Positions 1 to 61,196 of a stretch of 61,196 nt of DNA are shown here, one piece after another. Each line of letters begins with the position of its first letter. The first letter of the stretch is position 1. The notes below the pieces were generated by a model, which was not told where the DNA came from, did not search any database, and was given only the letters and a program-made list of their open reading frames with translations. The stretch is taken from positions 1-61,196 of the forward strand of contig JBBRFJ010000001.1 in NCBI GenBank assembly GCA_038224475.1, in the 5' to 3' direction. The DNA is from Burkholderiales bacterium (GTDB taxonomy: Bacteria > Pseudomonadota > Gammaproteobacteria > Burkholderiales > Usitatibacteraceae). A program made the position numbers and the translations under genes.

Positions 1-812
1 TCGTCGCCTGCTGACAGCGGACGATTGACGGCCTGCCACGCGGGTGGTGACATTTCAAAAGCGACGGCATATTCCAGTCCCAACTCCTCATATTCGTTGA
101 TCTTGCCTTCAAAGATATACAGCTCAAAAAGCAGCGACCAAAAACCTTGGCTGGCATTCAATGGCAGCCCGGTAGTCGCGTTGATCGAAGCTCTCAGGGC
201 AGTGGCAAATCCGTCAAACGCGTTGAACCAGACTGGAATCTTGGCGCGCCGGAGTCGCTGAAAAACAATCGCAAATAGCTCAGCTTCCTCGCATAAGATT
301 GTTTTTATTTTGGTGAAATCCACGCGGCAGCTGCCAATCTCTTTGGCGAACGATTCAAATTTATCAATCTCGCCCAATAGGGCACCATCAGAATCCGGCG
401 TCAACGTGAAGAAATCCTTGCGCTCACGCTTCTCTCTGCGGCGCGGATCTGCTGCATCGAGCGTATCGGTCCACACCGGCGGCGAACGTTCAAATTTGAC
501 CGAGTACAACATCGATAGCGCATCAAACTCGCGCCGATTGCCGGTCAGGTGGTAAAAATCAAACAGCATCAGCCAAGTGCGGATGCTATTTTTGCCATCC
601 GTTGTTTTCATGTAGTCTTTTAGTGTTTCTTGGGCCGCCTCCGCGTGGCCTGCCGCGTAAAGGATCGCCGCCTCATACAGCGGCGGGAAATTGGTCGCGT
701 CGGGCAAAATTTGTTCTGACGATGGATTTTGCAGCGCCGCGGCGGGCTTGGGCGCAGGAACGGCCGTCGGCTTTTGCGTCGAACCAGGTTTTCCTGAAAT
801 GGGAGTCGCCAT
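1..812 (-). CDS. hypothetical protein; N-terminal ~270 codons, gene runs off the window start
   Basis: Absent from the ORF track because it has no stop in the window. ATG at 812-810 is preceded by AAGGA, followed by an uninterrupted frame to position 1 (MATPISGKPGSTQKP...FEMSPPAWQAVNRPLSAGD). Composition is protein-like and the strand matches the upstream operon. Confidence 0.6.
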   Translation of the reverse strand, partial: MATPISGKPGSTQKPTAVPAPKPAAALQNPSSEQILPDATNFPPLYEAAILYAAGHAEAAQETLKDYMKTTDGKNSIRTWLMLFDFYHLTGNRREFDALSMLYSVKFERSPPVWTDTLDAADPRRREKRERKDFFTLTPDSDGALLGEIDKFESFAKEIGSCRVDFTKIKTILCEEAELFAIVFQRLRRAKIPVWFNAFDGFATALRASINATTGLPLNASQGFWSLLFELYIFEGKINEYEELGLEYAVAFEMSPPAWQAVNRPLSAGD

Positions 813-878
813 GCCTTTGTGATCCTTAAATGGGCGCTTTATATTCGCGTCGAAATAGCGCGCCTTGGTTGACGAATA

Positions 879-1499
879 TTAAAACTTTACAGATTCAGCA
901 TTGACGAGACGGAAAAACAGATACTGGTCGTTCACCAGCTCCAGCTTGCCGCTGACCACGATGGGTTCCCATTGATTGAATTCCACCGGTGTTTTAGCCA
1001 CGACCTCGACCATTGAGTCCGGTCCTTGCGACACGCAATACGGGCAGTGCGACGGCAGCGGCGAAATCAGAAAATGCTTTTGTTTGGCCCCAGTCGAAAG
1101 CGGTAGCACAAACCCATATAACTTTACCTCCTGATTATCCAGTTCTTTCAGTTGCGCACTGAATTCTGGCAGGATCGCTGGCGCTTTTTTGGTGATGCTT
1201 GCCTTGTTGTCCTTTACGGCGCTAACGTCCTTTGCACCTTTTACTTCTTTCGCTTCCACCAGCTTTACTTGCCGAAGCAGCTGCCACGGAACGGTGCCCG
1301 CAGGGAGCGGATCTTTGCCAATGTAGCTAAACAGTTGCTCATCAGCCAGCGGCACAGATGATGGTGCCGCCGGTAAAACCGCCTGCGCCAGCGTGGCAAC
1401 GAACAAGCTACTAAAAAGGCATAGCGACGTCATTACCATTGCGATGCTGATTTTAACGGACTTCGTTTTTTTCATGACTCGTTGCATAAGTTGTTTCAT
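879..1499 (-). CDS. DUF3299-like periplasmic protein with signal peptide
   Basis: Start trimmed to the ATG at 1499, preceded by GAGGA and 17 nt after the permease stop. Signal-like N-terminus MKKTKSVKISIAMVMTSLCLFSSLFVATLAQA. The C-terminal HCPYC motif is typical of DUF3299 proteins that partner ABC transporters. Confidence 0.7.
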   Translation of the reverse strand: MKQLMQRVMKKTKSVKISIAMVMTSLCLFSSLFVATLAQAVLPAAPSSVPLADEQLFSYIGKDPLPAGTVPWQLLRQVKLVEAKEVKGAKDVSAVKDNKASITKKAPAILPEFSAQLKELDNQEVKLYGFVLPLSTGAKQKHFLISPLPSHCPYCVSQGPDSMVEVVAKTPVEFNQWEPIVVSGKLELVNDQYLFFRLVNAESVKF

Positions 1500-1516
1500 G
1501 GAATCCTCATCTTCGG

Positions 1517-2713
1517 CTAACCGCCATTCAAGGTTTCGGACACCGCATTTCGATAAGCGCGCCATGCCGGAACGAGTGCCGCGAATATGGAAAGCACCAG
1601 CGCTGCGATGACTATCGCGATTTCTTCTTTAAAAAATGTCCAACCCGTCAAGTAAATGCGATGCGTTTTTTGAATTGCGGCACCCATCCATTCTGCACCC
1701 AAATGACCTAACACCAGCCCAAGTATAACGCCGAGCAAACCCAGTGCGAACCCTTGCAAGGCAACGGTAAAAAATACGGTCGTCGGCGTGGCTCCCAGTA
1801 GCCGAAGCAGCGCCAAATCTTCGCCCCGTTCATTCAATGTATTCATCAGGCCGATGAAAATGCCCAGCGCAGAACAGAGCATCATGATTGCAGCAAAAAC
1901 TTTCAGGGTTGACACGCCAATGCCCAATAGCGCGAACAGCCGCGACGTCTCCATCGCAGGCGACGCGGCCTGCATTGAAGTCGACGCGTTCACCATCCGT
2001 GGGAATGAGGCAGCGGCGAGCGGGTTTGAGTACTGAATGAGATAAGCCGTGATTTCTTTATCCGTGTCGGTTTGGTCGGCGTGCTCATGCTCATGAACCG
2101 CCCAGATACTTTCAACGCCCGTCAATATCAGTTTATCGGCAACCGTACCGGTCGACTTTAGTAAGCCGACCACAATATAAGGCTGGCTGGCATGGGTCTC
2201 GCCCCCTTCGGTCAGACCGTGCGAACCGGCAAAGCGTTGGCCAATTTTGAGGCCGGTTAATCGCGCCACTTCGCTACCCACTACGGCTTCCAGCGGCTTA
2301 GCCCACAGGCGCCCTTCGAGCAGTGTTGCGCCATAAAGATCAGCGTAGGTCGGCTCAGTGCCGACAATACGAAACGTCTTAAAGCTGTCGCCCAGCGCCA
2401 ATGGTATTGCCAGCTTTACCTGCCGCGCTGCGATGATCGGCGCGGCTTCGGCCAGAGGAACATTGCCGGTGGGAATATCCATTTGAAACACCGACGACAA
2501 AATAAGCTGCAGCGGACTTCCTTTCGCGCCGATCACCAAATCCACCCCGGCGGTGTCACGCTCCATTCGCTCTTCAGCCTGTGCCAACGTCAACATTAAC
2601 GCGATGATGGTGCCCACTCCGAGTCCCAACAGCAGCACATTCAGCAGCGTTTGCAATGGCCGTTGACGGAGATATGCCGATGCAAGCGTGAGCGCGATGG
2701 TGAAGGATTTCAT
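1517..2713 (-). CDS. ABC transporter permease, FtsX/MacB-like
   Basis: Start trimmed to MKSFTIALTLASAYLRQRP (ATG at 2713), 7 nt after the ATPase stop. It has an N-terminal TM helix, a large periplasmic domain and a C-terminal cluster of TM helices. Confidence 0.85.
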   Translation of the reverse strand: MKSFTIALTLASAYLRQRPLQTLLNVLLLGLGVGTIIALMLTLAQAEERMERDTAGVDLVIGAKGSPLQLILSSVFQMDIPTGNVPLAEAAPIIAARQVKLAIPLALGDSFKTFRIVGTEPTYADLYGATLLEGRLWAKPLEAVVGSEVARLTGLKIGQRFAGSHGLTEGGETHASQPYIVVGLLKSTGTVADKLILTGVESIWAVHEHEHADQTDTDKEITAYLIQYSNPLAAASFPRMVNASTSMQAASPAMETSRLFALLGIGVSTLKVFAAIMMLCSALGIFIGLMNTLNERGEDLALLRLLGATPTTVFFTVALQGFALGLLGVILGLVLGHLGAEWMGAAIQKTHRIYLTGWTFFKEEIAIVIAALVLSIFAALVPAWRAYRNAVSETLNGG

Positions 2714-2720
2714 GCGTATT

Positions 2721-3413
2721 TCACTTACTAGCCGCCAGTACATGAACCCGTGAAAATCGGTGCTTGATCCGCGCATCATGGGTTGCCACCACCAGCGTTG
2801 CGCCATGCTCATGCGCCTGCGCAAATAGCAAATCAATCGCTGCATCGCAATTTGCGTCGTCCAGCGCCGAGGTCGGTTCGTCCGCCAACACAATCGGCGG
2901 GCGGTTGAGCACCGCGCGTGCAATGGCCACACGCTGCGCTTCACCCTGAGAAAGTGCGCGCGGAAACTTCTGCGCCTTCTGTTCAATTCCCAGCGCGCGC
3001 AGCACCGCGCTAACCCGATTCAAATCCCGCGCCAGCCCGGCCAGGCGCTGCGTTAGCAGCAAATTATTTTCCACATTCAGCGCAGAAATAAGATGCAATC
3101 GTTGCATCACCAAGCCAATTTTCTGACAACGAAATTTATCTCGCTCACGGCCAGAAAGCGCATTTAGCATCGTGCCGTCAATCACTATGTTGCCGCTAAA
3201 TGGTAATGCCAGGCCCGACAGCAGATTGAGCAACGTGGTTTTGCCGGAGCCAGACGGACCGAGCAACAACGTGTGTTCGCCCTGCGCGATCGACAGGTGC
3301 GCGATGTTGACGACAGTCTGCCGGCCGGCCGGGGTGTCGTATCCGGCCAAGAGGTTTTCAATGGCGATCAGCACGTTTGCGGTTTTTCCGGCAACACGCA
3401 AACTAAGCGGCAA
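2721..3413 (-). CDS. ABC transporter ATP-binding protein
   Basis: Walker A GPSGSGKTT, signature LSQGEAQRVAIARA, Walker B IVLADEPTSALD. Confidence 0.9.
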   Translation of the reverse strand: MPLSLRVAGKTANVLIAIENLLAGYDTPAGRQTVVNIAHLSIAQGEHTLLLGPSGSGKTTLLNLLSGLALPFSGNIVIDGTMLNALSGRERDKFRCQKIGLVMQRLHLISALNVENNLLLTQRLAGLARDLNRVSAVLRALGIEQKAQKFPRALSQGEAQRVAIARAVLNRPPIVLADEPTSALDDANCDAAIDLLFAQAHEHGATLVVATHDARIKHRFSRVHVLAASK

Positions 3414-4464
3414 CGATTAATGCCGGCGTTGTTTCCGCTTTTTCTACGACGCAATACGCCAAGCCTTCTGTAAAAATCCGCTTCGGCAAATTGCGGCCGA
3501 TGAAAACCATCTTCGATTCGCGTGCTTCGCCCGGTAGCCACGCCTTGCCAGGGCTGCCGCCCATCAGCATATGCACACCTTGAAAAATCATGCGGTTGTC
3601 CTGACCGTCGATACTGAGCACACCTTTGTAGCGCAACATATCTGCGCCGTAGGTTTGGATCAGCAGCGATAGGAATGCCTCGATCTTCTCCATATCCAAT
3701 GGCCGCGTGTCTTTCCAAATAAACGATTGCACATCGTCCGAATGAGTGTGGTGATCTTCAGCTAAAAATTCAGGTTCAATCTCTAATATCGAATTCAAAT
3801 TGAAGCCGCGAATATCCAAAATTTCTTTAATATCGGTTTCGCCAAAATGCACCTTGTGGAACGTCGCGCGCGGATTCATGCGCTTGAGCCGGTCTATCAA
3901 TTGTTTGGTCTCTTCTTCGGCCACGAGGTCGGTTTTCGACAGCAGCACACGGTCTGCAAAGCCAATCTGGGCGCGGGCCTCCGAGCTATCAGTGAGTTGC
4001 TGGGAGCCATGTTTTGCATCCACCACGGTGATCACCGCATCGAGCACGTATTGATCGTGAATCGCTTCGTCCATAAAAAACGTTTGGGCGACTGGGCCGG
4101 GTTCGGCCATGCCGGTGGTCTCGATAATCACCCGATCAAACTTAAGCGTGCCTGCTTTTCGTTTGGCCGCGAGTTCGCTGAGAATTCGCACCAAGTCGCC
4201 GCGCACGGTGCAGCAGATACAGCCGTTGTTCATCTCAACAATCTGCTCATCTTTTTCTTGCACCAGAATTTCGTTGTCGATACCCTCTTCACCAAATTCA
4301 TTTTCGATCACCGCGATTTTCTCGCCGTGTCGCTCGGTCAGAATCCGCTTCAGGAGCGTGGTTTTTCCGCTCCCTAAATATCCGGTGAGGATCGTCGCGG
4401 GGATGAGCTCGATCTTCGATTTTTGTGCTTTGATTTCAGCTTTGGCTTGTGATTTGGCAGACAT
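3403..4464 (-). CDS. COG0523/CobW-family G3E GTPase (putative zinc metallochaperone)
   Basis: P-loop GYLGSGKTTLL, CICC metal motif (NGCICCTVRGD) and a His-rich stretch AEDHHTHSDD. It lies in the zur cluster. Confidence 0.9.
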   Translation of the reverse strand: MSAKSQAKAEIKAQKSKIELIPATILTGYLGSGKTTLLKRILTERHGEKIAVIENEFGEEGIDNEILVQEKDEQIVEMNNGCICCTVRGDLVRILSELAAKRKAGTLKFDRVIIETTGMAEPGPVAQTFFMDEAIHDQYVLDAVITVVDAKHGSQQLTDSSEARAQIGFADRVLLSKTDLVAEEETKQLIDRLKRMNPRATFHKVHFGETDIKEILDIRGFNLNSILEIEPEFLAEDHHTHSDDVQSFIWKDTRPLDMEKIEAFLSLLIQTYGADMLRYKGVLSIDGQDNRMIFQGVHMLMGGSPGKAWLPGEARESKMVFIGRNLPKRIFTEGLAYCVVEKAETTPALIVAA

Positions 4465-4503
4465 GCGATTGCTCCGTGTGTTTGAAACGTGGTGTGGTAT
4501 TTG

Positions 4504-4645
4504 AGGAAGCTCTGATTAAGTCGATTTCGTTGCCAACCGTTGTTGCGGGACTAAAAATATCTCCTTGCAGATCAAACAATGCTGCGTCGATATTTTTAGT
4601 CCTACGCCTAGTCTGGCTTAGAACTAGACTTAATCAGAGCTTCCT
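4504..4645. repeat. 142-bp nested inverted-repeat element (19-bp outer arms, 14-bp inner arms)
   Basis: AGGAAGCTCTGATTAAGTC at 4504-4522 is the exact reverse complement of 4627-4645. GGACTAAAAATATC at 4548-4561 is the exact reverse complement of 4589-4602. Confidence 0.7.
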
Positions 4646-4779
4646 TAATTTGGATATTTAAACAGATGGTCGCTACGCCGCGAAGTTCAAGATGTTGGCT
4701 CAAGGTGTTGGACTAGGGTGGTGATTCGGCGATGGTATCTAGTTTGATCGGGATATTTCTGGTTCAGCCCGTCTATTCG

Positions 4780-5874
4780 TCAGCCTGATACCTCGACCGC
4801 ATCATCCACAAACGACTTGAGTGTGTCGCGAATAAAGTTTTCATCCAAATCGCGGGTGATAAAAACGATCCGTGTTCGATGGTCGCTGTCAGGCCATGCC
4901 GGTAATCGCGCCGCCGGATAAATCGTGTGTTGGACGGCGTGAATCGCGCGCGGTGCGCTTTCGCCCGCCACGTTAATGATGCCTTTGATGCGCAGTATTT
5001 GTTCACCGCGCAGCGAGGTTATCGTCTCCAATGCATCCACCAAGCTTTGCCATTTTATCGGCGCTTCAAAAATCATTGCGAAGGCACTAATGCGCTGATC
5101 GTGACGCGTTTGTTTGGGGTCCGGGTGGTTGACCGCGCCGTTAGGCAAATAGCGTTGCGACAAAGTGCTTACATTCGCAGGCGACGACGAAAGCGGGCGA
5201 TAGGCCTCAGCGCGCAACCACTTTTGTACATCCGGCGTCTTGCTGCCCGCTTGATATAAGCCGGTGTCGAACAGAACGACGGGATCAATATCGCCGGATA
5301 CGACCTCAAAAATAGTCGCGCCGGGATTGAGCGCAGCAATACGCGTGCGCAATTTGCCGGTGACGTTCGGTGCCACTAAATCCGTTTTCGTGATCACGAG
5401 TCGATCCGCTACGGCGGCTTGCTTTAGCGCTTCTTCATGATCATCAAGCTGTCGCATGCCATGGGCGGCATCCACGCAAACAACGATGCCCGATAACGAA
5501 TAGCGCGCGGCAACTAATGGCATTTCGATCAAGGTGTGCATAATCGGCGCCGGATCCGCGAGGCCGGTGGTCTCGATCACCACGCGTTTAAACATCGGCA
5601 CTTCTCCATTCGCGCGCTTGAAATACAAATCGCGCAACGCCGTCACCATATCGCCTGCGACAGAACAGCAAATACAGCCGTTCGACATGATGATCATATT
5701 TTCGCTGGCTTCGCGTACCAGCAAATGATCAATCGATACCGCACCAAATTCATTGATCAGCACCGCGGTCTCGCTCATCGATGGATGTTTGAGCATGCGG
5801 TTGAGCAGGGTGGTTTTACCACTGCCCAAAAAACCGGTGAGCAAGGTGACCGGCGTGATGATCGACGCAGACAT
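4780..5874 (-). CDS. COG0523/CobW-family G3E GTPase, second paralog
   Basis: P-loop GFLGSGKTTLL and motif NGCICCSVAGD. It starts 5 nt after the zur stop. Confidence 0.9.
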   Translation of the reverse strand: MSASIITPVTLLTGFLGSGKTTLLNRMLKHPSMSETAVLINEFGAVSIDHLLVREASENMIIMSNGCICCSVAGDMVTALRDLYFKRANGEVPMFKRVVIETTGLADPAPIMHTLIEMPLVAARYSLSGIVVCVDAAHGMRQLDDHEEALKQAAVADRLVITKTDLVAPNVTGKLRTRIAALNPGATIFEVVSGDIDPVVLFDTGLYQAGSKTPDVQKWLRAEAYRPLSSSPANVSTLSQRYLPNGAVNHPDPKQTRHDQRISAFAMIFEAPIKWQSLVDALETITSLRGEQILRIKGIINVAGESAPRAIHAVQHTIYPAARLPAWPDSDHRTRIVFITRDLDENFIRDTLKSFVDDAVEVSG

Positions 5875-5879
5875 GAGAA

Positions 5880-6350
5880 TTATTTACATTCCGCACAGAG
5901 GCCGCGAATTTTTAAATCGACCTCGGTGGTGCTGAACCCGGTCGGTAGTTTCACATTCATTTTCGGTTGCACTTTGTCCAGACAAAACGTTTGCCCGCAG
6001 GTGTTGCAGGTGAAGTGGGCATGCGCATGAGATGGCGCGTGATGCGCGTTGGTTTTACCCGCGGCTTGTGCGCCAGCCTGGGCATTCAGCATAAACCGCC
6101 ACACGCGATCATCTCCCGCAATGCGATGCGCAATACCCACGCCGACCAGCCAATCCAAAACGCGATAAACCGTTACCCGATCAATCGTGTGACGCTTTGC
6201 AATCATTGCCGCGACATCAAGATGCGACATCGCATGATCGCTGCTCAAAAGCGTTGCCAGCACCGCCACACGTGGCTCGGTCACGCGTTCGCCGGTCGCG
6301 CGCAACGCGGTCTGAGCCTGAGGAATTTTTTCCAGATATGCGAGTTTCAT
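5880..6350 (-). CDS. zur: Fur-family transcriptional regulator, Zur-like
   Basis: Winged-helix N-terminus, HAHAHFTCNTCG plus a C-terminal CAECK Cys pair (structural Zn site), and COG0523 genes as neighbours. Confidence 0.8.
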   Translation of the reverse strand: MKLAYLEKIPQAQTALRATGERVTEPRVAVLATLLSSDHAMSHLDVAAMIAKRHTIDRVTVYRVLDWLVGVGIAHRIAGDDRVWRFMLNAQAGAQAAGKTNAHHAPSHAHAHFTCNTCGQTFCLDKVQPKMNVKLPTGFSTTEVDLKIRGLCAECK

Positions 6351-6366
6351 GGGGATTTAGAGTGAG

Positions 6367-6381
6367 ACATTGGACCAATGT
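6367..6381. promoter_or_regulatory. perfect 7-1-7 palindrome ACATTGG-A-CCAATGT upstream of zur (candidate Fur-family operator)
   Basis: Exact palindrome 17-31 nt upstream of the zur ATG, with the 7-1-7 geometry typical of Fur-family boxes. The sequence does not match any Zur consensus I can recall. Confidence 0.3.
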
Positions 6382-6521
6382 GATCGGTAAGCAAGCTCAT
6401 TTTACCGCCGCGAGTGCCGCAGATGCAATTGAGTCGCAAAAAGGGTTTTTCACGCTTTAAACACTAGCACTGGCGAGCCGTTCAAGCTATTTCTATGCCG
6501 AACAGCGCTTCTGCATTGGTT

Positions 6522-6923
6522 CTACGTTGCCAGATGGTGGAGCGAGAAGGCCGCTTTAGGAAAAAAGTCCCGACTCGCTATTGACAGGGTTTGCGATGCA
6601 CGCGGACGGCGCTCGTGCAAATGCACAAAGCGGGTGGAGTGCTGGCGCGTTGCACGGCTAATTTGCGTGCAAGATTGCCGGTTTGACAATTCCGGCTTGC
6701 TCAACGCCGCGCTTGAAATTGCGCTGATACATTTGGTCGCACAAATGATGCCGTCTGCGCACACCCAGGCGTAAACACCGGATTCGCGAATGTAAAAACG
6801 AATCCAGTAAACAAGGGCCTCTTCGGTGCGAAAGCTGAATTGCAAATAGCGAATCCGCTCGCGCACTGAGTCGAGCACTTTTTTGATTGCAGCGAGGGGA
6901 GTGGGTTGGTAGACTAAGCCTTC
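6522..6923 (-). pseudogene. intI: integron integrase relic (frameshifted, roughly 230 codons deleted internally)
   Basis: Frame A reads [43 protein letters not shown], resembling the IntI1 N-terminus [34 protein letters not shown]. Frame B reads [35 protein letters not shown], resembling IntI1 [34 protein letters not shown]. The tail returns to frame A in degraded form. Confidence 0.65.
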
Positions 6924-7105
6924 TTAGGTGCAACCGCCTCTTCGGAGCAGGACTATGAACGCTGGAAAACGTGAAAGTGTTTTTGCCGTATATAAATACG
7001 GCGTTATTCGCATAGGGCTTGATGGCATGCGTTTTTTTCGCGTTTCTTCTGGAATGATAGGGAGGCATAGCGGAATAGTGGGAGACTCTGTGCTGCCTAC
7101 ATTTA

Positions 7106-7112
7106 GTTAAAT
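7106..7112 (+). other. GTTAAAT core at the candidate attI/first-cassette junction
   Basis: It matches GTTRRRY, lies 13 nt before the first cassette ORF, and sits between the intI 5' end and the cassettes. Confidence 0.35.
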
Positions 7113-7118
7113 TGCTAT

Positions 7119-7457
7119 ATGGTTTATCTCGACTGTTCCGGTGTTCGCTTTGGTTCTCAACTTGACGAGAAGCATTTATTTTATTGGGCAGCTGAAATTA
7201 CATGTTTTGTTCGTTGGGAACAAGACATTCTTGTAGTGAAGTCGAGTCGCATTTCTGAAGAGGCATTGCGTGATCTACTAGCCCTGTTTTGGCGGTACAA
7301 CATCCCGATGAAACAGTTGGCACAGTTTCGGAACACGGCCAATGAGGATTGGTTTGCAGCGCCCATCATGTACTGGCACAAAATGGTGTTCGCCTCGCAA
7401 CTTAGCCTGGCGCCCAACGCGGACGGCCCTGAGGGTCGCCGGGTAGCTCCACGTTAA
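7119..7457 (+). CDS. hypothetical protein (cassette 1)
   Basis: 112-aa ORF with no recognisable motif. Its last ~20 codons overlap the attC-like site. Confidence 0.5.
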
Positions 7458-7459
7458 AG
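7395..7459 (+). repeat. attC-like site 1
   Basis: GCAAC at 7397-7401. Stem CCTGGCGCCC (7406-7415) pairs with GGGTCGCCGGG (7433-7443) with one bulge. GTTAAAG core at 7453-7459. Confidence 0.45.
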
Positions 7460-7470
7460 CTCAGACGCCT

Positions 7471-7905
7471 ATGAAAATTCGTCGTCGATTCTGCATTTTC
7501 ATTGTGTTGCTTGCGTTTGTATCGAACATCCATGGACAGCCTTCGGCAGAGTCTAAAGCGGAGAGAAAAATGCAATTTCCCCAAGATGTAAACGGTGACG
7601 TATTCCGACGCATGCAAAAGTCAGGGCTTGATTTTTCAAAATCTCACGATGTTGAGTTTTTCGCGGTCTTTCGCACCGAATCCGAGGCTGATGTCGTAGC
7701 CAAACAGTACTTGGCTGACCACAAATCCGGGAACCGACTGGTCAAAATCGATACGCGACCTGCGAAAAAGGGTGGAATGGAACTGCTCCTTGTCAAGAAT
7801 ATCTCCTTAACTTACGAAGGTGTTACTGCTTTTGAGCGGCGGCTTCTGGAACGGGTGTCGGCACACGACGGCTATTTGGATGGTTGGGGAGTTCTCCAAG
7901 AGTGA
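7471..7905 (+). CDS. RraB-like domain protein with N-terminal signal peptide (cassette 2)
   Basis: Signal-like MKIRRRFCIFIVLLAFVSNIHGQ. The body (DGDVFRRMQKSGLDFSKSHDVEFFAVF...YLDGWGV) resembles the RraB (regulator of RNase E activity B) fold motif ending in YDGWG. Confidence 0.6.
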   Translation: MKIRRRFCIFIVLLAFVSNIHGQPSAESKAERKMQFPQDVNGDVFRRMQKSGLDFSKSHDVEFFAVFRTESEADVVAKQYLADHKSGNRLVKIDTRPAKKGGMELLLVKNISLTYEGVTAFERRLLERVSAHDGYLDGWGVLQE

Positions 7906-7907
7906 AA

Positions 7908-7972
7908 GCTCTAACGCTTCAGTCAACACGGGCGTGCCAACAGCGGCGCGCCCGTTATTTTGGTCGTTGGGC
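7908..7972 (+). repeat. attC-like site 2
   Basis: CTAAC at 7911-7915 and AGTCAAC at 7921-7927. Stem GGGCGTGCC (7930-7938), loop AACAGC, stem GGCGCGCCC (7945-7953). GTTGGGC core at 7966-7972. Confidence 0.55.
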
Positions 7973-7975
7973 ATC

Positions 7976-8401
7976 ATGACGGATGAACACTGTGTGCAAT
8001 GGGATGGAGTGACTGGCATTGTTAGCCCCTGCGCCGATATCTCATTCGTCTACGACCAGCCAGATGAAGTTACGGTCACAATGCATTTCTCATGTGTGAA
8101 AGGTCTTCCCTCTCGTGATCTTGTGTTGAGTTTTAGCGGCGCAATTTCCGCGCGCTGGGAAAGTGAATCATTTGGGCTCAATACACTTCCGGATACGCTG
8201 CCAAAATGTGGGGGCATTGGTTGGGAATCTTGGACATTTCCCTTACTGAAGATCGAAAACTCTTCTTGGCTCAAATTACATGTCGACTGCCATCCTGATG
8301 CTGCAGAAGGTCGAGTGCATTTCGCACTCGTCACAATGAATGACCTTTTTCAGGTTCTGGCTCTACCAACTGTAATCACTAAGTGGATAGACGTAGATTG
8401 A
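7976..8401 (+). CDS. hypothetical protein (cassette 3)
   Basis: Trimmed to the ATG at 7976, 4 nt after the GTTGGGC core. The track ORF start at 7820 would read through attC site 2 and overlap the previous gene. 141 aa, MTDEHCVQWDGV... Confidence 0.55.
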   Translation: MTDEHCVQWDGVTGIVSPCADISFVYDQPDEVTVTMHFSCVKGLPSRDLVLSFSGAISARWESESFGLNTLPDTLPKCGGIGWESWTFPLLKIENSSWLKLHVDCHPDAAEGRVHFALVTMNDLFQVLALPTVITKWIDVD

Positions 8402-8433
8402 TGCTGCAACATTGCGGTCAAAATGGTTCGCTA

Positions 8434-8485
8434 AGCTAACTTGGACGCGCCAACAGCGGCGCGTCCTTTACATTAATCGTTAGAT
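8434..8485 (+). repeat. attC-like site 3
   Basis: AGCTAAC at 8434-8440. Perfect 9-bp stem GGACGCGCC (8443-8451), loop AACAGC, stem GGCGCGTCC (8458-8466). GTTAGAT core at 8479-8485. Confidence 0.55.
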
Positions 8486-8560
8486 TGCTCAATTATGGGT
8501 TGAGTACTTCATTTCACAGGAAACCACGTTGATATTGACGCTCTCGCCAATATTGCCCCA

Positions 8561-8944
8561 GTGCAGGCAGCTACGATCTTCAGAAGAGGCGAGCCACGGC
8601 CTAGTCGACACAACAGTAGGGTCTGCGTAACGTCAGGCTTGAATTTTTTCGTGAGCCGCGCCGACTTCGATGACTTTGAACAACAGCAACAAGATGCGAT
8701 TGCGTTTCTTACTGTCCAGCAAGATGACTTTAAGAAATTGCGTCAATTTGAAGGGGTGACGAGCGTAAGTTTGGATTTTGGCATCGCCATGAGGAATGTA
8801 ATTTCCCAATCGGATCAGTTTCACCCTGAACTCATTTCCCTAATGGCGCCTCTTGGCCTTGCACTTGTGCTGATCCATTACCCATTGGGAAAAAAGAACA
8901 ATGAAGTAAAGCAGTCGCGGCGTGCGCTGCGAAAACCAATCTAA
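8561..8944 (+). CDS. hypothetical protein (cassette 4), start uncertain (GTG)
   Basis: 127-aa ORF. The first canonical start after the in-frame stop at 8501 is the GTG at 8561. No recognised motif. Confidence 0.4.
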   Translation: MQAATIFRRGEPRPSRHNSRVCVTSGLNFFVSRADFDDFEQQQQDAIAFLTVQQDDFKKLRQFEGVTSVSLDFGIAMRNVISQSDQFHPELISLMAPLGLALVLIHYPLGKKNNEVKQSRRALRKPI

Positions 8945-9006
8945 CACGTTCGTCAAAGGCGCTCCCTTTGGTCGCTGGATGGCGCAAAAGCGCGCCACCT
9001 TCAACC
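8939..9006 (+). repeat. degenerate attC-like site 4 (no GTTRRRY core)
   Basis: TCTAAC at 8940-8945. Hairpin CAAAGG-CGCTC-CCTTTG. Palindrome TGGCGC (8980-8985)-AAAAGC-GCGCCA (8992-8997). No downstream GTT core was found. Confidence 0.35.
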
Positions 9007-9549
9007 TCCAAAATAAATAGAATAGGTAGGGTAAGACGCTTTTATTTCCCTGTATTTCGACATAACCAAAAATTCAAACACAAGTACACACGACCCTTTC
9101 AAGCCGCTTTAGTCCCAATCGCCCCGCCAATAGGTCACTTTCACTTTCCGTTTCAAACAACCAAGGCACGCCTTCCTCGATCTGTCGTCTCCTGTCGCGA
9201 CATGCAATGCCCTAAGAGATTTTTCCATCAACAGATGGTGGTGCGACAAGGTGGATCGGCTCGGCAACCCGTAGCGCAGCTGAGATTACTTGGTTGCCGA
9301 TACCGCCGGCGCGATCAAATGAAGGGTTTAAGTCGTTACGTTCTCACGCAGGGCGTCGGCACGCCTTCCAGCCAATCGCTATATCGCGCCATCTAGTGCG
9401 AGATGGATAACGACCATTCGACTAAAACTATCAAGCGCCAATATGCGATATTGCAAGTCTGTGTCAGAAGGTGCACGCACAAGCGCTAGACAAAGACTAA
9501 CATTCGGCATCGACGAAAACGATCGATCAAGGCGCAAAGAGGAATGATC

Positions 9550-10866
9550 ATGGAAGCCAAAGTAGACCGCTCCGAAAGCAATAAGAATCTGCATACCCAC
9601 CAAATAATGCGCCGCACAGTGGCCCTCGTGCTGGCGGGCGGGCGAGGCTCTCGCCTGAAGCAATTGACCAATGGTCGCGCCAAGCCGGCGGTGTATTTCG
9701 GTGGCAAATTTCGCATCATTGATTTCGCGCTTTCGAATTGCCTTAATTCCGGCATCCGGCGGATGGGGGTGCTAACGCAATACAAGTCGCATTCATTGCT
9801 GCGTCACCTGCAGCGCGGCTGGAGTTTCCTCCGCGCGGAGCTAAACGAGATGGTGGATTTATTGCCCGCGCAGCAGCGCGTTGGCGATGATCATTGGTAT
9901 CGCGGCACCGCTGATGCGGTGTTTCAGAACATGGACATCATCCGTTCCAGCAGACCCGAGTACATCATTATTTTGGCGGGCGACCATATTTACAAAATGG
10001 ATTACTCGATCATGATTGAAGATCACGTCGAGAGCGGCGCTGGTTGCACTGTCGGGTGTATCGAAGTCGAGCGCGCCGAGGCCAGCGGCTTCGGCGTGAT
10101 GGCGATCGGCGGAAATAGAAAAATAACCGCTTTCGTTGAAAAACCTGCCGATCCGCCACCGATGCCGGGAAATCCGACCAAATCGCTCGCGAGCATGGGT
10201 ATTTATGTGTTTGACGCCGAGTACCTGTACCGCCTACTCGACGACGACCTCGCCAATCCCGCGTCTTCGCACGACTTTGGTAAAGACGTCATCCCGCGCT
10301 GCGTGGCCGAGGGTAAAGCGATGGCGCATCCATTCAGTATGAGCTGCGTTTCGCGCGTGAAGACCACCGTCCCTTATTGGCGTGACGTCGGCACCATCGA
10401 CGCCTTTTGGTCTGCCAACCTTGATCTGGCGTCGACCATCCCGGAGCTCGATATTTACGACCCCGATTGGCCGATTTGGACTTATCAGCGCCAACTCCCA
10501 CCGGCCAAGTTCGTGCCCGATACCAACGGCGCGTCGGGCGTGACGGTGAATACACTGATATCGGGTGGCTGCATTGTTTCCGGCTCATACGTCGCGCAGT
10601 CGGTGCTTTTTTCGGAGGTGCGCGTGCATTCTTTCTGCCATATCGAGCAGGCGGTACTGCTGCCGAACGTCACGGTGAATCGCAACTGTCGTTTGCGCCG
10701 CGTGGTGATTGACCGCAACTGCGAACTGCCGGAAGGGCTGGTCGTCGGCGAAGATGCAGAACTCGACGCGCAGCGCTTTGAGCGCACTGAAAACGGTGTG
10801 GTGCTGATTACCCGCGACATGTTGTCGAAGCTGTCTACAGCTTCGGCGGCGAGTTCGACCGCGTGA
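9550..10866 (+). CDS. glgC: glucose-1-phosphate adenylyltransferase
   Basis: [13 protein letters not shown] and [16 protein letters not shown] motifs. The ATG at 9550 has better spacing from AGAGGA than the ATG at 9544. Confidence 0.93.
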
Positions 10867-12314
10867 GAGTACTGCAAGTCAGTGCCGAGGTATTCCCGCT
10901 GCTCAAGACGGGCGGTCTGGCAGACATTACCGGCGCACTGCCGGCCGCACTCACCAAAGCCGGCTGTGACGTTCGTCTGTTGTTGCCCGGCTTCGCGTCG
11001 ATCTTGCACGACCTACACGACGCCGTCGTCTGCGCGACAACCCAGGCACCTTGGGGGGAAACGGTCGTGCTGCGCAAGGGTCGCTTGGCGAGCCTCGGCG
11101 TCGTCGGCTACGTCATTGACGCCCCTGATCTGTACTTGCGCCCCGGCGGCCCCTATGACGACGCGGATCGTCAACCCTACGCTGATAACCATCGCCGCTT
11201 TGGGTTGCTCGGTTGGATGGCCGGTCAGTTGGCTGAAGGCATCGATGCGCAATGGCAACCGCAGGTGGCACATTGCCACGACTGGCATGCGGGTTTGGCG
11301 CCTGCATACTTGGCATTGTCGAGAGAGCGCCAAGCGACGCGCGTGGCGAGCTTGTTTACGGTACACAATCTGGCCTACCAAGGCGTGTTTGCGGCGCTAT
11401 GTTTTGCGGAGCTGGGCTTGCCGCAATCTGCTTTTTCGATGGACGGGCTGGAGTACTACGGCCAAGTCTCGTTCATGAAGGCGGGGCTCGTCTATGCAGA
11501 CCGCATCACGACTGTGAGCCCCACCTATGCGCGCGAGATTCAGACGCCAGAGCAAGGTTGCGGACTCGACGGTCTGTTGCGCGAGCGCAGCGACGTGCTC
11601 TCCGGCATCCTGAATGCTGTCGATGAAACAGTGTGGAATCCGGCCACCGACAAATTAATTCCGCACCCATACGATGCCGCCGACAGCGCCGGAAAAGCGC
11701 GCTGCAAGGCCGCGCTTCAAGCAGAAATGGGTCTCACCACCAACGCGCGCGCGCCGTTGTTTGGTGTGGTGAGCCGCCTGACGGAACAAAAGGGGCTGCA
11801 TCTTGTGACCGCAGCCATCGATGAACTGGTTTCGCTCGGCGGCCAGTTGGTGGTGCTTGGCAGCGGCGACAGTGGCTTGGAAAGCGCGCTTCGCGTTCAC
11901 GCTGAACAACACCCGCAATCCGTCGCGGTGCGTCTCGGGTACGACGAGGCGTTGGCGCATCGCATTTTTGCGGCTACCGACATCACCCTGGTCCCATCGC
12001 GTTTCGAACCATGTGGGTTGACGCAGATGTACGGCCTCAAATACGGCAGCCTGCCGCTGGTTCACCGCGTCGGTGGGCTGGCGGATACGGTGGTGGATTG
12101 CACCGTTGAAAATCTCGCCAATAGCAGCGCCAACGGTTTTGTGTTCGACGTTTTTTCTGACGCCGAATTTGCACGCGCCATGCGTCGCGCTGTTGCCCTG
12201 TACGCGATTGAAAAAGATTGGGCGGCCGTGACAAAACGCGCGCGGGCTCAATTATTCGGCTGGGATGCCGGGGCAGCGCAGTATCTCGCGTTGTATCGGC
12301 AGATCACGGCTTAG
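10863..12314 (+). CDS. glgA: glycogen synthase
   Basis: N-terminal [17 protein letters not shown] (KTGGL motif). The GTG start overlaps the glgC stop (GTGA). Confidence 0.93.
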
Positions 12315-12490
12315 ACAAACCTTAGACAAACTTGAGAAAATGGTCAAACACGCCATTTGGCGGGTCATTTCAGCACTTTTTGCTCGACAACGCCCGCTGG
12401 CTCTAGAGTTTGGCTGTGATCCATTTCGCACCAAATCCCGGACTGACTGAGGCGTTCAGCGTACCCGAGCGAATGGCTGCTCCTGCCGCC

Positions 12491-14011
12491 CTACACAGGC
12501 AGCCGCATCAACCCAATCGGTGCACGACCGCTGGCCGCAGTCACCAATCCAAGTACCCGTGTTGTCTCGCCGTTGAGCATCGACCACTCAAGCCGCCACT
12601 GCCAGTTGCCAGCTGGCGTACCCGGTACGTTCAGCCGGTGGTGGCTATCAAGTCCCAGAATATCCTGCATCGGAAAAATGGCTGTGGCGGCGACCGAGTT
12701 ACACGCGGCGCGAATCATTGCCCAGTGGATGTCGTTGGCGGTTGCCGCCAAGTAGCTTCCGGCAAAGGCACGCTCGCGCTCACTGGTGTTGTCCCACCAG
12801 CCGCGTGTGGTGTCGTTGTCATGCGTACCTGAATAGGCCACGGTATTGATGGCGTAATTGTGCGGCAAATATTCATGGGTGCCGTCGCCGCTGAACGCGA
12901 ACTGCAGAATGCGCATACCCGGCAGGTTGAATCGGGTTCGGAGTTCGACCACATCGGGCGTGATCAACCCAAGATCCTCAGCGACGATCGGAAGTTTGCC
13001 GAGTGCGTTTTCAATCGCGTTGAAAAATGCGATGCCCGGCGCATCCACCCAGCGCCCCTGCGTCGCATCGTCACAACTCGCATCAATTTCATAGTACGCC
13101 GCGAATGCGCGAAAGTGATCGATGCGCACCAAATCCGACGTACTCAGCGTTCTTTTTAGACGTGCGATCCACCACGCAAAACCATCAGCCGCCATCCGAT
13201 CCCAGCGATAAAGCGGATTACCCCAGCGCTGGCCGGTTGCCGACATGGCATCCGGTGGTACACCGGCCACCACCGTCGGCTGAAACGCGTCATCCAGGAA
13301 GAACGCATCCGGTCGCGCCCAACAGTCAGCGCTGTCGTGCGCAATAAAAATAGGAACGTCCCCCATGATCGAGACACCGCGCTCGTTGGCATAGGCTTTC
13401 AAATCGCGCAACTGCGCGTCAAAGCACCATTGCACAAAGCGCCAAAAGCCGATCTCGTCGGCGTACTGTTCTCGCGCCGCTGCAAGCGCGGCCGGGTGGC
13501 GGTGCGCTAATGGCGCAGCCCAACTCCACCAAGCGTGCGCTTGGTGTTTGGTGCGCAGCGCCATATAGAGCGTGTAGTCATCCAGCCAACTGGCCTCGGC
13601 AGTGCACCATCTGTCAAACGCGTCGCGTTCTGCCGCCGTCGCCGATGCGAAGAAGCCTGCTGCCGCACGCCGTAGTGCCGCCTCACGCCACGGCAGCACC
13701 TGTGCGTAATCAACCGTCGACGCATTAAACCCGCCGGAGGGCAACGTAGGTTCATCAAGCCATCCTTGAGTAACCAATGGTTCTAGCGCCACCAGCCACG
13801 GATTGCCGGCAAATGCCGATACGCCTTGATAGGGCGAGTTGCCCCCGCCGATCGGCGTGGTGGGTAGCAATTGCCAAATCGACTGTCCGGTCGCCTGCAG
13901 CCAGTCAATAAAACGGTAGGCGTCAGGACCAAAGTCGCCGCTGCCATGAGGCCCGGGAAGTGAGGTGATATGGAGGAGCACTCCAGCGCTGCGAGATTGA
14001 AGTACGGTCAT
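12491..14011 (-). CDS. malQ: 4-alpha-glucanotransferase (amylomaltase)
   Basis: GH77 hallmarks RSAGVLLHITSLPG, VRIDHFRAF and PMQD. 4-nt overlap with glgX. Confidence 0.9.
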   Translation of the reverse strand: MTVLQSRSAGVLLHITSLPGPHGSGDFGPDAYRFIDWLQATGQSIWQLLPTTPIGGGNSPYQGVSAFAGNPWLVALEPLVTQGWLDEPTLPSGGFNASTVDYAQVLPWREAALRRAAAGFFASATAAERDAFDRWCTAEASWLDDYTLYMALRTKHQAHAWWSWAAPLAHRHPAALAAAREQYADEIGFWRFVQWCFDAQLRDLKAYANERGVSIMGDVPIFIAHDSADCWARPDAFFLDDAFQPTVVAGVPPDAMSATGQRWGNPLYRWDRMAADGFAWWIARLKRTLSTSDLVRIDHFRAFAAYYEIDASCDDATQGRWVDAPGIAFFNAIENALGKLPIVAEDLGLITPDVVELRTRFNLPGMRILQFAFSGDGTHEYLPHNYAINTVAYSGTHDNDTTRGWWDNTSERERAFAGSYLAATANDIHWAMIRAACNSVAATAIFPMQDILGLDSHHRLNVPGTPAGNWQWRLEWSMLNGETTRVLGLVTAASGRAPIGLMRLPV

Positions 14012-16125
14012 GTTTCAAGCGTTGTAGAAGCGAATGAGGAGCGCAGCACCACCAACGAGTGTGAGGCGACGCTTAGCGTTGCGGTGTGTGCGTCGCCGGT
14101 TGCAATGGTGCTGCTGGTATCGAGAACAACCTGCCATGCCGAGCCCGGAATCGAAAACTCGACCTCGACCTTCTCGGGATTGAGGCAAATCATCAATTGC
14201 TCGGCAACCTCGCCTGCTGAAGGAGGGCAAAGCCTGCACGCGAACGCGTGGTTACTCTGGTCGTGCCAGTCGTGCGTTTGCATATCGATGCCTGCCGGTG
14301 TGAGCCAGCTGAAAAGGGCGGTGCTGCCGGTCGCGTGCGTGGCGCTCAGCCATTCATCCTGTCGAAACTGGGGCGACGCGCGGCGCTGGGCGATGACGCT
14401 GGCGACAAATTTGGTTAAGTCATGATCGGCATCGGACCAATTGAGCCACCCGGTGGCGTTGTCCTGGCAATAGGCGTTGTTGTTGCCGCCTTGGCTATTG
14501 CCGATTTCGTCACCTGCGCACAGCATGGGTGTGCCTTGCGAAAGCAACAACGTCGCCAACATCGCACGTTGCAGCCGCTGCCGCACGCCAGCGATCTGTG
14601 GATCCGCAGTCGGCCCGTCCGCGCCAAAGTTTGCGCACAGTTCGTTGTCGCGGCCGTCGCGGTTGTCCTCGCCATTCGCGGTATTGTTCTTACGGCTGTA
14701 GCTCAGCATATCAACCAGCGTGAAGCCATCGTGCGCACACACAAAATTGACCGACGCCGAAGGCCGCCGTTTGCCATGGTGGAACACGTCGCTCGACCCG
14801 GTGATACGCCGCGCCAGCTCGCCGCGCGAAATGCCCGACCGCAACCAGAAGCCGCGAATCGCGTCGCGGTACTTGTCGTTCCATTCGAGGAAGCGGCCCG
14901 GAAAGCGCCCCAGTTGATAGCCGTCGTAACCTGCATCCCATGGCTCAGCAATCAGGCGGGCTCTCGACAAAATCGGATCCTGTTGCAAGGCGACAAAGAA
15001 CGCCGCACACGGGTCGAAGCCGTGCTGTCGGCGACCCAGTACCGGTGCCAGATCAAACCGAAAACCATCAACGCCCATCTCGTGCACCCAGTAACGCAAT
15101 GAGTCCAGCACAAACTGGGTTACTCGCGGATGCTCAACGTTGAGTGTGTTTCCACAACCGGTGAGGTTCTCGGCACGACTGTGATCGTCTGCAACGTGTC
15201 GATACCACACCGCATTGTCGAGCCCGCGAAAGCTAATCGTCGGGCCGAACTCGCTGCCTTCCGGGGTGTGGTTGTAGACCACGTCGAGCACGACTTCAAT
15301 CCCGCTCTCATGCAGCGTGTGCACCATCTCGCGAAACTCTTCGATGACCTCGCTAGGGTCCGCCCCGCTGCGCGCCAGGCGCGGGTCTGGCGCAAAAAAA
15401 CCCAGCGTGTTGTAGCCCCAGTAGTTGCGCATGCCGCGCTCAACCAAACCCGACTCGTCCACACAATATTGGACCGGCAACAGCGACAGCGTGGTGACGC
15501 CCAGCGCTTGAAAGTGTGCGATCGCCGCCGGGTGCGCGAGGGCTGCGAAACGTCCACGCAGCGCCTCAGGAATACCCGGGTGCGTCATCGAAAAGCCCTT
15601 GACGTGGACCTCGTAGAGAACCACTGCAGCCGCGGCATGGCGGGGAGCGTTAAACCAACCGGGCGCTGCTGACGGCGGCGCGGCAACGCGAGCTTTCAAG
15701 GCCGACGCGCCGTTGTCCCGATGGTCGAACGATCGTGGACCGTCCGGGTGTCCCAATTCAAATCCGTGATGTTCCGCACGCCAGCCAAACTGCCCGACGA
15801 TCTCACGCGCCCAAGGGTCGAGCAACACTTTGTTCGGGTTAAAGCGATGGCCGGACGCCGGCTTGTAGAGGCCGTGCGCACGCAGCCCATAGACAAGTCC
15901 CTGCCCGAGTCCCGCGAGGAACCCATGGAACACGCCATCGATGGGGCCATGCAGTCCGTAGCGCCGCAGCTCGCGAACGCCGCTGGTGTCGTAGACACAC
16001 AACTCAATCATCGCTGCGTGTTCGGAAAACACCGCAAAATTGACGCCGCCGTCGCGAACCAACGACCCCATCGGTTCACAACGTCCTTCGGCGATTTGGC
16101 TGGGTAAGGTGGCGCGTTCACTCAT
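14008..16125 (-). CDS. glgX: glycogen debranching enzyme
   Basis: GH13 motifs VVLDVVYNHT, DGFRFDLA, EPWD and CAHDGFTL. Confidence 0.92.
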   Translation of the reverse strand: MSERATLPSQIAEGRCEPMGSLVRDGGVNFAVFSEHAAMIELCVYDTSGVRELRRYGLHGPIDGVFHGFLAGLGQGLVYGLRAHGLYKPASGHRFNPNKVLLDPWAREIVGQFGWRAEHHGFELGHPDGPRSFDHRDNGASALKARVAAPPSAAPGWFNAPRHAAAAVVLYEVHVKGFSMTHPGIPEALRGRFAALAHPAAIAHFQALGVTTLSLLPVQYCVDESGLVERGMRNYWGYNTLGFFAPDPRLARSGADPSEVIEEFREMVHTLHESGIEVVLDVVYNHTPEGSEFGPTISFRGLDNAVWYRHVADDHSRAENLTGCGNTLNVEHPRVTQFVLDSLRYWVHEMGVDGFRFDLAPVLGRRQHGFDPCAAFFVALQQDPILSRARLIAEPWDAGYDGYQLGRFPGRFLEWNDKYRDAIRGFWLRSGISRGELARRITGSSDVFHHGKRRPSASVNFVCAHDGFTLVDMLSYSRKNNTANGEDNRDGRDNELCANFGADGPTADPQIAGVRQRLQRAMLATLLLSQGTPMLCAGDEIGNSQGGNNNAYCQDNATGWLNWSDADHDLTKFVASVIAQRRASPQFRQDEWLSATHATGSTALFSWLTPAGIDMQTHDWHDQSNHAFACRLCPPSAGEVAEQLMICLNPEKVEVEFSIPGSAWQVVLDTSSTIATGDAHTATLSVASHSLVVLRSSFASTTLET

Positions 16126-16143
16126 AGTTGGTTAATGAGGCAG

Positions 16144-18339
16144 TTATTGTTGAATCAAAAAAAGCGTCGCTAACGGCGGCAAGTCAATGACGACCGATGC
16201 AGGTCGTCCATGCGTGCCGATTGACTCGCCCATCACGGCGGTATCAAGCGCGGAGTTCCCACTGCCGCCGTACTCAACAGCGTCTGTATTTAACGCAATG
16301 CGCCATGTTGACGACGCCGTCGAAATCCCGATGCGGTATTTCGCACGTGGTACCGGTGTGAAATTGCTCACGACCAAGACCTGCCGTCCATGCTCATCTT
16401 TGCGTAACCAAGCGAACACTGATTGCGCGCGATCTTCCGCGACGAGCCACTCGAAGCCACGCGGATCGCAATCGAGCTGGTGCAACGCGGTCTGCGAAAC
16501 ATAGATTGCATTGAGATCACGCACCAGCCGCGCGACACCAGCGTGGCGCTGGTCTTCAAGCAACGCCCATGGTAATTCGGCGTCGTGATTCCATTCCGTG
16601 ACCTGCGCGAATTCCTGCCCCATGAACAGCAGCTTCTTGCCCGGGTGGCCCCACATGAAGCCGTAGTACGCGCGAAGGTTGGCAAAGCGCTGCCAGTCAT
16701 CGCCCGGCATCTTCGACAGCAAGCTCTGCTTGCCGTGGACGACCTCGTCATGCGAGAGCGGCAAAATAAAATTTTCACTGAAGGCGTAGAGCATGCCGAA
16801 GGTCATCTTGTCATGATGTGACGAGCGGTGTACCGGGTCCTCGTGCATGTAACGCAACGTATCGTTCATCCAGCCCATGTTCCATTTAAAATGAAATCCC
16901 AAGCCACCCGCATAGCCCGGTGCCGTCACCCCAGGATACGCGGTCGATTCTTCGGCCACCGTCATGGCACCCGGACATTGCGTGCCGATCACTTCATTGG
17001 TACGTCGGAGCAGTGAAATCGCCTCGTAGTTTTCGCGGCCGCCGTCTTTGTTTGGAACCCATTCGCCGGCCTTGCGGCTGTAATCGCGGTAGAGCATCGA
17101 GGCCACCGCATCGACGCGCAGGCCGTCAATTCCAAAGCGTTCGACCCAGTAGAGCGCGCTACCGACAAGGAAGGCGCGCACCTCGCGGCGATCAAAGTTA
17201 TAGATGAGCGTATTCCAATCGCGATGGAAGCCCTCGCGCGGGTCAGCGTACTCATAGAGTGCCGTCCCATCAAAATTGGCGAGCCCGTGCTCATCGGCAG
17301 GAAAATGCGCCGGCACCCAATCAACCAGCACGCCAATATTGCGCTCGTGGCAGGCCGCCACGAAGCGGCGGAAGCCTTCGGGGCTACCGAATCTGGCGGT
17401 CGGCGCGTACATGCCAAGGGTCTGATAACCCCACGAGCCATCGAACGGGTATTCACTAACCGGCATTAGCTCAATATGTGTAAAACCGAGATCTTGCACG
17501 TAGGCGGGCAGTTCAGCGGCGAGGCTATCCCAGGTGGGAAACGCCGCACCGGGTCTCTTCCACGACGCGAGCTGCACTTCGTAGATGGAAATCGGCGCAT
17601 TCCGCGCGTTGGCGTTCGCACGCTGCAGCGAAAGCCCGGTTTTCTCGGGCAATGGCGCGACAATGCTCGCAGTGCCGGGCCGAAGTTCCGCCGCTCGGGC
17701 ATACGGATCCGCTTTCAACGTGAGCTGTTTGCCTTCACGCGAGACGACTTCGTATTTGTAATGGTCGCCCGTCGCCGCGTGCGGAACAAATAGCGCCCAG
17801 ATGCCGGATCTACCGTCCGGGCCGCATAGACGCATTGGGTGCCAGCGTGCGTCCCATGTATTGAAGTCACCGACAACACTGACGCCGCGCGCATTGGGTG
17901 CCCAGACGGCAAAGCGGACACCGGCCACCGCGCCACCGTCATCCATGCGTGTGAGTGGTTGCGCGCCGAGAATTTCAAACGGTCGCAGGTGGCTGCCCTC
18001 GCCTAAAAAGTACAGATCTTGTTCGCCAATGTCGGCGTCGAACGCGAAGGCATCGGCCATGATGCTGGTGGCACCCGATTGCCAGTGCACGTCGAGTCGG
18101 TAGCTAAAAGTCTTGCGTCGGCGCGGTATCGCGCCCTCAAACAAGCCGTCTGGATGTCGCAGCGACAACTGTGTGAGTGTCGTACCACTGGTGGCGTCGA
18201 TCACCCCGACGGTTTGGGCTCCGGGCAGCATTGCGCGCACCCACAGTCGCCCCATGTCATCGGCGTGCATGCCAAGCAGCTGGAACGGCGCGGGATGCTG
18301 TTTGCCGACGAGTGCGATGACGTCGGTCTCAGCTACCAA
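16144..18339 (-). CDS. glgB: 1,4-alpha-glucan branching enzyme
   Basis: GH13 motifs VLVDWVPAHF, DGLRVDAVASMLY, VAEESTA and LPLSHDEVVHGK. Confidence 0.93.
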   Translation of the reverse strand: MVAETDVIALVGKQHPAPFQLLGMHADDMGRLWVRAMLPGAQTVGVIDATSGTTLTQLSLRHPDGLFEGAIPRRRKTFSYRLDVHWQSGATSIMADAFAFDADIGEQDLYFLGEGSHLRPFEILGAQPLTRMDDGGAVAGVRFAVWAPNARGVSVVGDFNTWDARWHPMRLCGPDGRSGIWALFVPHAATGDHYKYEVVSREGKQLTLKADPYARAAELRPGTASIVAPLPEKTGLSLQRANANARNAPISIYEVQLASWKRPGAAFPTWDSLAAELPAYVQDLGFTHIELMPVSEYPFDGSWGYQTLGMYAPTARFGSPEGFRRFVAACHERNIGVLVDWVPAHFPADEHGLANFDGTALYEYADPREGFHRDWNTLIYNFDRREVRAFLVGSALYWVERFGIDGLRVDAVASMLYRDYSRKAGEWVPNKDGGRENYEAISLLRRTNEVIGTQCPGAMTVAEESTAYPGVTAPGYAGGLGFHFKWNMGWMNDTLRYMHEDPVHRSSHHDKMTFGMLYAFSENFILPLSHDEVVHGKQSLLSKMPGDDWQRFANLRAYYGFMWGHPGKKLLFMGQEFAQVTEWNHDAELPWALLEDQRHAGVARLVRDLNAIYVSQTALHQLDCDPRGFEWLVAEDRAQSVFAWLRKDEHGRQVLVVSNFTPVPRAKYRIGISTASSTWRIALNTDAVEYGGSGNSALDTAVMGESIGTHGRPASVVIDLPPLATLFLIQQ

Positions 18340-18413
18340 AGCGAGTCACCCTTCACTGATTTCTCTGCGCTATGTTCAAGCAGGCAACGTCAATGCTTCG
18401 CTCCCATTCATTC

Positions 18414-20885
18414 TCAATGCCGGCGGTCCGGCAACGGGCACCAAATATCGTCCGCGTACTGGCGGATGGTGCGATCAGTGGAGAATTGGCCCATGGCAGC
18501 GATATTGCGCAAGGCCATCGCCGCCCATGCGTCCGGCGACTGGAATAGCGCGTCAACCCGGCCCTGCGTCGCAACATAGTCGGCGAAATCGGCCAGTAAC
18601 ACGTACGGGTCGCGATTCAGCAGGCTGTCGGTCAAGGCGCGATAGCGTGTCGGCTCACCCGGGCTGAACTTGCCCGATGTAATCGCTTCGATTACACCCG
18701 CCAATTGATGGTTTTGCTCGACATACAGACGTGGGTCGTACCCCAGCGCGCGCAGTTGGGCAACGGCTTCTGTACGCAGACCAAAAACAAACATGTTGCT
18801 CTCGCCCATGGCCTCAGCCATTTCGATGTTGGCGCCGTCCCATGTGCCGATCGTGAGCGCACCGTTAAGCGCGAATTTCATATTGCCGGTACCCGACGCC
18901 TCGGTGCCGGCCGTGGATATTTGCTCAGACAAGTCTGCTGCGGGAATGATGCGCTCGGCAAGCGAAACGCCGTAGTTCGGTAGGAACACGACCTTCAAGC
19001 GGTCGCCGACTCTGGCATCACTGTTGACGACGCGCACGACGTCGTGGATGAGCTGGATCGTCAGCTTTGCCATTTGGTAGGCCGACGCGGCCTTGCCAGC
19101 AAAGATGATGGTCCGCGGCGTCCACGCGGCATCCGGGTCGGCGATGATCGCCTGATAACGCGCAATCACATGCAGCACATTGAGTAGTTGACGCTTGTAT
19201 TCGTGAATACGCTTGACCTGTACGTCGAACAGACTCGATGCGTTGACGACAATGCCCAACTCGCGGCGAATGTAGTCGGCCAAGCGTTCCTTATTCGCCC
19301 GCTTGATGCTCTGGAGTTCCTTGCATACGCCCTTCTGACCGGCAATCCGATCCAGCGCCGACAACTCGCCAAGGTCGGTGCGCCAACCTCGACCGATACG
19401 CCGATCGAGCAATGCCGCCAGATTCGGGTTCGCTTGTTCAAGCCAGCGACGTGGCGTCACGCCATTGGTCACGTTCAAGAAGCGATCCGGCCAGATCGCC
19501 GCGTAATCGGCAAAGATAGTACTCACCATCAAGGCCGAGTGCAGCGCCGACACGCCGTTGACCTTTCTGGAGGCGACGATGGCTAACGCGGCCATCCGAA
19601 TCCGCCGCTCACCCGCTTCATCGATTAATGAAACACGCTTGACGATCGACTCATCTCCCGGGAAGCGCGCTCGCACGAGCTGTAGGAAACGATCGTTGAT
19701 TTCGTAAATGATGTTGAGGTGGCGCGGCAGCAGGCGTTGCAGCATTTGCACCGGCCAGGTCTCGAGCGCCTCCGGCATCAGCGTGTGATTGGTGTAGCTG
19801 ATCGCCTCGCTGACCACCCGCCACGCGGCGTCCCATTCCAAGCCGTATTCGTCGAGCAACAGGCGCATCAATTCGGCCGGGGCGATGGCGGGGTGCGTGT
19901 CGTTGAGGTGAACAACGTTCCAATCGGCAAAAGTATCAACGGTCGCGTGTTCGCGCACATGGCGCGCGAGCATATCTTGCAAAGATGCGCTGACGAGGAG
20001 GTATTCTTGACGCAACCTCAGCTCGCGTCCCGCCTCAGTGCTGTCGTCGGGATAGAGGACCCAATTTAATCGCTCAGCGGCCTGTCGGTGCGCGGCGCTT
20101 GCCGCGTGCTCACCGCGGGAGAACGTCGCATAGTCAAGCGGTTCAGCCGCGGTCGCGCGCCACTGCCGTAGGGTCGACACGCTCGCCGTGTTGTGGCCTG
20201 GAACAATGAAGTCAAATGCGCTCGCAATCAACGCTTCTGCAGGTGTCCATTGCCCGACCGTGCCGCGCATATTGACTGAACCACCGAAGCCGACGCGGTA
20301 GGTAACTTCTGTGCGGGGAATCTCCCAATCGCAACCGGATGCCAGCCACGCGTCCGGCACTTCGACTTGGCGACCATCCTGAATTCGCTGCGCGAACATG
20401 CCGTTTTCGTAGCGCAGCCCGTATCCGAACGAAGGCAGGCCCAAGGTTGCAAATGAATCCAGAAAACACGCAGCCAGCCTGCCAAGTCCGCCATTGCCAA
20501 GCGCCGCATCAGGTTCTCGTTCGAGCACTGCAGGCAATTCGTATCCAGCCGCTTCGGCCACATCGGTCGCAACGTCGGTCAAGTTCAGCGCAGCTAAAGC
20601 GTTGGTCATGGCGCGCCCCATCAAGAACTCCATCGACAGGTAGTGCACCCGACGACCGTCGGTCCTCGCCGCATCGTGCCGCTGGGTTTGCGCCCAGCGC
20701 TCCGCCAGCAACTCACGGCTCGCGGTGGCAGCCGCCTGCAGCACGGCGGAGGCTGCCTGCGGATCGCTGCGCTGTCCCAGTTGACGAGAATAGGCATCAA
20801 GAAAGTGCTTCTCGATATCGGCGGCGGACGGACGAGGTGCCTTGCTGGCGGTACCACTTGGATTAGATTTCACTGAACTTTCCAT
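18414..20885 (-). CDS. glgP: glycogen/maltodextrin phosphorylase
   Basis: 823 aa with the PLP-site region EASGTGNMKFALNGALTIGTWDGANIE. Confidence 0.93.
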   Translation of the reverse strand: MESSVKSNPSGTASKAPRPSAADIEKHFLDAYSRQLGQRSDPQAASAVLQAAATASRELLAERWAQTQRHDAARTDGRRVHYLSMEFLMGRAMTNALAALNLTDVATDVAEAAGYELPAVLEREPDAALGNGGLGRLAACFLDSFATLGLPSFGYGLRYENGMFAQRIQDGRQVEVPDAWLASGCDWEIPRTEVTYRVGFGGSVNMRGTVGQWTPAEALIASAFDFIVPGHNTASVSTLRQWRATAAEPLDYATFSRGEHAASAAHRQAAERLNWVLYPDDSTEAGRELRLRQEYLLVSASLQDMLARHVREHATVDTFADWNVVHLNDTHPAIAPAELMRLLLDEYGLEWDAAWRVVSEAISYTNHTLMPEALETWPVQMLQRLLPRHLNIIYEINDRFLQLVRARFPGDESIVKRVSLIDEAGERRIRMAALAIVASRKVNGVSALHSALMVSTIFADYAAIWPDRFLNVTNGVTPRRWLEQANPNLAALLDRRIGRGWRTDLGELSALDRIAGQKGVCKELQSIKRANKERLADYIRRELGIVVNASSLFDVQVKRIHEYKRQLLNVLHVIARYQAIIADPDAAWTPRTIIFAGKAASAYQMAKLTIQLIHDVVRVVNSDARVGDRLKVVFLPNYGVSLAERIIPAADLSEQISTAGTEASGTGNMKFALNGALTIGTWDGANIEMAEAMGESNMFVFGLRTEAVAQLRALGYDPRLYVEQNHQLAGVIEAITSGKFSPGEPTRYRALTDSLLNRDPYVLLADFADYVATQGRVDALFQSPDAWAAMALRNIAAMGQFSTDRTIRQYADDIWCPLPDRRH

Positions 20886-21415
20886 ACTGGCTTTCTACCG
20901 TCCTTCTTCTAAATCGGTTACGCCAACGGCTTGCCGGGGGCGTGCTTTTGGCGAATGTCGAGACGACCCGGCAACAATTACGGCGCGCTCAACGATATCG
21001 ACGGACGCAATCGGCGGGGCAAGAATGCATCCAGCGTGTAACTTTACCTCATCGCACGGGCGTATGAAGCCGAATATCGCTGTTTTGAGCCGACCGCCAT
21101 CCAGGATATGCTCATCTGCGCGACCCCTGCAGAATGGATCATGCACCAATGATTGCTATCCGCTGGTACGCTCGTCTGAGCGTTTGAAAGGCTCTGGAAA
21201 CTCAATGTGGGAATTTCCGAGCGAATACAGCGCGTCGCCCCGCCAGTTTGAAGCCTGATGTCGTACCGACAGTATCTTCGACAGTGCTTCTAAATGTCCC
21301 ACGTGCCATCAGTTTTAATCCTGCAGATCGCACCAACGCGCCTATGACTGAAGACGCGTGGCAAGCCATTTGCGTCAGGATATCTGTTCCTGTTGCTGCT
21401 CCCGTCCGACTCAGC

Positions 21416-23920
21416 TTATTTGGCTGTCGAAACCGCTGGTGCGATCAAGCGCAATGTATGCGTCGGTACGTTCGCAAGCAAGGGCGTAGGCGCGCCACCC
21501 AGCCAATCGCCATGCCCCGCTCCATAGAACGGCGATAGCGGATGTCCGCTTTGGCCGCCGGGCATCGTCAAGAGGGCGGTTGCCTCATTTCCTGGCGACA
21601 CCACGGTTCGCTGCGAAGCGCCAAAATTGCCCGCCATCACCTTGGGCAAATTTGAATCGCCCGATACCGGCACGCGCGGCATATCCAAAAAATATCCCAA
21701 TGCCGGCACGGCGCGCGACAGAGGATGACGGATCGTGGCGACATTGTTTTTCCCCCACACGGACGCCGCAAGCGAGCCGTTGGCTTTGATTAAATCGTCG
21801 GTGGCCGACGTGAATTGTGCCGTGAGAAACGCCTCCCAAGTCGTGAAAGGAAGCGGCAGTAAATGCGGCGCTTTTGCGTCAATCGCAGCGATCGCAGCGT
21901 ATTCAAAACGCCCGTCCCACTTGCCTTTTTGTTCAGTGCTATTTGGTTCAGTGCCCGTTGCCGCACTTACCCACGATTTCCAGAGCTGATCCAGCACTTT
22001 CTGGCGGAATGTTTTTGCAAGCAAATATCCCGCTTGGTCCGCATCAGCATTGCCGTTCCAAGCGGTCAGCAGCCGCGACGTTTCTGTCGCGTTTGGCTGG
22101 TTAGGATTTTGTGCCGCCACATTTTGCATCCGTTGTGCCCAAGTCTTCATGAATCGCGCTTCGGTATCGAGCTGAACACCATACAACGCCGCTTCGTCGA
22201 TGGGTTTGTCGCTTGGAGTTTGGTGCAGAAGAATCAATCGATCGCGAATCTGCTGTCCGCGTGCGCCCAAATCAAATCCGCCTTCGCCGATTTTTGCCCC
22301 GCCGGTTGGATCGCCGCCAGTGCGTGATTCACCGCCCAGTTGCCGGTTGTTCGCCGTCCAAAGGCGGGCAGACGACGGATTTTTTATAACCGGATATTCC
22401 GCCACCGGCAGCCACTCGTTGCTGATATCTGCTGGCTTGGCCCATCCGGCGCGCTGCGAATTGTCGGCGATATTCAAACCGCCATTTTCAGCGTGGTTGC
22501 CAACATGTCGACGCGGCATCCGGCCCGCAATCGTCCAAGCTAAATTGCCGACGCTGTCCACCACCAAAAAATTTTGATGCGGCACGCCACTTTGTTGGGC
22601 AATCAATAGTGCCTCATCAACCGTTTTGGCGAACATCAGTTGCATGACGTTGGGATTGATCGCGCCGGGCTGATGCGCGACCCAATGTAAGGCATATTGC
22701 GTTTCGCCCGTTTTTCCAGCGACTGTTTCAATGATCGGACCGAACTGTGATTCGCGGATGTCCAGCGTGATCGGCTCACCTGATTTCACCGCGATAGATT
22801 CGCGCTGTATCGTGATCGGTTCGCCCGCGGTGATCGGCACCCAATCAAACCATTTGCCGTATGAATTGGTGAACCCCCATGCGATATGGCCATTACTGCC
22901 GGCCACCAATGCAGGTACGCCTGGCAACGTCACGCCCGCGATTCTTTTTTCGCTGGCTTTAATAGCTATCTCACCTATTAGAAACTCGGCCCTAAACCAG
23001 ATATTGGGCACGCTGAAGCCCAGGTGCATATCGTTGGCCAACATGCCCGCCCCGGTGTTGGTGAGCGTCCCGCCCACTGCCCAAGCATTGCTGCCCACAT
23101 GATTTTCATTACCGACCGAGGCACTAATTGAAAGCGGCGACCAGTCAGGCGCATCGCTGCCTTCAAGGTTTGAAGACGCCACAGAGGCTGCTTTGTAAGC
23201 GCGCACATTCAGCTGTTCTGCGGTGGGCATCGCCACCGGCGCGACGATGCTGCCGTCAAGTGCAGCATCCCAGGTTCCCCCCAACGGCTTTAACCATGCG
23301 AATACGGGTGCGCTCATTTTTTCGCGCAGACGCGCATTTTCAAATGCACCATCGAATGATTTTGATTGCAGCATATAAAACATTTCGCACATGACCAGCA
23401 TCGAATCAATTTCCGTCCACGCCTGCGGCGCCGCTCGCAGCAGTGCGTATTGCCACGGTCTGGTCTGCAATGCGGCAATTCCGCCATTCACGCCTTCGGT
23501 ATATGCTGTCATTATCTTTTTTTGCTCAGGCGCAAGAGCCGGCCAAGCCTCATTCATACGCGCGCGAAAGCGATGCTGACGCTTCTTTTTGTCGTAGTCG
23601 ATAGTCGCACTTCCCAACAGTGCTGATAATTCGCCCGCGGCTGAGCGGCGTGTTAAATCCATTTCAAAAAACCGTTCTTGTGCATGGACAAAGCCCAGCG
23701 CGCGCATCGCATCCACCGTGTCACGTGCGGCAATGGCGACGGTGCCATTTGAATCGCGTGTAACCGTCACCGGGTTAGTGAGTTTGCTGAGCGCGAGCTC
23801 TCCGTCGAGTGCTGGCAGACTTGCGCGCAACGTGAAAAAAACTGCAACGATCATAACGAGGGCAACGGCGGCAAGTGCGATCAGAACTCGCGCAGAAATT
23901 TTTAAAATTCGATTTCGCAT
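21416..23920 (-). CDS. penicillin-acylase-family Ntn hydrolase (possible acyl-homoserine-lactone acylase)
   Basis: 834 aa with a signal/TM N-terminus. The GSNAWAVGG site supplies the beta-subunit N-terminal Ser nucleophile. Confidence 0.85.
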   Translation of the reverse strand: MRNRILKISARVLIALAAVALVMIVAVFFTLRASLPALDGELALSKLTNPVTVTRDSNGTVAIAARDTVDAMRALGFVHAQERFFEMDLTRRSAAGELSALLGSATIDYDKKKRQHRFRARMNEAWPALAPEQKKIMTAYTEGVNGGIAALQTRPWQYALLRAAPQAWTEIDSMLVMCEMFYMLQSKSFDGAFENARLREKMSAPVFAWLKPLGGTWDAALDGSIVAPVAMPTAEQLNVRAYKAASVASSNLEGSDAPDWSPLSISASVGNENHVGSNAWAVGGTLTNTGAGMLANDMHLGFSVPNIWFRAEFLIGEIAIKASEKRIAGVTLPGVPALVAGSNGHIAWGFTNSYGKWFDWVPITAGEPITIQRESIAVKSGEPITLDIRESQFGPIIETVAGKTGETQYALHWVAHQPGAINPNVMQLMFAKTVDEALLIAQQSGVPHQNFLVVDSVGNLAWTIAGRMPRRHVGNHAENGGLNIADNSQRAGWAKPADISNEWLPVAEYPVIKNPSSARLWTANNRQLGGESRTGGDPTGGAKIGEGGFDLGARGQQIRDRLILLHQTPSDKPIDEAALYGVQLDTEARFMKTWAQRMQNVAAQNPNQPNATETSRLLTAWNGNADADQAGYLLAKTFRQKVLDQLWKSWVSAATGTEPNSTEQKGKWDGRFEYAAIAAIDAKAPHLLPLPFTTWEAFLTAQFTSATDDLIKANGSLAASVWGKNNVATIRHPLSRAVPALGYFLDMPRVPVSGDSNLPKVMAGNFGASQRTVVSPGNEATALLTMPGGQSGHPLSPFYGAGHGDWLGGAPTPLLANVPTHTLRLIAPAVSTAK

Positions 23921-24847
23921 TTATTTTTTTACATTAGTTTTGGTTTTGGCGCGTGGATGTGCCAGATCATAAACTTTCGCCAAGTGTTGAAAATCAAGGT
24001 GCGTATAAACTTGAGTGGACGCGATGCTGGCGTGGCCCAACATTTCCTGTACCGCGCGTAAATCCCCCGACGATTGCAGCACATGTGACGCGAATGAGTG
24101 CCGCAACATATGCGGATGAGTATCGACAGAAATGCCCTGCCGGATTGCCAAGATTTTGATCCGGGTTTGCACGGTACGCGCCGTCAAGCGTTTACCCAGG
24201 AGGCTCAGAAAAAGCGCATCTCGATGAATGAGGGCCGGATTAATCGACATCGTTGTACGAATCGCCAGCCACCGACTAAGAGCATCCATTGCATGTTTTC
24301 CAATCGGCACGATGCGAGACTTGTTGCCTTTACCCAATACGCGGGCTTCAGCGGCGGGCATGTCAATTGAAGTGAGATCTAGCCCCACCAATTCGGATAC
24401 ACGTAATCCGGAAGAATAGAGCAGCTCAAACGCGGCGCGATCACGAATATCGTCAGGCGTTTCGGCTTCAAAACTAACCAGCCGCACTGCCTCATCGGGC
24501 GACAATGTTTCGGGCAAACGCTTGGCTGCTTTCGGCGCGCGGACGCCATCCACAGGGTTGGGTGCACCAGCGTCCCGATGCAAAAATTCATAAAAGCCGC
24601 GCCAGCCCGATAGCACTCGTGCTATTGATTTCGGCCCGAGTCCGCGGGAATGAAGTTGCGCGGCAAAGCGACGGATATCAGTTTGCTGCAAAGCGCGCAG
24701 TTCGCGTTCGGCCGACAGTCGCGAATTGTCTTCCGCCAGCTTTGTTTCCAGCAGCACTAAATCACGACGATAGTGTTTTAGCGTGAGCGACGCCAACCGC
24801 CGCTCATGGGTCAGATGCGATAAATATTTTTCAATCGCTTCATTCAC
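23921..24847 (-). CDS. xerC: tyrosine recombinase XerC
   Basis: R..HxxR..Y catalytic pattern (LRVSELVGL, HMLRHSFASH, GHASIASTQVYTH). Conserved xerC-DUF484-dapF order. Confidence 0.9.
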   Translation of the reverse strand: MNEAIEKYLSHLTHERRLASLTLKHYRRDLVLLETKLAEDNSRLSAERELRALQQTDIRRFAAQLHSRGLGPKSIARVLSGWRGFYEFLHRDAGAPNPVDGVRAPKAAKRLPETLSPDEAVRLVSFEAETPDDIRDRAAFELLYSSGLRVSELVGLDLTSIDMPAAEARVLGKGNKSRIVPIGKHAMDALSRWLAIRTTMSINPALIHRDALFLSLLGKRLTARTVQTRIKILAIRQGISVDTHPHMLRHSFASHVLQSSGDLRAVQEMLGHASIASTQVYTHLDFQHLAKVYDLAHPRAKTKTNVKK

Positions 24848-24886
24848 CGTCTTTGCGTCGTGTTTAGCTTAACGGTCATTTTCAAA

Positions 24887-25618
24887 CTATTCGGCTGCGG
24901 TCGGCTCATCGCTTGGCAGATGATACGAGCTGATATGGCGGCCGATGGCATGCGCGAATACGTCACCAATGCGGGTCAAAAATAGCGTACCCATATCGCT
25001 ATAAAAACGCTCTGCGCTTTCGGATGCCATCAGCAGCAGGCCGAAACAGCGATCTGTTTTGAGTGCAACTAGTGCATACGATTTTAAGTGCGGCGCATGC
25101 TCGCCAAACCACAGGTGGGTTTCGTAAACCGGATGATTGCCGCAGTAAGGTTGGGTCATTGCCTCGACAAATTGTTGCAGCTCAACCGGCACATGTTGAA
25201 ACTCGGGTGACGGATTTGGCAAACCCGTATCACCGACAGAATCATCCATCGGCGCAACTCCCCATAGGCGCAGTGCGACATGCGGCACTTGAAAACTATC
25301 CAGTAGATCGAGGTAAAGCACATCAACCGATTGCTCAAGCGATGCGCAATCAATCAGCTTCAAGGTGAGGGCGTGTACTTTATCGGACAGCTTGTCGTTT
25401 TCTTCGCCGAACGCAATAAGCTCGCCGAGCTTCGCCTCGATAATCTTTGATTTTTCACGCGTCGCAATCAACTGGCGCTCAGGAATCGACACCGTCCGAC
25501 CGCCATGCGGATGTGAGACGTTGATGTTTAACAATATGGCCGGGTACGATTCAAAAAAATCCGGGTGCGTCGTTAAAAACGCCGCGACTTCATCAGCCGT
25601 TAAATCAATATCAGACAC
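24887..25618 (-). CDS. DUF484 family protein
   Basis: Its position between dapF and xerC and its N-terminus EVAAFLTTHPDFF are typical of DUF484. Confidence 0.75.
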   Translation of the reverse strand: MSDIDLTADEVAAFLTTHPDFFESYPAILLNINVSHPHGGRTVSIPERQLIATREKSKIIEAKLGELIAFGEENDKLSDKVHALTLKLIDCASLEQSVDVLYLDLLDSFQVPHVALRLWGVAPMDDSVGDTGLPNPSPEFQHVPVELQQFVEAMTQPYCGNHPVYETHLWFGEHAPHLKSYALVALKTDRCFGLLLMASESAERFYSDMGTLFLTRIGDVFAHAIGRHISSYHLPSDEPTAAE

Positions 25619-25638
25619 GCCATTTCCTTTTTTAAACT

Positions 25639-26502
25639 TTAATCGTGGTTAACATCAATTTCGCCGCGAAACACCAAGGTCGGTTTGCCCGCCATCAATA
25701 CCGGTGCATTCGCGTGAACTGCATCCCATGTTACCGTGAGTTCGCCTCCGCGCGCGGTGACGCTCACCTTGTTGCTGAGGAGGCCAAAGCGTATGCCGGT
25801 CACCACCGCGGCGCAGGCACCGGTCCCACAGGCAAGCGTCTCGCCCGCGCCGCGCTCCCAGACGCGCAGTTTCACATGGTCCCGCGATAGCACTTGCATA
25901 AATCCGGCATTCACCCGCTGCGGAAATCTGGGGTGATGCTCAATCAGCGGACCCATTTCACGCACCGGCGCGCGATCAACGTCATCAACAATCTGCACCG
26001 CGTGTGGGTTGCCCATCGAGGCCACGCCGACCATCACAATTTGCCCGCCAACATCAAGCGGATATTTAATCGAATCAACCGAATCGCCCGAATCACCATC
26101 TGCGACAAACGGAATTTCACGGGGCAAAAATCGTGGCGCACCCATGTCGGTTGTCACCACACCGTCAGCACCCATGGATGGCGAAATAATGCCTTTCATG
26201 GTTTCGACCCGGATTACGTTTTTATCCGTAAGCCCCTCGTCACGAACGAATTGCGCGAAGCAATGCGTGCCATTGCCGCACTGCTCAACCTCGCCGCCGT
26301 CGCTATTAAAAATCCGATAACGAAAATCCACATCCGGCAAAGCGGTCTTTCCCACCAGCAAAAGCTGATCGCAGCCGACCCCAAAATTACGATTCGCGAT
26401 ACGACGTATTTGCGCGGGTGTGAGGGAAATGTTTTGCGCAATGCCATTTAGCATCACAAAATCATTGCCCTGACCGTGCATTTTCGTGAAGCGAAGTTTC
26501 AT
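25639..26502 (-). CDS. dapF: diaminopimelate epimerase
   Basis: [11 protein letters not shown], the two catalytic Cys contexts EQCGNG and LACGTGACA. Confidence 0.93.
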
Positions 26503-26520
26503 AGCAGGAGCTGCAAAGTT

Positions 26521-26808
26521 TTATTGAGACTCGGCTGGGAAATACGTAAACGCGCTATCGACCAGCGACGGCTCATGCGCGATTTCGTTGATTTCTTCTA
26601 TATTTAATTCAGGTGGCTTATCGGCCGGGTTTTTCACCGACGCCCGAAAAACAGGATCAGCACAAGTTCGGGTAATCGCGATGCTGGTCGCTTCATCCTC
26701 GCCGCCCGCCTCGACATACACATTTTTATAAAACCCCATCCAAGACTGCGCACCATTCTGCTCAATCAAGAAATTTTCACCGCGAATAAATACGTGGAAG
26801 AAGGCCAT
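26521..26808 (-). CDS. hypothetical small protein
   Basis: 95-aa ORF 18 nt upstream of dapF on the same strand, with coding-like composition. Confidence 0.5.
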   Translation of the reverse strand: MAFFHVFIRGENFLIEQNGAQSWMGFYKNVYVEAGGEDEATSIAITRTCADPVFRASVKNPADKPPELNIEEINEIAHEPSLVDSAFTYFPAESQ

Positions 26809-26974
26809 GGTGGATGAGATGGAATTGAAGATTTACAATTTTACCCCTTGCGGTGCTGATGGGGGCGATGTGAGGAATTAGCGCGTGTTAAGTAGAATAA
26901 GAGCAGAGATATTTACAAGCTAGGCATGTATCTTTTCAGTGCGAAAAATAGATTGAAATCAGGCGGCAAGTTGT

Positions 26975-27019
26975 ACTTTGAGCAAGTTTAATCTGCCAAA
27001 TATTGATGATGAATTTGCC
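26975..27019 (+). repeat. 45-bp direct repeat, copy A
   Basis: ACTTTGAGCAAGTTTAATCTGCCAAATATTGATGATGAATTTGCC matches 28593-28637 at 39 of 45 positions in the same orientation. Confidence 0.7.
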
Positions 27020-27083
27020 ACATGGTTGGGATAATTCGGTCTAGCAATTAAACTAAGGCTACGCTCACCTTGAAATACAAGTC

Positions 27084-27707
27084 ATGACGAAACTATTCGC
27101 ATACCTTATGTTTATTGCTTGCTCATTTATTGGCTCTGTTGGCGCAACGCCTCCTGAGAGAGTCGAGTGCCCCGGCAAATCTGCGGCAAACTATTATTTT
27201 CCCGAAGGCGTGCTGGCAGAAAATGATGCAAATTCAGATGCCTTTCTTCGAGGGTGGTTCGCCAAACATCTGACGGCAATGAACGAACCGTCCATTTCAT
27301 GCGGAACTTCTGGTCGAATATTCCGATTTACGTGGCTTCGTACATTTCATCATCCAGTATCAGTACGAGTCACCGAAATCAGCGGTGCAGCTTCGCTCGT
27401 GGCCATAGAACTCAATGGCGCCGGCGGCTATGCGCCGGGTGAAAAACACCGCCGCAAGGAGTCTACGCTCACAAATGGCGAGTTTAGAGGGCTACAGGAT
27501 TCATTCAGTAAGGTCGGTTTTTGGTCACTGCCAACAACTAGCGAGCAGCTAGGCATGGATGGAGCCGAATGGATATTTGAGGTTGCAGAAAATGGAAAAT
27601 ATCATGTCGTCACGCGCTGGTCGCCTGAAGCTGGTGCAATCCGCAATATCGGTCTGCAATTTCTAAAACTCGCAAAATGGAAATACAAACATAGGGAAAT
27701 CTACTGA
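27084..27707 (+). CDS. hypothetical secreted protein
   Basis: 207 aa with signal peptide MTKLFAYLMFIACSFIGSVGA. Lies in an AT-rich stretch. Confidence 0.6.
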   Translation: MTKLFAYLMFIACSFIGSVGATPPERVECPGKSAANYYFPEGVLAENDANSDAFLRGWFAKHLTAMNEPSISCGTSGRIFRFTWLRTFHHPVSVRVTEISGAASLVAIELNGAGGYAPGEKHRRKESTLTNGEFRGLQDSFSKVGFWSLPTTSEQLGMDGAEWIFEVAENGKYHVVTRWSPEAGAIRNIGLQFLKLAKWKYKHREIY

Positions 27708-27800
27708 GGAAGATATAGGTTTGGTAGGTTTAAACGACGCAAAATTTATCGTAAAGTTGTTAGCTGTTGGGCAGCCAGCAACAAACTAGAAAGTCCAAAA

Positions 27801-28142
27801 ATGCAAGATTCAATGGTCACCACCGCACTGACGCTACCCGGATATAAAGTCACCAAAAGCCATGGCGTGGTACGCGGGATTACAGTGCGATCCCGATCTA
27901 TAGTCGGAAATTTCTTTGGTGGTATACAGTCGCTATTCGGCGGCAACATTACGATCTATACCGCTCTCTGCGAGCAAGCGCGCTCAGAAACCTACGAGCT
28001 TATGTGCCGCGAGGCGGAGCAGCGCGGCGCCAACGCGATCATCGCGATGCACTACGACGCAACCGAAGTCATGGCTGGACTGACCGAGGTGCTGTGCTAT
28101 GGCACGGCGGTGACGGTGGTTCGCGAGCCCAACGAAATTTAA
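27801..28142 (+). CDS. YbjQ/UPF0145 family protein
   Basis: TTALTLPGYKV...VRGITVRSRSIVGNFFGGIQSLFGG...ANAIIAMHYD matches the UPF0145 pattern. Confidence 0.8.
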   Translation: MQDSMVTTALTLPGYKVTKSHGVVRGITVRSRSIVGNFFGGIQSLFGGNITIYTALCEQARSETYELMCREAEQRGANAIIAMHYDATEVMAGLTEVLCYGTAVTVVREPNEI

Positions 28143-28217
28143 CCTAGGGCGATTTGTAGCCGATGTTCGGTCAATGCTGTCGCTGGCGAGATAGGTCCAA
28201 CGGCCAATTTTGAGGGG

Positions 28218-28583
28218 ATGCTAGCAAACATGAAATGGGTGGGTACGTTAAAACGGTTCATTGGCGGGCACCAGCAAAAGGAGCCGTCTATTACTGTCCA
28301 CGAAGATGGATTTTCATTTTTGGGCAACAATGGGTTGCCCGCGCAGGTGCAATGGGGCGAGGTTCTCGAGATTCGTGCGTGCAAGTTAGACCTTTCTACT
28401 TGGGATGAAGTGCGTTTTCGCTTCGTGCTTTCGTCCGGAAAAGAAGTTGAACTCTCGGAGGACCAGCCAGGATTTGACGCTGCATTGTCCGCCGTCTGTG
28501 TTAGCCTTCCTTGCGTCGCCGGTTGGCGGAATCAAATCATTAAGCCCGCATTTGCTCGTAATGAAACCGTCTTTTTTTTGTAA
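28218..28583 (+). CDS. hypothetical protein
   Basis: 121-aa ORF with no motif recognised. Confidence 0.45.
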   Translation: MLANMKWVGTLKRFIGGHQQKEPSITVHEDGFSFLGNNGLPAQVQWGEVLEIRACKLDLSTWDEVRFRFVLSSGKEVELSEDQPGFDAALSAVCVSLPCVAGWRNQIIKPAFARNETVFFL

Positions 28584-28592
28584 ATAGTTCGT

Positions 28593-28637
28593 AATTTGGG
28601 CAAGTTTCATCTGCCCAACATTGGTGATGAATTTGCC
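28593..28637 (+). repeat. 45-bp direct repeat, copy B
   Basis: AATTTGGGCAAGTTTCATCTGCCCAACATTGGTGATGAATTTGCC, the partner of 26975-27019. Confidence 0.7.
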
Positions 28638-28765
28638 GTTGATGTTGGACGAACAAAAAACGTATTTTCCCAAGTTACAGACCAACTTACTGCAGTCAAC
28701 AGCAACCTCCAAATTTGTCCGTGCTGAGATTGCTCAAGGTCGACGAATGAGCGATTGTCGCAATC

Positions 28766-29626
28766 CTAGTCATAAAAACTCGCCTCACCTGGCGGTCGCG
28801 TTTTAAACCGCTTATGCACCCAAAAATATTGGTCGGGCATTTCTAAAATGCGCTCCTCCAAAAAAGCGTTCATACGTCGCGCGTCGGCTGCCGCATCAGC
28901 GCTCGGATAATTGTCCCAGGCAGGATAAAACGTCGCTTCGTAGCCGGTGTCGGTTTGACGGGTGACAAGCGGGATGACTTTGGCACCGGTGATTTCGCAT
29001 AATCGCGAGAGCGCAGTAACGGTGGCGGTTTTGTTGCCAAAAAAATCAACAAAGGCTGCATCTTTTGCGCCGAAATCCATATCGGGTAAATAGTAAAACG
29101 GCTTTTTTTCTTTAAGCGCTTTCAGTACCGGGCGGAGCCCTTGTTGACGCGTCACCAACAACGGTTTGCCGAAGCGCAAACGGGCGCGTCGTAGGGCGTT
29201 ATCGAAGACTTTGCTTTTCTGTTCTGAATACATTGAGAACGCTTCGGGGTATTCATACGAGAAGCGTGCGCCACCGATATCGAGGCCGACAAAATGCGGC
29301 GCCAAGACGATCACCGGAGACTTGCCGCGCCACTCATCCATAAAGTGTTTGTCGATCAGTTTTACGTGGGAAATTGCGTCGTCAACGGGTGCGTACCAGA
29401 GCCTGCCGAGATCCAGTGTGGCGCGCGATAAATGCTGGAATACACCGCGCCCGATGGCTTCACGTTCGGCTTCAGTTTTCTCTGGAAAACATCGCTTTAA
29501 ATTAATCAGCGTCACACGCCGACGGCCCCAGTGAAACAGCAAACTTCCGAGAAAATTGCCGATTGCGCGCACCGCGGCGAGCGGCAGCCAGCGCATGCAC
29601 CAAAGAATTAATAGTGCTGCTCTCAT
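28766..29626 (-). CDS. lipid A biosynthesis (Kdo)2-lipid IVA acyltransferase, LpxL/HtrB family
   Basis: N-terminal anchor, VLAPHFVGLD (HX4D/E-type acyltransferase motif), and C-terminal PDQYFWVHKRFK. Confidence 0.8.
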   Translation of the reverse strand: MRAALLILWCMRWLPLAAVRAIGNFLGSLLFHWGRRRVTLINLKRCFPEKTEAEREAIGRGVFQHLSRATLDLGRLWYAPVDDAISHVKLIDKHFMDEWRGKSPVIVLAPHFVGLDIGGARFSYEYPEAFSMYSEQKSKVFDNALRRARLRFGKPLLVTRQQGLRPVLKALKEKKPFYYLPDMDFGAKDAAFVDFFGNKTATVTALSRLCEITGAKVIPLVTRQTDTGYEATFYPAWDNYPSADAAADARRMNAFLEERILEMPDQYFWVHKRFKTRPPGEASFYD

Positions 29627-29748
29627 TCGAACAAAGCCCAGTATCGGCGGGCCCAGCAGAGCAAAAATGGCTGTTGAGCTCCGCCAATGCTGGGGTTACG
29701 ATTTTTACATCTGATGTATTTCATTGTGCTCTGTCTACATTACGACGT

Positions 29749-30774
29749 TCATATTGCGTCGTTTATTGCGGCTGGAGGAAGCGGCGCGCCGGCCGGATGT
29801 TTGTACCGATTGTAGCCCCACAAATATTGCTGGGGGCACATCAGGATCAGTTTTTCAACCATCGCATTGGTTTGCCGTGCCGCAACATTTTTGTCCGTTG
29901 AAAATGGTTTGGTCATCGGCAGAATATGCATTTTATAACCCCTGCCTCGGGAAAGCCGTTCAGCGAAAAAAAACAGCACCGTGGCCTGAGTGGTTTCCGC
30001 CAATCGTGGCAGTAGCGTCATGGTGTAGGCAGGCCGAGAAAAAAAGTTTGCCCACACCCCGTCCGCTTTGCCGGTTTGAGCCGCAGGGACTTGATCCGGC
30101 AGCAGAACAATGTTGCCGCCTTGCTTGAGCGTTTTGAGCAAGATGCGAACACCTGATGCATCGGCTCTGGCGGTTGAGCCTTCGCCTCGAACGCGTCCTG
30201 CCTGCATCAGCGGTTCCAGCCACGCTTGCTTCGGGCTTTGATACAGCGCGACAACCGGAATGCGGCTTTCGAGATAGCGTCCGCCAATGTCGTAGCAGCC
30301 CAAATGCGGGGTTACAAAAATAATGGCTCGTTCGGCGGACTTTGCTGCCGCAACATGCTCCCATCCGTCGCATTCACGCACCAGCGAGTACAAGGTTTTT
30401 ATGCGAGCCGTCCAGGCTATTGCAAGTTCGCTCACGCCGCGCCCTTGCTCGGCAATCACCGCGCTTAATGTGGTTTGAGTGCTGCCCGTGGCGGCTAAAA
30501 ATTGTGCAAAATTTTCGCGCGTGATCCGGCGATGGCGCGGCGACAGGCACCAAACCAGCCAGCCCAGCAACGCGCCCAGCGCGTGATTGATGCGCAGCGG
30601 CAGTGCGCCGGCAGCGCGAAACAAAAATATCTTTAGCGCGGTCAAAATCGGGCTAATGGAAAAGCGGTTGGTGGCGTTGAAGTGGAAACGGCCGGCACGG
30701 AGAAGGTAACGCAAAAAGCAGGGGATGCGAATGTGCAATAGACGATGTGCCGAACATCCCAGCGTGCTCATCAT
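29749..30774 (-). CDS. LpxL/MsbB-family lipid A acyltransferase, second paralog; start uncertain
   Basis: FVTPHLGCYD motif and C-terminal PQQYLWGYNRYK. The track N-terminus is about 40 aa longer than is typical. Confidence 0.7.
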   Translation of the reverse strand: MMSTLGCSAHRLLHIRIPCFLRYLLRAGRFHFNATNRFSISPILTALKIFLFRAAGALPLRINHALGALLGWLVWCLSPRHRRITRENFAQFLAATGSTQTTLSAVIAEQGRGVSELAIAWTARIKTLYSLVRECDGWEHVAAAKSAERAIIFVTPHLGCYDIGGRYLESRIPVVALYQSPKQAWLEPLMQAGRVRGEGSTARADASGVRILLKTLKQGGNIVLLPDQVPAAQTGKADGVWANFFSRPAYTMTLLPRLAETTQATVLFFFAERLSRGRGYKMHILPMTKPFSTDKNVAARQTNAMVEKLILMCPQQYLWGYNRYKHPAGAPLPPAAINDAI

Positions 30775-30871
30775 TTAAGCACGTCATAAACATCGGGCAT
30801 TGGTCGAGTTTCAGGATTCTGCTAATATTCATGGTTATGCAAGACTTTTTAACGACTGTGGGGATACCCAA

Positions 30872-32068
30872 ATGAATGACTATTTATTTACTTCTGAATC
30901 CGTTTCGGAAGGCCATCCAGACAAAGTAGCAGACCAAGTTTCGGATGCCATTCTGGATGCAATTTTAGCCCAAGACCCGCGTTCACGGGTGGCCGCAGAG
31001 ACACTGTGCAACACCGGACTCGTGGTGCTTGCCGGCGAAATCACCACTACTGCGAATGTTGATTACATCGGCGTTGCACGCGATACCATCAAGCGTATTG
31101 GTTACGACAATACCGATTACGGGATCGATTATCGCGGCTGCGCGGTCATGGTTTGCTATGACAAACAAAGCCCGGATATCGCGCAGGGCGTGGACAATGC
31201 GCAGGATAACAATCTTGATCAGGGTGCCGGCGACCAAGGCTTGATGTTTGGTTATGCATGCGATGAAACGTCGGTACTGATGCCAGCACCGATTCACTTC
31301 GCGCATCGCCTGGTGCAGCGCCAGTCAGAATTGCGCAAAGATGGCCGTTTGCCATGGCTTCGCCCGGATGCAAAATCACAAGTGACGATGCGTTATGTGG
31401 ATGGTAAGCCGCATTCGGTCGACACCGTGGTGCTATCCACCCAGCATTCGCCCGAGATGTCGCAAAAAGACATTCATGAAGCCGTGGTTGAAATGATCAT
31501 CAAGCCAGTATTGCCCAAAGCGTGGTTGCAAGACACGCGTTACTTGGTAAACCCCACCGGCCGCTTTGTGGTGGGCGGACCACAAGGCGATTGTGGTTTG
31601 ACGGGCCGCAAAATTATTGTAGACACCTATGGCGGCGCGTGCCCGCATGGCGGTGGCGCGTTTTCGGGCAAGGATCCATCAAAGGTAGATCGCTCTGCGG
31701 CCTATGCGGCGCGGTATGTGGCAAAAAATATTGTTGCCGCCGGATTGGCGCGTCAGTGTCAGATTCAGGTCGCGTACGCGATTGGTGTTGCCAAGCCGAT
31801 GAACATCACGGTTTATACCGAAGGCACTGGTGTTGTTTCAGATGAGGAAATTGCCAAGATTGTGGCTGCGCATTTTGACTTGCGCCCGAAAGGCATCGTA
31901 CAGATGCTTGATCTATTAAAGCCTATTTACCAAAAGACCGCGGCCTATGGTCACTTTGGTCGCGAAGAGCCGGAGTTTTCATGGGAGCGCACGGATAAAG
32001 TCGCCGCCCTGCGTGAGGCGGCGGGATTAAAGGGTGCAGCTAAAGTTCGTGAGCCGGCGAACGTTTAG
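30872..32068 (+). CDS. metK: S-adenosylmethionine synthetase
   Basis: Trimmed to [34 protein letters not shown] and GGGAFSGKD motifs. Confidence 0.95.
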
Positions 32069-32094
32069 CAACCGGTTTATCGCGGTTATAAACC

Positions 32095-32131
32095 AAAAGA
32101 GCGCGATCAAAGTTGACCGCGCTCTTTTTTT
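32095..32131 (+). terminator. intrinsic terminator after metK
   Basis: AGAGCGCG (32098-32105), 12-nt loop, CGCGCTCT (32118-32125), followed by T7. Confidence 0.8.
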
Positions 32132-32199
32132 CGTCTTTTGTTCTCGCTTGTTGCGTAAGGCGGCGCGCCTTGCGAGCCATCGCAACCCCGTTTATAGTA

Positions 32200-32595
32200 A
32201 TGGCACATAAGAATTGTCCGATAAAAGATTTAGCGGATACCCTTCATAAGATTAATTTCCGCGGTCCCTCGGAGGGACGACATATCATTGACGGGGAGAA
32301 CTACTTGGATCCAGAACAATTAAAACTTTTAGCCCACCTTAAAGTTAGCTCTAAAAAAGCTGGCTTCGATCTGGATTTATCAAAGCTGGTGGCGGATCGC
32401 GACTATGCGATTGGACGACTCGATGAATTTGCTTCCTCGGATAGCGAAGAGCTGATATTAGCTTCATTGATGGTAAAAGATAAGCTTGGTTTGATGCCGA
32501 CACCGGCGGCACCAGTAGCTGTTGTTGAGGTGAAAGCGGTTGATGAAGGCGCCAAGAAAGACGCTGAAAAATATAAATTTGGACCGAGGGGCTGA
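32200..32595 (+). CDS. hypothetical protein
   Basis: Trimmed to MAHKNCPIKD because the track start at 32113 lies inside the metK terminator. 131 aa, acidic, no motif recognised. Confidence 0.5.
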   Translation: MAHKNCPIKDLADTLHKINFRGPSEGRHIIDGENYLDPEQLKLLAHLKVSSKKAGFDLDLSKLVADRDYAIGRLDEFASSDSEELILASLMVKDKLGLMPTPAAPVAVVEVKAVDEGAKKDAEKYKFGPRG

Positions 32596-32771
32596 GTTTT
32601 TATTTTGTGTTTTGGTTGATACTTGATTGCGCTGCGCAAGAGCTGCGTTTGGCAGGCACAGCGCCCCGCAGTCACCGCTTTAATTTGCCCAAATTAGTGA
32701 CTGCTAACTGAGTGGCGGCTGCAATCTCACGCAGCCGCGCAAAAAAATTAGAATTCGTTTATACTTGAACG

Positions 32772-32848
32772 GGTCGAGGGGCGCTGCGATTACACCTTCA
32801 TAGCAATTTAGGTCTAACCAGGCTCGACAAGATCACAACGGCGCCCGC
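32772..32848 (+). promoter_or_regulatory. SAH (S-adenosylhomocysteine) riboswitch aptamer
   Basis: TCGAGGGGCGCTGCGAT ... CCAGGCTCGAC ... AACGGCGCCC matches the remembered SAH-element core (GAGGAGCGCUGCGA / CAGGCUCG / AACGGCGCUC) with a compensatory GGGC/GCCC change. It sits directly upstream of ahcY. Confidence 0.75.
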
Positions 32849-32877
32849 AATCTTGAATGGTTGCGGGCGCTTTTTTT
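32841..32877 (+). terminator. riboswitch expression-platform terminator
   Basis: GCGCCCGCAA (32841-32850) pairs perfectly with TTGCGGGCGC (32861-32870) and is followed by T7. The 5' arm shares nucleotides with the aptamer 3' strand. Confidence 0.8.
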
Positions 32878-32964
32878 CGTCTGCAATTTATTCGCGACGG
32901 AACCGTCAAGCAATTTGCACACATCTATCTCCGCTATCCTGCGGCACACGCTAAGGACAACAAC

Positions 32965-34392
32965 ATGAACGCAATTTTGAAACCGAAAAATCTTATCAAC
33001 AACGATTACTACGTTGCTGATCTAAATCTGGCCGAATGGGGCCGCAAAGAAATTAAAATCGCTGAAACCGAAATGCCGGGTTTGACGATGATTCGCGACG
33101 AATTCGCAGCCGCGCAGCCCCTCAAAGGCGCGCGGGTTACCGGCTCATTGCACATGACGATTCAAACCGCCGTGCTGATCCAAACCCTAGAAGCCTTGGG
33201 CGCGGAAGTGCGCTGGGCATCATGCAATATTTACTCCACACAAGATCATGCTGCAGCGGCCATCGCCGAAGCCGGCACACCGGTATTTGCTTACAAGGGT
33301 GAATCCCTTGAAGAATATTGGGATTTCACGCACCGCATTTTCGAATGGCAAGACGGCGGCTACACGAATATGATTCTGGATGATGGCGGCGATGCAACCT
33401 TGCTGCTGCACATCGGCACTAGAGCCGAAAAAGATTTGTCGGTGCTGGCGAATCCGGGTGCGGAAGAAGAGCGTATTTTGTTCGCCGCGATCAAGGCCAA
33501 ACTACTCAAAGACCCGACATGGTATTCAACACGCCTTGCCAAAATCAAGGGCGTTACTGAAGAGACCACCACCGGCGTGATGCGTTTGTATCAGATGCAC
33601 AAAGACGGCAAGTTGGCGTTCCCGGCAATCAACGTTAATGATTCCGTCACCAAGTCAAAATTTGATAATTTGTATGGCTGCCGCGAATCGCTGGTTGACG
33701 CGATCAAGCGCGCCACCGACGTGATGATCGCGGGTAAGGTTGCCGTGGTCGCGGGTTATGGCGACGTGGGCAAGGGCTCTGCACAAGCACTGCGCGCATT
33801 GTCTGCACAAGTCTGGGTTACGGAAATCGATCCTATCTGTGCGTTGCAAGCTGCCATGGAAGGCTACCGCGTGGTAACGATGGATTACGCCGCGGACAAG
33901 GCTGATATTTTCGTGACCGCGACTGGCAATTACCACATCATCACCTTCGAGCACATGGCGAAAATGAAGAACGAAGCGATCGTTTGTAATATCGGTCACT
34001 TTGATAACGAGATTGATGTTGCCACCATCGAGCAGAAATGTAAGTGGGAAGAGATCAAGCCGCAAGTTGATCACGTGATTTTCCCGGATGGAAAGAAAAT
34101 TACACTGCTGGCAAAAGGTCGCTTGGTCAATCTGGGTTGTGGCACGGGCCACCCCAGCTATGTGATGGCATCATCGTTCGCGAATCAGGTGATCGCGCAA
34201 ATGGAACTATTCGGCAACACCGCGAAATACCCCATCGGCGTTTACACGCTACCGAAGCATCTTGACGAGAAGGTCGCACGCTTGCAACTCACAAAATTGA
34301 ACGCGCAATTGACACAACTGAGCGAAGAGCAGGCTGCTTACATTAATGTGTCGACACAAGGTCCGTATAAGGGCGACACTTATCGTTATTAA
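32965..34392 (+). CDS. ahcY: adenosylhomocysteinase
   Basis: Trimmed to MNAILKPKN...[26 protein letters not shown] with AAGGA upstream. NAD-binding motif [11 protein letters not shown]. Confidence 0.95.
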
Positions 34393-34453
34393 TGACGAAA
34401 CTGATTGTTATTAACCACGTTGGTTGATTCGCAATTTAAGTGACGTAAAAATT

Positions 34454-34487
34454 ACGCCGGTCGTCGATAAGACTGCCGGCGTTTTTT
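34454..34487 (+). terminator. intrinsic terminator after ahcY
   Basis: ACGCCGG, 15-nt loop, CCGGCGT, followed by T6. Confidence 0.75.
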
Positions 34488-34630
34488 ATGAGTGCTCGTA
34501 AAACAGTGGCGTGAATTTAAAGTTTGTGCAGTAGTCGGCTCCGTATTCCGCAGGAGAAGTTACTGGCATGGTCGCATTTGATCGTCAGACTTTGCGCAAT
34601 ATCATTTGGTGCAAACGCAAGGAAATAGTC

Positions 34631-35470
34631 ATGCAAAAAGATTTCGAAAAAAAATTTAGTTTTGAATTTTTCCCGCCTAAAACACCCGAAGGTGTCGCCA
34701 AACTACGCGAGACCCGGATGCAGCTTGCCCAGCTGAAACCTTCGTTTTTCTCGGTTACATTCGGTGCGGGCGGCTCCACGCAGGATGGCACGCTTTCCAC
34801 CGTGCTGGAGATTCAGTCGGAAGGCTATGAAGCGGCACCCCATCTTTCATGTATCGGTTCAACCCGTAACAGCATTCGAGAAATATTAAATCAATATAAG
34901 GCGGGCGGCATCAATCACATTGTCGCGTTGCGGGGTGATCTGCCGTCCGGTATGGCGGTAGCGGGCGAGCTTGGTCATGCCAGCGACTTAGTGAAATTTA
35001 TTCGCAGTGAGCATGGCGATCACTTTGCGATTGAAGTAGCGGCATATCCTGAATATCATCCTCAAGCCCGCAGTCCACAAGAAGACTTACGTCGCTTTTG
35101 CGAAAAAGTGGCAGCAGGCGCAAATTCCGCAATGACGCAATATTTTTACACCGCCGACGCCTATTTTCATTTTGTGGATCAGGTGGAGGCCAAAGGCATT
35201 GATATTCCAATCGTGCCCGGGGTGATGCCGATTGGCAGTTTTTCGCAATTGGCACGTTTTTCCGATGCCTGTGGCGCTGAGATACCGCGCTGGATTCGCC
35301 GCAAGATGGAGGGTTTTGGCGACGACACTGCGTCGATCCGCGCGTTTGGGCTTGATGTGGTGACCGACATGTGTGAAAAATTGCTGGCTGGCGGCGCGCC
35401 AGGCTTGCACTTCTACACGCTTAATCAGGCGGGCCTGCCGTCAACTATCTGGAAGCGATTGGGTATTTAA
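34631..35470 (+). CDS. metF: methylenetetrahydrofolate reductase
   Basis: Trimmed to MQKDFEKKFSFEFFPPKT with AAGGA upstream. SVTFGAGGST motif. Confidence 0.93.
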   Translation: MQKDFEKKFSFEFFPPKTPEGVAKLRETRMQLAQLKPSFFSVTFGAGGSTQDGTLSTVLEIQSEGYEAAPHLSCIGSTRNSIREILNQYKAGGINHIVALRGDLPSGMAVAGELGHASDLVKFIRSEHGDHFAIEVAAYPEYHPQARSPQEDLRRFCEKVAAGANSAMTQYFYTADAYFHFVDQVEAKGIDIPIVPGVMPIGSFSQLARFSDACGAEIPRWIRRKMEGFGDDTASIRAFGLDVVTDMCEKLLAGGAPGLHFYTLNQAGLPSTIWKRLGI

Positions 35471-35636
35471 GGCTCTTACGCGTGTGCCATACAGCTGCAC
35501 CGTGGCTGCATAAAGGCCAAATCAAACACCGAACAGATGGCATTTTCACTCAATACCCTATTGACGGGATAGGCATGGCACGCCTAATGTGAGACCTTAC
35601 CCACTATAAGAATATGTTTTTTGGGAGGCGGCGCGC

Positions 35637-36242
35637 ATGAAAAGTTTCCATCTTGTTTGGTTCACGCTGTTGGGCATACTCGCGTTTGCGCTGTTGCCGC
35701 ATTCAGTCTACGCTGAAGAAACCAGCCTCACTAATCGCCAGACAGAGCTGCGGCAGGCACCCGATGATTCGGCGACGCTCATTCGCGTGCTGGCAGAAAA
35801 AACGCCCACCCAAATTCTGGAACGACGCGGCGCCTGGAGCCGTGTGAAGATAGTAAAAAGTAACGATATCGGCTGGGTGCGCATGATGCACCTCAGAGGT
35901 GGCGCGACTGTGGTGGAAAATGAATCATCGGGCGGTTTCTTCGCGAGCTTTAACCGTCTGCTGTCCGGTAATTCGCGCAGTAACACCCGCGGCCAAAGCG
36001 CGACTGTGGGTATTCGCGGTTTCTCACGTGAAGATGTGGAGCGTGCGCAGCTGAATCCTGCTGAGTTTGAAAAGCTAACGCGTTTTCAGGCCAGTCAGGC
36101 CGATGCAGATCGCTTCGCCATACAAGGACGCCTGGCTTTCCGCCGTGTCGCCTATCTTGCACAAGACGCGATCGACGATGCGAACGTGGCCAACCCCAGC
36201 GGGACAAGTAGCAGCACCAACAGCCGGGGAGAAAAGAAATGA
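35637..36242 (+). CDS. SH3-domain secreted protein
   Basis: Signal peptide, then a bacterial SH3-like segment LRQAPDDSATLIRVLAEKTPTQILERRGAWSRVKI...GWVRMMHL. Confidence 0.65.
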   Translation: MKSFHLVWFTLLGILAFALLPHSVYAEETSLTNRQTELRQAPDDSATLIRVLAEKTPTQILERRGAWSRVKIVKSNDIGWVRMMHLRGGATVVENESSGGFFASFNRLLSGNSRSNTRGQSATVGIRGFSREDVERAQLNPAEFEKLTRFQASQADADRFAIQGRLAFRRVAYLAQDAIDDANVANPSGTSSSTNSRGEKK

Positions 36243-37216
36243 GCAAAATCTTTTCAACACTGCTGCTCGGCTCGGTCGTCATCGTTGTCTTCGGTTGCGC
36301 AGGGATGCCTGCGCTAAATAATTTGCCCGGGAGCAGAAGCGGCATTGGCGGCATGATTCCGAGCGTCGATACGATTTCTTCCATCGCAAAATCAGGCACG
36401 GAAGCGTTCAGGGAGTTTTCTGAAGCCGAAGAAATTTCGCTGGGCGAGCAGTTAATGTCGGGCATTTTAGGTGCCACACCGTTATATGACAGTGACCGTA
36501 TTCAGCGCTATGTTAATCAAGTCGGCCGCGTCATCGCGTCGCGCTCGGAGCGCCCGAATTTGCCGTGGCGTTTTGCAGTGCTGGATTCGCCACTCGCCAA
36601 TGCCGGCGCGGCCCCTGGCGGACAGATATACATCACCACTGGCCTACTTTTTAGAATGCGTTCCGAGGCCGAATTAGCCGGTGCATTAGCGCATGAAGTC
36701 GCCCATGTGGTGCAAAAACATCAGCTAAAGGCGTATCAGAAAAAGTTGAAAGGCAATGCGCTTTTCACCATTGGTGGAGCGGTCGTCGATGCCAAGGCAA
36801 AAACCGGCGTTTTAGGGAAAGAAGCGATAAAGATCGGTATCGGCGAAGCGAAGTCCATGATCTTGCTGTCGCTTGATCGCGACGAAGAATACCAGGCGGA
36901 CCGCATGGGCATGGTGCTCGCTGCACGCGCAGGATACGACCCCTACGGCTTGCCGACCGTCATCCAGATTTTGCAAGATATCAGCGCCGAACAAAGCGGG
37001 CTTAGCCTGCTCTATTCCACTCATCCTGCGCCCGCTGACCGGTTGCTGGAGTTGGATCGTAGTCTCAGCAAACAGATGGAAAACTACAGCAGTCAGGCAA
37101 CGCTGCGTGATCGCTTCGCCACCATGATTCTAGGCTCGCAGCCGAAGGCCTCAACCTCTACAATCGACTCCGCTAAAAAGCCGCCGGTGAAAAAAGTGGT
37201 TCCGGCGAAGCCATGA
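36239..37216 (+). CDS. M48-family metalloprotease lipoprotein
   Basis: Lipobox VVFGC, zinc motif HEVAHVVQKH, downstream EYQADRMG. Confidence 0.85.
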   Translation: MSKIFSTLLLGSVVIVVFGCAGMPALNNLPGSRSGIGGMIPSVDTISSIAKSGTEAFREFSEAEEISLGEQLMSGILGATPLYDSDRIQRYVNQVGRVIASRSERPNLPWRFAVLDSPLANAGAAPGGQIYITTGLLFRMRSEAELAGALAHEVAHVVQKHQLKAYQKKLKGNALFTIGGAVVDAKAKTGVLGKEAIKIGIGEAKSMILLSLDRDEEYQADRMGMVLAARAGYDPYGLPTVIQILQDISAEQSGLSLLYSTHPAPADRLLELDRSLSKQMENYSSQATLRDRFATMILGSQPKASTSTIDSAKKPPVKKVVPAKP

Positions 37217-37574
37217 GCCGATGAGTTCGCAATTGAGTAGCGATGACTAATCAGCGTGGTTAGAGGGGTTGCTGAGTCTCGAGCCCACGTGAACGCCTTG
37301 CGTTTGCCCGACTAAAACTCTCGGTCGGGCGCGGTATCTCGAAGAATGCCAAGATTATTCATTGGCTGGCGACCGTTTGAACCGCGATCAGCTGTGAAAC
37401 GTAACGCTAGTACTGAAGCGCGTCTTCAGGTATTTCTGCTTGTAATTGCTCGCCAATGCTCGTGTTTCAATTTGCCCCACAAATTCTGCATTTCATCGTT
37501 TCTGACTTTTAGATCACGTCTGTGTGCACCAGAATCCCATCATCAACACATCATAAACAACACGGGAGCAGAAC

Positions 37575-37973
37575 ATGGGATCGTCAACAGGTCGTAAGGT
37601 CATTTTTGGAGTCCTCATATTGATAGCCATTGCGGTGGCAGCGGTCGCACTGTCAGCTTGGCTGGCAGGTTCGGTTGACCCGGGCACCTTGGTCTGGTTT
37701 GATGAAGATATTTCTGACTCCGCGCTCGGCTGGGCAATTGCGGTTCCGGTATTGGTGCTGACCGCGATTCTCGTCGCCTTCGTTCTGGCGGGCACCGGCG
37801 TGATGGTGGTTGGAGCGCTGGCCGTTGCGGCGGTGGCATCTATCGTAGCGGTGCTATTCGCGTTGTTGATGGTGTTTCTACCGTTTGCGATATTTATTGC
37901 CATCCCGATCTTGGCGGTGGTCGGCCTGATCAAGCTTATGTCAAAACCCGCGCGAGCAGTAAATGCGAATTAA
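37575..37973 (+). CDS. hypothetical membrane protein
   Basis: 132 aa with three or four strongly hydrophobic Ala/Val/Leu-rich helices. Confidence 0.55.
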   Translation: MGSSTGRKVIFGVLILIAIAVAAVALSAWLAGSVDPGTLVWFDEDISDSALGWAIAVPVLVLTAILVAFVLAGTGVMVVGALAVAAVASIVAVLFALLMVFLPFAIFIAIPILAVVGLIKLMSKPARAVNAN

Positions 37974-38008
37974 CCGATTGCAGCGCGAACGCCTTTTTTT
38001 GCAACGAT

Positions 38009-38044
38009 AAAAAAGCCGCCAGGTTTTCACTCGACGGCTTTTTT
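38009..38044. terminator. bidirectional terminator between convergent genes
   Basis: AAAAAAGCCG ... CGGCTTTTTT, with an A-run and a T-run flanking the stem. Confidence 0.6.
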
Positions 38045-38064
38045 GATGCAGATTAAAGTTTGGC

Positions 38065-40254
38065 TTATGGATCTATCAGGGTGACTTTTGCAGTTGACAC
38101 GCCGCCGCGTCCATCGCTGATTGTGTAGGTGAAGCTATCTGTGTTGAAGCAGAATATCGCGGGGACCAACAGCAGGCTTTTTCCATCGGCAGCGATCGAG
38201 ACGCGCGAGCCTTGTTGCGGTGAGGTTAGGGACGTAATGCGCAACGGATCGCCGTTTGGATCTCGATCATTGGCCAGCACATTAAGGGTCGCGGATGCAC
38301 CGCAGGCGACGGTGAAGGTGTCGTCTACGGCGATTGGCGGCTCGTTCGCAGCGGGTGGCTGCAGAGCGACGTTCACGGTTGCAGTCGCGGTCCCGCCCTT
38401 ACCATCACTAATGGTGTAAGTGAAGGTGTCGGTGCCTGCGCTACAGCTGGCTGGGTTGGGCGTATAGGCAATTTTATTGCTTGCAATTGTTGCGCTGCCT
38501 TTGCCTGGGTTTGACACGCCGGTGATCGTTAACGCGTCATTTTCTGGGTCGGTATCGTTGGCAAGAACATTAAAGGTCGTGACCGCACCGCAGGCCGCGG
38601 TAACGCTGTCGTTTACGGCGTTTGGCGGGCGATTCAAAAAGCGCCGGGTCCCAGATGTATCGGTGGCTGAGGTCTGCGTGAATCGATAAACATCCACGCT
38701 GGTTTTGTGCGGCACGGAATTACGAAGCGCACGATCTCTCCACGGATTCGGCGCATCTTCAATCACTTCACGCGATACCTGACGATCAATCATCGGCGCG
38801 GTGGCGGTGGTGTTTGCGAGATTTAGTGAAGGCGAGGGCTTGCTTGGCGCTACTGCAGTGGCCGGTAGATTAGGGACCGCTTTGGAAATGACGACTTCTG
38901 TATCCGCGCGGCGATGGCGGAAGCCCAGGCCTTTGCCTTCTGGATACTTTGAATCGCCTTTGCCCGCTTTGCCTACTGTTTTGATGACTTCCGCCGCAAT
39001 GCCTTTGGAGACCAGATATTTCTTCACGGCATCTGCGCGACGTTGCGACAGCGGAAAGTTATTGCGGTCCGAACCGGTCGGGCAAGTGTGCCCGGTGATA
39101 TCGACCTTGATCGATGCATATGGCTTGGCGCTTTCGACCCGCGTCATGAGTTCATCAAGCTCTTTGATGGCTTTGGGTTTGAGCTTGGATCCGCCCAGAT
39201 CGAAATAGGTTTCTTGTGCATCCTTTGCGGCAGGCACGGCACTCAGCAACGTTGTCTGTGAGTTTGTACTCGCGCCTGCGGAAGTCTCGGTTTGAGTTGC
39301 GGTTATCACTTCGGGAGCTTTCCAGCTTGGATCTGGCACCCGCTCGCTTGACACTACTGTTCGGGTAATTTTGCTAGGACGGAAATTCGATGGCGGCGCG
39401 CCGAACTCATAGCGTAACGTTGCCATGCCGCGGGTATCGCTTCGGTCGGTGACAAATTGCCCGTTGCGACGGTTAGCCTCGATCGACAGTGCCAGTGAAA
39501 TGCCGCTGCCCTCGAAAAACTTTTCACCGACCAGTGACGCTGTGGTTTGGTGATTTGAAAATTTGCCCGTATCGTAATCAAGGCCAGCGGTTAAACGTAA
39601 TAACTTGGCTTCATAAAAGTGGCCAATCCTCGCGCCGACACCCCATTCGAAAGGACGCTGGAAGACATTGGTCACGGTAGTGGTGGTGACATCCTGTTCG
39701 AACGGGCGGCCCGCATCGGCACCAGTGATCGTGCGGGTGGCCGCCGTCGTGGCGCTGTCGGTAAGACGCGCGCCGGTCAGGCCTTTACTTAAATACGTGG
39801 TCCAGTACCAGTTTTGATATTCTTGCCCACCGCCAAGCGTGAGCTTACGCACATTGTTTTCGCCCTGATCAGCCGCGATAAAAACTTTATTTACGCTGGT
39901 TTCAGAGCCCAGCCAATTGCGCGATAGTTTTAGGCCGCCTGCGTGACGTGCCGCCCATGCCTCGGCGAGAGTGGCGGAATCCGCAGCACTTTGCATCACC
40001 TGAAAAATCTCCGCGCGTCCGTTAAGTTCGCTATCAAAGCCCACTCCCACGCGTGTGTCGCCGCCCACATATCGCAAGGTGGTTCCAGCTGATTTATTGG
40101 CGGTATTGTTGTCCGTCGCAACTTGCGCTACCGCAGGCCTCACCATCGCTGCGCCGAAAAAAAGGATTGCAAGTGCTGTGTTGGTGGCCGCGATTGCTTT
40201 TGCGGCACCAGTGCCGTTTGCGGGGTTAATGGGGTTATTGGGGTTGTTATTCAT
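38065..40254 (-). CDS. OmpA-family protein with two C-terminal cadherin-like/Ig-like repeats
   Basis: Signal peptide. OmpA_C motif ITGHTCPTGSDRNNFPLSQRRADAVKKYL at about aa 347-457. Two ~90-aa repeats (aa 542-631 and 638-729) share the pattern VxDxxTxACGAxxTxNVLANDxDPxxDxLxIT...TDxFTYTISDGxGG. Confidence 0.85.
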   Translation of the reverse strand: MNNNPNNPINPANGTGAAKAIAATNTALAILFFGAAMVRPAVAQVATDNNTANKSAGTTLRYVGGDTRVGVGFDSELNGRAEIFQVMQSAADSATLAEAWAARHAGGLKLSRNWLGSETSVNKVFIAADQGENNVRKLTLGGGQEYQNWYWTTYLSKGLTGARLTDSATTAATRTITGADAGRPFEQDVTTTTVTNVFQRPFEWGVGARIGHFYEAKLLRLTAGLDYDTGKFSNHQTTASLVGEKFFEGSGISLALSIEANRRNGQFVTDRSDTRGMATLRYEFGAPPSNFRPSKITRTVVSSERVPDPSWKAPEVITATQTETSAGASTNSQTTLLSAVPAAKDAQETYFDLGGSKLKPKAIKELDELMTRVESAKPYASIKVDITGHTCPTGSDRNNFPLSQRRADAVKKYLVSKGIAAEVIKTVGKAGKGDSKYPEGKGLGFRHRRADTEVVISKAVPNLPATAVAPSKPSPSLNLANTTATAPMIDRQVSREVIEDAPNPWRDRALRNSVPHKTSVDVYRFTQTSATDTSGTRRFLNRPPNAVNDSVTAACGAVTTFNVLANDTDPENDALTITGVSNPGKGSATIASNKIAYTPNPASCSAGTDTFTYTISDGKGGTATATVNVALQPPAANEPPIAVDDTFTVACGASATLNVLANDRDPNGDPLRITSLTSPQQGSRVSIAADGKSLLLVPAIFCFNTDSFTYTISDGRGGVSTAKVTLIDP

Positions 40255-40407
40255 TGCTATCCCTTAAGGTTTGCCCCAAACATTATTGCGTTGGGAAGTC
40301 TGACGATTTTGGCGCGGCTTGAAACTAGCTTGGTGATTTGGCGATGGTTTAGATAGTAAGTGAACTTGGTTGGGTGTAGATGACGGTAGGTTTGAAGCGG
40401 TCATTGT

Positions 40408-40893
40408 TCAGTCTGGTTTGGGAGCTTTGTTCAAGCCTTTAATCGTGTCGCCGACATTAACCTTGTGGGTGTTAAACCAAGCGGCGTTCATCTCCAGCGC
40501 AAAGCGAGCCGGCCCGGCTGCTTGGTGAGAAATTTCCGTTTGTGGTTGCATCTCGTGGATGCTAAGAATTTTGCCGCTGTCATCCATGTACGCGACGCTG
40601 AGCGGAATTAGAGTATTTTTCATCCACATGGCGTGGTATGCCAGTTGCGGGAATACAAACATCATTCCTTCGTTTTTGCCCATTTGCTTGCGAAACATCA
40701 GCCCTACCTGGCGTGCGCTTTCAGTGGCCGCAACATCAGCATGCACGGTCTGCCCGCCGACTGAGAGCGTGATTTTGGGCAGGCCTGTTTGTGGTTTTTC
40801 ATCAGCGGCCTTTTGGGCGTGGGCTACTTGGTTTGGCAAAAATAGTCCAAAAAGTAACGCCGCAAATGTAGCTCGAACCAGTGTTTTGATCAT
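40408..40893 (-). CDS. DUF192 domain protein
   Basis: Signal peptide plus MMFVFPQ...AMWMKNTLIPLSVAYMD, typical of DUF192. Confidence 0.75.
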   Translation of the reverse strand: MIKTLVRATFAALLFGLFLPNQVAHAQKAADEKPQTGLPKITLSVGGQTVHADVAATESARQVGLMFRKQMGKNEGMMFVFPQLAYHAMWMKNTLIPLSVAYMDDSGKILSIHEMQPQTEISHQAAGPARFALEMNAAWFNTHKVNVGDTIKGLNKAPKPD

Positions 40894-41034
40894 GGTGCAC
40901 TCGACAAATAGGATTTTGAAATGAAGCTATGTGGAAAAATTTCGATTGGCTTTTTCGAACTAACTTTGGAACCCGTCCGCAACGCACGCTACCTGCGTTT
41001 GCAATGGAGATGGCGCTTAAATTTACCGAATGGA

Positions 41035-41484
41035 TTACTTTTTGCCCGTGCTGCCAAATCCACCTTCGCCCCGCACCGATTCCGAAAACTCGTCAACAAT
41101 ATTGAATTCGACCTGAGCGACCGGCACCAAGATGAGCTGCGCAATACGCTCCATCGGCTGCATCGTAAATTCAGTATGGCCGCGATTCCAGACCGACACA
41201 AAAATCTGACCTTGATAGTCCGAATCAATGAGGCCTACCAAATTCCCCAGCACGATGCCGTGCTTATGCCCCAAGCCTGAGCGCGGCAATACCAGCGCCG
41301 CGTAGCCCGAATCGGCAATGTGAATGGCAATACCGGATGGCACCAAATTGGTTTCGCCAGGTTTTAGCGTCATGCTTGATTCAATACACGCACGCAAATC
41401 CAGTCCGGCTGAGCCGGGGGTTGCATACTGAGGAAGCTGGTCGTGAAGGCGGCCATCCAGAATTTTGACATCCAGCTTATGCAT
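41035..41484 (-). CDS. dut: dUTP diphosphatase
   Basis: [21 protein letters not shown] and GLIDSDYQG motifs. Confidence 0.95.
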
Positions 41485-42892
41485 TGAGCGCTCGCGGTAT
41501 TTTGGTAGATTCGGTTGACGTGCTCGCTGTTGGCGCTATAGCAATACAGGTTTCGCTGTTTGCAGCGCTTTCAGTGCCTTGGGAAATATGTTGCGTCAAA
41601 TAAAGCTTGGTCACGTGCGTGACGATGTCGTTTGCGATTTTTGTCTTGCCGGCTTTTGGAATCGGATGTTCGCCTGCGTCATCAATAATCGTGACCTCAT
41701 TGTCGTTTGCGCCAATCGCCTCGGTTGCCAAATTTGCGACAATTACGGGGATACGCTTGGCCTGCCGCTTTTTGCGAGCATATTCAATGACGTTCTCGCT
41801 TTCTGCCGCGAAGCCGATACAGAAAGGGGGCCTAGGAAGTGCTGCTACCGTCGCCAGGATGTCAACAGTGGATTTTAGTTCTAACGTTAAACTATCGCTA
41901 GACTTCTTCATTTTTTGTAAATGCGAGATTATGGGTGTGTAGTCGGCAACAGCAGCTACCGCGAAAAATAGCTTAACGTCGCTTATTTTATGCATTACAG
42001 CATCCAACATCTCCGAAGCGGTTTTGACTTGAATGGTATTTGTATTGCTTGGTGCTGGAAGGGAAGTTGGTCCGGTCACAAGCGTGACAATAGCACCTGC
42101 ATCGCGCAGCGCTTCTGCCACCGCGTAACCCATTTTCCCCGAGCTGGAATTGGTAATGCCCCGGACTGGGTCAATCGCTTCAAAAGTTGGACCAGCCGTG
42201 ACCAATGCGGTGATGCCAGCAAGCGGTTTAAATAAGCTTTTTGAAGCAAAGAAAGTTTCAATTTCTCCAAGCAAGATTGCAGGCTCCAACATCCGGCCCA
42301 AACCTGTTTCACCGCATGCTTGCTCACCGGCATCAGGCCCCAAGATGATTACGCCATCTCCCCGTAGCCGCGCCACGTTTCGCTGTGTGGCCGGGTTTTC
42401 CCACATTTCACGATTCATTGCGGGTGCAAGCATAAGCGGGCATGCGCTGGCGTTACGTGCGATACAAAGTGTGGACAGTAAATCGTTGCACTGGCCGTTG
42501 GCGAGTTTCGCGATGAAATCGGCCGTGGCTGGCGCAATCAGAATGGCATCCGCGTGTCGCGACAACTCGATGTGCGCCATGCCATTCGGGATTTCATCGT
42601 CCCACAAATCAGAAAATACGCGCTTTCCGGAAAGTGCCTGCAATGTGGTCGCGGTGATAAACTTGGCCGCTGCATCTGTCATGACTACTTGCACATCAAA
42701 CGCCGATTTTTGGAGTAGGCGAGTTAACTCTGCCGATTTATAAGCTGCTACGCCGCCTGTAATACCCAGCACGATTGAGCGCTTCTTCACCGTAGGTTTG
42801 ATGCCCGCCGAGTTTGACGCAGACATTGGCTGGGACTCGGCCGAAGCACTGGCCTGTGGTACCGGCGTAGCAGATTGGGGAGGGCTCGTCAT
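41477..42892 (-). CDS. coaBC: bifunctional phosphopantothenoylcysteine decarboxylase / phosphopantothenate-cysteine ligase
   Basis: [12 protein letters not shown] flavoprotein motif and the [10 protein letters not shown] CoaB motif. Ser/Thr/Ala-rich N- and C-terminal extensions. 8-nt overlap with dut. Confidence 0.9.
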
Positions 42893-43028
42893 GGTCCGAA
42901 TTCTAACGTATGCAGAACCCAGTAAGATTCGAATATTTCATAAGCGCACAAATATTGTCGGAGCTATCAGCGAACGTTCTGCGCATTATTCGCGACTTAT
43001 AACGGTATAAAAATATGACGAGCTCAAT

Positions 43029-43706
43029 ATGTCAATAACCGAGTGGCCCGAAGATGAGCGACCCCGCGAGCGATTGCTTAAGCAAGGCGCTGCCGCGCTT
43101 TCTGATGCGGAATTGGTGGCAATATTCCTGCGGGTTGGCGTGAAAGGCAAAAGTGCGGTGGATCTGGCGCGCGATCTTGTCGCCAAGTTTGGAAGTTTGA
43201 ATGGGTTGTTCGCAGCCAGCGAAGCTGACCTTTGCGCGATCCGCGGCATGGGCCAGGCAAAATATGTCCAACTTCAAGCCGTGATCGAGATGGCCAGACG
43301 CGCCTTGGTCGAGGATATCAAGCTGACCGATGCGCTCGCATCGCCCAAATCCGTACGAGATTACCTAAGGCTAACCTTGGCACGCTTGCCGCATGAAGTG
43401 TTTGTGGCAGTTTTCCTTACGAGTCAAAACCGGGTGATAAAAGTTGAGGAAATTTTTCGCGGCACTTTAACACAAACTAGCGTCTACCCACGCGAAATCG
43501 TAAAGTTAGCACTTGCACATAACGCGGCATCAGTGATCTTTGCACACAACCATCCCTCTGGTGAACCCAACCCCAGCCAGGCGGATCGATCACTCACCAA
43601 AACGCTAGCCGACGCATTAGCGCTGATAGACGTGCGGGTACTCGATCATTTTATTGTTGCGCCGGGCGCATCGCTATCGTTCGCAGAGCAGGGAATGATG
43701 GGTTAA
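43029..43706 (+). CDS. radC: RadC-like JAB domain protein
   Basis: [23 protein letters not shown] (HhH region) and the JAMM motif [14 protein letters not shown]. Confidence 0.9.
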
Positions 43707-43923
43707 ACGGAGTCGCAAAATGATAAACACCTTGCGCTAAGTGCTTGGTTTTGGTTATAATTTTGGGCTCGACTAACGTTTTTGACTATTCGATCTATCA
43801 AACTGGTCCGATACAAAAAAGTTAGTGGGGACCAAACCATACAACAATCAATGGAACCGGTTTTCTCGGTCCGCGCTTTGTTCAACGACGGGGCGCTTTA
43901 TCAACGTTTTAATGAGGTGCTTT

Positions 43924-44160
43924 ATGGCACGAGTTTGCCAAGTAACGGGCAAGGGCCCAATGGTGGGAAACAATGTTTCTCACGCCAACAACAAAACCAA
44001 ACGTCGTTTTCTGCCCAACCTGCAGAATCGCCGCTTCTGGGTTGAATCCGAGAACCGTTGGGTGCGCTTGCGCTTGACTAACGCCGGGCTTCGCACGATC
44101 GACAAAAAGGGCATTGATGTTGTCCTAGCCGATTTGCGCGCTCAAGGCGTCGCAGTCTAA
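43924..44160 (+). CDS. rpmB: 50S ribosomal protein L28
   Basis: Trimmed to [29 protein letters not shown]. Confidence 0.95.
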
Positions 44161-44190
44161 GCCAACGAATACTAGCCCAAAGGAAAAATC

Positions 44191-44346
44191 ATGCGCGATA
44201 AAATCAAACTCGAATCCACTGCTGGTACCGGTCATTTCTATACGACTAGCAAAAACAAACGCACCATGCCCGAGAAAATGGAGATCATGAAATTTGATCC
44301 TAAAGCTCGGAAACATGTGATGTACAAAGAGACAAAGCTGAAGTAA
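44191..44346 (+). CDS. rpmG: 50S ribosomal protein L33
   Basis: Missing from the track because it is under 60 aa. Hand translation gives [57 protein letters not shown] upstream. Confidence 0.92.
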
Positions 44347-44370
44347 CCGAATTTTTATTTCGCCCGTTTC

Positions 44371-44412
44371 GCAATACAAAAAACCCGCTCAAGAGCGGGT
44401 TTTTTGTATTGC
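44371..44412 (+). terminator. intrinsic terminator after rpmG
   Basis: GCAATACAAAAAACCCGC ... GCGGGTTTTTTGTATTGC, a long palindrome with a T6 tail. Confidence 0.8.
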
Positions 44413-44532
44413 GAAGATTGGAAGCGACGCAGCCAACAAACTTGCTTTGTGCAACATCGGTTCTAGTCTAGGCGCGGCGTTTCGAGAAGAATTTCCTGAA
44501 GAGCCCCGCCAATACTAGAGTTTTAACTAAAA

Positions 44533-45729
44533 TTACGTATAAGCGCGCAGCTTCTTTGAGAATTGCTGTAGCGCCAATATGCCGGACGCCTCGGCACGCT
44601 TGCACCAATCTTCCAAGTTCGCGACTAATTCTTCTTTAGAAACGGTCGAGCGTTCCCACGTCGCCATTAATTCTTTTTTGAATGCATAGACTTTTTCCAG
44701 CACGCTGCTGCTCCCGAGCGCCGCGTCAAGGTGTTGCTGATGCTCAACGGCTAAAGAGTTGCGGTCGGCAATCATCCATTCTTTAAACCGGTTGTAGCCG
44801 CGGCTGGAGCGCATTCCGCTGAACGCCTTGCCATCAGCGCGCAAGCGACGGATTTCATCGCGGCATGTGGCTTTTAATGAGCGTGCATAGCCAGTGGTGA
44901 TTTCGAATCGGTGCGCAATGACGGATTGCACGGTTTCGATATCGCAGACTGCTTTATCTAAATTGAACTTCGGTTTTGGCGCGACTTTTTTGACTTTGGC
45001 CAGCCCCATTGTTTCCAACGCACGAATATATAACCAGCCCAAGTCGAATTCATACCAGCGCATCGAAAAACGTGCCGACGTTGGAAAGGCGTGGTGATTG
45101 TTGTGCAGTTCTTCTCCGCCAATCCAAAACGCGAGTGGTGTAATGTTTTTGCTGGTGTCGTTGACGGTGTAGTGGCGATAGCCCCAGAAGTGGCCGATGC
45201 CGTTGATGACGCCCGCGGCGTGAATTGGAATCCACGCCATTTGCGCGGCCCAGATGGTCGCACCGAGCGGTCCAAACAACAGCAAATTGGTAATCAACAT
45301 CAAGCCTGCGCCTTGCCAAGAATACTGCTCATAAACGTTACGTTCGATCCAGTCGTTTGGAACGCCATGGCTGTATTTTTCAAGCGTTTCCAGATTTTTG
45401 GATTCAGTCCGGTAGAGCTCGGCGCCTTCAGTTAAAACTTTTTTGATGCCGTAGTGCATCGGGCTGTGCGGGTCCTCGGCGGTTTCACATTTGGCGTGGT
45501 GTTTTCGGTGGATCGCGACCCATTCCTTCGTCACCATACCGGTCGTCAACCATAGCCAGAAGCGGAAAAAATGGCTTGGAATTGCGTGCAGATCGAGCCC
45601 CCGATGTGCCTGCGCACGGTGAAGAAAAATGGTGACGGCGGCGATTGTCACATGCGTAAGCGCAAGCGTCACCACGATGTAACCCCACCATGGCAATTCG
45701 ATCAAACCGTTCAAAAAAGAAATGTCCAA
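44533..45729 (-). CDS. membrane acyl-CoA/acyl-lipid delta-9-type fatty acid desaturase
   Basis: Histidine boxes HRAQAH, HRKHH and HNNHH. N-terminal TM helices. C-terminal ~130-aa soluble extension. Confidence 0.85.
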   Translation of the reverse strand: MDISFLNGLIELPWWGYIVVTLALTHVTIAAVTIFLHRAQAHRGLDLHAIPSHFFRFWLWLTTGMVTKEWVAIHRKHHAKCETAEDPHSPMHYGIKKVLTEGAELYRTESKNLETLEKYSHGVPNDWIERNVYEQYSWQGAGLMLITNLLLFGPLGATIWAAQMAWIPIHAAGVINGIGHFWGYRHYTVNDTSKNITPLAFWIGGEELHNNHHAFPTSARFSMRWYEFDLGWLYIRALETMGLAKVKKVAPKPKFNLDKAVCDIETVQSVIAHRFEITTGYARSLKATCRDEIRRLRADGKAFSGMRSSRGYNRFKEWMIADRNSLAVEHQQHLDAALGSSSVLEKVYAFKKELMATWERSTVSKEELVANLEDWCKRAEASGILALQQFSKKLRAYT

Positions 45730-45843
45730 CTAAATCTCCTGAAGAAAAACGCGACTAAATTGAAAATAAATTTTACGCTGAAACGTTTTCAGCGAACCCG
45801 CTATTTCCCTTAGATGGGGCCTAAGACACAAAAGTTTTAGAGC

Positions 45844-47199
45844 TTACGTGGTTAACTTAGGTTGCGGCTTTGTGCTAATCGCGGCGCTCGTGTTTTCGCT
45901 CGAATTCTCATTGCCGTCTACAATTAAACTTTTTACGATACTATCGGTGACTTGGATGTCGCGCTGCTGGGCAGGAATTCGCACCCGCGCTTTTTGAAAC
46001 TCTCGCCAAATTTCCAGTAGTAGATCAGATCGAAGTACTGATTGGCCTTGATTTTCGTCGCTAATCCACACCGTCAGCTCGAGGTCGATGCCGTTTTCTC
46101 CCAGGCGGGTGACAAGCACGAGCGGCGCGGGTTGGCTGACGACGCGCGCGTGTTCCTTCGCTGAGGTCGTTAATATCTGTATCGCGATATCGAGATCGCT
46201 ATCGTAGGAAATAGTCACATTTGATTTGACGGCGACGCTCCGATCAGCAAACGCGTGATTAATAACCACGTTGGTGATCAGCGTGTCGTTGGGTATGATG
46301 GCCTCAGTACCATCAAAACCTTTGATGACGGTATATCGCGAGCGAATCGCGTCGACCAAGCCGTGACGCGAATCGACGGTGACCAAATCGCCTAATCTGA
46401 CCGAGCGATCCAGCAAAATAATAAAGCCAGAGACATAATTGCTCGCTATTTTTTGCAGGCCAAATCCTAGGCCCACGCCCAGCGCGCCGCCAAATACGGA
46501 CAGCATAGTGACATCAATATTTACCAGCTGCATGGCGATCAGGAGGCCGAACACCAGTGAGAGCGCACGAAGGATTTTGGCGATGACGACTCGCGAACTC
46601 ATATCAACAGTGGCCGCACTCATGATGCGTTTTTCGATCAAGCCTGACAGCCCGAGTGCCACGAAGACAGTCACCGTAGCGGACAAAACCGCCTCGATCA
46701 CTTGGCGCAACGTTACACTCTGCTTGCCAATCGGAAACTGAATTTCCTGGAGCGCCAGCAAGATCTCAGGCAGCGCACCGGTCAGATGCAGTGCCGCGAA
46801 TCCCCATGCGGCGAAAGCGATAAAACGCTCAAATGACTTTAGGAATGCGCTCGGTGGAATCAAGTGCCGCAACAAATAAACCGCGAGGCGTATCACGGCA
46901 AAAGACGCAATCAGCGGGATTGCAATATTGAGCAGAGGGGTGGGATGAAATTTGAGAAGTGCTAGTCGGGTCAGCCACGCTAAAATTAGAAATAGCAGAG
47001 GAAACGCAATCCGGTTCGCGCCGCCTGCGCCAATTTTGCGTATGCCCGGATCCAGATTTTCAGGTAGCCTTGCGCGCAATGCGCGCGCCACCAGCCAAGC
47101 CAAGGTACCTGCAGTTGCCAACGATCCGAGTTGCATCGCGCCTTGCGCCGAGACCAATGAATGCAAGACCGCATCTAAATCAAAACCTGCAGAAATCAT
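45844..47199 (-). CDS. MscS-family mechanosensitive channel
   Basis: Multiple N-terminal TM helices and the MscS core ASNYVSGFIILLDRSVRLGDLV. ATGA overlap with rsmB. Confidence 0.85.
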   Translation of the reverse strand: MISAGFDLDAVLHSLVSAQGAMQLGSLATAGTLAWLVARALRARLPENLDPGIRKIGAGGANRIAFPLLFLILAWLTRLALLKFHPTPLLNIAIPLIASFAVIRLAVYLLRHLIPPSAFLKSFERFIAFAAWGFAALHLTGALPEILLALQEIQFPIGKQSVTLRQVIEAVLSATVTVFVALGLSGLIEKRIMSAATVDMSSRVVIAKILRALSLVFGLLIAMQLVNIDVTMLSVFGGALGVGLGFGLQKIASNYVSGFIILLDRSVRLGDLVTVDSRHGLVDAIRSRYTVIKGFDGTEAIIPNDTLITNVVINHAFADRSVAVKSNVTISYDSDLDIAIQILTTSAKEHARVVSQPAPLVLVTRLGENGIDLELTVWISDENQGQSVLRSDLLLEIWREFQKARVRIPAQQRDIQVTDSIVKSLIVDGNENSSENTSAAISTKPQPKLTT

Positions 47200-48773
47200 T
47201 TTCCGGTGGGGTTGCGCGCGGTGGTTGTTTTCTTGGACGTGTTTTTAGCTACCGCGACAGAACCGACGGATTTGACGCTTGCTTTGGTCTTTGGTGTTGT
47301 TTTAGGCGCCGCCTTGTTATTGGCCTTGCGCGTTTTGGGCATGCTCGGTGTTTGTGCTACATCCGCCTTGCCCGTTTTAGCTGCGGTTTTGGATTTTGAC
47401 TTGGCGATCGACAGCGCGGTACGTTTGGTTTTTGCGGCATCGTTATCAGCGTCTGTCGATTCTACGTCGGTCTTCGCGGGTGCTTTAGGGCCGTTTTTTG
47501 CCGCTGCCTTGGTCGCGCCGGAACGTACTAACAAAGCCGCGAAAAAGCCATCTGTGCCGTGCGTCTGCGGTGATAGCCGGAGATAAGGATCCATCCCTTT
47601 CAGTTCAATTTTTTGGCGCTTGAAAACTTCGTCCGCCGAGACGAGTGCGAAATCAGCATGCGTGCTGAGAAAGGCCTCGACAATCATTTCATTTTCTTCG
47701 CGCAGCAGGCTACATGTGGCGTATACCAGATGCCCGCCGGAAGTGACGAGTTTAGCGGCTGCATTAAGAATGGAGGTTTGCTTGACGTTAAGTTCAGCCA
47801 GACCAGCCTCGGATTGGCGATATTTCAGATCCGGGTTGCGTCGCAAGGTACCCAAACCAGTGCACGGCGCGTCAACTAGCACACGATCCAGCTTGCCGGC
47901 GAGGCGCTTAATTTTAGTGTCGTTCTCACTGACAATGCGAATCGCTTGCACATTCGACAACCCAGATCGCTTCAAGCGAGGGCCTAAGTTGGCGAGACGC
48001 TTTTCGGACACGTCAAATGCGTATAGGCGACCGGTGGAAGCCATGGAGGCGCCAATCAGTAGCGATTTGCCGCCGGCACCCGCGCAGAAATCCGCGACCA
48101 TTTCGCCACGTTTTGCGTCCAGTAACAGGCCAAGCAGTTGGCTGCCTTCATCTTGAACTTCGACAAACCCTTCAAGGAAAGCCGGATGTTTGGCAAGCGA
48201 AATCTTGTCGGCCAGACGAATGCCTAGCGGCGAATAAGTCGTCGGCACGCATGCAATACCTTCTTGTTCAAAACGCTTCAACACCGCGTCACGCTTGGCT
48301 TTGAGCGAATTGACACGTAAATCCAATGGCGCTGGTCGCATCATCGATTGACCCAACTTGATGATTTCGTCATCCGACATGAATTTACTGAGTCGGCTCA
48401 AGACCCAATCAGGCAGTTCGGCTTCGACCCCGAGCGGCAAGCCGGTCGGATTTTTGCCTTTGAGCTCTTGGAGCCACACCGCTTCATCGCGTTTCAAGAC
48501 AGTGTTTAAATCACCGATACTGACTTTTTGGAAGCGCGTCATCGCCAAAAGCGCCATCGCGCGTGGATTGGCTTTGGGTGAGAAATGAGCGATCAGGCGA
48601 CGATGACGCAATACCGCAAATACGGTTTCAGCGATGAAACCGCGGTCGCGATGACCCAGCTTGGGACGATCCCGAAAAAATAGCTTCAGGCTCATGTCTG
48701 CGGGAGTGACCAGCGGCAAGACCAGCGTGAGCGCCTCGACTAGGGCGTTAAAGAGTGCGTGAGTTATTGGCAT
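47196..48773 (-). CDS. rsmB: RsmB/NOP-family 16S rRNA (cytosine-C5)-methyltransferase with a Lys/Ala-rich C-terminal tail
   Basis: SAM motif VADFCAGAGGKS and catalytic regions DAPCTGLGTLRRNPD and YATCSL. The last ~110 aa are K/A/T/P-rich. Confidence 0.85.
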   Translation of the reverse strand: MPITHALFNALVEALTLVLPLVTPADMSLKLFFRDRPKLGHRDRGFIAETVFAVLRHRRLIAHFSPKANPRAMALLAMTRFQKVSIGDLNTVLKRDEAVWLQELKGKNPTGLPLGVEAELPDWVLSRLSKFMSDDEIIKLGQSMMRPAPLDLRVNSLKAKRDAVLKRFEQEGIACVPTTYSPLGIRLADKISLAKHPAFLEGFVEVQDEGSQLLGLLLDAKRGEMVADFCAGAGGKSLLIGASMASTGRLYAFDVSEKRLANLGPRLKRSGLSNVQAIRIVSENDTKIKRLAGKLDRVLVDAPCTGLGTLRRNPDLKYRQSEAGLAELNVKQTSILNAAAKLVTSGGHLVYATCSLLREENEMIVEAFLSTHADFALVSADEVFKRQKIELKGMDPYLRLSPQTHGTDGFFAALLVRSGATKAAAKNGPKAPAKTDVESTDADNDAAKTKRTALSIAKSKSKTAAKTGKADVAQTPSMPKTRKANNKAAPKTTPKTKASVKSVGSVAVAKNTSKKTTTARNPTGK

Positions 48774-48947
48774 AACTGGCTATTATCGCTTATCGAGGCC
48801 CCTCTTGGGAAATTTAGCTGAGAAAATTAGCCAAGTAACGAGAATAGCCGGCCCAAATCTTCTAAAATTTATGGGCAATATACTTAAGCGTTCCATCGCG
48901 TTTGGGTGCGTTAAAGGGCGTGCAGCTTAACGGAGTCACGTTTCGGC

Positions 48948-50411
48948 CTATTTGCGAACACCAGTTTCGAGGGCGTTTTGTTGAGGTTCGCTGACCCGCA
49001 CGCTGCTTGCAACTTGCTCGATAGGAAATCTACCCATATAAAATTTAAGTTTGACGGGCATATAGAAATATTGCGGCGCCAACCAAATTTCATAGACGTC
49101 TTCCGGGTCGGCGGCCTCACTCTTTAAATGTATTGCTGCCAGCGGGCCTAGCTGGGTTTGCACGGTTTCTTCGCCAGTTCGCCTGAATTTATATTTATAA
49201 ACCTTGCGTGCATTGGTCGCCTGCACCTCAATTACGTCCTGTCCTGCCTTCAAAAGCGCTACATCGTGCGCCATTTGAAAAAGAAAGCTCTGCATATCCT
49301 GCATGCGTTCGGGTAACGGCAGCAAATGCGTTTCACCATGTTTGATAATTTTTAGTTCATTGGTGGCGCGCTTGAACTCGGCGGTGTCCGCGGCGGCATC
49401 ACCGCGCGTGAGCGAGAAAAAATTGGGGCGCACGCCATCGCTGGTCACTTCTCCACGACTAGTCTGCCGGAATACGCCAACAAACATGCTGGTAAAAAAT
49501 CCGGTTGCCTGAATACTCGTATTTATTTCGTATTCGTCGCCATTGCGTTTCCATGCCAAATTGGCAACGCCGTTGGCTACGCTCGATGTCATTTTGTAAT
49601 CAATATTGATGCTGCCTGGAAAGTCAGGGCCTACAACGTCCGTTCGTGATGATCCCAGACGCGAGCTTGGTAAAGACTGCGGCAAAGGAGTATCCCCGCT
49701 GGCTTCCTTGACGTTCGCCCTTTCAATGGATTTTTCGCGGGCTGCATCATTCGCTTGTGGGACGGGCTTATTTGCCGACAATGGGTAGATGGCCGCTGCC
49801 TGAATGGGGTCAGGGATTGGCTCAATGGTTGCGGCTGCAATGGCTGCTGATTGTGCTGCCGCGAGATCGGGAAACTCGAGCGCGTCAATTTCGTTGGGAT
49901 TTTTTCGTTGGACTGACTGTTCGTCTGGCTGGGACATTAATAAATTGTCTAGGGGCTTCGGCGGCCGTGCCGCGGTTTTTGAAGATGGCTTTCGCGGGCG
50001 CGACACCGATGCGGGCGGCGGTGGGACGGATTCTCGCGTGCTTGCTTGAGAGACCGGCGGCGGCGTGCTTTCACTTATGCCAGCGACAATGACAGCATCA
50101 AATCGGCTCGGCGTGGGTTCGTTCCAGACACTGATGAAATGCGGCGTCACCCAATACGCGAGCATGTGTGCGACCACTGAAATGGCAATTGCCAGATACA
50201 AGAGAGACGGCCGAAAAAACACATGTTTGGTCTTAGAAGGATTAGCCACGATGCTTGCCGAGATGTCATGCACGCCTTGGATGGCGGGTTTATTATTTGG
50301 AGTGTTACTCAAAAGCGTCACGGGGCGGGCTCGACTTGTTAAAGAAAAATAATGTATCGCGAGCCGCCAACCCAGATCGAAACTGTTGGTCACAACCTTA
50401 GGCCGAAACAT
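48948..50411 (-). CDS. DUF3108 domain protein with a TM anchor and a Pro-rich linker
   Basis: TM helix LLYLAIAISVVAHMLAYWV and a Pro-rich segment. The C-terminal beta-rich domain is typical of DUF3108, which commonly sits downstream of purN. Confidence 0.65.
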   Translation of the reverse strand: MFRPKVVTNSFDLGWRLAIHYFSLTSRARPVTLLSNTPNNKPAIQGVHDISASIVANPSKTKHVFFRPSLLYLAIAISVVAHMLAYWVTPHFISVWNEPTPSRFDAVIVAGISESTPPPVSQASTRESVPPPPASVSRPRKPSSKTAARPPKPLDNLLMSQPDEQSVQRKNPNEIDALEFPDLAAAQSAAIAAATIEPIPDPIQAAAIYPLSANKPVPQANDAAREKSIERANVKEASGDTPLPQSLPSSRLGSSRTDVVGPDFPGSINIDYKMTSSVANGVANLAWKRNGDEYEINTSIQATGFFTSMFVGVFRQTSRGEVTSDGVRPNFFSLTRGDAAADTAEFKRATNELKIIKHGETHLLPLPERMQDMQSFLFQMAHDVALLKAGQDVIEVQATNARKVYKYKFRRTGEETVQTQLGPLAAIHLKSEAADPEDVYEIWLAPQYFYMPVKLKFYMGRFPIEQVASSVRVSEPQQNALETGVRK

Positions 50412-50420
50412 CCTCCGACA

Positions 50421-51068
50421 TTATTCCATCGGCACCAGAAGTAGCTGTGCTCTGCGCTCTGAACGAACGTTTAATCCGGTAACCTGGACGACACCTGACG
50501 ATTTTAAATCGACTCGTCCTTCAGCCAACCAGCGCAATACCTGCGGGTAGAGTTGGTGTTCTGCCGCCAACACGCGCGCGGCTAAAGAATCGGCGGTGTC
50601 GTCTTGCGTGACTCGCACCGCCGCCTGCGAAATAATCGGGCCGTGATCTAATTTTGGCGTGACGAAATGCACCGTGGCACCATGGATTTTCACGCCTGCA
50701 TCAATCGCCGCCTGATGGGTATGCAGACCCGGAAACGCCGGTAACAGCGACGGATGAATGTTGATAATGCGCTTCGCGAAACGCTTGATGAAGGGCTCCG
50801 ATAAAACCCGCATGAAACCCGCCAGAACCACATAATCCGGTTTGAACTCATCGATTTGGTTCGCCAGCGCCTCGTCGAACGCCTCCCGAGATTCATAGGC
50901 CGTATGATCCATCCCGATCGCCCGTACTCCCAATTTGGTAGCCGTCTCCAATCCTTTTGCGTCAGGTCGATTGGAAATCACTGCGCGAATGTCAAGCGGC
51001 AGCGCAGAGCCTAGAATTGCTTCCATGTTGCTGCCACGGCCTGAAATTAGAATGACAATCGATTTCAT
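50421..51068 (-). CDS. purN: phosphoribosylglycinamide formyltransferase
   Basis: Trimmed to MKSIVILISGRGSNMEAIL. NIHPSLLP and HGATVHFV motifs. Confidence 0.93.
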   Translation of the reverse strand: MKSIVILISGRGSNMEAILGSALPLDIRAVISNRPDAKGLETATKLGVRAIGMDHTAYESREAFDEALANQIDEFKPDYVVLAGFMRVLSEPFIKRFAKRIINIHPSLLPAFPGLHTHQAAIDAGVKIHGATVHFVTPKLDHGPIISQAAVRVTQDDTADSLAARVLAAEHQLYPQVLRWLAEGRVDLKSSGVVQVTGLNVRSERRAQLLLVPME

Positions 51069-51654
51069 GGTTTGCGATGAGAAATAGATAAATGGCGTGA
51101 ATAAAGTATAGAACATCCAGCACCTGCAAGCGTTACGACACACTTTTGCTTGCGAAGCCGCGCTAGCTCTGGGGTTTTAAATCTGATATTTCTCAATGGC
51201 TAGGTTCTAGCAAAAATTACATTCCTAACTTTACTCGCAAAAATGCTGTTTCGTTAGCGAGGATGTTGACCGGCACTTATTGCAAAAGACGCTCTGAGGA
51301 TTAGATTGGTACAAAGTATCGCGGCCAAAATAGCATTTAAAGTAAAGCGAGCACGGAAGCCGGTGGGCAGCATGGCCACGCATTTATTTACCAATCCATC
51401 GAGCCTGCTGGCAGCCGCTGTGTTGCTGTTTGGCGCGTTCCAGATGATGGTGCATCGTAAGCCAACGGCGCTAAGCGAGTTGTCTCGCAGCGCTGCGGTA
51501 TCGCAAATTGCGGTGGTCGGCATCGCGTCTGCGATCTTGTAGTGCGGAGTTGACTCCGGCGCACCGCAGCATACTTGGCCGCGATGGCCATTGTGATTTC
51601 TATCAGCGGGCTGCTATCTAAACCAGCAGAAAAACTGAATAAAACAGATCAAGG

Positions 51655-52719
51655 CTAAAGCACAATTGCCTGCTTTTCCCCTTCCGCGCGCGCTTGAATT
51701 TCACCAATCACAAATACGATTTCACCCTGTTCGCGAAGCAATTCGGCGGCGCGTTCGGCATCGTCTTTGGCGATAACGACAATCATGCCAATGCCGCAAT
51801 TAAACGTCCGCGCCATCTCGGCATCATCGATATTGCCATGCTGCTGAAGCCATGCAAACACACCCGGCGCGACCCATGATTTGCGATCAATTACGGCCTT
51901 CACGTGCGGCGGAAACATGCGCGGAATATTCTCCGTCAAGCCGCCTCCTGTAATGTGGGCCATCGCTTTCACTGACATCGCTTGCATTAGGGCGAGCAAC
52001 GGTTTCACGTAGATCCGCGTCGGCGCGATAAGGTTAAGAGCTAATTGCGCGTTTTCAGGCGCGTTCAAATCCACGCCTGATCGTTCAATAATTTTGCGCA
52101 CCAGCGAATAGCCATTCGAATGTGGCCCGCTCGATTTCAGACCCAACACGATGTCGCCCGACGCCATCGCCAGGCCGGTAATGATCGCGTCGCGTTCAAC
52201 CAAGCCGACGGCGAAGCCCGCCAGGTCATACTCACCTGCCGGATACATTGATGGCATCTCGGCAGTTTCGCCCCCGATCAGCGCGCAGCCCGCCAGCTCG
52301 CAGCCATAAGCGATGCCCTTGATCACATCCGTCGCGACCGGTACATCCAATTTGCCGCAGGCAAAATAATCGAGGAAGAAAATTGGCTCCGCACCCTGCA
52401 CCAGAATATCGTTCACGCTCATGGCGACCAAATCTTGGCCAACGGTGTCGTGTTTGTTCAAGTGGAACGCCAGTTTCAGTTTTGTGCCGACACCATCGGT
52501 GCCCGACACCATCACCGGGTTTTTATATTTCTTTGATACTTCCACCAGCGCGCCGAATCCGCCAATGCCGCCCAGCACTTCGGGGCGCATGGTACGTTTG
52601 GCGAACGGTTTGATATTTTCGACGAGTTGGTCGCCTGCATCAATATCAACCCCCGCGTCTTTATATGTCAGCGGCGAAAGTGAAGAGGGGGGAAGAGAAT
52701 TTGGTGCCATGGGCTTCAT
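51655..52719 (-). CDS. purM: phosphoribosylformylglycinamidine cyclo-ligase
   Basis: [11 protein letters not shown] and [10 protein letters not shown] motifs. The start is uncertain (52719 or 52710); the track start at 52779 is a TTG. Confidence 0.9.
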
Positions 52720-52857
52720 AAAAGAAAAAGTTGGAAGAGACAGCAGAGAGACCGTAAAGAGATAGCAAAGAGCGAACAAATAGGCTGGTAAATTGAGCCG
52801 TTGAAATTGGCGTAATTTCAGTTAGCATACTTGCAACAAAATCAAATTTTACTGGAA

Positions 52858-54009
52858 ATGACGCCTAATCCGAAACGTTCGTTGATTCAATCGCACCTAC
52901 CGCCCCGCCCTCAGTGGCTTACACGGCTTCACGGACGCGCGCACGCTCGCCCACTCGCATGGCTGGACTTGCATCTGGCAACGCTGATCGCGGTGCTGAT
53001 TGTCTTTGCATTGCTGCTGTGGACGCTATCGCCGATCCTGGCACCATTTCTAGCGGCGGGCATACTGGCCTACATTTTTGATCCATTGGTCAACTGGCTC
53101 GCTGCGCGAGGGGTACCGCGCGCGTTGGGCACTGCGTTGGCGGTGCTGTTGCTTATTTTGAGCGTCGTGTTGCTGCTGGTGATTATTCTGCCGCTGTTCT
53201 ACACCGAAATATCGCAGCTTGTAGAGCAATTTCCAGCGCTCGTAGATCAAATCAAAACCACTGCACTGCCTTGGGTGAATCAAAAGCTGGGCACTTCGCT
53301 CACGCTCGATCCGACCGTATTCCGCCAGTTTGTAACCGATAATCTGCAAGACGCTGGCGGCATTGCCAAACGTGTGTTCGCCTCGGTTGGTGTGGGCGGC
53401 ATGGCGGTTGTCGGCTTTATGGTGAACCTTGCCTTGCTCCCCGTGGTGCTTTTCTATGTGCTGCGCGACTGGAACGGCATCGTCGCCAGCGTTGATTCGA
53501 TGGTGCCACGACGCTTTTACAACACCGTGTCGACGCTCGCGCGTGAGATCGATGCAGTGCTCTCAGAATTCTTGCGCGGACAGCTCAGCGTGATGATGTT
53601 GATGGCCGTATTTTATGTGGCGGGAATGTGGCTGGTCGGGCTGAAATTTGCGCTGCCAGTAGGGCTCATCACCGGTATTCTGGTATTTGTTCCCTACCTT
53701 GGGATCGGCATAGGCCTGCTGTTAGGCACCGTAGCCGCGTTGATGCAGTTCCCCTCTATTACGGGCGTGATGATGGTATGGGCCGTGTTTGGCTTGGGCC
53801 AGTTGCTGGAAGGCTTTGTGGTTACCCCGTGGCTGGTGGGAGATCGAATTGGCTTGCATCCTGTCGCCGTCATTTTCGCCTTGTTGGCGTTTGGACAGGT
53901 ATTCGGTTTCTTTGGTTTATTACTCGCGCTGCCGGTAAGTGCGGCTATTTTGGTGGGTTTGCGGCACGTTCATCGCAACTACCGCGCCAGCGATTTGTAT
54001 AAAAAATGA
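52858..54009 (+). CDS. AI-2E family transporter (PerM-like permease)
   Basis: About 8 TM helices, divergent from purM as in many Betaproteobacteria. The ATG at 52858 is preferred over the TTG at 52831. Confidence 0.8.
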   Translation: MTPNPKRSLIQSHLPPRPQWLTRLHGRAHARPLAWLDLHLATLIAVLIVFALLLWTLSPILAPFLAAGILAYIFDPLVNWLAARGVPRALGTALAVLLLILSVVLLLVIILPLFYTEISQLVEQFPALVDQIKTTALPWVNQKLGTSLTLDPTVFRQFVTDNLQDAGGIAKRVFASVGVGGMAVVGFMVNLALLPVVLFYVLRDWNGIVASVDSMVPRRFYNTVSTLAREIDAVLSEFLRGQLSVMMLMAVFYVAGMWLVGLKFALPVGLITGILVFVPYLGIGIGLLLGTVAALMQFPSITGVMMVWAVFGLGQLLEGFVVTPWLVGDRIGLHPVAVIFALLAFGQVFGFFGLLLALPVSAAILVGLRHVHRNYRASDLYKK

Positions 54010-54053
54010 ACTCAAGACATGAAGGCTAATCGCCCTAATGGCTGTCGCCGTGG

Positions 54054-54560
54054 CTACTGCTTGGCTTTACGAACCTGGGCTAACTTTCGCGCCGCTTTGT
54101 AAAGCGCGGTGCGCGCTTTTGTGGTGGCGAGATGCGTCGCGAGCTGCTCAAAAAAGTCGCGCGAATTATCAGTTGACGAGGCATAGCGCGCGATCAAATC
54201 TGAGGCCTGCGCGCCCAGCGACACTGACGCAATTTCCTCGGCGCATGCCCTTTGTTCAAGCGTGAGAGCTGTCAGACAACGCTCTTTACCAGAGCCAGGA
54301 CCTCTGGTAAAGAAGGTTTGTTGCGCGCGATATTTTTCAACCGCAAGCTTGGCACGACGCACAAAATAAGCGCGCTTTTCTGCATCGTCAATACCGACCG
54401 CCAGCGTCTGAACAATTTCACGGACGTTGCGCGTTTGATCTGTTACTCGTTTTACAATTTCCACGACGCGCGCACCATGGGCAGGAAGGAGCGCGTGGGA
54501 GATTTCCGCCATTAGCGAAATTTCATCACTGTTCAGCGCGGCTTGAAAGCGGGTGGTCAT
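54054..54560 (-). CDS. hypothetical protein
   Basis: 168-aa ORF, helical and charged, with no motif recognised. Confidence 0.5.
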   Translation of the reverse strand: MTTRFQAALNSDEISLMAEISHALLPAHGARVVEIVKRVTDQTRNVREIVQTLAVGIDDAEKRAYFVRRAKLAVEKYRAQQTFFTRGPGSGKERCLTALTLEQRACAEEIASVSLGAQASDLIARYASSTDNSRDFFEQLATHLATTKARTALYKAARKLAQVRKAKQ

Positions 54561-54651
54561 TATCGGGGAACAAAAAGTTTGTTGCGCGGGTGGGTTGGAC
54601 AGCTACTGGACGTTGAGCCTAAGCGGTGTTCAGGCGCGAGCTCGCAAAGAT

Positions 54652-55809
54652 TTAAGCGGGGCCAACGCCGTGTAGGCCGGCGCCGGGAGATTGGACAATG
54701 CCCGCTCCAAGATTGAGGCCCTTCGCAAAATCCAGCATTCGTTGAATCGAAAGTTTCGCCCGCCGACCGATTTCTGCATCCACTTCAATTTCGTTCTTGC
54801 CGTTGTCTAAAACCTCGGCCAAATTTGTCAGGCCGTTCATTGCCATCCACGGGCAATGCGCGCAGCTCTTGCAGGTTGCCGAATTGCCCGCGGTGGGCGC
54901 CTCAATGAATATTTTTCCCGGAGCAGCCTCCTTCATTTTGTGAAAAATGCCTCTATCGGTCGCGACAATAAATTCAGTCGCGTCAAGCGTTTGTGCGGCC
55001 CTAATAATCTGGGTGGTTGAGCCGACCACGTCAGCCAACCGCACCACACTGGCAGGCGATTCAGGATGCACCAGCACCTTGGCGCGCGGATGCTGCTTTT
55101 TCAATTCTTCCAGCTCAAAGGCTTTGAACTCATCATGGACAATACACGAGCCTTGCCACATCAGCATGTCCGCGCCGGTTTGCGCCTGAATGTAATTACC
55201 CAAATGGCGATCCGGGGCCCACAATATTTTTTTTCCTTGCTCATGTAAATGCTCAACGATTTTAAGCCCGATGCTGGACGTGACCATCCAATCAGCGCGG
55301 GCTTTAACGGCGGCGCTGGTATTGGCATAAACCACCACGGTGCGATCAGGATGCTCGTCGCAAAATTTATTGAATTCATCCGGCGGACAGCCCAGATCAA
55401 GCGAGCATTCCGCCTCCAGCTCCGGCATCAACACACGTTTTTCAGGGTTCAGTATTTTCGCGGTTTCGCCCATGAATCGCACGCCGCAAACGACCACGGT
55501 TTTGGCAGGATGGTCACGGCCAAATCGCGCCATTTCGAGCGAATCTGAAACGCAGCCGCCGGTTTCTTCGGCCAAATCCTGCAGATCAGGATGCACGTAA
55601 TAATGCGCGACCAATACGGCGTCTTTCTCCTTTAACAATCGCTTTATTTTCGCTTTAAGCTCAATTCTCTCGGCGGGTGAAGGTTCGAATAAAACTTTTG
55701 CCCACGCGTGGTTGGTGGAAATTTTCGTGTCCAGCCTGCCTACGCTACGATGTAGAGGATGGTCGTACTCGATGCGGATTGGGGCAAGTGTAGGCATAGG
55801 AATATTCAA
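54652..55809 (-). CDS. nadA: quinolinate synthase
   Basis: VLVAHYY, the three Cys ligand contexts and the C-terminal CAHCPWM. Confidence 0.92.
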
Positions 55810-55850
55810 TCTTTATGAAGCATGGTAATCGCCAGCAACAGACTAGGAAG

Positions 55851-57137
55851 TTATGTGACCGCATTTCTGGTCTGAAATTGCACGGCTTTCCATTCATCTT
55901 TGTTCATGACCTCGCGCAATGTGTTGACAGCATCCCACACATCCACAAAACGGGTGTAAAGCGGCGTAAACCCAAAGCGTAAGAGATCAGGTTGGCGGAA
56001 ATCGCCGATCACGTGGCGCGCAATCAGCGCCTGCATAATCGCATATGCATGCGGATGCGCAAATGAAAGGTGGCTTGCGCGCGCCGCGTGCTCGCGTGGC
56101 GATACGCAGGCAAAGCCAAATGCTGCGCAATGTTCGTCCATCAATTGCCAGAACAGATCGCTCAGCGCCAATGATTTTTGCCGCAACGCTACCATCGGGA
56201 CGTTATCAAAGGTATCCAGTCCGCAGTCCAGCGCCGCCATCGAGATGGCTGAATGAGTGCCGCACTAAAATCGGTTCATATTTGCTGCGGGCTGATAATT
56301 CGTCGCAAAATCAAATGGCGCGGCATGGCCCAGCCAGCCTGCGAGCGGTGTCGACATTTGCGTTTGAAGCGATGTGGTCACATACAAATAGGCTGGCGCA
56401 CCCGGTCCACCGTTCAGATATTTATAACCGCAGCCCACCGCAAACTGAGCGCCGGATTCTGCCAGCGCAACCGGCAACGCGCCCGCACTGTGGCTGAGGT
56501 CCCAGATTATGTGGGAACCTGCGGCTTTTGCGTGATGGTTCAGCGCGGACATATTGTGAACATGCCCTGTGCGGTAATCAACCTGAGTGATCAACGCTGC
56601 CGCAACCGTATTATCAAGCGCATGCTCGATCTGATCGGACTCAACTAACTTCAATTGGTATTTATTTTCAAGCAGCTCGTTCAAACCTTGCGCGATGTAC
56701 AAGTCTGTGGGGAAATTCCCGCGTTCCGAAATGATTACACGGCGGTTTTCGTCGTCCGCCACGCGCGGCAGTTTTAGGACGGCCGCGAGCAGCTTAAAAA
56801 TATTGATCGACGTGGAATCGGCAACGATGACCTCATGGGTATGGGCACCGATTAACGCGGCTATCTTTGCGCCGATTTTTTGCGGTAGGTTAATCCAGTC
56901 ATGCTGATTCCACGATCGAATCAAATCACGCCCCCATTGATGCTCAACCACGTGGGCAATATGTGCCGATGTTGTGCGGGGTAACGCACCCAGCGAATTT
57001 CCGTCAAGGTAGACGGTGTCGTCGGTCAAACTGAACCTCGCGCGAGCATGGCTTAATACGTCTTGGTCGTCGAGCTGAATGCAGGCTTCACGTGTCATCG
57101 CTGCCGCGGCGGAGAATTTGGAAATCGTTTTCATCAT
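55851..57137 (-). pseudogene. kynU: kynureninase interrupted by one in-frame TAG
   Basis: The track ORFs 56265-57137 (290 aa) and 55851-56240 (129 aa) are in the same frame. Reading through the TAG at 56267-56265 gives ...AANMNRF*CGTHSAISMAALDCGLDTF..., a continuous kynureninase of about 428 codons. The PLP-lysine region YKYLNGGPGA is in the N-terminal part. Confidence 0.8.
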
Positions 57138-57186
57138 TAATTATCGCAGAGCGGCCAGTCTCTCTGACCTCGGTTACTATTATTCT

Positions 57187-57795
57187 ATGAATCTAAATCA
57201 TTTAAACGTTTCGTGTCCCGCTGAGCGGCATGCCGAGCATACGGCTTTGCAAGCTTCGCCGTGGGTGCTGCGGTTTGCTGAAATGATTCCAGAGCAGAGC
57301 GCTGAGCGGAGCCGCATTAGCGGTGATGTGCTGGATACCGCCGCAGCACAGGTTTTGGATATCGCCGCAGGGGCGGGCCGCCATTCACGCGCGCTGGCCG
57401 CGATGGGTCATACCGTGGTCGCGGTAGATCGTGACGTGGACGGATTTGTTGAGCCACCTCCAGGAGTTACCTTATTTACGGCCGACCTAGAATTAAACCC
57501 GTGGCCGTTTGCAAATCAGCAATTTGTCGCGGTGGTGGTGACCAATTATCTGTATCGTCCGTTGTTGCCGCTCATTGTTGCGGCAATCGCCCCTGACGGG
57601 ATACTGATTTACGAAACATTCGCGATTGGTAATGAACAGTTCGGACGGCCTGCGCGCGCTGAATTTCTGCTTCAGCCTGAAGAGCTGCTGAACGCGGTGC
57701 GAGGTGAATTGCAGGTCATCGCGTATGAAAATGTGTTTGTCCGGGAACCCAAGCCTGCGATGGTTCAACGTATCGCGGCGATTCGTAAAAATTGA
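57187..57795 (+). CDS. class I SAM-dependent methyltransferase
   Basis: Trimmed to MNLNHLN. Motif I VLDIAAGAGRH and the acidic loop VVAVD. Confidence 0.75.
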   Translation: MNLNHLNVSCPAERHAEHTALQASPWVLRFAEMIPEQSAERSRISGDVLDTAAAQVLDIAAGAGRHSRALAAMGHTVVAVDRDVDGFVEPPPGVTLFTADLELNPWPFANQQFVAVVVTNYLYRPLLPLIVAAIAPDGILIYETFAIGNEQFGRPARAEFLLQPEELLNAVRGELQVIAYENVFVREPKPAMVQRIAAIRKN

Positions 57796-57968
57796 AATGG
57801 CACTAAAAACCCTATATCTAGAGCGGTCTTCGGCAAATATGTGCTTGGAAAAGGCCGCCAATGCTTGAGGTTGTGAATCAATTTTTGCTGCGCCTAAGCT
57901 TGGACGCACTTTAAACGTAAATCAGAGGCAGATTAAATGCGGCCGATGAACGCCTTCGCGGAAGCAGT

Positions 57969-58622
57969 TTAGGTCAACATATTTCTAAATTTATTCATGA
58001 ACTGCTCCGCCTCCTCTGCGCTGGAGTATTTCGTCAAAATATCGCGCAGTCGCATCATCATGACGACGAGGTCTTCAACGGTTTCGGCTGAGGTGATTTT
58101 TGGCGCAATCAGTTCAGCATCTTTTTTCATGCGAACGCGCAAATCGGCAAGGATGTAGGCCTTGACTGTTTCTAGCGGGAAATATCCACCCGCGCGCGCG
58201 GCGGGTTGGGCGGTCGTTCGCGCAGCAGTTTGCGCAACAGGCGGCGGTTCAATCGGTCTCTCCGCTTGTTGCTGGGGTTGACGCGGCAACGGTAACGACA
58301 CGACGTTGCCTGTAAACGCGGCGACGTTCGAAAAGGGATTTTTTTCCGGCGCACCATCGTGTTCAAGAGCCGCATTGGGATCGCGCTTAAGCGCAATGAA
58401 ACCATCTGCAAATAGACTATCGATCGCATCACGCGTGCTGCCTAAAACGTGTGTCAACTCGATCAGTTGGTCAAGCGTGCGCACGCCATCTACAAACACC
58501 AGAAATCGTCGCAGTTGTGGATGCAATATTTGCGTCTCTTGCGCGATTTCTTCATAGCCGCGCTGTGTTTTTCTAAACACGTTATCGCCAGCAAATTCTA
58601 CTCCTGTCGCTTTTGTGTTCAT
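57969..58622 (-). CDS. hypothetical protein
   Basis: 217 aa with folded N- and C-terminal segments separated by a Pro/Gln/Ala-rich linker. Divergent from the rhodopsin gene. Confidence 0.55.
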   Translation of the reverse strand: MNTKATGVEFAGDNVFRKTQRGYEEIAQETQILHPQLRRFLVFVDGVRTLDQLIELTHVLGSTRDAIDSLFADGFIALKRDPNAALEHDGAPEKNPFSNVAAFTGNVVSLPLPRQPQQQAERPIEPPPVAQTAARTTAQPAARAGGYFPLETVKAYILADLRVRMKKDAELIAPKITSAETVEDLVVMMMRLRDILTKYSSAEEAEQFMNKFRNMLT

Positions 58623-58986
58623 AAGAATTCCTGTGTCGGCTGGGTTCGAGGTCGGGCTTTATGATCAAAAATATTGCATTAGCGTGCCGACCACATCGGT
58701 TAAGTAGGCTGTGTTGTGCGGGTTAACCACAAAGAAACCTGGATTGTTTGGTTCGGCACGGCTTTTGTCTGCGTACGGCCATAAAATTAAGCACGGCCTC
58801 GCACAACTTGACGTTAAAGGCTAACACGGTCTCGCTTCTGGGTTTGCGGAGATTTTTGCGACATTTTGAAAAGTTAATTCGCTCTATCGCGCAATGCTAT
58901 CCTCCCTGAAGGCTAAAAGGCGATAAAAATCGGTCGAGCCTGCGCAGTGCATTCAAGAGTCACTTTTTTCACCCTGTGGAGGCAAC

Positions 58987-59721
58987 ATGAGTTTGACATT
59001 GCTGACCCAATACTCGTTCTTGATGACGTTCATCGCGTTCTGTGCTGCAACATTTTATTTCGTGCTGGAACGGGACTCGCTGCCCGCTGAATTTCGCTCA
59101 ACTGCCTCAATCGCCGCGTGTTATCTGGGTATCGGGGCGATTAACTATTCTCTGATGCTCGGATATGTGCCTCGAGATGGCATGATGGAATCCTTGGTAA
59201 AGTTTCCAACTGAATTACGCTATGTCGACTGGCTTTTGACCACTCCGCTGATGTTGATCAAATTTCCCAGCTTGCTTGGCTCGGCCAGAAATCGTCTGTT
59301 ATTGGTGTCATTGATCGTGGCGGATGTGATCATGATTTCGACAGGTTATGCGGCTGAAGTGTTTTTCCGGCAGGGCGCAATTCATGAGGCATGGGCACTT
59401 TTTATCGCGGGTTGTGTTGCCTTTTTACTGATTCTTTACTTACTTTACGTTGTGGTCACAGCTGCTCAAGAGGACACGCTGGCACCCATTTCTGCGGGTC
59501 TGGACAATATGAAGCGATTCATATTGATCGGGTGGTCAATTTACCCTGTGTGTTTTATTCTAATCATGATTTCGAATTCACCCGAGATGAAGGTCACACG
59601 TGAGTTGTTATTCAATATTGCAGATGCGGTCAACAAAATTGGCCTCGCCATGATCGCGGTTTCAGCGGCTCGTTCGGTAGCCCGAGACCGCGAAATTAAG
59701 GACGCAATGGCGAGTCTATAA
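58987..59721 (+). CDS. microbial (type 1) rhodopsin with a D-T-K helix-C motif
   Basis: Seven hydrophobic helices. Helix C RYVDWLLTTPLMLIK (R78, D81, T85, K92). Helix F GWSIYP. Helix G DAVNK with the Schiff-base Lys217 and Asp213. GGAGG RBS 6 nt upstream. Confidence 0.9.
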   Translation: MSLTLLTQYSFLMTFIAFCAATFYFVLERDSLPAEFRSTASIAACYLGIGAINYSLMLGYVPRDGMMESLVKFPTELRYVDWLLTTPLMLIKFPSLLGSARNRLLLVSLIVADVIMISTGYAAEVFFRQGAIHEAWALFIAGCVAFLLILYLLYVVVTAAQEDTLAPISAGLDNMKRFILIGWSIYPVCFILIMISNSPEMKVTRELLFNIADAVNKIGLAMIAVSAARSVARDREIKDAMASL

Positions 59722-60001
59722 ATTTGAATTCTCTATGAGTGCGTTCGTTGCACTGCGGAACCCAATCACGCCGCACCGGTCTTAACAGTAGTGGTTTTAT
59801 AGACGACCTTATAGACAATTCGCGCTCTAGGATTAGCTAAACCCATGCTGCCATGCCAGGCCCGTATAAAACCGGCAGCCAAATGCGGAATGCGTTCGGC
59901 GCTGTGGATAGGTTAAAATGCGCCCTTGCCTATTTTTCTGTGATTGCACCTACGCGGTCGCTGATTGTTCCTGACATCTTCTTCATGGTTACTTAAAGCT
60001 T

Positions 60002-60898
60002 ATGTTGACCGGTAGTCTCGTTGCCATTGTTACGCCCATGCTGCCCGACGGCGAGCTTGATTATCCGCGTCTTAAATCATTGATTGATTGGCACGTGGCC
60101 GAGGGCACGGACGGTATCGTCATCGTTGGTACCACCGGCGAATCTGCGACTGTTGATTTTGATGAACATTTCTCGCTAATCAAAGCTGCCGTAGAATTTG
60201 CGGCGAAACGTGTACCGGTGATTGCGGGTGCAGGAGCCAATTCAACCAAAGAGGCCGTGAACCTGACGGAGTTTTCAAAGCGCGCTGGCGCGGATTATGC
60301 TCTTTCGGTCGTGCCGTATTACAACAAGCCGACGCAAGAGGGGATGTACCAGCATTTCCGCACGATTGCGGAAGCCGTCGATATTCCCGTCATTCTGTAT
60401 AACGTGCCGGGTCGCACAGTCGCAGATTTAAGCGGCGATACCACCATCCGGCTGGCGCAGATTCCGAACATTGTCGGCATCAAAGATGCGACCGCCAATA
60501 TGGCGCGTGGCGCTGACTTGCTGATGCGCGCGCCGAAAGATTTCGCTATTTACAGCGGTGAAGATGTATCGACGCTCGCGCTGATGTTTTTAGGCGCGCA
60601 TGGCACAATTTCGGTGACCGCTAACGTGGCACCTCGGCTGATGCACGAAATGTGCGTGGCTGCGCTGAACGGCGAGCGTGCCAAGGCAATCGAAATCAAC
60701 AACCGGCTCATGGGCCTGCATAATCAGTTGTTCCTGGAACCCAATCCAATTCCTGCAAAATGGGCGCTCAATCAAATGGGCCTCATTGAAACGGGTATCC
60801 GTCTTCCGCTTCTACCGTTCGAATCAAAGTTTCACGCGCAGTTGCGTGAAGCGATGAGCGCGGCTGGCATTCATGATCTTGTAAAGGAATCGGCTTGA
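60002..60898 (+). CDS. dapA: 4-hydroxy-tetrahydrodipicolinate synthase
   Basis: [24 protein letters not shown] and the active-site Lys context GIKDAT. Confidence 0.95.
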
Positions 60899-60900
60899 AT

Positions 60901-61196
60901 ATGTCGAAATTGTCGAAGTTTATTGTTCCCAAAGCCGTTCGCATATGCGGTCTGAGCGTCGTGGCGGCACTCACCGTATCCGGCTGTACGATGTTTGGCT
61001 TATTTGGCGCAAACAAGAATACTGATTACCGCGCGCAAGGCGGCAAAATCGCCTCTCTGGAAGTACCGCCTGACCTTACCTCGCCCACGGTGGATGATCG
61101 TTTTGTCATTCCCGATGGGAAAGCAACGACTTATTCACAATACAGTCAGCGCGGCACAGGCAGTACCACAAGCGCCCCAAGCAGCAGTACTGTTCA
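60901..61196 (+). CDS. bamC: outer membrane protein assembly factor BamC-like lipoprotein (5' part)
   Basis: ATG 2 nt after the dapA stop, lipobox LTVSGC, LEVPPDLT motif, and the conserved dapA-bamC order. The gene runs off the window end. Confidence 0.7.
   Translation, partial: MSKLSKFIVPKAVRICGLSVVAALTVSGCTMFGLFGANKNTDYRAQGGKIASLEVPPDLTSPTVDDRFVIPDGKATTYSQYSQRGTGSTTSAPSSSTV

Follow-up and report, generated by a model that had tools for sequence, protein, structure and literature searches.

The question raised by this locus is what kind of element is formed by four small ORFs on the same strand (7119-7457, 7471-7905, 7976-8401 and 8561-8944) and by the imperfect inverted repeats, also on the plus strand, that overlap their stop codons or lie closely behind them. 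The window, that is, the whole stretch of 61,196 nucleotides analyzed here, comes from a Burkholderiales bacterium, and the array has a chromosomal setting in it, between zinc-homeostasis and glycogen genes (the zur-glgC locus). An earlier sequence-only reading took the repeats for attC sites bounding integron cassettes, and this was borne out: covariance models match all four sites, and homology with other genomes breaks at G|TT for cassettes 1 and 4. Positions 6664-9005 thus very probably represent a decayed chromosomal integron, a CALIN with an intI pseudogene still adjoining, CALIN being the IntegronFinder term for a cluster of attC sites without an integron integrase. The element type is already known, and nothing here alters the current understanding of integrons.

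Two covariance models, R1 and R2, were built solely from sites of other genomes. With them, exactly four matches with E<0.01 were obtained in the 61 kb, at 7400-7459, 7909-7972, 8404-8485 and 8939-9018. The covariance-model check proposed by the sequence-only reading, carried out with these family models, thus came out positive at every site. The next best matches had E-values of 0.83 (R1) and 0.21 (R2); these values are rough because the calibration was shortened. Since the models were seeded through the palindrome GCGCC-AACAGC-GGCGC, which alone is worth about 22-24 bits, the scores of sites 2 and 3 are partly circular. The exact palindrome is missing from sites 1 and 4, which nevertheless reach E-values of about 1e-5. 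Rfam contains no attC family, and a search of 6000-10000 against it, with E up to 10, gave no attC family and only two noise matches.

The three complete sites measure 60, 64 and 82 nt and the truncated fourth about 67 nt, which replaces the 50-65 bp first proposed. The attC1 site (7400-7459, plus strand) is of a divergent short type, with R'' ACTTAGC and R' GTTAAAG (7453). Its invariant AAC is mutated to AGC at 7405, whereas the attC of locus L059, to which it is 87% identical, has ACTTAAC. It scored 19.9 bits (E 0.004) with R1 and 28.6 bits (E 4e-5) with R2. GCCCAAC (7411-7417) was dropped as its R'' in favor of ACTTAGC (7400-7406), based on the model alignments and the L059 homologue. The attC2 site (7909-7972, plus strand) shows R'' CTCTAAC (7909-7915), spacer GCTTCA, L'' GT[C]AAC, the hairpin ACGGGCGTGCC-AACAGC-GGCGCGCCCGT, L' TTATT, spacer TTGGTC and R' GTTGGGC (7966), and scored 50.7 bits with R1 and 50.4 bits (E 4.7e-11) with R2. 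Read directly, its R'' fits the complement of the circular cassette's R' (G+TTAAAG) at six of seven positions. The attC3 site (8404-8485, plus strand) is of the long type: R'' CTGCAAC (8404-8410), spacer ATTGCG, L'' GGT[C]AAA, a 19-nt insert, the hairpin GGACGCGCC-AACAGC-GGCGCGTCC at 8443-8466, L' TTTACA, spacer TTAATC and R' GTTAGAT (8479). Its scores were 54.4 bits (E 1e-13) with R1 and 43.7 bits with R2, and it is 79-81% identical to the first intI-adjacent attC of L011, L026 and L043.

The fourth site, attC4 (8939-9005, plus strand), also belongs to the long type. Its R'' ATCTAAC exactly complements the R' of the circular cassette (G+TTAGAT), again by direct reading, and is followed by ACGTTC, L'' GTCAAAG, the insert GCGCTCCCTTTGGTCGC, the hairpin TGGCGC-AAAAGC-GCGCCA (8980-8997) and a partial L' TTCAACC. 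The R1 match extended from 8939 to 9018 (27.0 bits, E 2.8e-5), with R' aligned to AAAUAAAU, and R2 gave a local match at 8970-9011 (30.4 bits). The intact homologue in L054 ends in ...CCTTTTACCTTGATCGTTAGAG, and the similarity between it and the window breaks off at about 9005; spacer and R' core are gone from attC4, so the array end is truncated as first described. A shorter version of site 4 (8939-8981, with a mutated R' GCTGGAT) was rejected because CTCCCTTYGGTCGC-GGG is a segment conserved in the interior of long-type sites and because in L054, where the homologue is intact, the site runs on to GTTAGAG.

The cores GTTAAAG, GTTGGGC and GTTAGAT were thus all found at 7453, 7966 and 8479, and the positions given earlier for the stems GGGCGTGCC/AACAGC/GGCGCGCCC (7930-7953) and GGACGCGCC/AACAGC/GGCGCGTCC, and for the looser version at 8980-8997, were correct. 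Both R'' and R' are present in sites 2 and 3; R'' is mutated in site 1 and R' is absent from site 4. The TAAC and CAAC boxes noted ahead of the palindromes are real but are not R'': at site 2 the box belongs to L'' (GTCAAC) and at site 3 to the variable insert (GCTAAC). Because the true R'' of these two sites lies further upstream, the asymmetry ascribed to site 3, about 10 extra nt on its 3' side, disappears. In the model alignments a C remains unpaired in the L'' of site 2 (AGT[C]AA) and site 3 (GGT[C]AAA), and the spacers are 5-6 nt long. Most family members have a second extrahelical base (GGG[A]CGCGCC); in site 3 this base is paired, and site 2 lacks it.

When the bottom strands were folded, the other check suggested, the central hairpin was recovered and the R boxes paired weakly. 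In minimum-free-energy folds of single window sites, on both strands, the central hairpin alone was robust (sites 2 and 3), and bottom-strand z-scores were +0.2, -1.7, -2.8 and -2.8 for sites 1 to 4. Weak pairing of the R boxes is expected for cassettes read in their array context and is not positive evidence. Minimum-free-energy folding alone cannot establish these sites as attC.

The family to which these attC sites belong is widespread and occurs for the most part in arrays of Burkholderiales. The outer part of the family layout consists of R'' (RYYYAAC), an unpaired spacer of 5-6 nt and an L box with one extrahelical base; the inner part is a G+C-rich terminal hairpin, often GCGCC-AACAGC-GGCGC and with or without a 19-nt insert, followed by L', a spacer and R' (GTTRRRY). 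Across the family, 90% of the cells are paired, against 28.6-46.4% when the partners are slid by 1-3 columns. The L-box pairs covary (CG/UA/GC and AU/CG/GC in a 14-site alignment), and 19 of the 22 pairs changed on both sides in a 42-site alignment, itself fitted to the model. Same-strand arrays of the family occur elsewhere, with at least 12 sites in L046, 9 in L021, about 9 in L040 and at least 8 in L058 (Roseateles), and members adjoin intI in L011, L043, L032 and L036.

Within the 61 kb, the 16-mer core with up to one mismatch was found only at 7934 and 8447, where a direct repeat of 44 nt, with 77% identity and an identical loop, is shared by sites 2 and 3. A 21-mer search of 185,579 species genomes gave 49 matches to the palindrome, never two in one genome. 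Dispersal of the palindrome through the genome, which the sequence-only reading had named as the mark of a REP element, was therefore not observed, either in the window or among the 49 genomes. About 16 of the 49 matches are canonical attC sites; some 30 others were set aside as chance occurrences within G+C-rich coding DNA that fit only model positions 41-58. The exact 21-mer is common to attC sites from at least three phyla (Burkholderiales, Desulfocapsaceae and Thermoanaerobaculia).

The terminal hairpin is the part of attC usually held free to vary. Here the exact hairpin is kept across short (about 63 nt) and long (about 81 nt) subtypes and across hosts of at least three phyla. One might conceive of a sequence-specific role for it, as a contact for a host factor or the integrase or as a mark of cassette genesis, but we consider this quite improbable; the alternative is recent common ancestry of these cassettes.

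In the established integron mechanism, the attC of a circular cassette folds as a bottom strand, which IntI recombines with attI at G|TT; each cassette therefore begins with TTRRRY and finishes with its own attC plus G. Cassette 1 (7107-7453, 347 bp, plus strand) carries the ORF at 7119-7457 (112 aa), whose product had no Pfam or NCBIfam match and belongs to an uncharacterized family with at least 198 homologues, mostly in Burkholderiales; in the three contexts examined (L058, L059 and L060) these lie between attC sites. DNA homology of cassette 1 with L059 spans CGTTAAAT to CCACGTTA. Cassette 2 (7454-7966, 513 bp, plus strand), delimited by the R' cores of attC1 and attC2, contains the ORF at 7471-7905 (144 aa), which encodes an RraB-family domain (PF06877, E 3.6e-18); elsewhere this protein turned up only in a single Logan contig of 2.5 kb, whose sequence is identical to the window. 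Cassette 3 (7967-8479, 513 bp, plus strand) bears the ORF at 7976-8401 (141 aa), with no family match, and the point at which homology with L054 sets in confirms its downstream limit, 8479/8480. In cassette 4 (8480-9005, plus strand) the gene at 8495-8944 is weakly DUF4279-like (E 0.084, residues 8-124). It has a TGA nonsense codon at codon 3 (8501-8503), where all homologues, which begin MGCVLHFTG..., have Cys (TGC); at this site L054 reads ATGGGTTGC and the window ATGGGTTGA. Clear homology with L054, where the homologue likewise sits in a cassette array, runs from CGTTAGAT (8478) to about 9005, the DNA columns being 89% identical on average. ORFs 1-3 read as intact. A tblastn search of loci L001-L049 returned no homologues of the four cassette proteins. 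The G|TT boundaries are upheld by three comparisons: cassette 1 with L059, the 5' end of cassette 4 with L054, and the platform with L011.

Ahead of the array, an adjoining intI had been proposed. A remnant is indeed present, but as two fragments only (6664-6884, minus strand), located by tblastn with the full IntI of L032. The first (6884-6789) is equivalent to IntI residues 7-38 and the second (6771-6664) to residues 239-274; a deletion of about 200 codons separates them, and the catalytic C-terminal end either lies out of frame or has been lost. The joined fragments match only integron-integrase models, TIGR02249 (E 8.7e-12; 45 bits, curated cutoff 265) and NF011946 (E 1.4e-21; 77 bits, curated cutoff 435), while the L032 IntI scores 426.7 bits on TIGR02249, above its cutoff. 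Compared with the N-termini of intI in L011 and L043, both of which run on normally past residue 36, the remnant shows 69-71% identity. No other intI was found in the 61 kb, where the sole other tyrosine recombinase is XerC/D-like, with about 30% identity.

The intI promoter region holds a degenerate LexA box, CCGTATATAAATACGG (6986-7001), that aligns with the perfect CTGTATATAAATACAG of the related platform L011; the consensus is CTGTatatatatACAG (PMC3108266). Both half-sites are mutated and, since the changes fall at paired positions, the palindrome is kept. A putative attI region (7051-7112, plus strand) was recognized with the help of the homology limits with L011 and L059. It includes two direct repeats, GGAATGATAGGGAG (7051-7064) and GGAATAGTGGGAG (7072-7084), which by analogy with attI1 are probably IntI-binding repeats, and the crossover core G|TTAAAT (7106-7112). 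This attI-side core had been pointed out beforehand and lies, as described, 13 nt ahead of the ATG at 7119. Positions 6780-7110 are 66% identical to L011, over the intI 5' end, the promoter and attI, up to ...AGTTA at the GTT core, and unrelated beyond; homology of the cassette-1 homologue in L059 begins where this platform homology ends. A sigma-70 scan of 6780-7110 in search of Pc passed no site. By eye, TTGCAG-17 nt-TAGACT near 6890-6920 is a weak promoter match, with TTGCAA-17-TAGACT as its L011 counterpart.

Could the hairpins be something else altogether, rho-independent terminators or REP-like intergenic repeats unrelated to integrons? This is hardly credible. Although sites 2 and 3 have G+C-rich hairpin stems with T-rich tails, which a terminator scan flagged, and although single-site folds give little except the central hairpin, the five terminators predicted in the region are not above the shuffled mean of 3.6. 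In the remaining 58 kb the motif is absent, and none of the 49 genomes has it more than once. The hairpin is bordered by conserved AAC...GTT cores and by an L box that covaries, and the family forms arrays beside intI, with homology breaking at G|TT. It is also very unlikely that this is a sedentary chromosomal integron in which the cassettes were made or homogenized in the host and carry near-identical attC sites for that reason. The likeness of sites 2 and 3 over 44 nt (77%, identical loop) and the place between zinc-homeostasis and glycogen genes would agree with it. The near-identity that had been read as the signature of such integrons does not hold, however: pairwise identities among the four sites are only 49-60%, and every one of them is nearer to a site of another genome (best outside identities of 87% in L059, 81% in L011, 78% in L054 and 66% in L026). 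Together with the occurrence of the 21-mer across at least three phyla, this implies that the array is not a homogeneous sedentary one, and with four cassettes only, the homogenized-array reading already largely fails.

That the array is still live, a reservoir whose cassettes 1-3 are excised and reshuffled in trans by an intact integrase encoded elsewhere in the genome or on an incoming mobile integron, is more conceivable than either of these but still rather unlikely. The complete R''/L''/L'/R' boxes and high model scores of attC2 and attC3 are compatible with it, and about half of the CALINs are on replicons that encode IntI and may be mobilized in trans (PMC4889954). Moreover, each site resembles foreign sites more than its array partners, which means that the cassettes were drawn from a common pool subject to exchange. 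Against this stand the lack of another intI in the 61 kb and the accumulated decay (AGC in attC1, loss of R' in attC4 and the nonsense codon of cassette 4).

The preferred reading, a decayed integron, can be set against known systems. Class 1-type integrons have a divergent intI, an attI with direct repeats and a GTT core, and promoterless cassettes; their attC sites, formerly 59-base elements, have RYYYAAC/GTTRRRY cores, an unpaired spacer, an extrahelical base in the L box and variable length. The architecture here is the same, and the attC sites are likewise heterogeneous within the array. In contrast, resistance genes are absent, the 61 kb show no surroundings of transposon or plasmid type, the integrase is dead, and this attC family is marked by a G+C-rich terminal hairpin and by a 19-nt insert that only some sites have. 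In Vibrio-type sedentary integrons (VCR arrays), cassettes number in the tens to hundreds and their attC sites resemble one another very closely. The chromosomal location and the cassettes of unknown function recall them, whereas four cassettes and sites of 49-60% identity do not. A complete integron would have an intact intI, of which only the two short equivalents are left, next to an attI; that part is apparently kept, judging from the conservation with L011 to the GTT core where cassette 1 starts.

CALINs are defined by at least two attC sites clustered on one strand with no intI nearby, and 83% of them have fewer than six (Cury et al. 2016, PMC4889954). With four same-strand attC sites in 1.6 kb, no intact intI in 61 kb and cassettes encoding unknown, non-resistance proteins, the array conforms to this, and its size is typical. 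It is unlike most of them in that a recognizable intI pseudogene and the attI/promoter region are still attached: intI pseudogenes were found near only 15 of 279 CALINs (about 5%) in the same survey, where intI loss was proposed as a CALIN origin (Cury et al. 2016, PMC4889954). The closest platforms are those of Burkholderiales and Betaproteobacteria MAGs, and the host context is of betaproteobacterial type. In chromosomal integrons of soil and freshwater Proteobacteria, LexA-box loss correlates with intI inactivation, and 43-46% of intI genes are predicted to be inactive (Cambray et al. 2011, PMC3108266). The inactivated intI and degenerate LexA box conform to this, but a large internal deletion plus truncation is seen here instead of point mutations or frameshifts alone, and the changes in the half-sites are paired, leaving a palindrome.

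The history of the locus may be outlined as follows. The ancestral platform would have had an intI that was transcribed divergently from a promoter containing a LexA box; its attI would have comprised two direct repeats together with G|TTAAAT at 7106. From the established integron mechanism, four promoterless cassettes would have entered attI successively. The system was later inactivated and is eroding, the marks of this being the loss of about 200 internal codons and the catalytic end of intI, the mutated LexA box, the change from AAC to AGC in attC1, the missing R' end of attC4 and the stop at codon 3 of cassette 4. The array would now be a frozen set of small accessory genes. No shared synteny was detected by tblastn with the flanking zur, cobW and glg proteins at the compared loci, and between the truncated attC4 and glgC (9019-9543) there is no attC-like match and no recognizable gene.

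For annotation, the value of this identification lies in about 2.3 kb that would otherwise be read as four hypothetical genes plus odd hairpins. The low-GC island between the zinc and glycogen genes (0.49 in the array, against 0.53 in the left flank, 1-6350, and 0.595 in the right flank, 9544-20000) is explained by the region being, very probably, a fossil integron. The cassette-1 family adds at least 198 uncharacterized small proteins, without a Pfam model, which in the three contexts examined lie in cassette arrays. The array fits the reported link between LexA-box loss and integrase inactivation in soil and freshwater lineages, and represents a clear case of CALIN origin through intI loss.

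The array is laid out as four ORFs on the + strand (7119-7457, 7471-7905, 7976-8401 and 8561-8944), with a GC content of 0.49 as against 0.53 in the DNA to its left and 0.595 to its right. The core motifs reported by the sequence-only reading, GTTAAAT at 7106, GTTAAAG at 7453, GTTGGGC at 7966 and GTTAGAT at 8479, are all present, as are two 9-bp stems enclosing an AACAGC loop (7930-7953 and 8443-8466) and a looser hairpin at 8980-8997. Between them, sites 2 and 3 share a 44-nt direct repeat of 77% identity with a spacing of 513 nt. Cassettes 2 (7454-7966) and 3 (7967-8479) each measure exactly 513 bp and carry unrelated genes; their equal length is probably a coincidence.

That these sites are attC sites had been claimed from sequence alone, and the claim is borne out by two covariance models built on sites of other genomes. 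The first model, R1, derives from an alignment (A1) of 14 attC-type sites, none of them from the window, in which 90% of the R-box, L-box and stem structure is paired, a figure that falls to 28.6-46.4% if the partners are slid by 1-3 columns, and in which the L-box pairs covary (CG 9/UA 3/GC 2 and AU 8/CG 5/GC 1). A search of the entire window with filters off gave exactly four R1 matches at E<0.01, covariance-model E-values being rough, and every one lies on the + strand. They are attC1 (7400-7459; 19.9 bits, 0.004), attC4 (8939-9018; 27.0 bits, 2.8e-05), attC2 (7909-7972; 50.7 bits, 1.5e-12) and attC3 (8404-8485; 54.4 bits, 1.1e-13), the scores of the last two being partly built in since about 22-24 bits come from the palindrome by itself. 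The exact palindrome is absent from sites 1 and 4. R1 also found same-strand arrays in other genomes, with at least 12 sites at locus L046, 9 at L021, about 9 at L040, 4 at L004 and 3 at L039. Aligning 42 sites from R1-found arrays (A3) gave the second model, R2; in A3, an alignment fitted to the model, 19 of 22 pairs show changes on both sides. R2 recovered the same four positions, attC1 with 28.6 bits (4.2e-05), attC2 with 50.4 (4.7e-11), attC3 with 43.7 (3.2e-09) and attC4, as a local match at 8970-9011, with 30.4 (1.4e-05). The next-best match elsewhere in the window had an E-value of 0.83 with R1 and 0.21 with R2.

The alternative raised for the palindrome was a REP element dispersed through the genome. 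Within the 61,196-base window the only occurrences of its 16-mer core, with up to one mismatch allowed, are those at 7934 and 8447, both in the array. A scan for RCGYGCCAACAGCGGCGCGYC across 185,579 species, one genome per species, returned 49 loci in 49 different genomes with one match apiece, and in none of the genomes scanned did RCGYGCCAACAGCGGCGCGYC form a dispersed family. Sorted by their flanks, about 30 of the 49 loci seem to be chance matches in G+C-rich coding DNA, and about 16 have complete attC anatomy. The hosts of the latter are mostly Burkholderiales or Betaproteobacteria MAGs, together with one Desulfocapsaceae and one Thermoanaerobaculia MAG. The site at one such locus, L045, reads GCCTAAC-ACGTC-GCT[C]AAG-(insert)-GGG[A]CGCGCC-AACAGC-GGCGCGCCC-CTTAGC-TGATC-GTTAGGC, in which R'', a spacer, L'' (carrying an extrahelical base), the terminal hairpin, L', a second spacer and R' follow one another. 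The same hairpin is common to a short type of about 63 nt and a long type of about 81 nt, which has a 19-nt insert following L''. Its exact retention across attC subtypes and phyla is the sole mildly unusual feature, and most likely stems from common ancestry in an exchanged cassette pool. Two pairs of loci, L006 2494-2514 with L042 530-550 (Casimicrobiaceae, a beta-proteobacterium) and L028 3228-3248 with L038 4883-4903 (Acidimicrobiia, with a longer CGGGG...CCCCG stem), hold the exact 21-mer within conserved non-attC flanks and may represent a different conserved hairpin element.

The model alignments also corrected the anatomy of the central sites, placing R'' at 7909-7915 (CTCTAAC) in site 2 and at 8404-8410 (CTGCAAC) in site 3. 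The boxes noticed earlier beside the palindromes do exist, but GTCAAC of site 2 is L'' and GCTAAC of site 3 belongs to the variable insert; with the correct R'', the supposed asymmetry of 10 extra nt in site 3 vanishes. With the circular R' made up of G and the cassette's first six bases, R'' read from the sequence matches the complement of the cassette's own circular R' at 7/7 positions in cassette 4 (ATCTAAC) and at 6/7 in cassette 2 (CTCTAAC).

Cassettes 1 and 4 have relatives in other arrays. The cassette-1 protein (7119-7457) is one of a family of at least 198 small proteins (92-112 aa, about 60-88% identity) for which no Pfam or NCBIfam model was found; the family is mostly from Burkholderiales, where it is widespread (Roseateles, Variovorax, Massilia, Ralstonia, Janthinobacterium, Acidovorax). 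In all three contexts examined the homologues are flanked by attC sites: L058 (6001-6324, in an array of at least 8 sites of a Roseateles genome), L059 (486-824) and L060. The stretch homologous to L059 extends from CGTTAAAT to CCACGTTA, both ends falling at cores, and R'' of attC1 is ACTTAGC in the window and ACTTAAC in L059. The closest homologue of the cassette-4 protein (80% amino acid identity) is encoded on metagenome contig L054, within an array that has four family attC sites. At the DNA level the homology (mean column identity 89%) begins with the R' core that precedes the cassette, CGTTAGAT, and spans the gene and the attC site to about 9005, after which L054 reads TTGATCGTTAGAG and the window CCAAAATAAATAG. 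By this breakpoint attC4 has lost its spacer and R' core, in agreement with the earlier suspicion of a truncated array end. The homologous proteins all begin MGCVLHFTG..., and the window has ATG GGT TGA at 8495-8503, a TGC-to-TGA nonsense change at codon 3 of the cassette-4 gene. More distant homologues (49% identity; L051 5090-5539 and L056 1990-2439) lie between osmC and an aminotransferase gene, near rplM-rpsI, with no detectable attC, so the family occurs outside arrays as well, possibly as a domesticated cassette.

The sequence-only reading pointed to near-identical sites as a signature of sedentary chromosomal integrons. A homogeneous sedentary array this is not: the four sites share only 49-60% identity, and each is nearer to a site from elsewhere (site 1, 87% with L059; site 2, 66% with L026; site 3, 81% with L011; site 4, 78% with L054). 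The array draws on a shared cassette pool.

On the - strand, a 32-aa stretch (6884-6789) is 69-71% identical to the intI N-termini of loci L011 and L043, which lie about 500-750 bp ahead of the first family attC site and whose genes run on normally beyond the matched segment. Of the full IntI of L032 (TIGR02249, 426.7 bits, cutoff 265), only residues 7-38 (6884-6789) and 239-274 (6771-6664) have counterparts in the window, and the joined fragments match solely the integron-integrase models NF011946 (E 1.4e-21) and TIGR02249 (E 8.7e-12). The gene is therefore an intI remnant, with about 200 codons deleted and the catalytic end not intact. The window has only one further integrase-family gene, for an XerC/XerD-like tyrosine recombinase (23921-24847, - strand); this protein shares about 30% identity with IntI in the catalytic domain and is no integron integrase. 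Window positions 6780-7110 are 66% identical to L011 across the promoter and attI up to ...AGTTA and unrelated thereafter, which sets the crossover point of attI at G|TT 7106. Within 7051-7084, the direct repeats GGAATGATAGGGAG and GGAATAGTGGGAG resemble the integrase-binding repeats of attI1 and may have such a role. Where L011 has a perfect LexA box, CTGTATATAAATACAG (about 335-350), the window has CCGTATATAAATACGG (6986-7001); the two changes fall at paired palindrome positions (2 with 15), which preserves the palindrome although the LexA consensus is lost. CTGT-N8-ACAG does not occur in the whole 61 kb. The LexA consensus, and the association of its loss with intI inactivation, have been described (PMC3108266).

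A probable zinc-homeostasis cluster (2721-6350) directly adjoins the intI remnant on the left. Its genes encode an ABC-type ATPase (2721-3413), a pair of CobW-family GTPase paralogues (3403-4464, 4780-5874) and, with its start right against the remnant, a Fur-family regulator (5880-6350). To the right of the array, about 540 bp of low-GC DNA (9006-9543; 0.49) extend from the truncated attC4 to glgC. R1 and R2 found no attC-like match there, and the single long ORF (8968-9396) matches nothing in Pfam; the stretch may consist of decayed cassette remains or of native intergenic DNA. Positions 7035-9538 are identical to a 2,504-nt Logan assembly contig (L050, run SRR19962015), which stops just within attI at one end and 6 nt ahead of glgC at the other; population variation around the array may explain why the assembly breaks off at both flanks.

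The analysis establishes which parts are present and in what order and orientation, as well as family membership, the cassette boundaries and the decay lesions. By established integron biology, the cassettes would have entered as circles, IntI recombining the folded attC bottom strand with attI, and would have been transcribed from a promoter within the intI-attI region until the array froze on intI loss. A promoter scan of that region was negative; TTGCAG-17-TAGACT, conserved with L011, is weak and was seen by eye only. By published definitions (PMC4889954) the array is a CALIN, a cluster of attC sites lacking an integron integrase, and it falls in the minority of CALINs (15/279; PMC4889954) with an intI pseudogene beside them. 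It matches the pattern of inactivated integrase and lost LexA control known from soil and freshwater lineages (PMC3108266) and is a fresh instance of a kind of element already known.

Follow-up and report, generated by a model that had tools for sequence, protein, structure and literature searches.

An ESR-related proteobacterial rhodopsin with a donor-position lysine, an asparagine in place of the helix-B histidine and an adjoining partner gene

The gene at positions 58987–59721 on the forward strand of the 61,196-nucleotide stretch analysed here (the window) is predicted, from its sequence and from a structural model, to encode a retinal-binding type-1 rhodopsin, and sequence comparison places the protein in a Beta- and Gammaproteobacterial clade that is sister to Exiguobacterium sibiricum rhodopsin (ESR). 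This proteobacterial group of ESR-related rhodopsins with a partner gene is previously undescribed, and neither the clade nor the partner was found in the literature on DTK/ESR-like rhodopsins of Betaproteobacteria and on helix-B histidine variants, as far as its incomplete coverage extended. The reading frame comprises 244 amino acids and a stop codon, and is preceded by a Shine-Dalgarno sequence (GGAGG, 58978–58982) with the ATG 4 nt further on. The Pfam family Bac_rhodopsin (PF01036) matches residues 6–229 (E = 2.4e-38), and the best solved relative is ESR itself (4HYJ; E = 1.2e-55, 43% identity). An AlphaFold2 model shows seven helices with a pLDDT of 92.5, and Foldseek superposes it on 4HYJ_A with TM scores of 0.90/0.93 and an rmsd of 1.6 Å over 231 columns, with a total of 308 PDB rhodopsin matches at E <= 0.001. 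The residues of the retinal pocket (W82, T86, M116, G120, F139, W183, Y186, P187, F190 and N216) are all kept, giving a pocket of the same type as in ESR, and the Schiff-base lysine is K217, aligned to K216 of bacteriorhodopsin (BR) and K225 of ESR. A sequence-only reading had recognised a type-1 rhodopsin from W183, Y186, P187 and Lys217 and had described it as ESR-like; the profile match, the solved relative and the model bear out the former, and ESR is indeed the closest characterised protein.

The 'carboxyl rule' for proton donors has its textbook exception in ESR, whose D-T-K triad the window protein shares. The HMMER alignment to ESR is gap-free across query residues 3–101, with RYVDWLLTTPLMLIKFP falling under ESR RYIDWLVTTPLLLVKFP, which equates D81/T85/K92 with D85/T89/K96, and with the query segment aiNy under aiHy of ESR, which equates N53 with His57. 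A MAFFT alignment including BR and green proteorhodopsin (GPR) left the register unchanged. The triad with K92 (codon AAA, 59260–59262) and the asparagine in place of the helix-B histidine, both proposed in the sequence-only reading, were thereby upheld, and the register shift that it had considered, placing a histidine or a carboxylate at the key sites, is excluded by this gap-free alignment and by the agreeing structural superposition. On the forward strand, the Asn53 codon (AAC, 59143–59145) occupies the position of His57 in ESR, His75 in GPR and Met56 in BR. The helix C core (59227–59262, forward strand) carries the acceptor D81, T85, the green-type tuning residue M89 (L105 in GPR) and the donor-position K92, while the helix G segment D213-A-V-N216-K217 (59623–59637, forward strand) carries the second counterion aspartate, an asparagine of the proteorhodopsin/ESR type and the Schiff-base lysine (codon AAA, 59635–59637), all three being invariant across the clade. 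The residues on which pumping by ESR depends are otherwise kept (R82=R78, D85=D81, T89=T85, K96=K92, E130=E124, E214=E206, D221=D213 and K225=K217, the ESR residue being given first), with R78 and E124 invariant in the clade and R205-E206 conserved. The roles of these residues, including the Arg82-Glu130 pair and Glu214, are known from ESR (PMC11155677). The histidine that is hydrogen-bonded to the acceptor aspartate in ESR is, by contrast, absent from the window protein, where Asn53 takes its place.

At least 36 of the sequences sampled, all Beta- or Gammaproteobacterial, make up the clade. In neighbour-joining trees, which are distance trees only, it is monophyletic and sister to the Exiguobacterium/ESR group, with a bootstrap of 54–65% for its monophyly (131/200 for the clade); the window sequence, from a proteobacterial host, thus lies outside the Exiguobacterium group. 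Asn53 is not peculiar to the window gene. The helix-B site is occupied by N, M or I within the clade and by histidine in none of the 36 members, all 18 close-to-moderate relatives of the window rhodopsin have asparagine, and the other D-T-K rhodopsins sampled have N in 10 cases and H in 23. At the donor position lysine predominates (K 30, N 3, M 2, T 1). The His57-Asp85 pair is central to the wide pH range of ESR, and the clade provides a natural series in which the lysine donor is mostly kept while the histidine is swapped for Asn, Met or Ile, allowing the contribution of the histidine to be tested. Judging from their record names, most of the relatives sampled originate from metagenomes of glacier-fed streams and lakes.

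Comparison with other pump families sets the clade apart. The proteorhodopsin/xanthorhodopsin superclade shares the fold, the helix C pattern RYxDW..T and the helix G NK at 25–30% identity, but its members possess a His-Asp complex and a DTE motif, whereas the window protein has neither the helix-B histidine (N53) nor a donor glutamate (K92). The DTG/DTS 'mirror' proteorhodopsins of Pseudomonas, Pantoea and Sphingomonas (PMC8927995, PMC10154332) are likewise non-marine, proteobacterial and equipped with a non-carboxylate donor; that donor is nonetheless Gly or Ser and not Lys, and they form a separate clade with no representative among the close matches of the window rhodopsin.

Two further features distinguish the clade from ESR. 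The first is Tyr46 (codon TAT, 59122–59124, forward strand), a signature residue of the cytoplasmic half-channel, where it lies between donor and Schiff base; it is invariant in 36/36 clade members. The position is I or V in 57/64 of the other sequences compared, and valine in ESR (Val50), BR (Val49) and GPR. The second is a 19-residue cytoplasmic C-terminal tail (residues 226–244, SAARSVARDREIKDAMASL; 59662–59718, forward strand), with the clade consensus RDxxIKDAMxxL-end. The motif [RK][DE]xx[IL][KR]x[AQD][MLI]xx[LI]-end was found in 36/36 partner-linked sequences and is absent from ESR, GPR and BR, as well as from the rhodopsins of Verrucomicrobia and Planctomycetes. In the AlphaFold2 model a helix runs over residues 199–243, so the tail is predicted to extend helix G helically.

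The partner gene, obligatory beside clade rhodopsins and lacking beside ESR, lies at 57969–58622 on the reverse strand, divergent from the rhodopsin, and encodes a soluble protein of 217 amino acids that belongs to no known family. The predicted layout comprises a winged-helix-like N-domain (about residues 14–77), a disordered Q/P-rich linker (80–144) and a four-helix C-domain (149–215), the winged-helix assignment coming from an AlphaFold2 model with a pLDDT of ~75–80. No family was matched in Pfam at E <= 10 or in NCBIfam, the best PDB sequence-profile match was non-significant (E = 1.1), and Foldseek against the PDB gave a best E of 0.29, with just weak winged-helix/RRE/KorA-like hints; homology to a known transducer (ASRT, Htr/MCP) was found neither in Pfam and NCBIfam nor among PDB sequences and folds. 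There are 45 homologues of the partner. Its HMM matches an ORF beside the rhodopsin in every clade locus inspected, spanning at least eight lineages, and the reverse search from the partner matches recovers the linkage to the clade rhodopsin. No partner was detected beside 17 non-clade ESR-branch rhodopsins or in the 4/4 Exiguobacterium loci examined. The family members are found in neighbouring ORFs of ~200 amino acids, at times as tandem paralogues, and the orientation varies, Polaromonas-type loci having the partner on the strand of the rhodopsin and the window clade having the two genes divergent. In the loci L090–L096 partner and rhodopsin have been deleted jointly. The description of the rhodopsin as an orphan in the sequence-only reading holds just for retinal-synthesis genes, of which there are none in the 61 kb. 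That reading had overlooked the adjoining divergent gene, as well as the C-terminal tail and Tyr46.

The divergent intergenic region (58623–58986) contains, besides the rhodopsin Shine-Dalgarno sequence, a block AATGCTATCCTCC at 58893–58905 that is conserved in a five-genome alignment and occurs once in the window. This block may be an extended -10 element (TGnTATCCT). A scan of 58623–58986 for the sigma-70 consensus gave no promoter, and the promoter reading of the block is for this reason an inferred one.

The best explanation of this set of features, to which we would give about an even chance by analogy with ESR, is that of an ESR-type proton pump with a lysine donor and a changed counterion, working together with a partner protein. 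Light would isomerise the retinal bound to K217, D81 would receive the Schiff-base proton, and K92 would take a proton from the cytoplasm and then reprotonate the Schiff base, as in the lysine donor mechanism of ESR (PMC8387761). Proton exit would follow the conserved R78/E124/E206 network, the net outcome being outward H+ pumping, and absorption would probably be green because of M89. That N53 would alter the pKa of the counterion, as the sequence-only reading suggested, is a reasonable expectation by analogy. The pKa of D81 would be expected to be higher than in ESR, where the acceptor pKa is lowered by the very histidine that is exchanged for Asn53 here, and the H57M replacement in ESR moves the pKa of Asp85 from 2.3 to 6.3 (PMC11155677). 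A raised pKa of D81 would limit pumping to near-neutral or alkaline pH. The direction of the effect is nevertheless uncertain, because in green proteorhodopsin mutation of the histidine reportedly moves the pKa of the acceptor contrary to the direction in ESR. The partner would most likely bind the cytoplasmic tail, regulating or assisting the rhodopsin. The retinal would have to come from synthesis encoded elsewhere in the genome or from scavenging within the community, as the downstream crtY-blh genes are deleted in the window genome. Observations that count against a pump include the variability of the donor residue within the clade and the presence of a bulky, invariant Tyr46 in the reprotonation channel.

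A different role is favoured by the genomic setting of several relatives. A canonical His+DTE rhodopsin is encoded beside the clade member in at least eight loci from four lineages (L007–L009, L017, L022, L030, L088 and L099), so the two are distinct paralogues, and in such loci an additional plain pump would seem superfluous. An established case of a sensor with a soluble transducer is Anabaena sensory rhodopsin with ASRT, and with the flotillin-associated rhodopsins and the CryoRhodopsins patterns of a similar kind were seen before new functions were recognised. The present clade, tied to an unannotated partner and a matching cytoplasmic tail and often found beside a canonical pump, shows a pattern of this sort. 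The rhodopsin might accordingly be a photosensor and the soluble partner its transducer, with proton transfer being incidental, a reading which competes seriously with the pump, though we hold it to be on the whole the less likely. Its mechanism, put forward just as tentatively, would have light move helix G and the tail, altering the binding of the partner, whose winged-helix-like N-domain would then act on DNA or protein.

Several lines of evidence are consistent with such a sensor, including the strict co-occurrence of rhodopsin and partner in both directions together with their joint loss, the restriction of the tail to this clade and its lack in ESR and other pumps, the unfixed donor residue, the invariance of Tyr46 in the cytoplasmic channel, the tandem paralogues of the partner and, in Polaromonas, Comamonadaceae, Methylophilaceae, L088 and L099, the tandem arrangement of the rhodopsin with crt genes and a canonical His+DTE pump. 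A precedent is found in the CryoRhodopsins, which have co-transcribed soluble putative transducers and an elongated conserved C terminus predicted to be the docking site (PMC12227055). Here, as in these and in the ASR/ASRT pair, the rhodopsin always comes with a small soluble protein that belongs to no known family, and cold freshwater and glacier sources are common to the present rhodopsins and the CryoRhodopsins. The CryoRhodopsins are, however, actinobacterial, with a helix-B arginine signature and minute-long blue-shifted states, and no sequence relationship was found. The window partner, with two domains and a linker, also differs from the CryoRhodopsin and ASRT transducers, making the likeness one of analogy only with no membership claimed. 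No Pfam family matches it at E <= 10, which covers ASRT provided that Pfam models ASRT. The retention of the full ESR pumping set save for His57, with K92 in 30/36 members, argues against a sensor, as do the many loci in which the clade member is the sole rhodopsin beside crtY-blh, an arrangement usual for pump cassettes. Moreover, the partner cannot be recognised as a member of any signalling or DNA-binding family, none of its fold matches is significant, and the winged-helix assignment derives from the lower-pLDDT model described above. It is possible, if on the whole unlikely, that the tail-bearing, His-less rhodopsins form a new photosensory module signalling through the tail to an undescribed family of two-domain partners. 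That such a partner would control the neighbouring pump rhodopsin and the carotenoid/retinal genes, leaving in the window the sensor and transducer alone, is speculative to the same degree. Relatives include genera with cultivable members, for instance Polaromonas, which makes the hypothesis open to experiment.

The rhodopsin cassette is native to, and decaying within, a betaproteobacterial lineage. In most relatives the rhodopsin is followed directly by crtY-blh or crtEIBY, which indicates that the family uses retinal, and in some a second rhodopsin and crtI or crtB precede crtY-blh. The order rhodopsin-crtY-blh-dapA is found in L001, L086, L102 and L104, and L088 adds a second rhodopsin and crtI to this layout. 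The right-hand anchor of the cassette in the window is dapA (4-hydroxy-tetrahydrodipicolinate synthase; 60002–60898, forward strand; Pfam DHDPS, 7.8e-101), identified also by synteny. The spacer between rhodopsin and dapA (59722–60001) marks a deletion junction, as relatives carry crtY-blh at this place, and alignment of the window sequence resumes from 59868 with L086 and from 59888 with L001. Neither the window nor its 97% twin has crtY-blh. None of crtE, crtI, crtB, crtY and blh is found within the 61-kb window, and a tblastn search for crtY/blh remnants in the 280-bp spacer and the rest of the window detected none (E > 0.3). In sister genomes with a 97–98% identical dapA, the fragments left are partner residues 3–116 and rhodopsin residues 191–244, abutting the spacer without crtY-blh that the window also has. 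Close relatives hence record step by step the decay of a phototrophy cassette, from the full set through the loss of retinal synthesis to the loss of rhodopsin and partner. The deletion of rhodopsin and partner in the nearest genomes indicates that the cassette can be dispensed with, and it may be disappearing from the window lineage.

This decay raises the question of whether the window rhodopsin is a non-functional leftover, bereft of its chromophore since the loss of crtY-blh and drifting towards deletion, which we regard as improbable. The missing retinal and carotenoid genes, the isolated fragments in the sister genomes, an in-frame TAG in kynU near the rhodopsin and a dN/dS of 0.42 for the partner are in line with it. 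Purifying selection nonetheless acts on the window rhodopsin, for which comparison with L083 (GCA_038236905.1), likewise without crtY-blh, gives a dN/dS of 0.14 since their split (17 synonymous and 8 non-synonymous differences). The reading frame is intact behind a good Shine-Dalgarno sequence, no clade-invariant residue has been lost, and changes at conserved sites show no excess, their number falling in the span found for relatives with crtY-blh retained. That selection might have been relaxed in the lineage of the window was considered and is unsupported by the dN/dS and the conserved-site counts, small as these counts are. A blh gene may also lie outside the window elsewhere in the genome, and blh-less rhodopsin bearers such as Saccharibacteria and acI Actinobacteria have been proposed to take up retinal from outside.

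The proteobacterial host named in the sequence-only reading agrees with the best named relatives of dapA, which are Betaproteobacteria MAGs with 81–84% identity, and with the gene that follows dapA by synteny in close relatives, which encodes the outer-membrane assembly lipoprotein BamC. The greater AT-richness noted there was confirmed on computing base composition against the flanking genes, with a GC content of 47.6% for the rhodopsin gene and 53.6% for the window. Its GC3, in turn, is 54.3%, within the 52–64% of its neighbours, which indicates that the low GC reflects amino-acid composition and is no sign of foreign origin. A recent horizontal transfer from Exiguobacterium or other Firmicutes, which could account for the AT-richness and the orphan status and which the closeness to ESR and the GC deficit of 6 points might suggest, is very hard to credit, given the normal GC3, the mere 41–43% identity to Exiguobacterium proteins, the nearest relatives (70–97% identity) in syntenic betaproteobacterial loci and the monophyly of the proteobacterial clade. 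A scan of genome contigs gave nothing above 46% identity among the matches listed.

The open reading frame at 58987-59721 on the plus strand, preceded by a GGAGG ribosome-binding site at 58978-58982, is present and encodes a 244-residue protein whose residues 6-229 match Pfam Bac_rhodopsin (E = 2.4e-38); the NCBIfam models gave no match. Among all PDB sequences, the top match was Exiguobacterium sibiricum rhodopsin (ESR; 4HYJ, E = 1.2e-55), which stands 30 orders of magnitude ahead of the next, green proteorhodopsin (GPR; 1e-25). The HMMER alignment with ESR is gap-free over query residues 3 to 101, which makes the register of helices A-C unambiguous. GAINY is aligned with the AAIHY of ESR, placing Asn53 at His57, and RYVDWLLTTPLMLIKFP with RYIDWLVTTPLLLVKFP, placing D81/T85/K92 at D85/T89/K96, while ADAVNK is aligned with ADLTNK, where D213/K217 correspond to D221/K225. 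Identical assignments were obtained with a MAFFT alignment of 108 sequences including bacteriorhodopsin (BR). An AlphaFold2 model built from 28 homologues (pLDDT 92.5, pTM 0.88) has 4HYJ_A as its closest structure (TM 0.90/0.93, rmsd 1.6 A, 231 columns). The sequence-only reading had proposed a D-T-K triad (the residues at BR 85/89/96) with Asn replacing the helix-B histidine, and had named a register shift as an outcome that would refute it; both assignments are upheld by HMMER and MAFFT, with 4HYJ_A as the top structural match, and such a shift is excluded by the gap-free ESR alignment, by MAFFT and by the superposition on 4HYJ_A. The type 1 rhodopsin hallmarks it had recognised are likewise borne out by the Pfam match, the equivalence of K217 with ESR K225 and a complete retinal pocket of the ESR/PR type (W82, T86, M116, I117, G120, F139, G142, C143, F146, W183, Y186, P187, F190, N216). 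The spectral-tuning position is occupied by Met89, which suggests green absorption under the Leu/Met versus Gln rule.

A word-indexed search of 5.8 billion proteins returned 29 homologues, and when 1.84 billion cluster representatives were searched exhaustively, 14 clusters passed E <= 1e-30 and 120 passed E <= 1e-10. Further loci, each at about 38-46% identity, were found in a scan of species-representative genomes, where the matches listed include Burkholderiales (Polaromonas, Comamonadaceae and others), Methylophilaceae, Competibacteraceae, Wenzhouxiangellaceae and Silanimonas and, outside these, Exiguobacterium, Verrucomicrobia and Planctomycetes. ESR-branch D-T-K rhodopsins beyond Firmicutes were known earlier for Planctomycetes and Verrucomicrobia (bioRxiv 10.1101/2022.08.01.502354). 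The helix-B histidine is regarded as characteristic of ESR and the whole PR/XR superclade and is missing in the window rhodopsin. Across the ESR branch this residue is highly variable, being Asn in all relatives down to 51% identity, Met in the Polaromonas-type group, and His (23), Asn (10), Ser (5), Met (1) or Ala (1) in the other sampled D-T-K sequences. This variation indicates that Asn53 is a recurrent natural state, not peculiar to the window gene.

The 36 sampled tail-bearing rhodopsins of Beta- and Gammaproteobacteria that are linked to an adjoining partner gene (the clade) share further features. None of the 36 has the helix-B histidine, the donor residue is Lys in 30, Asn in 3, Met in 2 and Thr in 1, and Tyr46 (BR Val49, ESR Val50) is invariant (36/36), the position being mostly Ile or Val elsewhere. 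The C-terminal tail is of fixed length and carries the end motif [RK][DE]xx[IL][KR]x[AQD][MLI]xx[LI]; in the window rhodopsin it reads ARDREIKDAMASL and is predicted by AlphaFold to extend helix G up to residue 243. The tails of ESR, Verrucomicrobia, Planctomycetes, GPR and BR are unrelated to it. In neighbour-joining trees, which are distance-based and of moderate support, the tail-bearing sequences are monophyletic (bootstrap 131/200, or 107/200 once the tail columns are taken out) and sister to the ESR/Exiguobacterium group, in agreement with the ESR-branch affinity suspected from the sequence. A separate D-T-K group outside the clade (P0021, P0025, P0101 and L031, a Myxococcota MAG) has Asn at the helix-B position and Tyr at position 46, together with long acidic C-terminal tails without the clade motif; the partner search was negative there.

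The partner gene of the window, a 217-aa open reading frame at 57969-58622 on the minus strand, lies directly upstream of the rhodopsin gene and is transcribed divergently from it. Its product gave no match to Pfam, even at E <= 10, to NCBIfam or in a PDB sequence profile search, and its 45 homologues are all unnamed, many sharing contigs with rhodopsin relatives. Judged by sequence, the partner is an undescribed family. In every locus of the partner-linked set, its HMM matches the frame directly beside the rhodopsin; these loci comprise the window clade (L001, L083, L086, L088), the homologues P0015 (L099), P0017 (L101) and P0019 (L097, two copies), eleven Polaromonas, Comamonadaceae and Burkholderiales loci, Methylophilaceae (L022), Competibacteraceae (L016), Wenzhouxiangellaceae (L014) and, with a weak match, Silanimonas (L004). 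The tail and Tyr46 signatures coincide with exactly these loci, and beside 17 other ESR-branch rhodopsins (Exiguobacterium, Verrucomicrobia, Planctomycetes, Myxococcota, L003, L018) the HMM has no match. A reverse start from the independently chosen partner matches P0095 and P0083 led again to the order partner, rhodopsin, crtY, blh, dapA. The AlphaFold model of the partner is of medium confidence (mean pLDDT 66), and the domains assigned from it are an N-domain of beta-alpha4-beta topology (residues 14-77, pLDDT ~75-80) and a C-domain of four helices (149-215, pLDDT 85-89), connected by a disordered linker rich in Q and P (80-144). Foldseek found nothing significant in the PDB; the top matches, at E 0.3 or worse, were winged-helix-type domains of NPRL2/3, the TruD RRE domain and KorA, and the model holds a weak hint of a winged-helix-like N-domain. 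A literature search of partial coverage found no description of the Burkholderiales/Polaromonas D-T-K rhodopsins, the tail motif or the partner family, so an earlier description is possible.

In related betaproteobacterial genomes the syntenic order is purN, purM, an AI-2E transporter, nadA, kynU, in some a methyltransferase, partner, rhodopsin, a variable segment, dapA and bamC. The variable segment consists of crtY-blh in L001, L086 and L102, of crtB-crtY-blh in L104, and of a fasciclin gene, a second rhodopsin, crtI, crtY and blh in L088. Polaromonas-type loci have the partner on the same strand, directly upstream of the rhodopsin, with up to four tandem paralogues; in L008 four of these are followed by the tail-bearing rhodopsin, a second rhodopsin and crtE-crtI-crtB-crtY. 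Wherever a second rhodopsin was seen (eight loci), it is of the canonical His + D-T-E type. In the window and its 97% twin L083, a 280-bp spacer alone separates rhodopsin from dapA, and no crt or blh genes were found across all 61 kb of the window, which agrees with the label 'orphan' that the gene had been given. Two to four tandem partner paralogues lie upstream of the rhodopsin at L008 7476-9918 and in L006, L007, L009-L013, L015 and L017 (Polaromonas, Comamonadaceae), and two copies at L097 4504-5768; distal tandem copies are far more divergent, and one, with about 110-130 aa, is a short form. At L097, the P0019 locus, carotenoid genes are absent within 6 kb of the rhodopsin, and a 723-aa aromatic amino-acid lyase (6929-9100; Pfam Lyase_aromatic, 2.7e-134) lies downstream of it in place of crt. 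The block AATGCTATCCTCC (window 58893-58905), which precedes the rhodopsin start by ~80 bp, is near-invariant in five genomes, the remaining intergenic region being poorly conserved; it is a candidate for an extended -10 element (TGnTATCCT) or for a site used by a regulator.

ESR pumps protons outward, its unprotonated Lys96 taking a cytoplasmic proton and then giving it to the Schiff base (PMC8387761). Its His57-Asp85 salt bridge depresses the pKa of Asp85 (2.3 in the wild type versus 6.3 in H57M), and a release pathway Asp85-His57-water-Glu214 has been proposed, with Arg82 paired with Glu130 (PMC11155677). The window rhodopsin, which belongs to the ESR branch by phylogeny and whose sequence points to ESR-like working, retains R78, D81, T85, K92, E124, E206, D213 and K217. 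Judged by its residues alone, it would be pump-competent, the histidine being the only absentee. Compared with ESR, it additionally has Tyr46, the tail and the partner, which ESR lacks. Drawing on sequence, synteny and analogy, we give roughly an even chance to an ESR-type Lys-donor pump with a higher acceptor pKa, a tail-bound partner and retinal from elsewhere. Protons would be pumped through the Lys donor as in ESR, the raised acceptor pKa would place activity around neutral to alkaline pH, the partner would dock at the tail and act jointly with the rhodopsin, and the chromophore here would be retinal obtained from elsewhere. The main rival, a tentative one, holds that the clade is sensory, with the partner as transducer. 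Five observations favour it: rhodopsin and partner are strictly linked and are lost together, the cytoplasmic tail is specific to the clade, the donor residue varies, a bulky and invariant Tyr46 sits in the channel for reprotonation, and a genuine His + D-T-E pump is often encoded in tandem. A precedent comes from the CryoRhodopsins, which are co-transcribed with small soluble proteins, putative transducers that are predicted to dock at the C terminus of the rhodopsin (PMC12227055).

The joint loss can be followed in L090-L096, where dapA is 97-98% identical to that of the window and neither rhodopsin nor partner gene is present. BLAST remnants in these genomes cover residues 3-116 of the partner and 191-244 of the rhodopsin, fused by a deletion that corresponds to ~58618-59592 of the window, and the rhodopsin remnant continues into the crtY-blh-less spacer that the window also has. 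We infer that decay started from the full cassette, that retinal synthesis went first, leaving the state of the window, and that rhodopsin and partner then disappeared together. That the window rhodopsin is itself a relic in the present genome is improbable. Its dN/dS against L083 is 0.14 (17 synonymous, 8 non-synonymous differences), the values of dapA and the partner being 0.014 and 0.42, and it has 6 changes at clade-invariant sites, relatives retaining crtY-blh having 0-9; the gene is not degenerating. The fused remnants lie at L090 6255-6732, L093 3991-4649 and L094 6306-6726; in L093 the partner remnant is partly duplicated, and some remnants were called as small reading frames of 71 and 114 aa.

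Window dapA is 81-84% identical to 'MAG: Betaproteobacteria bacterium' proteins, its closest named relatives, and bamC comes after dapA in syntenic relatives, which together identify the host as an uncultured betaproteobacterium and bear out the proteobacterial context first assumed. The rhodopsin gene is, as had been judged by eye, more AT-rich than its surroundings (47.6% GC, the window as a whole having 53.6%). Its GC3, at 54.3%, lies inside the 52-64% of its neighbours, so that the AT-richness stems from codon positions 1 and 2 (hydrophobic amino-acid composition) rather than a foreign source. A recent transfer from Firmicutes is most improbable. Record names (GFS_, BUSI22, LIUY22) and PMC9021309 point to glacier-fed streams, glaciers and lakes as probable habitats of the relatives.

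When window 57000-61196 is compared with L086, L001 and L088, the cassette forms a divergence peak; against L086, protein identity is 97% for dapA (dS 0.45), 85% for the rhodopsin (dS saturated), 73% for the methyltransferase and about 54% for the partner. The pattern points to old alleles that recombine or to an island of fast evolution within a conserved backbone. In kynU (kynureninase, 55851-57137, minus strand), an in-frame TAG at 56265-56267, where the 94%-identical L083 orthologue has TTG (Leu), divides the gene into reading frames of 290 and 129 aa; either a nonsense mutation (pseudogene) or a MAG assembly or sequencing error could explain it. An SAH riboswitch (Rfam RF01057) at 32770-32853 on the plus strand, with 48.1 bits where the gathering score is 37, immediately precedes the S-adenosyl-L-homocysteine hydrolase frame at 32857-34392 (Pfam AdoHcyase, 4e-141), an ordinary arrangement.
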